Below are positions 1 through 32,000 of a DNA stretch of 32,000 nucleotides, one piece after another (the first letter of the stretch is position 1; each line of letters begins with the position of its first letter). The DNA is from Ruminococcus albus 7 = DSM 20455. Its GTDB lineage: Bacteria > Bacillota > Clostridia > Oscillospirales > Ruminococcaceae. Below the pieces are notes generated by a model. It worked only from the letters and a program-made list of their open reading frames with translations. It ran no database searches and had not been told where the DNA came from. The DNA lies in contig NC_014833.1 in assembly GCF_000179635.2 (NCBI RefSeq), positions 780,001 through 812,000 on the forward strand, given 5' to 3'. A program made the translations under genes and the position numbers.

Positions 1-248
1 TCAATGAGAAAGCTAAATGTGTAGCAACACTCGCCAACTATTATGATGTGATTTCTGAGTTACAGGAACAGTATTTATCAGCGACTTTCAATACCAAAGA
101 AATCATTGCAGGACAACTCAGACAGCTATGGTTTGAACTTGATGATATTTGCTGTGAACTATACAAAGTAACTGCTCAGGATAGACAGCAGATTATTAAT
201 ATGGGACGAACGGTAAGCCGTATCGACCTTCTGAATGGAGTTAAGTGA
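1..248 (+). CDS. 3' end of an ORF entering from the left edge; the tail resembles the C-terminal end of Eco57I/TaqI-type or HsdS-type R-M specificity modules
   Basis: Frame 3 is open from nt 3 (NEKAKCVATLANYYDV...) to TGA 246-248, so the listed Met at 48 is internal. The tail LWFELDDICCELYKVTAQDRQQII resembles the common ..D..v..lY.Lt.ee...I ending of such modules. The stop lies 1 nt before the next gene's ATG. Confidence 0.4.
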   Translation, partial: NEKAKCVATLANYYDVISELQEQYLSATFNTKEIIAGQLRQLWFELDDICCELYKVTAQDRQQIINMGRTVSRIDLLNGVK

Positions 249-249
249 T

Positions 250-2082
250 ATGAACATAAAACAGCTTGTAAATAAGTTGCTGAAAATATCAGGTGATGTT
301 ACAAGCATCGAGAAGGCATTGGTTTACTCTTTTGCTGATAAAATCGCTGTTGATACTAATAAGAGTCAGTGGTTGAAGAACTACTTATCAGATATTGATT
401 ATTCTATTGTAGATAAGGTCAATCAGATCACAGAGAGTAAGCTGACATTAAATGAACTTATCGCTATTTTTGAGATGCTCGTTCCTCAAAGCGAAAAGAA
501 GGAAAAAGGCGTAGTGTACACTCCTGAGATCATAACAAAATATATCGTCAGTCACACGCTTAACTGTAACAATATACCTACCGTACTTGATCCTTCATGT
601 GGCTGTGGTGCTTTTCTTGTTACAGCTGCCGAATATATACACGAAAGATATAGTATTTCGTATTCTGATATAATCTCATCTTATCTTTATGGTGTTGATA
701 TAGACAGCAATGCAATAGACAGGATCAAGTCTTTGCTATCATTAATTGTTCTCATGAATGGCGAAGAAGAAAAATGCAGCTTTAATTTTATATGTTCAGA
801 TACGCTTGATAAGAAAACGTATGATAAACTTCAGAAAATGCATAAGAACGGCTTCGATTGCGTAGTGGGCAATCCTCCGTATGTTCGTAATAAAAACATG
901 AGTGAAGACACAAAACGTCATTTGACTAATTGGGTATCATCATCAATTGGTAATGTTGATCTGTACATTCCTTTCTTTGAGATAGGTATTAACCTGCTCT
1001 CTGATAACGGCAGGCTTGGTTATATCTCACCAAACAGTTATCTGCAAGGCGTAAACGGAAGAAGTCTCAGGAAGTATTTTGCTGCTGAACAGCATCAGCT
1101 TGAAATTATTGATTTCAGGGATAGTCAGGTTTTTGAAAATGTTACAAGCTATACTTGCATAACTCTTATAGACAAGTCTGTTAAAACAGATGCTATCAAG
1201 TATTTCAGGTTAAATGAATCCAATACATTGGAAAAGCATACTTTCTCTGAGTATCATTTTACTGACTTCCCTGATGGCAAACCGTGGAGAATGAGAGAGA
1301 GCAGTATTGATGAGGTGATCCATAAGCTTGAATCATCAGGCACTCCGTTATCAAACTGGAAAATCCGTAATGGTCTTGCCACCTTGAAGAATGATATTTA
1401 CTTCTTTGCCCCGATAAAAGAAGACAATACATATTATTATAGAGAATATGACGGTAAGACATATAAAATAGAAAAGAAGCTCTGTATTAAAGTTGCTAAA
1501 CCGAACATCATCAAAAATGAAGCAGAGCTGGAAAAGAAAATGGAAATCGCTATTTTTCCATACACGCATACGGATAATGCTTATCAGCTTATTGATGAGG
1601 AATTGTTTAAATCTTCTTTTCCCGAAGCATATAATTTTCTTACCGAATACAAATCCATATTGCTTAACAGAGATAAGGGACACGGAAACTATCCTGCCTG
1701 GTATGCGTATGGAAGAACTCAGGGCATGAATAACTTTGGCAAGAAACTTCTAATTCCATATATAAGCGGAAGTCCTGTCGCTGTTATGTCCTTAGATCCC
1801 GATGTGTTATTCTACTGCGGATATGCTTTGCTCTCCGAGGATATTGAGGAACTGAAAATACTTAAAGTTTTTCTTGAATCAGAAGCGTTCTGGTATTATA
1901 TCTTCCACACAAGCAAGCCATACTCTAAGGGATATATGGCTTTTGCGAAGAATTACATAGTGAATTTTACAATACCTGAGCTTTCTGAAGAAGAAAAGAC
2001 ATATTTGTTGGAATCACACACTAGTGAAGAACTGAATGAATTTGTATGGGGAAAATACCATTGTAAACAGATGATTGTCTAA
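250..2082 (+). CDS. N6-adenine DNA methyltransferase, gamma class, Eco57I/TaqI-like, with a large C-terminal target-recognition region
   Basis: Motif I is VLDPSCGCGAFL and motif IV is VVGNPPYV (NPPY = nt 871-882). GVVYTPEII upstream is typical of Eco57I-type enzymes. About 350 aa follow the catalytic core. ATG 250 has GGAG 9 nt upstream; ATG 235 is an alternative start. Confidence 0.85.
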   Translation: MNIKQLVNKLLKISGDVTSIEKALVYSFADKIAVDTNKSQWLKNYLSDIDYSIVDKVNQITESKLTLNELIAIFEMLVPQSEKKEKGVVYTPEIITKYIVSHTLNCNNIPTVLDPSCGCGAFLVTAAEYIHERYSISYSDIISSYLYGVDIDSNAIDRIKSLLSLIVLMNGEEEKCSFNFICSDTLDKKTYDKLQKMHKNGFDCVVGNPPYVRNKNMSEDTKRHLTNWVSSSIGNVDLYIPFFEIGINLLSDNGRLGYISPNSYLQGVNGRSLRKYFAAEQHQLEIIDFRDSQVFENVTSYTCITLIDKSVKTDAIKYFRLNESNTLEKHTFSEYHFTDFPDGKPWRMRESSIDEVIHKLESSGTPLSNWKIRNGLATLKNDIYFFAPIKEDNTYYYREYDGKTYKIEKKLCIKVAKPNIIKNEAELEKKMEIAIFPYTHTDNAYQLIDEELFKSSFPEAYNFLTEYKSILLNRDKGHGNYPAWYAYGRTQGMNNFGKKLLIPYISGSPVAVMSLDPDVLFYCGYALLSEDIEELKILKVFLESEAFWYYIFHTSKPYSKGYMAFAKNYIVNFTIPELSEEEKTYLLESHTSEELNEFVWGKYHCKQMIV

Positions 2083-2095
2083 ATTGGTGAGAATT

Positions 2096-4312
2096 ATGAT
2101 TAAGAAAATAAAAATGCGTAATTGTGCCACATACGATGAAAGTGGCATAGAATTATCTGAGTGTTCAAAGGTTAATTTTGTTTACGGACCTAACGGAAGC
2201 GGAAAATCAACCATTAGCAACTATTTTCAAGATATAACAGAACCCAAATATGCAGATTGTAATGTGGAATGGGAATTCAATCAACCGTTAGAGGTGTTGG
2301 TTTATAACAGACATTTCAAGGAGACAAATTTCTCTGGTGATATAGACGGTATTTTCACACTTGGCAAAGATGTAATTGATGATATGACAGCTATAGATGC
2401 TTTGAAAGCGAGAAAAAAGGGATTATCAGATGAAGTAATAAAGAAAAAGACTATATTACAACAAAAGAAGGAAGAATTAGAGAAACATACACAGGATTTT
2501 CAAGATACGATCTGGAATGTCATATTAAAACAAAACGAAGCAGATTTTCAGGAAGCATTTGCAGGTTATAGAGGAAGTAAGAAAACCTTTTTCAATCAGG
2601 TGATTAAGCGTTACAAAGACGGACATTCTTCTCCACATTCACGAGAGGAGCTTCTGAAAAAAGCGTCAACCCTATTTGCTGAAAAGCCAGAAAAGCACGA
2701 TCTGTTAAAATTAGAATATAAAGATATTCTCGAAGAATTACATTCTGTGGAAACATCTGATCTTTGGGCTAAGCATATTGTTGGAAATCAAGATGTTCCG
2801 ATAGCAGCATTGATTTCTCATTTGGGCAACTCAGACTGGGTGCAAAATGGTATGAAATATTTAGGCGATGATTGTAAATGTCCTTTCTGTCAGCAAGACA
2901 CAATAACTGATGCATTAAAATCACAATTAGAACAATTCTTCAACAGAGAATATGAAACATATTTGCAAACATTATCTATTTTTCAAACCAGTTATGAAGA
3001 GTGCAGTCAGAGAATTTTCAAACTACTGACAGATATACTCACAAACGATTCATTCTTTTCAGTATCACAGGTTGATATTGGAAGAATAAAGACACTTATT
3101 GATGCTTTGCAAGCAAATATCAACGCTAATAAGAGTGAAATAGAGAAAAAAATTAAAGAACCCAGCCGTAGTGTGACGCTAAATCGTACCGATATTGAGT
3201 CCATTCTAAAACTGATTAGTGCAGGAAACGAAACAATTCAGAATCATAACACTATGGTTGATAACTTTGCGACTGAAAAGAATAACCTTATAGCAGAAAT
3301 ATGGACTTTTCTCCTTGATGAGCAAGAAGCACTAATTTCAGGATACTTAAAAGACTATAAAAACTATGATAAAGCAATAACAGGGATTAGTAGTTCCATC
3401 GACAGTTATGAGAAAGAAATCGATGAAAAAGAAAAACAAATAATAGAAAAAAACAAAAACATATCAAGTGTCCAACCCACAGTTGATGAGATAAACAGAT
3501 TGCTTAATGCGTATGGCTTTAATAATTTCAAGATTGTTCCTTCGCCTACAAAAGATAATTGTTATCAGATTCAACGTCCTGACGGATCATTGGCAAGTAA
3601 CACACTGAGTGAAGGCGAAGAAACATTCATATCCTTTTTGTATTTTTTACAACTTACTAAAGGTGCTACAGACATATCAAGAGTTTCTACTGAAAAAATA
3701 TTGATAATAGACGATCCTATTTGTAGCTTGGATAGTACAATTCTATATATTGTCAGTTGCTTGGTGAAATCATTAGTATGTGATGTCAAAAAAGGCGACT
3801 CAAATATAAAACAGATATTCATTTTTACGCATAATGTGTTCTTTCATAAAGAAGCTTCTTTTGTTGACGGTAAAATTGATAACTCAAACGATGTAAGTTA
3901 TTGGATATTGCATAAAGACGAGTCCGTTTCAAGAATAATTACGTATAAGCATAACAATCCCATTCACACTTCGTATGAACTTCTTTGGCGTGAATTAAGA
4001 GATACTAACACTTCATCTTTTATTACAATTCAAAATACAATGCGGCGTATTATTGAAAACTATTTTGGTATGCTTGGAAATCGGAAATACGACCATATAA
4101 AAAAGAAGTTTCAGACTATTGAAGAACAGCAGATCTGTGAATCATTGTTCTATTGGATAAACGATGGTTCACATTCAATTCCTGATGATTTGTACATTGA
4201 TAGTTATTCAGATTCAATTGAAAAATACAAAACAGTTTTCAAAGAAGTGTTTGATATTTCAGGGCATATTGCCCAATATAATATGATGATGGGTATTGAT
4301 GATAAAGCATAA
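2096..4312 (+). CDS. AAA_13-type ABC ATPase, RloC/PrrC-like putative anticodon nuclease
   Basis: Walker A is VYGPNGSGKST. The long helical middle region contains CKCPFCQQ (CxxC at the zinc-hook position). The ABC signature is LSEGEETF, Walker B is ILIIDDPICSLD and the H-loop is FIFTHN. The C-terminal MRRIIENYF...(about 40 aa)...DGSHS resembles the Arg/Glu/His region of PrrC/RloC. ATG 2096 is preferred over TTG 2075. Confidence 0.7.
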   Translation: MIKKIKMRNCATYDESGIELSECSKVNFVYGPNGSGKSTISNYFQDITEPKYADCNVEWEFNQPLEVLVYNRHFKETNFSGDIDGIFTLGKDVIDDMTAIDALKARKKGLSDEVIKKKTILQQKKEELEKHTQDFQDTIWNVILKQNEADFQEAFAGYRGSKKTFFNQVIKRYKDGHSSPHSREELLKKASTLFAEKPEKHDLLKLEYKDILEELHSVETSDLWAKHIVGNQDVPIAALISHLGNSDWVQNGMKYLGDDCKCPFCQQDTITDALKSQLEQFFNREYETYLQTLSIFQTSYEECSQRIFKLLTDILTNDSFFSVSQVDIGRIKTLIDALQANINANKSEIEKKIKEPSRSVTLNRTDIESILKLISAGNETIQNHNTMVDNFATEKNNLIAEIWTFLLDEQEALISGYLKDYKNYDKAITGISSSIDSYEKEIDEKEKQIIEKNKNISSVQPTVDEINRLLNAYGFNNFKIVPSPTKDNCYQIQRPDGSLASNTLSEGEETFISFLYFLQLTKGATDISRVSTEKILIIDDPICSLDSTILYIVSCLVKSLVCDVKKGDSNIKQIFIFTHNVFFHKEASFVDGKIDNSNDVSYWILHKDESVSRIITYKHNNPIHTSYELLWRELRDTNTSSFITIQNTMRRIIENYFGMLGNRKYDHIKKKFQTIEEQQICESLFYWINDGSHSIPDDLYIDSYSDSIEKYKTVFKEVFDISGHIAQYNMMMGIDDKA

Positions 4313-4335
4313 TCAAAAAGGTGAGGTGTTTAACC

Positions 4336-5328
4336 ATGTCAGAAGAAAAACGAGTATGGGGAATCCATACCCTTGATGATAATCTGTTCTTGAAAGAAAA
4401 CGTTGTAGCTATCGGTTGGAATGAAATTGGTGACCTTAGCAAGATCGCTCCGGACCGTGACGCATTCAAGAAAAAATACACTGAGACATATCCTGATGCT
4501 AAGAAAATGGGAATTGCAACCAGTGCAGGTATGCTATACCGATTTGCCCATGAAGTTCAGATTGGTGACTACATTGTATTCCCGTCAAAGATCAACAGAG
4601 AGATCAATATCGGAACTGTTGAGAGCAACTACATATACGAACCTGATACGGAAAGTTACGTTCAGCAGCGTAAAGTAAAATGGTTGAAGCACTTACCGAG
4701 GACTGCTTTTTCACAAGGAGCGTTGTATGAGATTGGTTCGGCATTATCTTTCTTTTCAGTCAAGAATTATGCTGACGAATTCCTTGCAGCTTTAGACAAG
4801 AACTTCAAGGGTACTGTTTCAGCAGATACCGCCGATGATGAAACTGTTGCTGCAACGGCAGACGAGATCATCGAAAACACAAGAGACTACATTCTTAAAG
4901 AACTGAGCCGAAATCTTAAAGGCTATGACCTTGAAGAATTTGTGGCTGATCTTTTGAGTGCTATGGGATATAGGACAACCATTTCCCCACACGGCGGTGA
5001 CAGCGGTATTGATATTACAGCCTATAAAGACGAGCTTCCGCCGAGGATACTTGTTCAGGTCAAGAGCCAGGACGGTGATATTAAGGAGACAACTATACAG
5101 TCACTGAAAGGTGCTATGCGTGAGGGTGATTATGGTCTGTTTGTGACGCTCTCAAACTACACTAAAAAGGCACAGAAATACCTCGACAATACACCGATTA
5201 TCCGTGGTATTAACGGTAAAGAGTTGGTCGATCTGATATTGAAATATTATGACAGCCTTAGCGAGAAATACAGGAAGATGATACCGTTGAAGATGGTTTA
5301 TATACCGGTAATAAATGCAATCGAATAA
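4336..5328 (+). CDS. Mrr-type PD-(D/E)xK restriction endonuclease with an N-terminal PUA/EVE-like putative reader domain
   Basis: The C-terminal half, GGDSGIDITAY...ILVQVKS, is an Mrr_cat-like D...QxK core. The N-terminal part (VWGIHT..VVAIGWNEIGDLS..IGDYIVF..RKVKWL) is a pattern seen fused to Mrr/McrB-type enzymes. RBS AAAGGTGAGG lies 9 nt upstream of ATG 4336. Confidence 0.7.
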   Translation: MSEEKRVWGIHTLDDNLFLKENVVAIGWNEIGDLSKIAPDRDAFKKKYTETYPDAKKMGIATSAGMLYRFAHEVQIGDYIVFPSKINREINIGTVESNYIYEPDTESYVQQRKVKWLKHLPRTAFSQGALYEIGSALSFFSVKNYADEFLAALDKNFKGTVSADTADDETVAATADEIIENTRDYILKELSRNLKGYDLEEFVADLLSAMGYRTTISPHGGDSGIDITAYKDELPPRILVQVKSQDGDIKETTIQSLKGAMREGDYGLFVTLSNYTKKAQKYLDNTPIIRGINGKELVDLILKYYDSLSEKYRKMIPLKMVYIPVINAIE

Positions 5329-5341
5329 CTATGGAGGAAAT

Positions 5342-7018
5342 ATGTTTCCAGAATATGAAGTATTAAAATTCAAGAATTACAAGTCATTTGAAGATTACTC
5401 ATATATCTCCAGTCTCAAAAACATAAATGTATTCATTGGAAAAAACAATTGTGGAAAATCAAGTTGCATCGACGTGTTGCAATCTTTAGTTGATAATAAA
5501 ATCAGTATTGGTAATGCCAAAGTTCAAATAGATTATCGAATGAAAGACAAAGATTACGATTTGATGATGAGCAAATCCAATTATAGTAAAACCTCAATGA
5601 TACGTCCAGACAAGGGTCAATTTATAGGTAAGATAATTAGTCTTAATATGAAGTCAGGATTCGCTGATAATTCTAAAAATAGAGAGTTTTATTATGATGG
5701 AAATAAAACTATTTTCTTTCAGAATGAATTAAGCGTTGATACAATTGTTGATGATTTTAATAGAAAAGTATGTGAAATAAAGCATTATAGATTAAATGCA
5801 GAAAGAAACATCTTACCAGAACAAGAAGATAAAAAAATATTTCTGTTAGAAAACGGTTCAGGTGCCACAAATGTGATTCTCCATGTTTTAAACTATGCAA
5901 ATTGTGATGAAAGACTTGTCCGTGTAGACGTTTTGAATGCCCTTAATCAGATTATGTATCCTGATTCAAAATATGATAATATTTCAATTCAAAAAGAAAA
6001 GAATGAAGAATGGGAAGTTTTTCTTTATGAAAATGACAACAGATTTCCATTATCCCAAATGGGAAGTGGATTAAAAACCATTATACTCGTTTTATTGAAT
6101 ATTTTAGTTATGCCTTGCATAATAGGCAGTACAGCTAATTCTCAGAACATAAACTATAAAAACATCGTTTTTTCTTTTGAGGAACTTGAAAACAATCTTC
6201 ACCCAGCTTTGCAACGAAGGTTATTTGAATACCTATATCATTTCAGTATTGAAAATGATACTACCATATTATTAACGACACATTCCCATGTTGCAATTAA
6301 TATGTTTTCTGATAAGAAAGAAGCTCAGTTATATCATGTTATTAAAGAAAAAGGTAAGTCTTCAATTAACAAAGTTGAAGATTATATCACAAAGTGCGAA
6401 ATACTGCAAGACCTTGATGTGAGGGCAAGTGATCTATTCCAGGCTAACGGTATAATATGGGTCGAAGGACCATCTGATAAAGTTTATATTAAGCATTGGC
6501 TTGAATTATGGGGTGATAGTGAACTTGTTGAAGGTATAGATTATCAATTTCTATACTATGGCGGTCGCATCTTATCACATTTCACTGCAAATCCGGATAG
6601 CCAAGATGATAATCTTATCAATATTCTTTCTACGAACAGAAATTCTGCCATTGTGATTGACAGTGATGTATGTGGTAAAAGAAAAGGTATCAATGTGACT
6701 AAGCAAAGAATTAAAGATGAATTCAAGTCAGTTGGTATGTTTTGTTGGATAACACAAGGAAAAGAAATAGAGAATTATATTCCCTATCAGGCAATAAACG
6801 CTGCTTATAATAGTAACCTCTCAAAACAATGTGGCAGAAATGAGTTGTTCCCGGACTACATAAAAAAAGTTATCGGTAAATCAAAGTTTGATAAAGTTAA
6901 TTTTGCTCACAAAGTAATAGGTTCAATAACTGCAGATGATACAAATAATATTCTTGATTTAAAAAGTAAGATTATTGAATTGAGCAATATGATCAAACAT
7001 TGGAATTCAAAAGAATAA
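5342..7018 (+). CDS. OLD-family-like nuclease: N-terminal ABC/AAA_15-21 ATPase fused to a C-terminal Toprim/DUF4435-like domain (RloA/RloB- or AbiL-like fusion)
   Basis: Walker A is IGKNNCGKSS, Walker B region is FSFEELENNLHP, followed by LLTTHS. The C-terminal IIWVEGPSDKVYI (Toprim Glu) and AIVIDSDV (DxD) complete the domain. GGAGG lies upstream of ATG 5342. Confidence 0.65.
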   Translation: MFPEYEVLKFKNYKSFEDYSYISSLKNINVFIGKNNCGKSSCIDVLQSLVDNKISIGNAKVQIDYRMKDKDYDLMMSKSNYSKTSMIRPDKGQFIGKIISLNMKSGFADNSKNREFYYDGNKTIFFQNELSVDTIVDDFNRKVCEIKHYRLNAERNILPEQEDKKIFLLENGSGATNVILHVLNYANCDERLVRVDVLNALNQIMYPDSKYDNISIQKEKNEEWEVFLYENDNRFPLSQMGSGLKTIILVLLNILVMPCIIGSTANSQNINYKNIVFSFEELENNLHPALQRRLFEYLYHFSIENDTTILLTTHSHVAINMFSDKKEAQLYHVIKEKGKSSINKVEDYITKCEILQDLDVRASDLFQANGIIWVEGPSDKVYIKHWLELWGDSELVEGIDYQFLYYGGRILSHFTANPDSQDDNLINILSTNRNSAIVIDSDVCGKRKGINVTKQRIKDEFKSVGMFCWITQGKEIENYIPYQAINAAYNSNLSKQCGRNELFPDYIKKVIGKSKFDKVNFAHKVIGSITADDTNNILDLKSKIIELSNMIKHWNSKE

Positions 7019-7027
7019 TCGTATATT

Positions 7028-7067
7028 TTCAAAATAAAAACAACGGCTGCACCCGAAGGCACAGCCG
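7028..7067 (-). terminator. Probable intrinsic terminator of the TnpV-like gene
   Basis: Hairpin CGGCTG..CAGCCG (7044-7067) is followed on the minus strand by a T-rich run (complement of 7031-7043, aaaataaaaacaa). Confidence 0.5.
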
Positions 7068-7074
7068 ATAATTC

Positions 7075-7484
7075 TCAGGTATAAAGCATACACTCAAACA
7101 CCGCCTCTCTCGCCATACTGATGAAGCAGTTTTCGAGACCAAGCATCTTCTCGGCATCACCGCTGAGGGCAGCTTTCTGATAACAACTGTCAGTCTGCTT
7201 CCAAAGCTCCACCTGGCGGGAGATAGCTTCACTGACTTTCAGTTCCATATCATCAAGGTACTGTATGATTTTCCCCTCATTAACGAGCCTGCTAAGCCTG
7301 TCAGGGCATTTGCTGTCGGAATAGTGAAGATGATACCTGATGAAGTCGGTGTTGTAGGTCTTGCTCTCCTCGGACTGCGTATCGGCATTGAAGTGTGTGA
7401 CGGTCACGGTATTGGTGTCCAGTCTCCACAGTGGAACGTATTTCTTTTTCAGTGGGTTGTATGCGGTCTGCTCACTTGTGTATC
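7075..7484 (-). pseudogene. TnpV-like transposon-associated protein, separated from its first codons and RBS by the IS66 insertion
   Basis: The C-terminal part (...RLSRLVNEGKIIQYLDDMELKVSEAISRQVELW...AREAVFECMLYT) follows the TnpV pattern as I remember it. Removing 7485-10500 restores AGGAGG (10520-10515), a 7-nt spacer and ATG (10507-10505), giving MSRYTSEQTAYNPLKKKYVPLWRLD... Confidence 0.6.
7477..7484. repeat. Target-site duplication, left copy (TGTGTATC)
   Basis: Identical 8-mer directly abuts both IS ends (7477-7484 and 10493-10500). Confidence 0.9.
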
Positions 7485-7501
7485 GTAAGCGTATAACCCC
7501 C
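7485..7501. repeat. IS66 left terminal inverted repeat
   Basis: GTAAGCGTATAACCCCC is the perfect reverse complement of 10476-10492. Partial matches extend about 6 nt further inward. Confidence 0.9.
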
Positions 7502-7625
7502 AGCACCTACCCCACCGAAGTCTAATAAAGTATAATAAACTCCAAGGAACACCATGAAGTAAATTGAATAATCCAAATTGATCCATGGAGTTCATTGGAG
7601 ACGATTAGACAAGGAGGTAACAGGT

Positions 7626-7943
7626 ATGGACAAAACAACATCCATCACAACAATCAAAAAAGAAATGCAGCTTCAGGAATGGTCTGCGCAGATCAAAGCA
7701 CAGCAGGCAAGCGGTCTGACGATCCGGGAATGGTGCAAAGAAAAAGGGATCAAGCCAAACACGTATTACAACCGCCTAAGAAAAGTTCGTGAAAAGTATA
7801 TCGAAAATTCTCCGACCATCGTTCCTGTATCAGTTCCTTGCTCAAACGAAAATATCCGCATTGAGAAAAACGGACTTCAAATATCTCTTCCGGCAGATAT
7901 ATCTGCGGACACTCTGACCGCTTTGGTGCATGAGCTATGCTGA
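7626..7943 (+). CDS. tnpA: IS66 accessory protein TnpA (HTH)
   Basis: MDKTTSITTIKKEMQLQEWSAQIKAQQASGLTIREWCKEKGIKPNTYYNRLRKV has the HTH pattern of IS66 Orf1. AAGGAGG lies upstream of ATG 7626. The stop overlaps the tnpB ATG (7937). Confidence 0.8.
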   Translation: MDKTTSITTIKKEMQLQEWSAQIKAQQASGLTIREWCKEKGIKPNTYYNRLRKVREKYIENSPTIVPVSVPCSNENIRIEKNGLQISLPADISADTLTALVHELC

Positions 7944-8293
7944 ATGATCTGGCAGCGGACGCACAGGTCTATCTTGTTACGGGATACACCGACCTTCGAC
8001 GCGGGATAGACGGACTTGCGACTATCGTTCAGGCTCAGCTTCGACTTGACCCGTTCTCGAAAGCATTGTTTTTGTTCTGCGGCAGACGTTGTGACCGCAT
8101 CAAAGGTCTGCTGTGGGAGGGCGATGGTTTTCTGCTGTTGTACAAGCGCCTTGACAACGGAAGATTCCAGTGGCCGCGCAGTGAGACCGAAGCAGTAATG
8201 CTCACATCTCAGCAAATTCGCTGGCTTCTGGAAGGCTTGAAAATAGAGCAGCCGAAGGCTATCCGTGAGGGAAAGCCGGGGGCGCTGTATTAA
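7937..8293 (+). CDS. tnpB: IS66 Orf2 / TnpB
   Basis: YLVTGYTDLRRGIDGLATIVQ...ALFLFCGRRCDRIKGLLWEGDGFLLLYKRLDNGRFQWP is the classic IS66 Orf2 signature. Confidence 0.9.
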   Translation: MLNDLAADAQVYLVTGYTDLRRGIDGLATIVQAQLRLDPFSKALFLFCGRRCDRIKGLLWEGDGFLLLYKRLDNGRFQWPRSETEAVMLTSQQIRWLLEGLKIEQPKAIREGKPGALY

Positions 8294-8385
8294 GGCAATA
8301 CTTACCGAATATTCAGAATATGTGCTTGAAAAGCCCCTCTTTTCGTGGTATCATTAAAGTATCATCACGAACGGAGGGGTGCTTT

Positions 8386-9899
8386 ATGTCCGAACCAAAT
8401 ATGACATCGGAAATTGTATCGCTCCGTAATGAAAACGCTGTTCTCAAGGAAGAACTAGCACTTGCCAATCAGCAGTTAGCGTGGTTCAGAAAGCAGATAT
8501 TCGGAAGAAAAACAGAGCAGACATCTGTTGTTATGGAAAAGGAGTTCGGTGTTCAGCTTTCCATGTTCGGAAACAATGAAGAAAAATCCGCAGCTAAAAT
8601 CTGCCGAAACAATTACTGTTCCCGAACACAAGCGCAAGAAAAAACGCACTCACGATGAATGGATGAACAATCTGCCTGTAAAAGAAGAACATCACAAAAT
8701 TGACAACCCGGTATGCGAAATATGCGGCGCCGAAATGGAAGAACTGACTCCCGAAAAAGGCTTACGATGAACTTATATTTACGCCGCCAAAATATCATAT
8801 CCGCAGGCATATAGTACATAAGTACAAGTGTCCCGAGTGCGGAGAAAAGCCCGAAGAAAGGGACGAACCTTGTCATATCATCCGTGCGCCATATCCTCAC
8901 GCTATGATCCCGGGAAGCTATTGCTCTCCCGAACTTCTGGCTCATATCATCTACGAAAAATATGCAAAGTCAGTACCTCTGCACCGTCAGGAAAAGGACT
9001 TTAATTCCAAAAACATACCTCTGCTCAAAGCGACTATGTCTAATTGGGTAGGCACTGCTGCCGAAAAATGGTGTTTGCCGATTGTGGAGAAAATGCATGA
9101 GATGCTTATCGCAGGGCAGATGATCCATGCCGATGAAACGACCGTTCAGGTGCTTCGCGAGGAAGGCCGAAAGCCTACCACGACATCAAGAATGTGGGTC
9201 TACTGCAACGGCAAAATGAATGACAGGAGCATCATCATTTTCGATTATCAGCCGACACGAAAGGGTGAGCACGCCTCGAATTTCCTGAAAGGATTTATCG
9301 GCTATCTTATCTGTGACGGATACGATGCCTACAATGCAGTCGAGGGTGCTAAGCGATGCGGCTGTATGACTCATGCAAGGCGTGGTTTTATTCAGGCTCT
9401 TCCGAACGACCAAAAGCTGCACAGCACTTCTGTTGCGGCAAAGGCAGTAGAATATTTCAACAAGATATATCACGAAGAAAATCTGCTTGCCGACAGCTCC
9501 ACAGAATACAGATATAAACAGCGCCTTGTGAAGGTAAAGCCTTTGCTTGACGAGTTTTTTGCGTGGCTTGAAAATGTTCAGGTCAGTGGTAAGGGCAAGC
9601 TGACAGATGCAGTAAGATATGCGTTGAATGAACGGAAATATCTTTACACGTTTCTTGAAAACGGAGACGTGCCTATCGACAACAACAGAGCCGAAAACGC
9701 AATAAGACCGTTTGCGTTAGGCCGAAAAAATTGGCTGTTTTCAAATACAGCAAACGGAGCCAGATCAAGTGCAACGCTGTATTCGATCATTTCAACTGCA
9801 CAGGCGAACGGTGTTGATGCTGAGAAATACCTGACCGAGCTGTTTTCACAGCCTGCGGGGACGATATTATTACCATGGAGGGAAGAAAATGAAACTTAG
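8386..9899 (+). pseudogene. tnpC: IS66 DDE transposase TnpC, broken by two +1 frame changes
   Basis: The N-terminus (LAWFRKQIFGRKTEQ) is in frame 1 up to about 8600. The zinc-finger part (NPVCEICGAEMEEL) is in frame 2 up to 8770. The rest (KYKCPECG...HADETTVQVL...PIDNNRAENAIRPFALGRKNWLF) is in frame 3 up to 9899. Confidence 0.85.
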
Positions 9900-10428
9900 T
9901 AATGAAGATGCAAAGCTGTTTTATGAACTGTTTTTTCCACTGCTTGACTATGTGAACAGAGAATATCATATACTTCCTGAGGAAGATTATTTCGGGCAAG
10001 GAATGATCGACCCACAGGACGCTGCGGAGGTTGCCCACTTTTTATGGGAACGGACATGGATCATTGATGATTATCTTGAGCGATCGGATCTGCCCGAAGA
10101 ACACATGGAGATACTTAAAAGCTGGAAAGGGTGCATCACCGGCAGATTTATCATTGAGCGACATTGGAAAAAGGGATCGGTATTTATATCGATCGATGAC
10201 AATTCTGTTTTTCTTGTAAACGGCATTGTCAGCAGTTGGGAGGAAATGCTGAGAAATGCACCGATGCCAACTTTGCTTGATGCAGCGCTTCTGCCATTTA
10301 AAAATGCGATCATTTCCGATGGCCTGGTATCTGTTATGCCGATCATATTCGGTCCGAACAGCAAAGCTGATTTCAAAGAAATATACATGGACGCAAAGAG
10401 AAATGGAGAAATCAAAGCCAGAATATGA
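9889..10428 (+). CDS. Hypothetical protein (179 aa), passenger ORF inside the IS66 element
   Basis: ATG 9889 overlaps the tnpC stop (9897-9899), with GGAGGG 5 nt upstream. The ORF ends 48 nt before the right IR. I recognise no family. Confidence 0.55.
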   Translation: MKLSNEDAKLFYELFFPLLDYVNREYHILPEEDYFGQGMIDPQDAAEVAHFLWERTWIIDDYLERSDLPEEHMEILKSWKGCITGRFIIERHWKKGSVFISIDDNSVFLVNGIVSSWEEMLRNAPMPTLLDAALLPFKNAIISDGLVSVMPIIFGPNSKADFKEIYMDAKRNGEIKARI

Positions 10429-10475
10429 TGTTACGGCCGGGTGTTATCTGCCCGGCTGTTTGCTTTTATGATGCG

Positions 10476-10492
10476 GGGGGTTATACGCTTAC
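10476..10492. repeat. IS66 right terminal inverted repeat
   Basis: GGGGGTTATACGCTTAC is the reverse complement of 7485-7501. Confidence 0.9.
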
Positions 10493-10500
10493 TGTGTATC
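10493..10500. repeat. Target-site duplication, right copy (TGTGTATC)
   Basis: Identical to 7477-7484. Confidence 0.9.
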
Positions 10501-10567
10501 TGCTCATAAAAAATCCTCCTACTTATCGTTCAGATGTATCAGCGAGCGGTCATAAAAATATGCTCAT

Positions 10568-10654
10568 TTTGTCCGCTGATATGATCTGCACATCGGTTAA
10601 AAACGAATAAGTACAAGGGTATGTCGAATGGTTTTTGTCCGCTATTTGTCCGCT
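10568..10654. repeat. Three direct copies of TTTGTCCGCT (10568-10577, 10634-10643, 10645-10654)
   Basis: Exact 10-mers; the last two are tandem with a 1-nt gap. They lie in the non-coding stretch between the TnpV-like start and the 3' end of the integrase gene. Confidence 0.8.
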
Positions 10655-10803
10655 AAGGGTGCAAAAACTTAGCGAAAAACAGGATAAACGGACTTTTGTG
10701 ATTTGTTCTAAAATGCCGTATTTTCGGGATTTTCTGCATATCTCGACAAGTCACGAAAAGTGCGCCGAGACTTTCAATTCCCGTACGGGTCATACTTTTG
10801 AGT

Positions 10804-10847
10804 GCTCGGAAACAGCGTAAATACGCGGTTTCCGAGCTTTGCTTTTT
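10804..10847 (+). terminator. Strong hairpin plus T-tract (terminator-like on the + strand)
   Basis: GCTCGGAAACAGCG / CGCGGTTTCCGAGC form a 13/14-bp stem with loop TAAATA, followed by TTTGCTTTTT. No convincing + strand gene lies upstream. Confidence 0.45.
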
Positions 10848-10914
10848 ATGTGAAATTGCCATTTGTTCTTTGTTTGTTCTTTATAGAGAAAAATACAATT
10901 TTTGAGCCTTGGGG

Positions 10915-12105
10915 TCAGGCACCTCTCGGCTCTTTTTTACTGCATGAAAAATCAAGCGCTGCACTGACTGCTTCGGAGACTTTTGCCCTTGCTTCGTCGA
11001 GCATATGACAGTAAATATTACTCGTTGTTGAGACCGTCGAGTGTCCTAACGCTCCCGAGACTGTCACGATGTCAACGCCCTGGTTGACGAGAAGCGATGC
11101 GAACAAGTGCCTGAAGCTGTGCAATCCATAGAACGGAAGGTCGTGTTTCTCACAGAACTCTCCCAGCCAGAAGTAAGGTGTGCCGTTCTGCATGGGCAGT
11201 CCGTTCCACTTGGTGTATAGCCTGTCGGTCTCAACCCACTTGTCACCGCATTTGAGAGCCTGCATATCCTGTTCGTCCTTGTACTCACGGAGCATATCCA
11301 TTATCTCCTGCGGAAATTTCAGCGTCCTCTGGGATTTCTTTGTCTTGGTGGTATCGGTGTACGTTCCCTTTCTGCCTGTGTAGTTGCTTGTTCTGCGGAT
11401 GCTGATGATATTATGCTCGAAGTCCACATCTTTCCATTCAAGACCCAGCATCTCACCACGGCGGAAACCGCTGAATATCATCAGGTTGAAGAATGTGCGG
11501 TACTTCAGAGGCTCATCGTTCAGCAGTGTGAGGAATCTCTGCACCTGTTCGGGCGTGTAGATCTTCTTTTCTGCCTGATTGTTCTTCGGCAGTGTGACCT
11601 TTGAGCATGGATTGTCGTTCACCACGCCCATTTTTACGGCGTAGCTGAATACATCGGATACGAAGCTCAGGTTGTGCCTTATGGTCTTGGGTGCGAGAGG
11701 TTTTCCCGTGCGCTCATTGGCTCCCTCTCTTGAAAGAGAATTTACGAATGCCTGTATCTGCCTCGGGGTTATCTTGTCCATTCTCATGTGACCAAGTGCA
11801 GGGTATATCCTTCCCCTGAGCTGGAGCATACGCTCGTATGTGGTGTTTCTGAGGTTCGGCTTTGCGTATTCCTCAAACCACTGCTCGGCGAAAACCTCGA
11901 ACTTTATCGCCTTGCTCTGATAGCCCTTGTTGCAGGCTTCCTCGAACATGACAGCCTGCCTGTTTACCTCCTTCTCGATCTGCTTCCTGGTCATGCCCGT
12001 TTCGGGCTTCCAGGTCATAGACTGTATCATCTGTTTGCCTTTGCTGTTATAGCCGCAGCTCACCCTTATGGAGTAGCTGTCGCCGCGTTTTTTTATAGTA
12101 GCCAT
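10915..12105 (-). CDS. int: Tyrosine-type site-specific integrase
   Basis: N-terminal SAM-like region, then C-terminal FSGFRRGEMLGLEW (Arg), LHSFRHLFASLL (HxxR) and GHSTVSTTSNIYCH (His...Tyr). GGGAGGA RBS lies upstream. Confidence 0.9.
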   Translation of the reverse strand: MATIKKRGDSYSIRVSCGYNSKGKQMIQSMTWKPETGMTRKQIEKEVNRQAVMFEEACNKGYQSKAIKFEVFAEQWFEEYAKPNLRNTTYERMLQLRGRIYPALGHMRMDKITPRQIQAFVNSLSREGANERTGKPLAPKTIRHNLSFVSDVFSYAVKMGVVNDNPCSKVTLPKNNQAEKKIYTPEQVQRFLTLLNDEPLKYRTFFNLMIFSGFRRGEMLGLEWKDVDFEHNIISIRRTSNYTGRKGTYTDTTKTKKSQRTLKFPQEIMDMLREYKDEQDMQALKCGDKWVETDRLYTKWNGLPMQNGTPYFWLGEFCEKHDLPFYGLHSFRHLFASLLVNQGVDIVTVSGALGHSTVSTTSNIYCHMLDEARAKVSEAVSAALDFSCSKKEPRGA

Positions 12106-12211
12106 AAAATTTCCTCCCTGGAAATATCACAGCGTACCTTTCCGATATCAATTGTAGCGCAATATACCGGCTTTGTCAAGGCACGCTGTCCGAACTTGTT
12201 AAGACCGGCGG

Positions 12212-12763
12212 CTATCCTCCCTTCTTTTCCATAAATCTTTCTATATCCTTCACGACCCCTTTCATTGAGAACCTGCCTGCTTTATTGTAATCTATGAACT
12301 CACGGCACAGGTATTCCGCCCATTCCAGGTGATGCAGGCTGTATACGAAACGCTCATCGGGCTTTTCGGCAGGGGAGCGCGGTGCATATTCCTGCCAGTC
12401 ACGCATAAGCCACAGGTAATCATTGAGTGTTCGCCACGCCTGTTTCTCCCACTGTTCGTAAGCCCTGCGTTCTTCTGCTCGCTTCACGTATTCGCTCGCT
12501 TCTTTCGCAGTCGGGGCTTGTCCGATGCTTATGTTAAGACCGAAGTCGCTGTTCAGCTTCTTCACCGCATCTATGGGCTTTGCCAGCCCGAACATCTTCT
12601 GCGTGAAGCTTATCACATCGGCGGACTCGCCGCAGCCGAAGCAGTGGAGCCTTTGGGGGTAGACCTTAGCCGAGGGCGTTTTCTCCGCATGGAACGGACA
12701 CAGGCACATACCCGACCTGTTAATGTGCAGTCCGTACCCGAGGGCAACTGTCTTCATATCCAC
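12212..12763 (-). CDS. CHC2 zinc-finger (DnaG-primase-type) protein
   Basis: CLCPFHAEKTPSAKVY...LHCFGCGESADVISF is the CHC2 primase zinc-finger motif. Confidence 0.75.
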   Translation of the reverse strand: MDMKTVALGYGLHINRSGMCLCPFHAEKTPSAKVYPQRLHCFGCGESADVISFTQKMFGLAKPIDAVKKLNSDFGLNISIGQAPTAKEASEYVKRAEERRAYEQWEKQAWRTLNDYLWLMRDWQEYAPRSPAEKPDERFVYSLHHLEWAEYLCREFIDYNKAGRFSMKGVVKDIERFMEKKGG

Positions 12764-12789
12764 GGCCTGCCTGGCTTCTTCAAAAACAG

Positions 12790-13077
12790 TTATTTTCGGA
12801 AATATGCCATAAGATCAGCTTTGTTTACCAGTATCTTTCCCCGCTTGCCTGCACCGGTGCGGACTGACTTTACTTTTTCCTGCGCCACCAGCTGTCTCAC
12901 AGTATGCTCTGAGAGTCCCTGTATGACCTCGGTGCATTCCCTGATGGTGAGCATCTCCACAGGCTGTGAGGCGGTCTCACGGCTTTCAGGCTGCGTCTCG
13001 GCACCATCGTTTACGAGCCGTATCAGCAGCTCGTAGATATTGTCAACTATGATCTTCTTTTCAATACTGCTCATCAT
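12790..13077 (-). CDS. Excisionase-family helix-turn-helix DNA-binding protein
   Basis: MLTIRECTEVIQGLSEHTVRQLVAQEKVKSVRTGAGKRGKILVNKADLMAYF has an HTH_17/Xis-like pattern. GGAGG lies 8 nt upstream of ATG 13077; the longer listed N-terminus overlaps the upstream gene. Confidence 0.65.
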   Translation of the reverse strand: MMSSIEKKIIVDNIYELLIRLVNDGAETQPESRETASQPVEMLTIRECTEVIQGLSEHTVRQLVAQEKVKSVRTGAGKRGKILVNKADLMAYFRK

Positions 13078-13094
13078 ATATGCTACCTCCATCA

Positions 13095-14066
13095 TTACTG
13101 TTCTGCTTTTGGCAGCGACCAGTACCACTGACCGCTGCGTTTGACCGACTTCACACCAAGGACTTTCTTTGCTTCGTCCAGTGTTCGCTTCGAGATATTT
13201 GAGAATTTCGCTTTGGCGGTTATTATCTGCTGTGAGATCTCGCCGTTTTTCAGCTCCTCCTGCAGAAGCTCCATAGCCTGTCTGCCCTTGGACTTTGTAC
13301 CTACGCCCATAAGTATCTCATCGATATTGCACTCATACTCGCCCCTGAAATAAAAACCCCTGTCAGGGTCAAGCTCAAAGGCTACTGTTTTTCCCTCGGG
13401 GGCGAGACTGCTTTTCGTGTGGGCGATCATTCTGAAATTCGGGTTTTCCTTGTCCCTTGCCACTATCAGTACGCTTCGTGCGGCGGCTGTTATATCGATG
13501 GAGCCAAGCCCGCGGTATGTTGACTTCATTCCCATTGCCTTGTTCATGTGACCGATAAGCACTATGGCACAGCCGTACTTCTCTGCGATCGCTCCCAGGT
13601 GACTCATAACGGGGCGTATCTCATTGGCTCTGTGCATATCAACTTCCGCCCCGATATATGCCTGCAAAGGGTCGAGGATAACGAGCTTCGCTCCGGTATG
13701 TGCGATGGCTGCTTCAAGACGTTTGTCCGACATGGTGACGTTCCTTTCGCTCTCGTTTATCACGATGATATGAGAGCAGTCTGCACCTGCACTGAGAAGT
13801 CTCGGTTTGACTGTGTCGGAAAGTTCGTCCTCAGCCGTCTGGTAGATTACGTTCATGGGCTCGCATTTCTCCTGCGACTGCGGAAACATACCCTGTGTAA
13901 GCAGGGCGGCGACATTCAGTATCAGTGTCGTCTTGCCCTCACCCGGGTCACCCTGTATGACCGTTATCTTCCCGAAGGGTATGTAGGGATACCACAGCCA
14001 CTTGGTTTCCGTAGCCTGTACTCTGTCCATGTAGATGAGTTCGTTGGATATCATTTCATTGTGCAA
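13095..14066 (-). CDS. RepA/AAA_25-like RecA-superfamily ATPase (replication or helicase-loader type of integrated elements)
   Basis: Walker A is IQGDPGEGKTT and Walker B region is KLVILDPLQAY, followed by VLIGHMNKA. The start is TTG, with AAGGGAG 7 nt upstream. Confidence 0.7.
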   Translation of the reverse strand: MHNEMISNELIYMDRVQATETKWLWYPYIPFGKITVIQGDPGEGKTTLILNVAALLTQGMFPQSQEKCEPMNVIYQTAEDELSDTVKPRLLSAGADCSHIIVINESERNVTMSDKRLEAAIAHTGAKLVILDPLQAYIGAEVDMHRANEIRPVMSHLGAIAEKYGCAIVLIGHMNKAMGMKSTYRGLGSIDITAAARSVLIVARDKENPNFRMIAHTKSSLAPEGKTVAFELDPDRGFYFRGEYECNIDEILMGVGTKSKGRQAMELLQEELKNGEISQQIITAKAKFSNISKRTLDEAKKVLGVKSVKRSGQWYWSLPKAEQ

Positions 14067-14798
14067 TATAAAACTCCCTTTCCTGTTGTATTTCTGACCG
14101 CTTGAAAACCTCCCTCCGTATACAATCTTTTTACCCCCGAAAGTTGCACGAAAACGTACAACAAATAATAAAATATGTCCAAGGTAAATATAAAAACATA
14201 TGTTTGCATAAACCGCAGCGTGTTTTTTTGTGCGGTATGCACTGCAGGATATCAGAACCTGACCACTTCCTTTTCCGCAGAATTAAAAAGCGCTTTTATT
14301 ATTGCAGCCGATTAAAAATCTTCAGCGCTGTATTACCTATTATAGCGAACCCGAAGCCGCTTGTCTACTCGTTTTATCCCTAAAGATTCCGGGCATTTTT
14401 TCTCTTGGTAGACAGAAATCTGGTACCCTGTTTCACGCCAAATCACTTCAAATAACTTCACTTAACTTTGAGTCACGATTTTTTCTTAAAAATCAAGTTT
14501 CAGAGCTTTCGTCATAATGACATGGCGGTAGACATTTTTTTCAAAAAAATTTTTTCTGTTTGCTCGTGAAAGATCTTAACGGCTGCATCGACCATTTTAT
14601 ATCAACCGAAAAGAAAAATCAATTCGTATTCTGAATAAACTTTTTCGGGCAAAAACCGAAAGTCCCTTGTGTCATGTGGTAATATAAAGTATTCTGAAAA
14701 CTTCTGCGGCAGTCTGTTCCCGAAAAGGCTGATTTTGCTGTCGGCATAATGACGAAAGAGCTGAAAATGTTAGATATAATTTTTTTGCTAAAGGAAGG

Positions 14799-14839
14799 TT
14801 GCAAGGTTGCAGGTTTTTATAATGTTTGCAACCTTGCAA
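14799..14839. repeat. Perfect 13-bp inverted repeat TTGCAAGGTTGCA / TGCAACCTTGCAA with a 15-nt AT-rich spacer
   Basis: 14799-14811 and 14827-14839 are exact reverse complements. The spacer contains TATAAT. Confidence 0.8.
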
Positions 14840-15059
14840 TGTTGAACTGAAATTTTTTTATGATATTCTGTAAATATTTTCGGAAATCAACAACAAATCT
14901 GCGAATTTTCTACCTATATATATGAGGGGGAAAATAATCAGCATTCTTAGACGGCGTCCGTGACTGATGCCGGGATGAATTATTTTTCAAAAAAATAAGA
15001 GCCGAAAGGCTCATTACGAATATGCTCCCGAAGGGTGCAGATCACACCTAGCAAGCACG

Positions 15060-15096
15060 GTATGGTGTGGGTACAAATTTGAAAAACACACCATAC
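15060..15096. repeat. Perfect 10-bp inverted repeat GTATGGTGTG / CACACCATAC with a 17-nt loop
   Basis: 15060-15069 and 15087-15096 are exact reverse complements, about 65 bp upstream of the MobC-like gene. Confidence 0.8.
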
Positions 15097-15160
15097 AAAG
15101 CTTGTGAGAGGGACACCCCTCAGACCCCGATGATCAACATAAGAAAGAGAGGTATTTTTA

Positions 15161-15523
15161 ATGAGAAGAAGGACGAATAAAATGCAGAAAAGCAAGCGTG
15201 ATATTTTCCTGAAGATCAGAGTTACTGAAGAAGAACTTGAAGCGTTCAGACGCAAGTTCAATAACAGCGGAATGAAGACATTTTCCGGCTTCCTGAGAGC
15301 GATGATACTGGAGGGATATATCGTTCGTTTCAACGAAGATGAGCTTCGTGAAATTTATCGCCTGGCGACGAACATTAACGGCAATATAAATCAGATATTG
15401 CGTCACGTTGACCGTGATGATAATTCTTTTGACAGCGACATCGCAGAGATCAAAGAAAAGATGTATCAGATCTGGCAGGCGATGATCTATTTTCAGGGGA
15501 AGAATTTACAGTTGAAACACTGA
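15161..15523 (+). CDS. mobC: MobC-like relaxosome accessory protein (ribbon-helix-helix)
   Basis: IFLKIRVTEEELEAFRRKF...GFLRAMIL and LATNINGNINQILRHV match the MobC family motif (..iG.NiNQia..lN). Confidence 0.75.
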   Translation: MRRRTNKMQKSKRDIFLKIRVTEEELEAFRRKFNNSGMKTFSGFLRAMILEGYIVRFNEDELREIYRLATNINGNINQILRHVDRDDNSFDSDIAEIKEKMYQIWQAMIYFQGKNLQLKH

Positions 15524-15667
15524 GAAAAACAATGCGCATTGCACTGGTATTATTTCTCTTTTTGCTGCGCCTTTCACAAGAATTATTACAATCATTCTGA
15601 TATTCTGGACTCCGGTAGTTTTATCGGATATAATGGATTCACAATAAAACTTATGGAGGCGATTTTT

Positions 15668-15877
15668 ATGTATACTATCCCCGAGTTGGCAATGCCGAAA
15701 TCACGCAGGGTAACTACTGTCTGCAACGGAAGAAAAGAGGTCTGGGAAGACCGTGAAGAAGCACAGGACTTCTTTCTCAGACAGATGATGACTATCGAAG
15801 GCGAGGAACGTGAACGGGCGGAGTGTGTTTACATCCAGCTTATACATGGGTTGGAGGAGTGCAGTGATGAGGACTGA
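15668..15877 (+). CDS. Small acidic hypothetical protein (69 aa)
   Basis: GGAGG lies 8 nt upstream of ATG 15668. The listed longer ORF from 15539 has no RBS. Confidence 0.5.
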   Translation: MYTIPELAMPKSRRVTTVCNGRKEVWEDREEAQDFFLRQMMTIEGEERERAECVYIQLIHGLEECSDED

Positions 15878-15889
15878 AAGGAGATTAAT

Positions 15890-16219
15890 ATGCTGAACAA
15901 AGTTATGATGTCAGGCAGACTTCTGACCGAGCTTGCGGTTACTATAAAAGATGACCTCAAATATTGTATATTCAGTATTGCTGTTGAGCAGACTAAGCGA
16001 AAAGGTGTTGATGCCGTCAAGACAGATACATTTACCTGCATCGCTTTTGATGACAATGCAAGTGCAGTGAGCTTTCTTTATTTCAAAGGCGGTACTATTA
16101 CATTTGTTGGTTCGCTCAGGAATGCTTACGATAACACCGCTGTTCTCATAGTTGAGGAGCTGCACTTCAAAAATAAGTTTGATGTTAAGGTGGATGTTAA
16201 TTCGGATCAGATTTTCTGA
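15890..16219 (+). CDS. SSB-like OB-fold protein (no acidic C-terminal tail)
   Basis: MLNKVMMSGRLLTELAV...FSIAVEQ...DTFTCIAFDDNA...FKGGTITFVGSL follows the SSB OB-fold pattern. Confidence 0.5.
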   Translation: MLNKVMMSGRLLTELAVTIKDDLKYCIFSIAVEQTKRKGVDAVKTDTFTCIAFDDNASAVSFLYFKGGTITFVGSLRNAYDNTAVLIVEELHFKNKFDVKVDVNSDQIF

Positions 16220-16311
16220 CAGTGCAGTTAATATGCTCTCAGGCGAACGGAAAAGGTCTGTAATGGCTTTCGGATATGGTTTCCGTTCTGTTATCCATTA
16301 ATATGAAACGA

Positions 16312-16346
16312 GGCTCTCAGAGTTTATTCTGGGAGCCTTGTTGTAT
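16312..16346 (+). terminator. Probable terminator at the end of the GC-richer block
   Basis: GGCTCTCAG / CTGGGAGCC form a stem with one G:U pair and an 8-nt loop, followed by TTGTTGTAT. Confidence 0.45.
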
Positions 16347-16482
16347 ATGAAATAGTTATTGCAATAACATAGATTTTGCTTTTCACTGTAAATCATAATT
16401 GTGTGTCTAATGAGTTGATGTAAATGCTTTGTTCAGAATGGATAAATGATTTGTCTGTTTTAACCAAAAAGGCAGCGCGATA

Positions 16483-16511
16483 TTGATTTCTATGTAGTTA
16501 TGTGTTATAAT
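16483..16511 (+). promoter_or_regulatory. Sigma-70-type promoter of the seven-gene operon
   Basis: TTGATT (16483-16488), a 17-nt spacer, then TGtTATAAT (extended -10, TATAAT = 16506-16511). Confidence 0.6.
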
Positions 16512-16538
16512 ATTAAAAAATCATTAAGGTGGGATAAT

Positions 16539-16775
16539 ATGGCTCGAATGGATATTGAACACATTAGTTTTTTAAATAAAGAACGTAATACAGTTCACGA
16601 AAAAGTATCGACAACATATACTTCTTTTACTCATAATGGCAGAAAATATGTTCAATTTGATACTTATGGTCGTTCTGATCGAGAAAATCCTGGTAAGATA
16701 AGTCAATCCTTTCAAATTGATAAAGAAACAGCAGAATACTTATTAAAAATATTAAAAAAGGAATTTGATTTGTAA
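16539..16775 (+). CDS. Small protein (78 aa), first gene of the GHKL/Z1/AIPR operon (possible MzaA equivalent)
   Basis: AAGGTGGG RBS precedes ATG 16539. The stop lies 15 nt before the next gene. The listed start at 16500 lies inside the promoter. Confidence 0.6.
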   Translation: MARMDIEHISFLNKERNTVHEKVSTTYTSFTHNGRKYVQFDTYGRSDRENPGKISQSFQIDKETAEYLLKILKKEFDL

Positions 16776-16790
16776 TTATGGAGGGTTATT

Positions 16791-18257
16791 ATGAAATATG
16801 AAAATATGCCCCCTTATGCTCCAGTTTTAATGGAATCAACTAGAGCCATTGGTTATAATCTTGAAGCGGCTGTTGCAGATATTGTTGATAATAGCATAGC
16901 AGCTATGGCATCTGAAGTAAATATTTTTTTCTCACCATATGACGCTGTTCCTTATGTTACATTTTTAGATGACGGTGTTGGAATGAATGAGACGGAGATA
17001 AATAATGCAATGCGTTATGGAAGCAAGAGTTCTCTTGATGAACGTGATAGAACTGATCTGGGCAGATTTGGTTTGGGATTAAAAACAGCTTCACTTTCAC
17101 AGTGCCGGTCGTTAACGGTTATTTCAAAGCAGAATACAAGAGTTGAAGGCAGAAAATGGGATCTTGACAGCGTTTATACCAGCGGTGAATGGTCACTTAT
17201 TGTTTTAGATGAATCTGATATTAAATCTATTCCACAGTATAAACAACTGGAATCTTTTTCGCATGGTACTCTTATAATATGGGAAAAACTAGATAGAATG
17301 CTTGAAGGGGCTGCATCTCCCGAAAAGCTGATGAATAAAAAAATAGATGATGTCAGAGAGCATCTTGCCCTTGTTTTTCATCGATATATATCCGGAGAAT
17401 CTGGTATTCAGAAGTTAAAAATTTCGATTAATAATTTTGAGATCAAAGCTAAAGATCCGTTTCTAATAGGCAGAAGTACTGTGTTTCAGCATGATGAAAA
17501 GCTTTCAATTGAAGGTGAACAGGTGCTGGTGTCGGCATATATGCTGCCGCATATCAGCAAAATGACCCGAGCGGAAAAAGAAGCTTTAGGTGGCAGTGAA
17601 GGGTTGACTAAGAACCAGGGTTTCTATGTTTATCGAAATAAACGCTTATTGGTATGGGGAACATGGTTTAGAATGCACAGAAAAGATGAGCTTTCTAAAC
17701 TAGCGAGAATAAGAGTTGATATCCCTAATTCTCTTGATCACCTCTGGACCTTGGATATCAGGAAATCAACTGCAGTTCCACCCGATGTAATAAAACGTAA
17801 TCTGGAAAGAATAGTGGAGAGAATTTCCAATGGAAGCAAACGTGCATGGACTTTTAGAGGCAAACGGGAAATAAGTGATCAGGGGTGTCATCTTTGGAAT
17901 AAGGAACAAGCCCGAGAAGGTGTACAATATGTTCTCAACAGAGATCATGTTTTTTTGAAAATGCTTTCTGAGTCTTTGGATTCCGATCAGAAACACATTT
18001 TATTCAGTTACTTAAAGCTGGTTGAGGGAAACCTTCCTTTGAATCAGCTATATGTTGATCTCAACAATGAAGAAAGAGTCAATGTTCGCAAAGAAAAAGA
18101 TGCAGAAGCTGAGGCAATGGATTTTGCAAAAATAATTCTTGAAAACATAAAAGACAGTTCGTCAAGAAAAGAGCAGATCCAACTTATGCTTCAAACTGAT
18201 CCGTTCTGCAATTATAAAAGTATAGTCGAGATGCTTACTATGGAGTATGAATTATGA
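16791..18257 (+). CDS. GHKL (Bergerat-fold) ATPase, MORC/MutL-like (HATPase_c_3 type)
   Basis: The N box is AVADIVDNSIAA, G1 is FLDDGVGM and G2 is GRFGLGLKTAS. Confidence 0.85.
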   Translation: MKYENMPPYAPVLMESTRAIGYNLEAAVADIVDNSIAAMASEVNIFFSPYDAVPYVTFLDDGVGMNETEINNAMRYGSKSSLDERDRTDLGRFGLGLKTASLSQCRSLTVISKQNTRVEGRKWDLDSVYTSGEWSLIVLDESDIKSIPQYKQLESFSHGTLIIWEKLDRMLEGAASPEKLMNKKIDDVREHLALVFHRYISGESGIQKLKISINNFEIKAKDPFLIGRSTVFQHDEKLSIEGEQVLVSAYMLPHISKMTRAEKEALGGSEGLTKNQGFYVYRNKRLLVWGTWFRMHRKDELSKLARIRVDIPNSLDHLWTLDIRKSTAVPPDVIKRNLERIVERISNGSKRAWTFRGKREISDQGCHLWNKEQAREGVQYVLNRDHVFLKMLSESLDSDQKHILFSYLKLVEGNLPLNQLYVDLNNEERVNVRKEKDAEAEAMDFAKIILENIKDSSSRKEQIQLMLQTDPFCNYKSIVEMLTMEYEL

Positions 18258-21037
18258 ATGATTTTGAAATGTTTGAAAAAATGGTCAGAGTAAAAATACA
18301 GGATTTAGCGCCTAACCGTACACCTATGGAAGAGGAGCTGAAAGAAGCCTGTGAATTCGTAAAGCCTATGTTCCCAAAAATTTCAGAACAGGAAATTGAT
18401 AATCTGATTAAAAAGCTGCAGTCAGTTCTTGATGTTGATATGGATATTGGAGTGTACATTGAAAGCGAGTATGAACCGTGGCTTAAGGATCTGAAAAGAA
18501 AACAAAGCTCAAATCCAGATTATTGGTTTTATTGGAATAGATATGTTAAGTATCTGGAAGAAGATATGCAGCGCCCGTCAACTATTATTGCGTCAATTGA
18601 TGATGTTTCAGACCGAATAGTTGACTTGGCAGGTAATCCGAAGGCGGAAGGAGCACTTCATAGGCGCGGTCTCATAATAGGAGATGTTCAGTCAGGAAAG
18701 ACTGCAAACTATATCGCAATAATGAATAAGGCTGCGGATGTTGGTTATAAGGTTATTGTCTTGCTTACCGGTACTATTGAAAGCCTGCGCCGACAGACAC
18801 AAGAACGTGTTGATGAGGGTTTCATTGGACGAAGCAGTAAAGCTTTTTTGAATAAAAGCCGTCAAACTGTAAAAAAAGGAGTAGGTTTAAAGGATGCAAG
18901 GCATTTTGCTACAGGATTTACTACTGAGTCAAGTGACTTCAGGAAGGCAACTCTGCAAAGCATGAATGTAAGCCTGAAGAATATGACAAATGAACCGGTA
19001 GTGTTGGTTTTAAAGAAAAATGCCAGAACACTGACAAATCTTATTGATTGGCTTGGAGATAACAAATCTGCCAGCGGTAAGATTGATCTTCCTTTACTGC
19101 TGATTGATGATGAGGCAGATAATGCTTCAATCAACACTAAAGATGATAATAGCCCAACGGCAATCAACAAAAATATTAGAACGTTACTTAATATGTTTAC
19201 ATCAAGTTCCTACATTGCAGTAACAGCTACACCGTTTGCTAATATTTTTATTCTGCCGGAAAAAACCGAGGAGATGGAAAACGATGATCTGTTTCCTTCA
19301 AACTATATCTATGCTCTTGATGCACCGACAAATTATATAGGCTGCAATGAGATATTTGGAGATAATGCACCATTTGAAAAATCGCTGATAACCATTGATG
19401 ATGCAGATGCGTGTTTCCCATATAAGCATAAACAGCATATTCCTGTTGAGACACTTCCGGAAAGTTTATATGAAGCTTTGAGATATTTCATTTTAGCAAA
19501 TGTAGTTCGCGACATCAGAGATGATTCTAGTGCACATAGATCTATGCTTGTAAATGTCAGCAGGTTCACTGCTGTTCAGGATAAAGTAAGCGACAGAATT
19601 AAGGAATGGCTGTTTGAAATCAAACGTGATATTCAAAGCTATTGTCAAATGGATGAGGATGCAGCTTGTCAGAATCCTAATATAAGCAAATTGCGTGATA
19701 TGTGGTATAAATCTGATTATCCATTCTTTAATAATACATCTATTCCTTGGAACAGGGTTCAGAAGGAATTTCTTATGGCTGCTGCACAAATAGAGGTTCG
19801 TACTATAAATCAAAGAAGCAGCAGCAAGATACTTGATTATGCAGAATATGATGACAGCGGATTGAGAGTTATTGCTGTCGGAGGACTCAGTTTATCAAGA
19901 GGATTGACTTTAGAAGGACTTATGGTAAGCTATTTCCACCGTAACAGCCAAATGTATGATACTCTCATGCAAATGGGGCGTTGGTTTGGTTATAGAGAAG
20001 GGTATAAAGACTTGTTCCGTATATGGATGCCTGATGATGCGATTGGTTGGTATTCGCACATCACAAGTGCATCAAATGAACTGCGTGAAGAGATACTCCG
20101 TATGAACAGAATAGGTGCGGAACCAAAGGATTTCGGATTAAAGGTTCGTGCTCATCCGACTACCCTTATCATTACCGCTAAGAATAAAATGAAGCATTCT
20201 GAAAAAGTGGAAAGATGGATTACACTTGACGGAGAATTCTTTGAGACTCCAAGATTCCAGCCAAGCATCGAAGTGATCAGGAACAATAGAAAAGTAACAG
20301 ATGAAATTGTCCAAAAGATAATTACAAAATGTGGAGAACCTGTTGATTCTGGAAATCAGCCGCTGTTTTGGAATAATGTTCCGTCTGAAATCATCTGTGA
20401 GTTTTTAAGAAGATATAATTCTCATCCGATGAACATGGAGGCAAATGGCAACACATTAATAAAGTATATTAATGCAAACTCTCAATTCAGCACATGGGAT
20501 GTTCTTGTTACTACTAATAAAAATACAAAAGAATCACATAAAATATGTACTTGTTCTATTCATCCGACAAAGCGTCCGTTTGCAGACAAGCCTGTTAAGT
20601 ACAGTGCATACGGCACTAAATTGAGAATAGGAACAATGGGCTTGACGAAGCATGGTTTAAGTGAAAGTGAACTTAAAAAAGCAGAAGTGGAATTCAGAGA
20701 ACTGAAACGTTCTGAATACGAGAAAAAATATGGCAAAGATGCAAAAGACAAGCTTAGCTCTATGAATTTCCCAGACAGAGCATATCTGATTAAAGGCAGA
20801 CATCCTATTTTGGTAATACATTATCTTGTACCTGATTTGGAGAAAAGCACTAAGATATTAGGTTTCGATATGGATAAAGATCTGCTTGTTGGATATGGAA
20901 TGGGTTTTCCGAGATCTGCTGGGTCCGAGCCAACTTCTGCTGTTTATTACCTGAACCTTGTAGAGCAGCGTAAATACATGGATGTGGATGATGAAACGGA
21001 GGAGGATCAGTTTGATGACGACGACGGAGATTTCTGA
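18254..21037 (+). CDS. Z1-domain SF2-like ATPase
   Basis: Walker A is GDVQSGKT (nt 18680-18703) and the Walker B/DEAD-like box is LLLIDDEADNAS. VTATPFAN and QMGRWFGYR (motif VI-like) follow. An ATGA start/stop overlap links it to the GHKL gene. Confidence 0.8.
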   Translation: MNDFEMFEKMVRVKIQDLAPNRTPMEEELKEACEFVKPMFPKISEQEIDNLIKKLQSVLDVDMDIGVYIESEYEPWLKDLKRKQSSNPDYWFYWNRYVKYLEEDMQRPSTIIASIDDVSDRIVDLAGNPKAEGALHRRGLIIGDVQSGKTANYIAIMNKAADVGYKVIVLLTGTIESLRRQTQERVDEGFIGRSSKAFLNKSRQTVKKGVGLKDARHFATGFTTESSDFRKATLQSMNVSLKNMTNEPVVLVLKKNARTLTNLIDWLGDNKSASGKIDLPLLLIDDEADNASINTKDDNSPTAINKNIRTLLNMFTSSSYIAVTATPFANIFILPEKTEEMENDDLFPSNYIYALDAPTNYIGCNEIFGDNAPFEKSLITIDDADACFPYKHKQHIPVETLPESLYEALRYFILANVVRDIRDDSSAHRSMLVNVSRFTAVQDKVSDRIKEWLFEIKRDIQSYCQMDEDAACQNPNISKLRDMWYKSDYPFFNNTSIPWNRVQKEFLMAAAQIEVRTINQRSSSKILDYAEYDDSGLRVIAVGGLSLSRGLTLEGLMVSYFHRNSQMYDTLMQMGRWFGYREGYKDLFRIWMPDDAIGWYSHITSASNELREEILRMNRIGAEPKDFGLKVRAHPTTLIITAKNKMKHSEKVERWITLDGEFFETPRFQPSIEVIRNNRKVTDEIVQKIITKCGEPVDSGNQPLFWNNVPSEIICEFLRRYNSHPMNMEANGNTLIKYINANSQFSTWDVLVTTNKNTKESHKICTCSIHPTKRPFADKPVKYSAYGTKLRIGTMGLTKHGLSESELKKAEVEFRELKRSEYEKKYGKDAKDKLSSMNFPDRAYLIKGRHPILVIHYLVPDLEKSTKILGFDMDKDLLVGYGMGFPRSAGSEPTSAVYYLNLVEQRKYMDVDDETEEDQFDDDDGDF

Positions 21038-21950
21038 TCTTTGGAAAGTAATTAGTGTTAATACTGGAGTTACTACCGCAAGGCGAATTGATGCTGAGCA
21101 TCCTTTGGATTTTTTTGCATCATATGACGAAGAAAACAGAATGCAGCTTCTGCTGATATCGGATATCCTTCCGGTCCTGCCTAATTCCAGCAAACAAATC
21201 TTAGTGCGTGCAAACCCGAGAAATGATGGCAAATTTGCAATTTGCTTTTCACTTACTGATTCTGCTTTGAAGGAGCTGTTTTTTTCACTAACTTGGGATA
21301 TAATGAATTGTACTTATGATATCTCTGATCGTCATGTCGGAATTAATAAAGCTGTAAGCAGATTCAAAAAATGGCAAAAGATGTTTGCTGCTTCAAAGGA
21401 TAAGATGTCAAGTACTCAAGTCAAGGGATTGATTGGAGAACTCATTTTACTTAGGGATATATGTATTGATAAATATGGCGTAAAGAAAGCTATTGAGGGC
21501 TGGGTTGGTCCGCTTGGAACTGATCAGGATTTTCAGTTCGATGATACGTGGTATGAAGCGAAAGCAGTGTCTGCCAGCATGGATAAAGTTAACATTTCAT
21601 CTTTTGAACAGTTTGAAAGTGACAAGGACGGTTTTTTGATTGTTAACAGAATTGAAAATACATCACCTTTAGATCCGGATAGTTTTACACTTAAAACGTT
21701 AACTCAAAGAATATATGATATAATTAGTAACGATGCCGATCTTAAGTCATTATTCCATATGCGTCTTATATTGTATGGATATAATGAAACAGATGATCAC
21801 TATGATGAAAGTTATAAACTCATAGCTACAGAAAAGTATTTGGTTGACGAAGCTTTTCCCAAAATAATAAGAAGCAAATTGGATGCATCAATCTGCGATG
21901 GAAGCTATGAGATAAGTATTCCAGCAATACAAGGCTGGAGAATCGTATGA
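21015..21950 (+). CDS. PD-(D/E)xK nuclease-fold protein (DUF4420-like)
   Basis: GLIGELILL...DQDFQFDDTWYEAKAV is a D...ExK-type core. GGAGGAGGA lies 7 nt upstream of ATG 21015. The gene overlaps the last 23 nt of the Z1 gene. Confidence 0.6.
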   Translation: MTTTEISDLWKVISVNTGVTTARRIDAEHPLDFFASYDEENRMQLLLISDILPVLPNSSKQILVRANPRNDGKFAICFSLTDSALKELFFSLTWDIMNCTYDISDRHVGINKAVSRFKKWQKMFAASKDKMSSTQVKGLIGELILLRDICIDKYGVKKAIEGWVGPLGTDQDFQFDDTWYEAKAVSASMDKVNISSFEQFESDKDGFLIVNRIENTSPLDPDSFTLKTLTQRIYDIISNDADLKSLFHMRLILYGYNETDDHYDESYKLIATEKYLVDEAFPKIIRSKLDASICDGSYEISIPAIQGWRIV

Positions 21951-21976
21951 TATATTAATCAGCAGGGAGTGATAAT

Positions 21977-24088
21977 ATGCAGAGCTTTGAAGAATACCGT
22001 AAGGAGTTTCTTGAAGATGCCAGATCTACAGAAGAGAGTGAAGCCATAGGTACAGTTGCCAGCTTTGTTAAGATATGTGCGCTGAAACTCTTTGAAGGTG
22101 ATGTAATTCCGGAATATAATCCCTGCTATTATAGTGGCTATGGATATAGAAATGCCATAGTTAATGTTGATGGTTATTCATATGATGAACATGACGGATC
22201 TTTTTATCTTCTCACGGCTTTGTTCTCGGGCAGTGAGCAGTCAGAAACTCTTTTGGGAAGTGATGCTAAAACCGCTCTTGACCGATGCAGAGCTTTTGCT
22301 TCAAACTCAATTGAACATGAGCTTGCAGATAAAATTGAAATAAGTACAGATGCTTATGATCTTGCTTCATACATACAGGAACAGGCAAAATATGTATCAA
22401 GATTTGTCATTGTTTTGCTGACAGATAAATCTTTGAGTGCTAGGGCAGTATTGACAGATAATTCTGATGGTAAAAAGAAAAAAAGCAAACGCAAAGGTGT
22501 ATTGGATGCAGAGCCTATATGTGATATTGATGTTGAATACCGCATTTGGGATATGGAAAGATTTTATCGTCTTTTTTCTGCAAGCGAAGGCCGTGAAGAA
22601 ATAGAAATTGATTTTAATGACTACCTTGAGGGTGGTATTCCCTGTCTGTCAGCTAATGCCGGAGACAGTGAAGACTGCAAGAGCTATTTATGTACTGTAC
22701 CGGGCGATGTAATTGCTGATCTGTACGATCAGTATGGAAGCAGGCTTCTTGAAGGAAATGTCAGATCGTTTTTAGGTAAAAGAGGTGTAAATAAAAACAT
22801 AAGAAATACTGTATTAAATGAACCAGAAAGGTTTTTTGTATATAACAATGGGCTTGCAGCGACTGCTGTTGAGGCTGATGTAGAAAATGGGAAACTGTTA
22901 AGAGCAAAAGATCTTCAGATAGTAAATGGAGGGCAAACAACAGCTACACTGTTTTCAGCAAGGAAAACCAGCGGAGCGGATCTGTCTAAGGTTTCTGTAT
23001 TAATGAAATTAACACAGGTTAATCCTGAATCGGCTGCAGAAATTGTCCCGCTAATTTCAAGAAGTGCCAATAGTCAGAATAAGGTTAATCCGGCTGATTT
23101 CTTTTCCACTCATGAATACCATATTAGACTCGAACAAATTTCCAGAAGAAAATTTGCTCCTGCAAAAGATGGGGCACAGCATGAGACGCATTGGTTTTAT
23201 GAACGTGCACGAGGTCAGTATATACAAGCAACAATGAATATGACAAAAGCTGAAGAACGAAAATTTGCAGCTCAGAATCCGAAGGATCAGATAATTACTA
23301 AAACAGACCTCGCTAAAGTACTGAATTCATGGAAAGGATTTCCACATATCGTCAGCAAGGGTGCCGAATCCAATTTTTCAGAATTTGCAAAACAAACTGA
23401 AGCCATGTGGGAAACACGCAAGGATGATTTTAATGAGAACTATTTTCAAAATGCTGTGTCAATAACCATAATGTATAGGTCTTTGGATAAACAGATACCG
23501 AAGCAATCTTGGTACGGCGGCGGATATAAAGCAAATATTGTCACATATTCGATTGCTTTGCTTCAATACTTGATAAAAAAATGGTATTCAAAGCAAACGA
23601 TTAATTTACAAAAAATATGGCAAAAACAAAAATGCCCGGATATACTGATGAATCAGCTTTTGGTTATTGCAAAAGCGGTATATTATTCGATTACTTCAGA
23701 TGATCGTCCAGTTCAAAACGTAACCCAATGGTGTAAACAAGAAAAATGCTGGGAAAAGATCAAGACTTTGGAAATAACTCCTGTTGAAGGCTTTAAAACC
23801 CTTCTTCATGGATACGAGGAAACAGAAACGATAAAAAGAGAAGCAAGAGAGATTAGAAAAATAGAAGATACGATCGATGATCAGAAAGCTGTGCTTGATT
23901 TAGGGGAACAGTATTGGATCAGGTTAGACAATTGGCTACGCAAGCATCCTCTTGCCAACAGTTATGAAACAGCTGCACTTCATAAAGCGATGAAGATTTC
24001 ACAAGGTCAGTTTCCAAATGAGAGGCAGTGTAAACTTTTGATGGAATTAAGAAAAAAGGCTGTTGGTGAAGGCTTTTCGCCAAAATAA
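21977..24088 (+). CDS. AIPR (abortive-infection phage-resistance) family protein
   Basis: FFVYNNGLAATA...LQIVNGGQTTATLF is the AIPR signature as I remember it. Confidence 0.75.
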   Translation: MQSFEEYRKEFLEDARSTEESEAIGTVASFVKICALKLFEGDVIPEYNPCYYSGYGYRNAIVNVDGYSYDEHDGSFYLLTALFSGSEQSETLLGSDAKTALDRCRAFASNSIEHELADKIEISTDAYDLASYIQEQAKYVSRFVIVLLTDKSLSARAVLTDNSDGKKKKSKRKGVLDAEPICDIDVEYRIWDMERFYRLFSASEGREEIEIDFNDYLEGGIPCLSANAGDSEDCKSYLCTVPGDVIADLYDQYGSRLLEGNVRSFLGKRGVNKNIRNTVLNEPERFFVYNNGLAATAVEADVENGKLLRAKDLQIVNGGQTTATLFSARKTSGADLSKVSVLMKLTQVNPESAAEIVPLISRSANSQNKVNPADFFSTHEYHIRLEQISRRKFAPAKDGAQHETHWFYERARGQYIQATMNMTKAEERKFAAQNPKDQIITKTDLAKVLNSWKGFPHIVSKGAESNFSEFAKQTEAMWETRKDDFNENYFQNAVSITIMYRSLDKQIPKQSWYGGGYKANIVTYSIALLQYLIKKWYSKQTINLQKIWQKQKCPDILMNQLLVIAKAVYYSITSDDRPVQNVTQWCKQEKCWEKIKTLEITPVEGFKTLLHGYEETETIKREAREIRKIEDTIDDQKAVLDLGEQYWIRLDNWLRKHPLANSYETAALHKAMKISQGQFPNERQCKLLMELRKKAVGEGFSPK

Positions 24089-24117
24089 AAATATATAGTA
24101 TAAAGGTGTAATAATCA

Positions 24118-25749
24118 ATGGAAAAATATAAGGTTGTAGATCTGTTTGCAGGTGCCGGCGGTCTAAGTTTGGGATTTGTTCAAACAAAAAAATATGAAAT
24201 AAAGGTTGCATTTGAAAACAATCCTAATATGCAGAAGACCTATAGAAGGAATCATCCTAAAGTTGATGTCAGGGGGGATGTTTGTGCGGCAGATTACAGC
24301 GAAATAAAAAGAAAATACGGAACGATTGATGTTGTTATTGGCGGACCACCGTGTCAAGGTTTCTCAAATGCAAACAGACAGAAGAACACAGCTGTTAGCC
24401 TTAACAATAAACTGGTCAAGCAGTATGTTCGAGCTGTAATTGAGCTCAGCCCTAATGCATTTATCATGGAAAATGTTAGTATGCTTAAATCTGAGGTACA
24501 TCGTTTTTATTTAGAAAAAGGCGATGAAGAATTAATCAAAGAATATAATATTAAGGTTAAAATGACTCCTCTCAAATTAGTGGATAGTCAATACTGTTTT
24601 GATGGAATTCTGGATGTCATAAATGATCAAAGCAGTATTGAGAAGTTTATTTGGCCGGAACGCTTATATCAAGAAATAAATGTTATATATAAAATAACAT
24701 CAAACCTTTCTAAATTGAAAACAACATTAGATAAACATAAAAATACTTTGCTGAAGCTTATTAATGAATATGAAAAAGCAAACAGCTTGACTGGATATAT
24801 TGCGGAATGTTCAAATAAGGCTTTTGAAACCATACGCAGCTATTATGAAAACAGGATTGATTGTTCTAATATAAAACAAGGAATAGAAAGCGCCATAATG
24901 CTTCAGAGGATGTTGTTTAAATCATTAGAAATAATAAACAATAAGATTCTCGTTGATGAATATGATACTGAAAATGGCATATCAGCCAATATACGATCAA
25001 TGGCTGTACTGGATTACATAAAAGCAATACTTGAATCTCCCAAATATGGATATAAATTAAATAGTAATGTGTTATGTGCTGCTGATTACGGTGCTCCTCA
25101 GAAACGGATGCGATTTGTGATCATGGGAATCAAGTCAAGTATTTCGAGTATACCTACATTTCCAATGCCAAAGTTCGAAGAAGATGAATATAGAACAGTT
25201 AGAGATGCGATTTCGGATATTGAGGATGTTGAGCCTGTAGTAAACATTACTGATGATGTCGGAATAGTATTAGAGAATAAAGATCTTGAAGGATTAGCTA
25301 AAAAACTGAGAGATTCTAAGAAACTATACAATCATATCATAACAGCTACGACAGAAACGGCAATGAAAAGATTCAAAGTTATTGGTCAAGGACAGAATTT
25401 TCATTCATTGTCAGATGATCTTAAATCAAATACCTATACTAATCCCAACAGGACACAGAATACTATATATACAAGGCTTAAATATGACGAACCGTCAGGA
25501 ACAGTAGTGAATGTGAGAAAGTCTATGTGGATTCATCCAACAAAAGATAGGGCATTGAGCATACGAGAGGCTGCAAGACTGCAGACATTTCCTGACAGTT
25601 TTGTCTTTTGCGGATCTAAAGACCAGCAGTATCAGCAAGTCGGCAATGCAGTTCCTCCTATAATGGCAAAAGCGATTGCAATGAAATTAAACAGGATATT
25701 GGAAAAGTCATATGGCAGACAATCACACAAAAGAAATAAGAAGTTATAA
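24118..25749 (+). CDS. dcm: DNA (cytosine-5) methyltransferase with a roughly 165-200 aa insertion between motifs VI and VIII
   Basis: Motif I is DLFAGAGGLSLGF, motif IV is GGPPCQGFS (PPCQ = nt 24346-24357) and motif VI is MENV (aa 117-120). Motif VIII is QKRMRFVIMG (aa 328-337). Motifs IX/X are RLQTFPD and GNAVPP. Confidence 0.9.
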   Translation: MEKYKVVDLFAGAGGLSLGFVQTKKYEIKVAFENNPNMQKTYRRNHPKVDVRGDVCAADYSEIKRKYGTIDVVIGGPPCQGFSNANRQKNTAVSLNNKLVKQYVRAVIELSPNAFIMENVSMLKSEVHRFYLEKGDEELIKEYNIKVKMTPLKLVDSQYCFDGILDVINDQSSIEKFIWPERLYQEINVIYKITSNLSKLKTTLDKHKNTLLKLINEYEKANSLTGYIAECSNKAFETIRSYYENRIDCSNIKQGIESAIMLQRMLFKSLEIINNKILVDEYDTENGISANIRSMAVLDYIKAILESPKYGYKLNSNVLCAADYGAPQKRMRFVIMGIKSSISSIPTFPMPKFEEDEYRTVRDAISDIEDVEPVVNITDDVGIVLENKDLEGLAKKLRDSKKLYNHIITATTETAMKRFKVIGQGQNFHSLSDDLKSNTYTNPNRTQNTIYTRLKYDEPSGTVVNVRKSMWIHPTKDRALSIREAARLQTFPDSFVFCGSKDQQYQQVGNAVPPIMAKAIAMKLNRILEKSYGRQSHKRNKKL

Positions 25750-26131
25750 TATGTCAAGGATCAGATCGGTTAATTCAAAACCCGAGCTCCTTGTAAGAAA
25801 GTATCTATTTTCAAAAGGATTTAGATACGTACTCAATGATAAACGTTATCCTGGAAAGCCGGATATCGTATTGCCAAAATATAAAACAGTTATTTTTGTG
25901 AATGGGTGTTTTTGGCATAAACATGACTGTGGAAGATTTGTTTGGCCAAAATCCAATATAGAATATTGGAGAACAAAAATAACTCGAAATGTTGAGCGCG
26001 ATAATGCTAATTATATAAAACTTTCAGAAATGGGATGGAATGTAATTGTACTGTGGGAGTGCCAGCTTAAGAAAGATACTATGACTAAAACGTTGGATGA
26101 ATTATCATTTCAATTAAAAAAGTCTATTTAA
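25712..26131 (+). CDS. vsr: Very-short-patch repair endonuclease Vsr
   Basis: EIRSYNMSRIRSVNSKPELLVRKYL...PGKPDIVLPKYKTVIFVNGCFWHKH...NIEYWRTKITRNVERD...GWNVIVLWEC. The gene overlaps the dcm 3' end by 38 nt. Confidence 0.85.
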   Translation: MADNHTKEIRSYNMSRIRSVNSKPELLVRKYLFSKGFRYVLNDKRYPGKPDIVLPKYKTVIFVNGCFWHKHDCGRFVWPKSNIEYWRTKITRNVERDNANYIKLSEMGWNVIVLWECQLKKDTMTKTLDELSFQLKKSI

Positions 26132-26231
26132 GCACCCCACAAATACATAAGATAAATTGTGCGAAAGAGGTTACTTGATTTCGAAACATGGTGGAGAGGA
26201 TACGTGGTGGAAATGAAAATCGGAGCAATAA

Positions 26232-26618
26232 ATGATGCAAACGTTAACTAAAGAACAGTTTATTTCAAAAATATCTGATATCGAAAGAGTATGCCTGGTT
26301 TCGATACATGATGGAAAAGTATATCTTCGGGCAGATATTGAAAAAGGCGGAGACAATGGTCTGCGTATCGAGATGATGGATTTTGAGATGAATACATCGT
26401 ATGGATTTTATGAAGCAAATAGCTTGTGCAGAAGCAATTATTCCGGTGGGATAAGCTTTATTGAATACAGTTCATATGTTGAAGCTGAACATCGTGCTAT
26501 AAACGATTTTCTTGATTTAAATCCTCATTCTGCCTTACTGTATTGTGATGATAATGAGTTGTATGAGCTTACTGATAAGTATCCTGCAGATACTGATTTA
26601 TATGTTGCTGTAAACTGA
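26232..26618 (+). CDS. Acidic hypothetical protein (128 aa; 23 D/E versus 10 K/R)
   Basis: GGAG lies 6 nt upstream of ATG 26232. I recognise no family. Confidence 0.55.
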   Translation: MMQTLTKEQFISKISDIERVCLVSIHDGKVYLRADIEKGGDNGLRIEMMDFEMNTSYGFYEANSLCRSNYSGGISFIEYSSYVEAEHRAINDFLDLNPHSALLYCDDNELYELTDKYPADTDLYVAVN

Positions 26619-26682
26619 TATCATCTGAATTAGCCAACTCTCGCAAATAATGCGACAGTTCATAACTATACCCACAGTTTAC

Positions 26683-26711
26683 TTGACTTTACAAAACAGC
26701 TGTGCTATAAT
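26683..26711 (+). promoter_or_regulatory. Near-consensus sigma-70 promoter upstream of the small ORF and tRNA array
   Basis: TTGACT (26683-26688), a 17-nt spacer, then TGcTATAAT (TATAAT = 26706-26711). Confidence 0.65.
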
Positions 26712-26786
26712 ACAGGTAAAGTCAGAACAGGAACGGCCGAATGACGGCCGCTGTAACAAAAATAATTACGAAAGGAGATACCCGAA

Positions 26787-26906
26787 ATGAACGCATTTGC
26801 TATGTCTTATCTGTATAGCGGAATATTACTGAGCCTCAGCCTCGAACAGGAAGAGACTCTTATTGTGCTGCATACAGAACATAGTGCAAATGATACGGTC
26901 ATTTAG
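26787..26906 (+). CDS. 39-codon Ser/Tyr/Leu-rich small ORF (candidate leader peptide); it falls below the ORF-track length cut-off
   Basis: AAAGGAG (26771-26777) lies 9 nt upstream of ATG 26787, and the stop is TAG 26904-26906. The translation is MNAFAMSYLYSGILLSLSLEQEETLIVLHTEHSANDTVI. Confidence 0.45.
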   Translation: MNAFAMSYLYSGILLSLSLEQEETLIVLHTEHSANDTVI

Positions 26907-26945
26907 GGACTTCGATTCAGTATAGATCCTTGAATAGACATATTG

Positions 26946-26976
26946 CACCGTCTGTATACAGCAGACGGTGTTTTTT
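26946..26976 (+). terminator. Intrinsic terminator immediately upstream of the first tRNA
   Basis: CACCGTCTG (26946-26954) and CAGACGGTG (26962-26970) form a perfect 9-bp stem with a 7-nt loop, followed by T6 (26971-26976). Confidence 0.7.
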
Positions 26977-26979
26977 CAT

Positions 26980-27055
26980 GCCCGCATGATGGAATTTTGG
27001 CATACATCCCTGTCTTAGAAACAGGTTTTTGCGAGTTCGAATCTCGCTGCGGGTA
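26980..27055 (+). tRNA. tRNA with anticodon UAG (Leu by anticodon) but a 5-nt variable loop and an atypical D arm
   Basis: Acceptor is GCCCGCA/TGCGGGT. The anticodon arm is CCTGT-CTTAGAA-ACAGG, the variable loop is TTTTT and the T arm is GCGAG-TTCGAAT-CTCGC. The discriminator is A and no CCA is encoded. The D region is 19 nt with only a 3-4 bp stem. Confidence 0.55.
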
Positions 27056-27061
27056 CTATAT

Positions 27062-27134
27062 GCTCTCGTAGCCCAACGGCAGAGGCAGCGGACTTAAAAT
27101 CCGTTTATTATGAGTTCGAATCTCATCGGGAGCA
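27062..27134 (+). tRNA. tRNA with anticodon UAA (Leu by anticodon) but class-I architecture (5-nt variable loop)
   Basis: Acceptor is GCTCTCG/CGGGAGC (one G:U pair) and the D arm is GCCC-AACGGCAG-AGGC. The anticodon arm is GCGGA-CTTAAAA-TCCGT, the variable loop is TTATT and the T arm is ATGAG-TTCGAAT-CTCAT. The discriminator is A and no CCA is encoded. Confidence 0.7.
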
Positions 27135-27176
27135 CTGACTTTGTCAAGGATCATATACTGAAAGGAGATGTTTACG

Positions 27177-27401
27177 ATGCCGGTGATCGACGTGAAGGCA
27201 ACAGGCAATAATATCAAGAATATCATCAGGTCTAAGGGCTTTAAAATATCCGATGTACAGGCTCGATGCGGTTTCAATACACCGCAGGCTATCTTCAAGT
27301 GGATGCGCGGAGACGCTGTTCCCACTATCGACAACCTGATAATACTGGCGGATATGTTTGATACACCGATAGATAAAATAATAATCGTCACCCGAATATG
27401 A
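27177..27401 (+). CDS. XRE-family helix-turn-helix protein (about 74 aa) embedded in the tRNA array
   Basis: IKNIIRSKGFKISDVQARCGFNTPQAIFKWMRGDAVPTIDNLIILADMFDTPIDKII has an HTH_3-like pattern. AAAGGAG lies 9 nt upstream of ATG 27177. Confidence 0.7.
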   Translation: MPVIDVKATGNNIKNIIRSKGFKISDVQARCGFNTPQAIFKWMRGDAVPTIDNLIILADMFDTPIDKIIIVTRI

Positions 27402-27413
27402 GTGACGATATAT

Positions 27414-27500
27414 GGGTAAGTGCGCCGAATTGGTGAAGGCAGCGGACTGTAAATCCGTGACATGGAAACGCTGTAGGTTCGAGTCCTACCTTACCCACCA
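27414..27500 (+). tRNA. tRNA-Tyr (GUA), class II, CCA encoded
   Basis: Acceptor GGGTAAG/CTTACCC is perfect. The anticodon arm is GCGGA-CTGTAAA-TCCGT, the variable region is about 14 nt and the T arm is GTAGG-TTCGAGT-CCTAC. The gene ends in ACCA. Confidence 0.85.
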
Positions 27501-27503
27501 TAT

Positions 27504-27601
27504 GGCGGATTCGTCTAACAGGTCATGGACACAGCACTTGCAGGCAAGCGCTTGGGCTTTCAATCTCTAAATAGTGGGTTCGATCCCCCTATCCGTCACC
27601 A
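27504..27601 (+). ncRNA. 98-nt tRNA-like gene with no canonical anticodon arm
   Basis: Acceptor is GGCGGAT/ATCCGTC (one G:U pair) with ACCA encoded. The D arm is GTCTA-ACAGGTCA-TGGAC and the T arm is GTGGG-TTCGATC-CCCCT (one mismatch). Between them lie the hairpin GCACTTG-CAGG-CAAGCGC and a weak 5-bp stem TTGGG/TCTAA closing the 9-nt loop CTTTCAATC. Confidence 0.4.
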
Positions 27602-27603
27602 AT

Positions 27604-27695
27604 GGTCGCATAAGCCTAACTGGTAAGGCAGCAGTTTGCTAAACTGTGAGTAATCGGAACATTCCGATGTCTGAGTTCAAGTCTCAGTGCGGCCG
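27604..27695 (+). tRNA. tRNA-Ser (GCU), class II
   Basis: Acceptor is GGTCGCA/TGCGGCC (one G:U pair) and the D arm is AGCC..GGC. The anticodon arm is GCAGT-TTGCTAA-ACTGT. The long variable arm has stem ATCGGA/TCCGAT and the T arm is CTGAG-TTCAAGT-CTCAG. The discriminator is G. Confidence 0.85.
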
Positions 27696-27778
27696 CTAAA
27701 AGCTATAAACCAATATCAAAAGCGAATAGTTAAAGAAAAATGGTTGTTTTGGCAACTGAAATCAGAGTGGGTTTGACA

Positions 27779-27832
27779 GAAAATACATTTCCAGCTAATC
27801 ACATTTGCAAACATAGTTGGAAATACATTTCC
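27779..27832. promoter_or_regulatory. Two copies of a 14-bp palindromic operator-like site (GGAAAT-AC-ATTTCC)
   Basis: 27819-27832 is GGAAATACATTTCC (perfect 6-bp arms) and 27779-27792 is GAAAATACATTTCC (one mismatch). Each sits in a longer direct repeat AAATACATTTCCARCTA. The second ends 5 nt before the -35 box. Confidence 0.5.
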
Positions 27833-27837
27833 AACTA

Positions 27838-27866
27838 TTGACTTTTTAAAGCAAACATGGTATAAT
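27838..27866 (+). promoter_or_regulatory. Near-consensus promoter of the AAA_14/DUF4143-type ATPase gene
   Basis: TTGACT (27838-27843), a 17-nt spacer, then TGgTATAAT (TATAAT = 27861-27866). Confidence 0.65.
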
Positions 27867-27911
27867 AATTCCAGAAATCCATATAATACATGGCAGAAGG
27901 AGTTGATCACT

Positions 27912-29105
27912 ATGATAGACCGCCCTGAATATCTCAGATTTCTGAACGATTGGAAGGATAAGCAAATAATAAAAGTTATTACCGGTATCAGAAGATGCGG
28001 AAAATCCACGTTGTTTGAGCTTTTCCGGGAACAGCTCGGAAAACAAGGCGTTGGTGATGACCAGATAATATCTATAAATTTTGAAGAAGCCGAAAATGAA
28101 GAACTCCACGACTGGCATAAAATGTACAGCTATATAACATCCCGTATGCTTCCTGATAAAACGAATTATATCTTTCTGGATGAGATACAGTGTGTTGCTG
28201 ATTATCAAAAAGCTGTAGACAGCCTGTTCGTAAAAAAGAACACAGATGTTTATATAACAGGTTCAAACGCCTATTTTATGTCAGGCGAGCTTGCAACGCT
28301 GTTATCAGGCAGGTATGTTGAACTTAAAATGCTCCCTCTGTCATTTAAGGAGTACTCAAGTGCGTTTGATGGATTAAGCAAAGAGGAACTTTACAGAAAT
28401 TACGTGTATAACAGCTCCTTTCCCTATACAACGGAACTCCATGACAGGCGGAACATAAGAACATATCTTGACGGTTTATATAATACCATTGTTCTGAACG
28501 ATATTGTCACCAGAAAGAAAATACAGGATCCGCTGATGCTGAAAAGCGTTATAAAATACCTGTTCGATAATATCGGAAGCCCATGTTCTTCAAAGAAGAT
28601 AGCCGATTCGATGACAAGTGCAGGAAGAAAAATATCCAATCATACTGTAGAAAACTATCTTGAAGGTCTTACCGATAGTCTCCTTATGTACCGTGTCGGA
28701 AGATATGACATCAAGGGGAAGGAATACCTGAAACTGCTGGATAAATACTATGCTGCTGATGTCGGTCTAAGATATTATCTTCTCGGCACCAATAATGCAG
28801 ATAACGGGCATATCCTGGAAAATGTGGTATATCTGGAGCTTATTCGCAGAGGTTATGAAGTATATATAGGTAAAAACGGTAATACGGAAGTTGATTTCGT
28901 GGCTGTTGACTATGATGGAAACACCGAATATTATCAGGTATCATGGACTGTTCGTGATGAAAAGACTCTTGAAAGAGAACTCACACCGCTGCAAAACATT
29001 AATGACCATAATACAAAGATACTTCTGACTATGGATAACGATCCGCCTGTATCATATAATGGGATCAGACAGAAGTATGTTCTTGACTGGCTGCTTGATA
29101 AATGA
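27912..29105 (+). CDS. AAA_14-type ATPase with a C-terminal DUF4143 (PD-(D/E)xK-like) domain
   Basis: Walker A is ITGIRRCGKST and Walker B is YIFLDEIQ. The C-terminal ILENVVYLELIRRGYEVYIGK..TEVDFVAV...YYQVS has an E/D...QxS nuclease-fold-like pattern. AAGGAG lies 9 nt upstream of ATG 27912. Confidence 0.8.
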   Translation: MIDRPEYLRFLNDWKDKQIIKVITGIRRCGKSTLFELFREQLGKQGVGDDQIISINFEEAENEELHDWHKMYSYITSRMLPDKTNYIFLDEIQCVADYQKAVDSLFVKKNTDVYITGSNAYFMSGELATLLSGRYVELKMLPLSFKEYSSAFDGLSKEELYRNYVYNSSFPYTTELHDRRNIRTYLDGLYNTIVLNDIVTRKKIQDPLMLKSVIKYLFDNIGSPCSSKKIADSMTSAGRKISNHTVENYLEGLTDSLLMYRVGRYDIKGKEYLKLLDKYYAADVGLRYYLLGTNNADNGHILENVVYLELIRRGYEVYIGKNGNTEVDFVAVDYDGNTEYYQVSWTVRDEKTLERELTPLQNINDHNTKILLTMDNDPPVSYNGIRQKYVLDWLLDK

Positions 29106-29200
29106 TCTGCAAATGAGTTATCTGCTGAAATTTTCAGCTATTCGGAAATCACGAATAACTGCTTAGTTTTCGGCAATTCTTTAAGCATAGGTGAGCTATC

Positions 29201-29683
29201 ATGGAAAAGAAAAAAGAAATGTCTATAAATAATTTCGCTCTTCTTCTTGCGCTTATATTTTTTTTAGTAGGTGCATATCCGGGCTTTCGCAGTTTGAACC
29301 TGAAGAAAAAATGCACGGTTGAAATAAAAGGCATCATTGTTGCCGAGAGATCAGGTCCGAAGTATCCCGATAGATCTCATCCGAAAAACAAATATTTATG
29401 GGGCAGAGGTATAACGGATATCTATGTCGAAACGGATGGCATTTTCAAATATGATAAACTTTCAGCGGGCGCAGGCGTTGGGGAAATAGGCGATGAAGTT
29501 ATTATCCGCTACGATCCGGATGATCCCGATGAATACTATTTCGTAGGCTATTACGGTTTGGACAGAACAAATGCTGCATTTGCCTGGGGACTGAGCGGAA
29601 TTATGATCATATGGTCATTGGTTGACTTCATTTACTATAACATACCGCTGGTGTTTCCTAAACTGCTGCAAAAAAAGCAATAA
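29201..29683 (+). CDS. Two-TM membrane protein, DUF3592-like
   Basis: An N-terminal TM segment (FALLLALIFFLVGAYPGF) is followed by a beta-rich middle ending in VIIRYDPDDPDEY and a C-terminal TM segment (AWGLSGIMIIWSLVDFIYY). Confidence 0.5.
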   Translation: MEKKKEMSINNFALLLALIFFLVGAYPGFRSLNLKKKCTVEIKGIIVAERSGPKYPDRSHPKNKYLWGRGITDIYVETDGIFKYDKLSAGAGVGEIGDEVIIRYDPDDPDEYYFVGYYGLDRTNAAFAWGLSGIMIIWSLVDFIYYNIPLVFPKLLQKKQ

Positions 29684-29696
29684 TTACAACAACTGA

Positions 29697-29735
29697 TAAC
29701 AGCTTCCATCCACACGGATAGGAGCTGTTATTTTT
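29697..29735 (+). terminator. Intrinsic terminator
   Basis: A 15-bp hairpin TAACAGCTTCCATCC-ACAC-GGATAGGAGCTGTTA (one mismatch, one G:U pair) is followed by T5. Confidence 0.7.
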
Positions 29736-29848
29736 AATGAAATTCTGCAATTATTAAAATTTGTAGAAAAATATTGAAATCGAATCTCTCTGGGGTATAA
29801 TAAGGAAAACCTTAGAATAAACAATCTTCATTATTTTTTATACTTCTA

Positions 29849-29877
29849 TTGACTTATAAGGTCAAATGTAGTATAAT
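29849..29877 (+). promoter_or_regulatory. Promoter of the AbiE operon with an embedded inverted repeat
   Basis: TTGACT (29849-29854), a 17-nt spacer, then TATAAT (29872-29877). The inverted repeat TTGAC-N7-GTCAA overlaps the -35 box and could be an AbiEi autoregulation site. Confidence 0.6.
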
Positions 29878-29907
29878 ATATTCAGAACAACAAAGGAGGT
29901 GCTGAAT

Positions 29908-30522
29908 ATGTTGTTTGATTATCTTCTTGAAACATTTGGTCAAAACGAACCTATATTTCTTTCAGATATTTCTTATGAGGATTATTCTGATATCTGGCTC
30001 AAAAAAGAACTTGCGAAGCTATGCGAATGCGGACAGATCATTAGATATGAACGAGGTATCTACTATATCCCCGTCAAAACACCATTCGGCAACAGTATTC
30101 TGAATCCCAATAGGATAATTGAAAGAAAATATTTATCCGAAAAAGGAAATCGAATCGGATTTTACACCGGGATAACAGCGTTGCAGCAGGCAGGGCTTTC
30201 TACACAGATGTCAAATATTCCCGAGATACAAACAAATAACGAGAATTCAAAACTCCGCAGAGTAAAAGTCGGGAATCAGGATATTATCCTGCGTAAGGCA
30301 AGAGTTAAAATAGACAATGACAATATATTTGTTTTGCAGTTTCTTGAAATGATGAACAGCACCTCAGCAGGATATTTTGACGATGAGAGAAAAGCTGTCA
30401 TCAGAAACTGGATCAGGAAATGTAATATTTCTCAGGAGCTTGTGACAAAATATGCTCCGTTTTTCCCGGACAAGACAATGCGTAATCTCATAGAAAGCGG
30501 CGTGATCTATTATGTTGCATAA
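29908..30522 (+). CDS. abiEi: AbiEi-family antitoxin/transcriptional regulator-like protein
   Basis: AAAGGAGG lies 8 nt upstream of ATG 29908. The N-terminal FLSDI...CGQIIRYERGIYYIP matches the AbiEi ..g.l.rl.rGvY motif. The gene overlaps the downstream AbiEii gene by 11 nt. Confidence 0.6.
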   Translation: MLFDYLLETFGQNEPIFLSDISYEDYSDIWLKKELAKLCECGQIIRYERGIYYIPVKTPFGNSILNPNRIIERKYLSEKGNRIGFYTGITALQQAGLSTQMSNIPEIQTNNENSKLRRVKVGNQDIILRKARVKIDNDNIFVLQFLEMMNSTSAGYFDDERKAVIRNWIRKCNISQELVTKYAPFFPDKTMRNLIESGVIYYVA

Positions 30523-31417
30523 CGAAAAAGATATTTTTGAGCAGCTTATCCTGCGAACATCTGAATATCTCGGTGTTAAAGCTGAGATCGTTGAAAAGGA
30601 TTATTTTGTAACGCTTTTTCTGAAAAAGATCGCAGATGTTATGCCGGATATTGTTTTTAAGGGCGGAACATCACTGTCAAAGTGTTACCATATCATCAAG
30701 CGTTTTTCTGAAGATATTGATCTGAATTTACAGTCTGAAATAAAACCGCCTGTAGGCAAGAGAAAGCAGCTCAAAGCAAGTATTATCAGTATAATCAGTG
30801 ATCTGGAATTTGAGCTTACTAATGCTGATGCGATCAAGAGCCGTCGTGACTATAACCGTTATATCATTGACTATCCTTCTTCACTCTCTGCTGTTTATCT
30901 GAAAGAACAGCTTATTGTAGAAACTGCAATATATCAAAGAGCTTATCCTACGAAAGTAATGAAGGCAGACAGTCTGATATATCAATACCTCCACGAAAAT
31001 GGCTATGATAATTATGCAGAACAATATGGTTTACAGCCGTTTGAACTGAACGTACAGACCGCAGAGAGAACGCTGATAGACAAGTTGTATGCATTGGCAG
31101 ATTATTATCTGCTGAATACTACTACCGAGCATTCAAGGCATATATACGATATTTATAAGCTGTCTGAGATAGTAACGATAAATGATACTCTGAGATCACT
31201 TGCACAGTCTGTTGCTGATGAGCGCAGACCTCATAAAATGTGTCTTTCGGTTCAGAACGGAACAGATGTGAATGCTGTTTTACGGGAGATCATTGATAAG
31301 AAAGTCTATAAAGATGATTATGATACAATAACCGTTCCGCTGCTGTTTGAAAGTGTTTCTTATGATATGGCAGTTTCAGCTTTGGAGAACATTCTTCAAA
31401 GCGGTATATTTGACTAA
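30512..31417 (+). CDS. abiEii: AbiEii/AbiGii-family nucleotidyltransferase toxin
   Basis: KDYFVTLFLKKI...VFKGGTSLSKCY..IKRFSEDIDL is the nucleotidyltransferase G-S...DxD motif of the AbiEii family. ERTLIDKLYAL appears later in the protein. Confidence 0.85.
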   Translation: MLHNEKDIFEQLILRTSEYLGVKAEIVEKDYFVTLFLKKIADVMPDIVFKGGTSLSKCYHIIKRFSEDIDLNLQSEIKPPVGKRKQLKASIISIISDLEFELTNADAIKSRRDYNRYIIDYPSSLSAVYLKEQLIVETAIYQRAYPTKVMKADSLIYQYLHENGYDNYAEQYGLQPFELNVQTAERTLIDKLYALADYYLLNTTTEHSRHIYDIYKLSEIVTINDTLRSLAQSVADERRPHKMCLSVQNGTDVNAVLREIIDKKVYKDDYDTITVPLLFESVSYDMAVSALENILQSGIFD

Positions 31418-31639
31418 GCTTGCGACAATGCGCAGGTTTGTACATTCCTCTGTATAGAAGTCACGGACAGTCTTATCGACTATCTTCATAAGTATTCGAT
31501 AATGCGACCAGCTCAATTCGGCACACAGTGTGTGCCGATTCGGGAAACAGCTATAAAACTGACGCATTGCCCGTAGATTTCGTTCTGTAAAGCCCTTGCC
31601 GAACTCGGCAGTAAGTCTGTCAGAAAGATACTTATGCAA
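31376..31639 (-). pseudogene. Internal fragment of a DUF1016/YhcG-type PDDEXK nuclease gene
   Basis: LSDRLTAEFGKGFTERNLRAMRQFYSCFP...LSWSHYRILMKI.D...RDFYTEE matches only the N-terminal region of proteins of about 340 aa. Similarity is lost at about 31440, right next to the abiEii stop. Confidence 0.55.
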
Positions 31640-32000
31640 GCTTACCGAACAGGCTTTTCACGCCATCCATGATATCGTCATATTGTATCTTTTTCGCATA
31701 AGGATACTTCTTCTGATATGCACCCCATAGCTTATGCAGGGTATTGTCTTCGTTGATATTTGCTATTATTGCCGGAGCGTTTTGTATCAGGTTCACTGTG
31801 CCGCGCTTCTGACAGGCCGCATCAAAGGCTTCTCTGAACACCGTACCGTCTATCTTGTTCTCATACAAAGAAAGAAGGATATAGATGTCATAGAAATCTC
31901 TCATACGGGTATTAAGCACGCTTCTTGCAAGGATAGTCCGGAGCTTTTCTGCAAGTATCGTTTCGAGATCATATGACCACAGCTTTATCGAACGGTCATC
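31632..32000 (-). CDS. C-terminal part of a second AbiEii-like nucleotidyltransferase; its 5' end lies beyond the window
   Basis: The reading frame stays open upstream of the listed GTG (31919) to nt 32000 (...DDRSIKLWSYDLETILAEKLRTILARSVLNTRMRDFYDIYILL). ETILAEKL and RDFYDIY are AbiEii hallmarks. Confidence 0.6.
   Translation of the reverse strand, partial: DDRSIKLWSYDLETILAEKLRTILARSVLNTRMRDFYDIYILLSLYENKIDGTVFREAFDAACQKRGTVNLIQNAPAIIANINEDNTLHKLWGAYQKKYPYAKKIQYDDIMDGVKSLFGKLA

Follow-up and report, generated by a model that had tools for sequence, protein, structure and literature searches.

PrrC, the tRNA-Lys anticodon nuclease masked by the type Ic restriction-modification (R-M) enzyme EcoPrrI, is the precedent for a tRNase held latent by R-M proteins (PMC2610378, PMC12707154). 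The related nuclease RloC is known from Geobacillus kaustophilus and Acinetobacter baylyi and, in Campylobacter jejuni, from within hsd loci. It carries its own internal zinc-hook silencer (PMC3458546), has been described as rarely R-M-linked (PMC2610378, PMC3458546) and, according to the authors, its gene often travels as single cargo (PMC3458546). The G. kaustophilus enzyme (GkaRloC) is switched on by ATP and linear DNA (PMC3458546), and its gene adjoins an hsdR relic within a transposon (PMC2610378). Other described systems that bear on this work are Eco57I, composed of a bifunctional type IIG R-M enzyme and the separate M.Eco57I; Mrr and MspJI/AspBHI (type IV/IIM); and the OLD family (P2 Old of class 1, Thermus OLD, GajA and the retron Eco8 effector).

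We have analysed a 32,000-nucleotide stretch of Ruminococcus albus 7 DNA (hereafter the window). The original prediction had read the genes at positions 1-7018 as one integrated system in which R-M proteins mask an RloC-like tRNase. Our analysis indicates that this region is very probably an ordinary mosaic defence island, in which four functionally independent, swappable modules lie head-to-tail.

Results

Organization of the gene block

As originally predicted, positions 1-7018 hold five tightly packed, co-oriented ORFs on the + strand. These are the remnant of a type IIG R-M gene (1-248, continuing past the window's left end) and the genes predicted to encode a gamma-class N6-adenine DNA methyltransferase of the Eco57I family (250-2082), an RloC-family anticodon nuclease (2096-4312), a DUF8426-Mrr_cat PD-(D/E)XK nuclease (4336-5328) and a class 1-like OLD-family ATPase-Toprim nuclease (5342-7018). 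Direct reading gave the predicted gaps of 1 nt (248/250), 13 nt (2082/2096), 23 nt (4312/4336) and 13 nt (5328/5342), with SD-like sequences at the four junctions (GGAG at 237-240, GGTGAG, AGGTGAGG and GGAGG, respectively). Alternative ATG codons are present at 235 for the methyltransferase ORF and at 5315 for the OLD ORF; the start codons chosen in the original prediction are those with SD-like sequences. The terminator scan of 1-7018 returned three matches, all on the minus strand (shuffled sequences give 4.0 +/- 2.1), and none on the + strand, so that the predicted lack of internal terminators was borne out. The tight, SD-like junctions and the lack of internal + strand terminators suggested co-transcription, and the four modules are probably transcribed together. 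A GC-rich hairpin at 7044-7067, called as a minus-strand terminator and inspected directly in the sequence, lies directly 3' of the OLD gene, between this gene and a convergent 143-aa ORF on the minus strand (7075-7506). It is likely a terminator with which the co-oriented block ends. The remaining window is rich in further defence systems and mobile elements.

Domain assignment of the gene products

Profiles and motifs agreed with the four protein families originally predicted. The leftmost ORF, of 243 aa in the window's own contig (L001; loci of relatives are numbered likewise), matched TaqI_C (1.8e-5), in line with its predicted ending as a specificity module. It aligns at 92% identity with the last 239 aa of a 1022-aa L006 protein, itself a full-length match to PADLOC REase_MTase_IIG (PDLC03604, 4e-168). 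DNA homology to L006 begins at L001:329, at about codon 784 of the 1022 in the type IIG gene, and upstream of this point, ~470 bp left of the window, lies the tail of an IS5-family transposase. The IS5 insertion has left only the last ~240 codons of the gene, and the tail at 1-248 (TRD and C-terminal tail) is, judged from its sequence, a dead, non-functional leftover. The suggestion that the system extends left of the window was right for its past; what is now found there is a remnant ending at IS5, whereas in L006 the gene is intact.

The methyltransferase (250-2082) matched Pfam Eco57I (3.9e-32) and N6_Mtase (8.7e-24), as well as PADLOC MTase_II PDLC03335 over its whole length (2.8e-122), and its motif order places DPSCGCG (residue 114) before NPPY (208). 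It is 94% identical to L006 8140-9987. Since an intact type IIG gene precedes this L006 homologue, we have assigned the methyltransferase to the type IIG partner, as the putative companion M of a decayed Eco57I-like type IIG system; it is now effectively an orphan. Like Eco57I, L006 combines a type IIG enzyme of 1022 aa with an Eco57I-family methylase of 615 aa encoded after it, and L013-type loci carry even the M_Eco57I_C domain. Unlike Eco57I, the window's type IIG gene is cut by IS5, and the methylase alone can still be functional.

The 738-aa product of 2096-4312 matched all 713/713 profile positions of AAA_13 (3e-176), PADLOC PDC-S06 (1e-247) and, with residues 446-720, the PADLOC PrrC profile (8e-11). 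Its motifs are a Walker A at 31, CPFC at 262, LSEGE at 504, LIIDDP at 536, RRIIENYF at 650 and NDGSH at 689. As in RloC, the ABC ATPase motifs are accompanied by a long Pro/Gly-poor insert with a CxxC hook at its midpoint and by a C-terminal triad, R650-X3-E654-X38-S692-H693, that is inside the published X36-52 spacing. Without exception, 12 homologues at 51-94% identity retain CPFC, R650, E654 and S692-H693, and homologues are annotated as "wobble nucleotide-excising tRNase" and "translation-disabling ACNase." The predicted PrrC/RloC C-terminal nuclease similarity was thus recovered in both the PrrC profile match and the residues R650/E654/H693. All the sequence features by which RloC was described (PMC2610378) are found in this protein, whose predicted architecture combines a Rad50-like ABC ATPase, a zinc hook and, at the C terminus, an anticodon nuclease (ACNase) domain. 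RloC is its nearest known system, the sizes being 738 aa here versus 804 aa and the match resting on the published features rather than on an alignment to GkaRloC. PrrC shares the homologous ATPase C-lobe and ACNase region, and a restriction-linked gene context is common to both. Unlike the window protein, PrrC has ~400 aa, lacks the coiled-coil/zinc-hook insert, always resides within a type Ic hsd locus and depends on the R-M protein for its silencing.

The 330-aa product of 4336-5328 matched Mrr_cat at residues 192-301 (3.3e-24), with GGDSGID at 220 and VQVK at 240, and PADLOC PDC-S02 (2e-140). The predicted D...QxK core was therefore present, but the PUA/EVE-like label proposed for the N-domain was not confirmed. 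This part is PF28530 (DUF8426), matched neither EVE, SRA and Mrr_N nor any PDB chain by sequence, and was modelled with low confidence (AF2, pLDDT <50). The best whole-chain Foldseek matches of the model were MspJI and AspBHI, with which, as with Mrr, the protein shares a C-terminal Mrr_cat PD-(D/E)XK domain with D...QxK and a putative DNA-reader domain N-terminal to it. It differs from them in that the N-domain is DUF8426 and modification dependence is here a prediction. DUF8426 is fused elsewhere to McrB-like AAA_5, HSDR_N and TIR domains. [quoted passage not shown]

The product of 5342-7018 matched AAA_15 (2.7e-20) and AAA_21 (1e-16), with a Walker A at 33, WVEGPSD at 373 and IDSD at 439. 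These motifs, as well as FEELENNLHP, TTHSH and EIENY, are conserved in a 22-sequence alignment, with invariant core residues. The AF2 model (pLDDT 83) aligned full-length to GajA (2e-14), the retron Eco8 effector and Thermus OLD 6p74 in Foldseek, and a homologue is annotated as "ATP-dependent endonuclease of the OLD family." As in its nearest relatives, the OLD family, an ABC ATPase is joined to a Toprim domain (E375, D440xD442, E475/E477); unlike in those, a helicase (GajB/UvrD), retron or AriB partner is lacking. Given that the Pfam OLD-like_TOPRIM match reached only 0.053, we regard the protein as divergent, and by sequence it would represent a stand-alone, class 1-like branch.

Synteny and gene neighbourhoods in relatives

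The window matched L006 at 6-5315 (92.6% identity) and again at 7039-7484, L007 at 2051-5326, L008 at 2762-5297 and L089 at 4301-7061 (87%). Synteny with the relatives broke at 2051, 4301, 5315 and 7039, positions that correspond to the borders methyltransferase/RloC, RloC/Mrr, Mrr/OLD and OLD/flank. The OLD slot is occupied by a Ser/Thr kinase in L006 and by a 284-aa unknown ORF in L008. Beyond the kinase, L006 14803-15252 is 85% identical to the DNA of the window's 143-aa ORF, and in L008 a 143-aa minus-strand ORF adjoins an integrase. This ORF, which had no Pfam or PADLOC match and is of unassigned function, delimits the variable slot on its right.

Our survey also covered 80 loci with a relative of RloC. 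The window's own methyltransferase gene (94% identical) was found in one, with more distant Eco57I-type methyltransferases upstream of RloC in several others, and an OLD neighbour in none. RloC and Mrr occur without methylase or OLD. Elsewhere, a 91% identical Mrr homologue is followed by an 86% identical OLD gene, with RloC and the methyltransferase absent, and OLD homologues follow type I R-M plus SIR2 or a MmeI-type enzyme. PADLOC lists PDC-S06 and PDC-S02 as single-gene candidates. The breakpoints at gene borders, together with neighbours that vary by locus, argued for independent modules and against a single integrated system.

Possible couplings between the modules

It is conceivable, though unlikely, that RloC is coupled to the adjoining type IIG R-M system only, as a guard triggered by inhibition of the enzyme or as a sensor of the DNA ends that it generates on phage DNA. 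Mrr and OLD would then be unrelated passengers, and the coupling would be broken here by the IS5 insertion. The linked R-M genes are Eco57I-like type IIG rather than type I or III as in known RloC loci, which agrees with the non-type-I context originally proposed, and similar arrangements recur in relatives. The order type IIG, companion methyltransferase, RloC is found in two lineages with RloC proteins of just 50% identity (L006 versus L010/L013/L016/L028/L029, with PDLC03604-family type IIG, separate M and RloC). In L017, L072-74 and L079, RloC is directly preceded by other type IIG families, in L018 an MmeI-type enzyme is encoded two genes before it, and type I, type III and AlwI-like neighbours occur in other loci. 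In all, R-M genes make up ~24/70 upstream neighbours, with type IIG enzymes of at least four PADLOC families among them; about 30% of 70-80 RloC relatives thus lie just 3' of R-M genes, often type IIG ones. These counts are inflated by several loci being copies of one mobile element. The activation of GkaRloC by ATP and linear DNA would also fit such a coupling, as would its gene context, which the window gene resembles in adjoining a restriction-gene relic in IS-rich DNA. However, about 70% of RloC relatives lack an adjacent R-M gene, and in the close relatives L007 and L008 the upstream position is taken by PDC-S41 and Fic genes or is empty. As OLD and Mrr homologues are likewise found beside R-M or BREX genes, the adjacency may reflect general defence-island clustering.

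A layered restriction and abortive-infection system, with the methylase and/or Mrr masking RloC as EcoPrrI masks PrrC, is very unlikely. Co-orientation and close spacing of the genes speak for it, as does the RloC-Mrr pair common to L006, L007 and L008, but these three are relatives of >92% identity, and in the other 77 loci the Mrr neighbour is missing. There are Mrr homologues with no RloC, the L006 Mrr gene is frameshifted next to an intact RloC, and the methylase is missing from L007 and L008. The cognate type IIG gene is truncated here, L010 and L016 have it in split form and L007 and L008 lack it, yet RloC is intact, and its catalytic and regulatory residues are all kept despite the loss of the partner here. 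Since RloC persists intact without the type IIG enzyme, and the characterised protein has its own silencer and is rarely R-M-linked, R-M masking is disfavoured.

The methyltransferase and the DUF8426-Mrr protein belong to one co-oriented block, and the Mrr N-domain partly matched the PADLOC "REase_II" model (9e-19), as would suit a cognate R-M pair with methylation shielding host DNA. We consider this extremely improbable, given that RloC and recombination breakpoints separate the two genes, that a type IIG gene is the methylase's partner in L006, that Mrr lacks an adjacent methylase in L007, L008 and L089 and, as 80-81% identical homologues, directly follows BREX operons, and that fusion of DUF8426 to McrB-like motors is typical of modification-dependent enzymes. 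The pairing once noted as odd is coincidental. Finally, the block is almost certainly no variant of MADS, Gabija or PARIS: the weak PADLOC/NCBIfam matches to mad2, mad3, GajA and AriA were limited to generic P-loop or methylase cores (NCBIfam MADS scores 35.5 versus a cut-off of 720, and 22.9 versus 420), and neither a GajB/UvrD partner nor a separate AriB/DUF4435 gene was present among the ORFs and in the profile search.

Discussion

In a mosaic island of independent modules, the biochemical activities and triggers that we infer for the four proteins would be as follows. Of the 1022-aa type IIG R-M gene, about three quarters have been lost to the IS5 element, and the separate m6A methyltransferase persists as an orphan. 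By analogy with characterised RloC, the RloC-type nuclease would be autonomous and kept silent by its internal zinc-hook switch. ATP and DNA ends, which signal DNA damage, would activate it to excise the tRNA wobble nucleotide, and translation would stop (abortive infection). In the stand-alone Mrr nuclease, DUF8426 most likely reads modified phage DNA, which would result in type IV restriction, and the fourth module, OLD, would act on its own as a class-1-like ATPase-Toprim nuclease. The recurrent position of RloC 3' of R-M genes leaves room for a functional link between the two.

Any layering of first-line and back-up defences would arise from co-location in a recombination hot-spot and not from an obligate protein complex. 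Co-transcription of the block, if true, would permit some coordinated regulation of its modules.

Layout of the gene block

The ORF scan of the window identified five ORFs in one orientation (1-7018, + strand), encoding a type IIG enzyme remnant, a methyltransferase, an RloC-like protein, an Mrr-type protein and an OLD-like protein. The inter-gene gaps read off the sequence were 1, 13, 23 and 13 nt, and SD-like motifs were found 5' of the ATG codons at 250, 2096, 4336 and 5342 (GGAG, GGTGAG, AGGTGAGG and GGAGG, respectively). Gene callers prefer upstream ATGs for the first and last of these four genes (235 and 5315). An exact-sequence look-up with the methylase translated from ATG 250 gave no match, the recorded version starting at ATG 235; for the OLD-like gene the start at 5342 is favored, because its homologues are 558 aa long. 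The consensus scan detected no + strand terminator in 1-7018, and a GC-rich hairpin was read directly from the sequence at 7044-7067, immediately 3' of the last gene. The junctions and the terminator scan thus agreed with the original prediction, and co-orientation, short gaps and the lack of an internal terminator are what would be expected of one operon.

Megablast found no plasmid match to 1-7018, and no Rfam family was detected in this region, the only Rfam match in the window being the tRNA cluster at ~27 kb. An 8.3-kb NCBI contig (L001), 99.99% identical to the window, extends the block ~800 bp leftward.

The methyltransferase and the type IIG remnant

The methyltransferase matched Pfam Eco57I (3.9e-32) and N6_Mtase (8.7e-24) and, over its full length, the PADLOC MTase_II model PDLC03335 (2.8e-122). 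Its AdoMet motif I (DPSCGCG, residue 114) lies ahead of the catalytic NPPY (residue 208). This is the motif order of gamma-class N6-adenine methyltransferases, which have a C-terminal TRD, and, together with the profile matches, it bore out the proposed type II-like gamma methyltransferase.

The upstream partial ORF is 243 aa long in L001, has a TaqI_C match (1.8e-5) and shares 92% identity with the C-terminal end of a 1022-aa protein of L006, a locus carrying one of the closest RloC relatives. PADLOC classes the L006 protein, over its full length, as a type IIG REase-MTase (PDLC03604, 4e-168). DNA homology with L006 starts at L001:329, around codon 784 of the 1022-codon type IIG gene, and the tail of an IS5-family transposase lies directly upstream of this point. 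The Eco57I-like type IIG system is intact in L006, whereas in the window the methylase is intact and the R-M gene has been cut at about codon 784 of 1022 by IS5. Since the 243-aa tail matches the intact L006 gene and is preceded by the IS5 tail, we take the methylase to be the M partner in an Eco57I-like type IIG system that lost its R-M gene to the IS insertion. In line with the original suspicion, the system once extended left of the window.

The RloC-like protein

RloC has been defined by the motifs of an ABC ATPase, by an insert with a coiled coil and a CXXC zinc hook, and by a C-terminal Arg-X3-Glu-X36-52-His triad, often with a Ser before the His (PMC2610378). The 738-aa protein matched the entire 713-position AAA_13 model (3e-176), PADLOC PDC-S06 (1e-247) and, on residues 446-720, the PrrC profile (8e-11). 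It contains Walker A (GPNGSGKST, 31), LSEGE (504), LIIDDP (Walker B/D-loop, 536) and THN (linchpin His, 578), and the core residues of these ATPase motifs were invariant or nearly so among 12 homologues, down to 51% identity. A CPFC motif (262-265) lies halfway along the insert (residues 31-504). The hook cysteines and all residues of the C-terminal triad, R650-X3-E654-X38-S692-H693, were invariant in the 12 homologues. Indirect hints of an antiparallel coiled coil come from composition: Pro+Gly makes up 3-6% of the insert arms, versus 8-11% of the ATPase head segments and 12% of the hook, and E/K/Q/R/L/A 40-47% of the arms, versus 27-28% of the heads. Residues 326-466 also gave a weak SMC-related match.

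A homologue at 52% identity carries the JGI name "wobble nucleotide-excising tRNase," and prophage homologues at 25% identity are annotated as "translation-disabling ACNase." The PDB sequence search gave no match. The ATPase motifs, the CPFC hook, the triad and the PrrC profile match supported the anticodon nuclease originally proposed and, by the published sequence criteria, assign the protein to the RloC family. PrrC itself has ~400 aa, lacks the coiled-coil/zinc-hook insert and is found in a type Ic hsd locus; it was ruled out, the window protein having 738 aa, a hook insert, and a type IIG remnant and a methylase as neighbors rather than hsdMSR.

The Mrr-type protein and its DUF8426 domain

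The 330-aa protein matched Mrr_cat (PF04471, 3.3e-24) at residues 192-301, covering 114 of the 115 profile positions, and PADLOC PDC-S02 (2e-140). D226 and Q241-V-K243 were invariant among its homologues, which, with the Mrr_cat match, upheld its identity as an Mrr-type endonuclease. The N-terminal 170 residues correspond to Pfam DUF8426, a region in which Pfam EVE, PUA and SRA had no match. PDB sequence searches returned only chance matches for the Mrr-type protein and nothing meaningful with a 29-sequence DUF8426 profile. The AF2 model had a mean pLDDT of 61, with the N-domain below 50, and the best whole-chain Foldseek matches of this low-confidence model, MspJI and AspBHI (E 2e-7, ~268 columns), are suggestive only. 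Both are modification-dependent enzymes.

DUF8426 is present in 3393 representative proteins and is fused to McrB-like AAA_5 (4 of 10 sampled), an HSDR_N nuclease, TIR plus DUF4268, or DUF4145 (proteins P0376, P0387, P0409, P0421, P0442, P0453 and P0487). Sensor or reader domains of defense proteins typically show such promiscuous fusion. The McrB-like fusions and the Foldseek matches fit DUF8426 being a candidate DNA-modification reader, and the Mrr-type nuclease is probably a type IV restriction enzyme. The literature mentions of PDC-S02 and PDC-S06 that we found were genome surveys, with no functional test of either.

The OLD-like protein

AAA_15 and AAA_21 covered the ATPase of the 558-aa protein. 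WVEGPSD, IDSD and EIENY were conserved, and E375, D440 and D442 were invariant in a 22-sequence alignment. The Pfam Toprim match on the C-terminal region by itself was sub-threshold (0.053), and the Toprim assignment was decided by the AF2 model (pLDDT 83) and Foldseek instead. Foldseek aligned the whole model with GajA (2e-14), with the retron Eco8 effector and with Thermus OLD (6p74), and a homologue at 86% identity is named an OLD-family endonuclease by NCBI. The OLD-like ATPase-Toprim nuclease of the original prediction was thus sustained by the invariant acidic residues and the full-length structural matches.

No UvrD-like helicase (GajB) adjoins the OLD gene in the window or in three loci with OLD homologues (L089, L097 and L105). 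Based on this lack of an adjacent helicase partner, the protein is modeled as a class-1-like OLD ATPase-Toprim nuclease, and Gabija (class 2 OLD) was rejected. MADS was also rejected, the scores being 35.5 bits against a cut-off of 720 (MAD2) and 22.9 against 420 (MAD3) with the equivalog models, as was a PARIS reading.

Synteny of the block in related genomes

Each of the four modules of the block (the Eco57I-type R-M remnant, RloC, the Mrr-type enzyme and the class-1-like OLD) is of a known kind. Using the window's proteins, we have searched 80 loci that encode a relative of the RloC-like protein, taking one genome per species. An Mrr-type neighbor occurred only in L006, L007 and L008, all with RloC >92% identical, and the gene is frameshifted in L006. 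The window's own methyltransferase (94% identical) was present only in L006, and the OLD gene was near RloC relatives in none of the 80 loci. The complete gene chain was seen only in near-identical contigs, and the gene set was not conserved as a whole across divergent relatives, as it would be in a single multi-gene system.

DNA comparison with these relatives revealed that all synteny breaks fall on gene borders. L007 and L008 share only RloC and Mrr with the window (2051-5326), L007 having PDC-S41 and a Fic protein in place of the methylase upstream of RloC. L089 (Ruminococcus sp. YRD2003) shares only Mrr and OLD (4301-7061; OLD 86% identical). L006 matches the window at 6-5315 and then again from 7039. 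The slot in between (5316-7038) is occupied by OLD in the window, but L006 (13245-14804) has a Ser/Thr kinase (PD-T4-6/mad6-like) there and L008 (2652-3506) a 284-aa gene; the flanks of the slot, the Mrr-type gene and a 143-aa minus-strand ORF, are conserved at 85-93%. This slot looks like a clean exchange site for defense cassettes. Elsewhere, Mrr homologues at 80-81% identity lie directly behind BREX operons, and OLD homologues follow type I R-M plus SIR2 or an MmeI-type enzyme.

The swapped neighbors of each gene family and the breaks at gene borders argue that each gene is an independent cassette in a recombination hot-spot and that the chain is a local mosaic. The single layered system first put forward was not supported by this comparison, as the neighbors differ by locus. 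The supposed oddity of pairing a methyltransferase with an Mrr-type enzyme dissolves as well, because the two genes would be unrelated passengers; a cognate pair was rejected, the methylase being the companion M of the type IIG enzyme.

The surrounding island

The rest of the window fits an independent-cassette hot-spot, with an IS66 element, an integrase/primase segment, a MORC/Z1 cluster, an AbiE-like pair and tRNAs. The 143-aa ORF (7075-7506, - strand) has no Pfam or PADLOC match, and its DNA is 85% conserved in L006; at the equivalent position of L008, a 143-aa minus-strand ORF is followed by an integrase. This ORF may be a backbone gene of the mobile element on which the island is carried. 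The IS66-family element (7578-9899) comprises an HTH transposase ORF, TnpB_IS66 (1e-40) and DDE_Tnp_IS66 (3e-89). Its transposase appears broken N-terminally into overlapping ORFs (8320-8770), and its GC content is ~45% versus 33-38% in the defense genes. Past the element, a 300-bp stretch (10493-10792) is 94% identical to L007 13781-14081, which lies ~1 kb downstream of the Mrr-type gene there. This suggests an ancestral backbone, common to L007 and the window, that received both the IS66 element and the OLD cassette by insertion.

A small integrative element has inserted into the island at 10915-14066 (- strand; GC ~51%), encoding a tyrosine integrase, a CHC2 zinc-finger primase-like protein and an AAA_25 RepA/DnaB-like ATPase. 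A NikA-like mobilization gene lies at 15161-15523. The cluster at 16791-26131 (+ strand) encodes HATPase_c_3 (MORC-like GHKL, 488 aa), Z1 (927 aa), DUF4420 PD-(D/E)XK (322 aa), AIPR (703 aa), a C5 cytosine methylase/Dcm (543 aa) and Vsr (139 aa). The predicted C5 methylase would mark the host DNA with 5mC, which a modification-dependent Mrr-type enzyme would have to tolerate. Rfam calls four tRNA genes at 26980-27696 and ARAGORN three (Leu-TAA, Tyr-GTA and Ser-GCT), and this cluster is a plausible integration hot-spot. It is followed at 27903-31417 by an AAA_14/DUF4143 ATPase and an AbiEi/AbiEii-like pair.

In L089 (10836-12241), the Mrr and OLD pair precedes Nmad2 and Nmad3 and then an integrase and a D5-type primase, a further mobile-element context for these cassettes. 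Gene decay was also observed: the frameshifted Mrr-type gene of L006 lies at 12226-13229, and L010 (514-3539; an isolate genome) and L016 (5298-8333) have a 1011-aa type IIG gene broken into two parts alongside an intact companion methylase and RloC. L006 and L016 are MAGs, so that their gene breaks may be assembly errors.

Linkage of RloC to restriction genes

Neighbor annotation by single-seed phmmer under-counts R-M genes (16-18 loci), and a Pfam tally and PADLOC spot checks were added. Among 70 immediate upstream neighbors of RloC relatives there were 12 with the Eco57I methylase domain, 5 with M_Eco57I_C, 4 with Methylase_S, 3 with RE_AlwI, 2 with N6_N4_Mtase, and one each with RE_NgoBV and EcoR124_C. 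PADLOC placed type IIG enzymes of four families directly upstream of RloC or one gene beyond: PDLC03604 (L006 and the L013 group), PDLC03625 (L017), PDLC03606 (L072-74) and PDLC03627 (L079). L018 has an MmeI-type enzyme two genes upstream of RloC, type III Res or Mod neighbors RloC in L085 and L084, AlwI-like REases do so in L041, L044 and L060, and the classic hsdM-hsdS-rloC-hsdR arrangement is found in L043 and L051. The non-type-I context claimed for the window's RloC thus recurs among its relatives. About 30% of the RloC relatives are restriction-linked, a raw count in which several loci are copies of one mobile element; the figure reported in 2008 was 8 of 72, ~11% (PMC2610378). By these counts, restriction linkage is frequent in the RloC-like family and extends beyond type I systems.

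As a reasonable minority hypothesis, which we consider improbable, RloC would be functionally coupled to type IIG enzymes and would act as their guard or sense the DNA ends that restriction generates. The order type IIG (PDLC03604), separate methyltransferase, RloC recurs in two lineages whose RloC proteins are 50% identical and whose companion methyltransferases differ; R-M or BREX adjacency is also shown by the OLD and Mrr genes. It is likewise improbable that RloC-type genes are recurrently wired just downstream of type IIG/IIS enzymes as a restriction-triggered second line, in which the DNA ends made by the neighboring enzyme on phage DNA, or inhibition of that enzyme, would switch on the tRNase. 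If so, the window would be a decayed example, and L006, L013, L017, L072 and L079 intact ones.

It had also been proposed that the R-M proteins mask the tRNase. RloC has an internal zinc-hook silencer, is activated by ATP and DNA ends, and is often encoded as single cargo (PMC3458546). The window's RloC retains all catalytic and hook residues despite its truncated type IIG neighbor; L010 and L016 carry a split type IIG gene, and L007 and L008 lack one. An intact RloC beside a broken or absent type IIG gene, together with the internal silencer, argues against an obligate R-M silencer in cis and, counter to this part of the original prediction, makes it unlikely that the methylase or the Mrr-type protein masks the tRNase.

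If the placement of RloC after type IIG enzymes were functional, the restriction-guard idea would extend beyond PrrC and type I systems to single-chain R-M enzymes. On the favored reading, that of independent cassettes in a local mosaic, what looks like a tidy "operon" of five genes can consist of interchangeable single-gene defenses pieced together, which calls for caution in adjacency-based system discovery.

Follow-up and report, generated by a model that had tools for sequence, protein, structure and literature searches.

Leader-peptide attenuation is a textbook mode of regulation, known for amino-acid biosynthesis operons and a few synthetase and resistance genes, and tRNA genes are usually regarded as controlled by growth rate and otherwise constitutive. 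The attenuators that serve for comparison here are those of trp, his, leu, thr, ilv, pheA and pheST in enterobacteria (textbook knowledge; PMC1183508). Among tRNA operons, the tRNA L-array (trn operon) of Anabaena sp. PCC 7120 is supernumerary and horizontally spread; it is silent in normal growth, induced under impaired translation and co-regulated with rtcB (PMC8421152). Such L-arrays, or tRNA array units, are defined by at least 20 tRNA genes and at least two of them per kb (PMC4758250, PMC8421152). The tRNAs carried by phages have been described as counter-measures to tRNA-targeting defences (PMC10264068; PMC11464382; PMC13096335). In the literature library that we searched, we found no description of attenuation of tRNA genes, and no sensing leader or attenuator is described there in the studies of phage tRNAs.

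Here, we analysed a stretch of 32,000 nucleotides from Ruminococcus albus 7 (the window), in which positions 26664-27695 very probably form one transcription unit under a ribosome-mediated (leader-peptide) transcription attenuator (Table 1). An initial annotation had proposed that a translated leader and a terminator gate spare tRNAs by ribosome stalling. This proposal is supported by four independent comparative lines: conservation of the parts, the match between leader codons and array anticodons, an antiterminator, and the position of the cognate block. The locus has a promoter-proximal ORF with a ribosome binding site, a cluster of cognate codons (the 'product' of the regulated genes being here tRNA), an intrinsic terminator, a predicted antiterminator exclusive with it and an anti-antiterminator 1:2 helix. 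As judged from sequence and comparison, these parts are present and conserved, the codons match the anticodons and the three predicted helices co-vary; we infer the direction and kinetics of the switch from this anatomy.

Table 1. Features of the leader and tRNA array in the window.
Feature	Position	Strand	Basis or remarks
Conserved left edge of the module	26664..26682	+	Carries the conserved element TATACCCACAGTTTAC, abutting the -35 box on its upstream side
Sigma-70-type promoter	26683..26711	+	TTGACT (26683-26688), 17-nt spacer, TGcTATAAT (extended -10, ends 26711); score 11/12
5'-proximal stem-loop of the leader transcript	26727..26754	+	Folding of the window's leader
Shine-Dalgarno AAAGGAG of the leader ORF	26771..26777	+	GAAAGGAG conserved in alignment A2
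Leader ORF, 39 codons, MNAFAMSYLYSGILLSLSLEQEETLIVLHTEHSANDTVI	26787..26906	+	Homologous leaders in ~75 loci
Sensing block, codons 7-23, SYLYSGILLSLSLEQEE	26805..26855	+	Cognate-codon content
Region 1, anti-antiterminator strand, UCUGUAUAGCGG	26810..26821	+	Window MFE; RNAalifold; pair counts
Region 2, GUGCUGCAUACAGA, codons V-L-H-T-E	26865..26878	+	Partner: region 1, or terminator 5' arm and loop
Intrinsic terminator	26945..26976	+	11-bp stem (26945-26955 with 26961-26971), then T6 (26971-26976)
Region 3, strand pairing with region 2	26951-26963	+	Terminator 5' arm and loop
tRNA, anticodon UAG (Leu codons CUA/CUG)	26980..27055	+	Rfam tRNA, 51.6 bits; ARAGORN at relaxed threshold
tRNA, anticodon UAA (Leu codons UUA/UUG)	27062..27134	+	Rfam tRNA, 61.4 bits
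XRE-family HTH protein gene, 74 aa, own RBS	27177..27401	+	Pfam HTH_3
tRNA-Tyr(GUA)	27414..27500	+	Rfam tRNA, 57.9 bits (match 27414-27497)
Disrupted tRNA-Glu(UUC)	27504..27601	+	Rfam, 21.3 bits, below gathering score (match 27504-27598)
tRNA-Ser(GCU), class II, reads AGC/AGU	27604..27695	+	Rfam tRNA, 48.5 bits
Perfect 12-bp inverted repeat with T-rich tail	27813..27838	+	Overlaps -35 box of the next gene's promoter (27838-27866)

The coordinates first given for the promoter, the 5' UTR hairpin, the ribosome binding site and the 39-codon ORF are all correct, as are the counts of Ser, Tyr and Leu codons in the latter (14, among them three AGC, one AGT, two TAT and one TTA). The terminator and its T6 are likewise present; the stem, previously read as 9 bp, measures 11 bp from 26945, with 6 of its 11 pairs being G-C. 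Homology with locus L002/L010, whose upstream genes differ, begins at 26664, and the element TATACCCACAGTTTAC was found again in divergent loci. Among 75 unique related leaders, 53 have a promoter match of at least 10/12 and 65 have the TG. Relatives have a hairpin of other sequence at the position of the 5'-proximal stem-loop, which probably acts as a stabilising 5' hairpin. The leader ORF is annotated as a gene on public contigs, and residues 3-19 of its peptide are hydrophobic. The full leader fold (-84.1 kcal/mol, z = -5.95 versus 200 shuffles) comprises in the window the 1:2 helix and the terminator.

Four of the five tRNA-type genes behind the terminator score 48-61 bits against the Rfam tRNA model. 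The window array consists of four intact tRNAs and a disrupted one; the anticodon calls are ARAGORN predictions, read with standard wobble rules. The genes with anticodons UAG and UAA (76 and 73 nt, both A73) are predicted Leu tRNAs without a long variable arm; tRNA-Tyr(GUA) has a long variable arm and an encoded CCA. The coincidence noted initially, that the array represents the three class-II tRNA families, fails structurally because both Leu tRNAs lack this arm. Nor are the class-II families an organising principle, since other arrays carry Glu, His, Gln, Phe, Cys, Trp, Asp, Lys and Asn tRNAs. The fourth tRNA-like gene does exist and can now be identified as a tRNA-Glu(UUC) whose anticodon stem is interrupted on its 5' strand by 21 inserted nt, as seen when it is aligned with the intact Glu(UUC) tRNAs that sister loci carry at this place in the array; it is probably non-functional. 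Compared with a housekeeping isoacceptor of the same locus, the array tRNAs are strongly divergent in sequence. Neighbouring genes are separated by 3-42 nt, and the first tRNA starts 3 nt past the T-tract. The earlier statement that the array has no other promoter needs one qualification, a weak internal match in the HTH gene (27358-27385, 10/12, no TG), which is not conserved in relatives. The inverted repeat downstream of tRNA-Ser may be a candidate end-of-array terminator and/or operator.

In some 75 retrieved loci, most of them from rumen Ruminococcus, homologous HTH/tRNA arrays are preceded by the same promoter, small ORF and terminator, which also occur on phage-classified contigs. A leader and terminator lie upstream of the HTH gene and array in nearly all of 80 genomic loci, and promoter, ribosome binding site, ORF and terminator are still present where the identity of the embedded HTH protein has fallen to 46-60%. 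The latter is the module's conserved protein partner: it has 303 database relatives, and a relative is encoded at 234 genomic loci and 189 viral-contig loci. These loci were ascertained via the HTH protein and are phylogenetically related, a dependence that the permutations below lessen and do not remove. Related chromosomal arrays have 2-12 tRNAs; only some viral relatives exceed 20 (22 in L092). In four loci the array is followed by a co-directional RNA ligase gene, which we note as a hint of tRNA damage. A copy of the module that is 98% identical stands behind unrelated genes in another genome, starting 19 nt before the -35 box. The initial annotation had also connected the array with an RloC-like nuclease gene of the window. 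This gene (2075-4312), coding for an AAA_13 / PDC-S06 protein, matches the PrrC model weakly (E = 4e-11) and lies 22 kb from the array; the module recurs beside unrelated neighbours, and the connection is unsupported. No conserved linkage between a PrrC-like gene and the array was seen, and the module is not classed as an anticodon-nuclease-linked system.

Of the 17 codons in the window's sensing block, the Leu(UAG/UAA), Tyr(GUA) and Ser(GCU) tRNAs of the array read eight, and three further codons (GAA, GAA, GAG) match the disrupted tRNA-Glu. Taken alone, the window shows a modest enrichment (8 of the 24 codons before region 2, versus 13.4% in its long ORFs; p = 0.01, post hoc). We take the comparative evidence as decisive against chance. 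The Ser/Tyr/Leu enrichment that had been linked to the downstream tRNAs proves to be one instance of a broader pattern, in which leader composition follows the anticodon set of the array across homologous loci. Thus, leader YLYSEHYEESFYHESEE belongs to Glu/His/Tyr/Ser arrays, GYQWCFTFGFCFVQQ to Gln/Phe/Cys/Trp arrays and DYQYQYDFSFSFDWQD to Asp/Gln/Cys/Phe/Trp arrays. On viral contigs, SYEYSYEYSEFMSFERSF stands before Glu, Phe, Tyr, Glu, Ser and Ser tRNAs, and NKQNKWQELWSNLYLL before an array with Gln, Lys, Asn, four Leu and Trp tRNAs and without any HTH gene; LSSSYVLYLSLLL is followed, with no HTH gene directly behind it, by Tyr, four Leu and two Ser tRNAs. These last three leaders, whose sequences are unrelated, are independent replicates. 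Mean residue numbers per leader, with and without the matching tRNA in the array, are 6.1 and 2.5 for Leu, 2.4 and 0.8 for His, 3.7 and 0.5 for Gln, 1.0 and 0.19 for Cys, 0.75 and 0.05 for Trp, and 2.5 and 0.5 for Asp. The observed match was reached by 0 of 10,000 permutations at the locus level and, for codon-level matching, by 0 of 5,000; when 17 leader clusters served as the units, a cognate fraction of 0.395 was observed versus 0.252 +/- 0.028 on permutation (0/20,000). Adjacent modules within one genome (L054, L057, L063) have different leaders, each fitting its own array.

The match also follows the reading frame: across loci, 44.4% of codons are cognate in frame versus 12.2% and 12.8% when the leaders are read in either alternative frame. 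Of the 203 Ser codons of the leaders, 165 are AGY, as compared with 180 of 465 in the window's genes, and in nearly all arrays the Ser tRNA is Ser(GCU). Cognate codons fill a 17-codon block at offsets -20 to -4, where their share in 55 unique leaders is 35-82% (50-82% at 15 of the 17 offsets), as compared with 0-7% in the first leader codons. The block ends four codons before region 2, so that a ribosome stalled there would begin to cover region 2. The agreement is imperfect, as the window's leader keeps Glu and His codons in the absence of an intact Glu or His tRNA. Between leader classes, what is conserved is the match of the peptide to the array and not its sequence as a protein.

An antiterminator, which had escaped inspection by eye, is formed in our predictions by region 2 with the 5' arm and loop of the terminator (26866-26878 with 26951-26963), and the mutually exclusive terminator and antiterminator structures anticipated earlier are present as part of three alternative, co-varying helices. 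The terminator helix is paired in 97.6% of cells (56 leaders). For the nine core pairs of the antiterminator this value is 92.9% (0/500 shuffles), with 24 double-change cells in four pairs as compensatory changes. In 57 of 67 leaders, the segment that pairs best with the 5' half of the terminator is region 2, at a mean of -16.9 kcal/mol versus a median of -5.0 for other segments. The 1:2 helix (26810-26821 with 26868-26878 in the window MFE) was predicted independently by RNAalifold from 18 leaders; 83.6% of its cells are paired and six pairs are changed on both sides, the alignment of region 1 being less secure in divergent leader classes. The same helix logic is found in leaders of unrelated sequence, and the predicted helices have the 1:2 / 2:3 / 3:4 topology of trp-type attenuators. 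The window's own antiterminator has a C.A mismatch absent from relatives, and its best-partner energy is among the weakest. When the ribosome footprint is masked in equilibrium folding, most stall positions in the window still leave the terminator in place, which requires that the switch act kinetically, as that of trp does.

The following sequence of events can be proposed. RNA polymerase would start at the strong promoter and make the 39-codon leader, whose codons 7-23 are mostly those of the tRNAs encoded downstream, i.e. Leu, Tyr, Ser and, ancestrally, Glu. With adequate supply, the ribosome would pass the block and cover region 2, or region 1 would keep region 2 paired; the terminator hairpin (26945-26971) followed by T6 would then form, and transcription would end 3 nt before the first tRNA. 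The stop codon lies 26 nt beyond region 2 in the window's leader class, so that a ribosome terminating there would leave region 2 uncovered and the OFF state would rest on region 1 re-pairing with region 2. When a cognate tRNA is scarce, the ribosome stalled in the block would cover region 1 and leave region 2 free to pair with region 3 (the terminator's 5' arm and loop) as this emerges, and the polymerase would read through into the tRNAs and the HTH gene. The circuit would be self-limiting, as the new tRNAs would end the stall and turn it off.

The trigger that we infer as most likely is the depletion of specific tRNAs by tRNA-targeting nucleases during conflicts between phage and host or between bacteria. 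It is tempting to suggest, as a tentative reading that falls somewhat short of probable, that the modules are portable, self-programming sensors of tRNA loss, with which bacteria and phages would replace tRNAs destroyed by anticodon nucleases or other tRNA-targeting toxins only while these tRNAs are missing, the co-induced HTH protein and, in some loci, an RNA ligase coupling them to a wider response to tRNA damage. Alternatively, the same attenuator could meter codon demand, with phage or mobile-element mRNAs rich in these codons depleting the tRNAs and stalling the leader. Codon compensation is the classical explanation of phage tRNAs (PMC10264068), and the module does occur inside large tRNA clusters on phage-classified contigs, in one case with a tail-sheath gene close by. 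We nevertheless consider this alternative rather unlikely, given the many chromosomal copies among defence and toxin-type genes, the co-oriented RNA ligase genes and the strong divergence of the array tRNAs from the housekeeping isoacceptor, which weigh against it without excluding it.

It is improbable that the leader senses amino-acid starvation through uncharged tRNA and that the HTH regulator is the true output, with the tRNAs as passengers. Charging level is indeed what classical attenuators respond to, and the HTH gene is the most constant gene past the terminator, directly after it in many loci; however, loci found through the HTH protein contain its gene by construction, the leader follows a tRNA set that varies among loci with near-identical HTH proteins, and two viral arrays have a matching leader directly before tRNAs, one of them without an HTH gene. 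Moreover, amino-acid starvation is not cured by extra tRNA. The high nucleotide conservation of leader segments could suggest a translation-independent RNA switch that, like a T-box, recognises tRNAs by direct binding, the ORF being incidental. This is very unlikely, as the ribosome binding site and ATG are conserved (56 aligned leaders), cognate triplets are enriched in the reading frame only and the block ends at ribosome-footprint distance from region 2; in a cmscan of 26500-27900 against all Rfam, the leader had no T-box or other family match at E <= 1 and is not assigned to the T-boxes. We give equally little credence to an absence of regulation, in which a gene for a small, possibly membrane-active peptide and a terminator would simply lie upstream and tRNA synthesis would depend on leaky read-through or an internal promoter. 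The hydrophobic residues, the promoter-like match in the HTH gene and the p value from the window alone are in line with it, whereas the conservation of the array match rather than of the peptide, the co-variation of the helices, the lack of conservation of the internal match and the start of the first tRNA so close to the T-tract speak against it.

The new element is a family of mobile tRNA arrays that would be gated by a leader reading the availability of their own tRNAs, i.e. by direct feedback on tRNA supply, which could explain how supernumerary tRNAs can be silent yet useful. The readout appears programmable: the leader would be rewritten as tRNAs come and go, a regulatory code co-evolving with its cargo. 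If they do sense tRNA loss, the modules would be the first attenuators known for tRNA genes, with a leader that spells the encoded tRNAs codon by codon, and would add a new layer to the tRNA-centred arms race. They are present on phage contigs and within defence islands and, if the trigger is tRNA cleavage, would represent the missing regulatory link in phage-host tRNA conflict. The leaders could also act as natural reporters of the depletion of specific tRNAs, and may allow one to predict the tRNAs that are attacked in Firmicutes of the rumen and gut.

Among the known systems, the Anabaena L-array resembles the present family as a supernumerary, horizontally spread tRNA set, by being silent until translation is impaired, as is proposed for our arrays, and by its association with an RNA ligase gene (rtcB). 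It differs by its 23 tRNAs for many amino acids and by having no matched leader (PMC8421152); the words 'leader', 'attenuat' and 'terminator' are absent from the text of that report. With its four intact tRNAs and a disrupted one, the window array stays below the 20 genes of a long tRNA array. Phage tRNAs are likewise extra tRNA genes on mobile elements, and share with our arrays the Tyr, Leu, Glu, Gln and Lys kinds hit by anticodon nucleases, PARIS and Septu; short tRNA-Leu genes are also found in phage clusters. The subject of the phage studies is different, namely the resistance or replacement role of the tRNAs themselves (PMC10264068; PMC11464382; PMC13096335). T-boxes also use antitermination to report the state of a specific tRNA and control genes of the translation apparatus, but they bind uncharged tRNA directly and need no translation, whereas the signal of the module is frame-specific. 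Closest are the attenuators of amino-acid operons, with which the module shares a short ORF near the promoter that contains a series of regulatory codons, an intrinsic terminator ahead of the structural genes, exclusive 1:2, 2:3 and 3:4 helices as predicted here, and a stall at regulatory codons that would signal shortage of the operon's product. In contrast to these, its products are tRNAs and a small HTH protein instead of biosynthetic enzymes or a synthetase, its region 2 lies inside the ORF, well ahead of the stop codon, its block combines codons for three to six amino acids, rewritten at each locus to fit the array, and the module is mobile, being found in genomic islands and on phage contigs.

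The promoter, leader ORF, ribosome binding site, terminator, tRNAs and HTH gene reported in the initial annotation were all recovered where it had placed them. The first tRNA begins 3 nt after the T-tract and the intergenic gaps measure 3-42 nt; downstream of the terminator the Rfam tRNA model gave five matches, four at 48-61 bits and a fifth at 21 bits. The leader transcript has a predicted fold of -84.1 kcal/mol (z = -5.95 against shuffles). Upstream, a conserved element, TATACCCACAGTTTAC (26666-26682), abuts the -35 box, is found in divergent modules too, and marks the left edge of the module. The promoter is also flanked by a perfect 9-bp inverted repeat (TGACTTTAC / GTAAAGTCA, at 26684-26692 and 26716-26724), which spans from the -35 box to just beyond the likely start site and is not kept in sister loci. 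A promoter-like match inside the HTH gene of the window was dismissed as a chance match, because it is not conserved in relatives.

Features of the array module, of the island around it, and of the RNA ligase genes behind four related arrays (L-numbers are fetched related loci)
Feature	Position	Strand	Evidence or remark
Promoter: TTGACT, 17-nt spacer, TATAAT with upstream TG	26683-26711	+	consensus scan, 11/12
Leader ORF, 39 codons, preceded by AAAGGAG	26787-26906	+	translation
Region 1, UCUGUAUAGCGG, 5' end of block	26810-26821	+	pairs with region 2 (anti-antiterminator 1:2)
Region 2, GUGCUGCAUACAGA, codons V-L-H-T-E	26865-26878	+	conserved segment after block
Intrinsic terminator: 11-bp G+C-rich hairpin, then T6	26945-26971 (hairpin)	+	sequence scan
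tRNA, anticodon UAG	26980-27055	+	Rfam tRNA model; ARAGORN at relaxed threshold
tRNA, anticodon UAA	27062-27134	+	Rfam tRNA model, ARAGORN
HTH_3 protein gene (74 aa)	27177-27401	+	domain match
tRNA, anticodon GUA	27414-27497	+	Rfam tRNA model, ARAGORN
Low-scoring tRNA-like gene	27504-27598 (to 27601)	+	Rfam 21 bits, under gathering score
tRNA, anticodon GCU	27604-27695	+	Rfam tRNA model, ARAGORN
AAA_13 protein, 745 aa	2075-4312		PADLOC candidate family PDC-S06, E = 1e-247
Type II/IIG-like methylase			in window island
Mrr-like nuclease			in window island
AriA/GajA-like ATPase			in window island
IS66 transposase and integrase			in window island
MzaB/MzaC/DUF4420/MzaE-type cluster (HATPase_c_3, Z1, DUF4420, AIPR), Dcm methylase, Vsr endonuclease	16791-26131		directly upstream of array module
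AAA_14/DUF4143 protein (PDC-S01), then AbiEi/AbiEii			downstream of array
RNA ligase gene (Pfam PHA02142 OB-fold and RNA_ligase)	L082 4345-5394; L071 4778-5818; L079 4345-5382; L081 4657-5697	same as array	

Database relatives of the 74-aa HTH protein number in the hundreds, and a scan with one genome per species yielded 234 loci. Rumen Ruminococcus flavefaciens, R. albus and further Oscillospiraceae contributed most of them, Lachnospiraceae and Eubacterium a few. Cultured module-bearing strains of R. flavefaciens or R. albus include FD-1, 007c, ATCC 19208 and KH2T6. Against NCBIfam, PDB sequences and PADLOC, the protein showed nothing beyond weak or generic matches, and no known regulator emerged. 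In nearly all of the 80 genomic loci that were fetched, its gene sits within a highly variable tRNA array: short Leu tRNAs (CAG, CAA, UAA, AAG, UAG) often lie upstream of it, and combinations of Glu(UUC/CUC), His, Tyr, Ser(GCU), Gln(CUG/UUG), Phe, Cys, Trp and Asp tRNAs downstream. The promoter, ribosome binding site, small ORF and terminator are kept upstream of related arrays, the terminator directly preceding the HTH gene in many loci; of 75 unique loci, 53 have a promoter match of 10/12 or better and 65 have the TG. Several genomes harbour multiple modules, some in tandem.

Judged from the window alone, the enrichment of the leader in cognate codons, i.e. codons read by a tRNA of the same array, is modest (8 of the 24 codons before region 2, as compared with 13.4% in the long ORFs of the window; p = 0.01, post hoc). 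The initial annotation had proposed to look for conservation of the Ser/Tyr/Leu run across homologous loci, and there the composition of the leader was found to follow the tRNAs of each array. On average a leader contains 6.1 Leu residues when the matching tRNA is present and 2.5 when it is absent, with corresponding values of 2.4 and 0.8 for His, 3.7 and 0.5 for Gln, 1.0 and 0.19 for Cys, 0.75 and 0.05 for Trp, and 2.5 and 0.5 for Asp. When arrays were permuted among leaders at the locus level, the observed match was reached in none of 10,000 permutations for amino acids and none of 5,000 for codons; taking 17 leader clusters as units, it was 0.395 as compared with 0.252 ± 0.028 after permutation (0/20,000). 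Read in frame, 44.4% of leader codons are cognate; out of frame the proportions fall to 12.2% and 12.8%. AGY accounts for 165 of 203 Ser codons in leaders versus 180 of 465 in the genes of the window, and its reader, Ser(GCU), is the Ser tRNA in nearly all arrays.

Leader blocks in different classes of array
Array tRNAs	Leader block
Leu, Tyr, Ser (± Glu), class of the window	..SYLYSGILLSLSLEQEE..
Glu, His, Tyr, Ser	..VYLYSEHYEESFYHESEE..
Three to four Leu with Glu, His, Tyr	..NLYSYNELYLSLYLESEE..
Gln, Phe, Tyr, Glu, Ser	..SQYVFEYQQFSFFQYQEES..
Gln, Cys, Phe, Trp	..GYQWCFTFGFCFVQQ..
Asp, Gln, Cys, Phe, Trp	..DYQYQYDFSFSFDWQDES..

Four loci (L054, L057, L058 and L063) contain two or three complete modules in tandem (e.g. 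L063 3539-6452), each with its own promoter, leader, terminator, HTH gene and tRNAs, and with its own leader composition and tRNA set; within single genomes (L054, L057, L063) the leaders differ, and each fits its own array. The cognate codons occupy a defined block, from 20 to 4 codons before region 2, at 35-82% per position and 50-82% at 15 of the 17 positions, while they reach 0-7% in the first six leader codons and are sparse after the block. In the window this block corresponds to codons 7-23 and contains the run spotted in the initial annotation. The last position of the block lies four codons upstream of region 2; assuming the usual footprint of a bacterial ribosome, stalling there would bring its leading edge roughly to the start of region 2.

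An antiterminator pairing, which had not been seen by eye, could be identified: region 2 is complementary to a stretch (26951-26963, region 3) that runs from the 5' arm of the terminator through its loop into the beginning of the 3' arm. The 2:3 duplex of the window has a predicted energy of -17.1 kcal/mol and includes one C.A mismatch that is absent in relatives. In an alignment of 56 leaders, 92.9% of the cells in its nine core pairs are paired, a value that no shuffle reaches, and four pairs exhibit compensatory changes (e.g. 39 sequences with U-A and 13 with C-G). In 57 of 67 leaders no other segment pairs better with the 5' half of the terminator than region 2, at a mean of -16.9 kcal/mol; the median for the remaining leader segments is -5.0, and terminator hairpins have a mean of -19.1. 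The competing 1:2 helix is present in both the minimum free energy and centroid structures of the window and was independently predicted by RNAalifold on 18 leaders; 83.6% of its cells are paired, with changes on both sides in six pairs, and the terminator (3:4) reaches 97.6%. We also modelled stalling by equilibrium folding with a 28-nt ribosome footprint masked at each codon. The terminator survived at almost every position and the switch was not reproduced; since an equilibrium model cannot show the switch, we relied on the covariation and best-partner analyses instead, and the switch would have to be kinetic, as in trp.

The comparison of loci thus establishes that the parts are present and conserved, that leader codons match the anticodons of their arrays, and that three alternative helices exist and co-vary. 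It supports the interpretation of the module as a leader-peptide attenuator put forward in the initial annotation, which we regard as very probable on these comparative grounds. When tRNA is ample, the ribosome would clear the block and region 2 would be covered or re-paired with region 1; with region 2 so occupied, the terminator would form and transcription would stop 3 nt short of the first tRNA. Under shortage of a cognate tRNA, a ribosome stalled within the block would mask region 1, and the free region 2 could capture the nascent 5' arm of the terminator, so that the polymerase would continue through the tRNA and HTH genes. The tRNAs so made would then relieve the stall, closing a negative feedback loop.

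A scan of viral contigs revealed 189 more distant HTH relatives, with tRNAs nearby in 77 of 80 fetched loci. On gut viral contigs (49% HTH identity), the HTH gene and then Glu, Phe, Tyr, Glu, Ser and Ser tRNA genes follow a leader ..SYEYSYEYSEFMSFERSF.., whose terminator and region 2 are unrelated in sequence to ours but exhibit the same complementarity. Another viral leader, ..NKQNKWQELWSNLYLL.., stands with a terminator before Gln, Lys, Asn, four Leu and Trp tRNAs in an array without the HTH gene, and a third, ..LSSSYVLYLSLLL.., with a terminator before Tyr, four Leu and two Ser tRNAs, the HTH gene lying further downstream. Lachnospiraceae leaders have yet another terminator/region 2 pair. 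These replicates indicate that the principle is independent of the HTH family, of particular sequences and of particular amino acids. On a 55-kb phage-like IMG/VR contig (L092, 3641-6690), the attenuator and HTH gene are located in the middle of a 22-tRNA cluster, and only the distal tRNAs (Leu, Leu, Glu, His, Ser, Tyr, Ser) lie downstream of the terminator; a tail-sheath homologue is encoded nearby on this one viral contig.

A long variable arm is normal for bacterial tRNA-Leu. The two Leu tRNAs of the window (76 and 73 nt) have A73 and no such arm, and the same holds for all array 'Leu' tRNAs (CAG, CAA, UAA, AAG, UAG; 73-78 nt; window 26980-27134, L054 3742-4392 and other loci). Similar short tRNA-Leu genes are found in annotated phage clusters (Gordonia phage Boopy, Lactobacillus phage Semele). 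The initial annotation had noted that Leu, Tyr and Ser are the bacterial class-II families; this coincidence is contradicted by the short Leu tRNAs, which are structurally type I, and class II was rejected as an organizing principle, other arrays having many type I tRNAs. The low-scoring fourth gene (27504-27601) is an array-type tRNA-Glu(UUC) whose anticodon stem is interrupted, on the 5' strand, by a 21-nt insertion that forms a hairpin. Intact Glu(UUC) occupies the same position in sister loci; the insertion is kept in three locus variants, in one of which (L010) the anticodon is also mutated from TTC to TCG. An ancestral Glu(UUC) at this position explains the GAA, GAA and GAG codons that close the block of the window. 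Spacers of 64-117 nt separate tRNAs in several arrays (L011-L031, L063 and others; e.g. L011 4390-4487); short G+C hairpins (GCGCCGAGCGGGCGC, GCAGGGAGCCCCTGC, GGGCAGTGCCC) stand at their start, more hairpins follow, and these repeated elements could be processing or recombination sites. The tRNA-Tyr that usually follows the HTH gene can be truncated at 17 nt and continued by unrelated coding sequence (L019 976-1010, L021 4223-4260). The arrays appear to be hot spots of insertion or deletion.

As a whole, the window is an island of defence genes and mobile elements. The identical HTH protein is encoded on other public contigs, including the Ruminococcus MAG RUI259, whose upstream genes are wholly different and whose homology with the window starts at 26664, 19 nt upstream of the -35 box; this edge argues that promoter, leader, terminator and array move as one module. 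When the entire region was compared at the DNA level with phage and plasmid records, generic tRNA matches alone came up and no homologous module; these comparisons also brought to light the short tRNA-Leu genes of phage clusters. Flanking genes show no conservation and vary greatly: the 260 ORFs form 216 clusters and include integrases, methylases, AbiE, Schlafen-like helicases, GNAT enzymes, and dockerin and glycosidase genes. Among these 260 ORFs, an RNA ligase alone recurs as a candidate protein partner, at four loci. Its gene starts 25-135 nt past the last array gene on the same strand and is thus probably co-transcribed behind the attenuator. The RloC-like gene that the initial annotation had connected with the tRNA array encodes the AAA_13 protein, whose C-terminal half weakly matches the PrrC anticodon-nuclease model (E = 4e-11) and which is flanked by the methylase and the Mrr-like nuclease; it shows no linkage to the module in other genomes, and we rejected it as an RloC-type partner. 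Beyond the array, a second near-consensus promoter (27838-27866) serves the AAA_14/DUF4143 gene (PADLOC candidate PDC-S01). Its -35 box is overlapped by two repeats, one direct (40 nt; 27781-27820 / 27821-27860) and the other a perfect inverted repeat of 12 bp (27813-27838). This layout resembles an operator, and the HTH protein may act on it.

What would make a cognate tRNA scarce is a more tentative matter. We lean towards loss of tRNA to tRNA-targeting nucleases, as modules reside in defence islands and on phage contigs, and as the array tRNAs belong to the kinds that such enzymes attack (see also PMC10264068, PMC11464382 and PMC13096335). In addition, sequence comparison shows array tRNAs to be strongly unlike a housekeeping isoacceptor, and the RNA ligase gene behind four arrays, on their strand, points in the same direction. 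Alternatively, the attenuator may meter demand rather than tRNA damage.

Judged by its sequence, the module has every feature expected of a leader-peptide attenuator, and an Rfam scan of the leader gave no match to a T-box or any other family. A full-text literature search, incomplete in coverage, found no attenuator or leader peptide described before tRNA genes, and a prior description may exist. The closest functional precedent is the Anabaena L-array, which is silent until induced, together with rtcB, by translational stress; its control is ascribed to promoter repeats, and a leader, an attenuator or a terminator is nowhere mentioned in the paper (PMC8421152).
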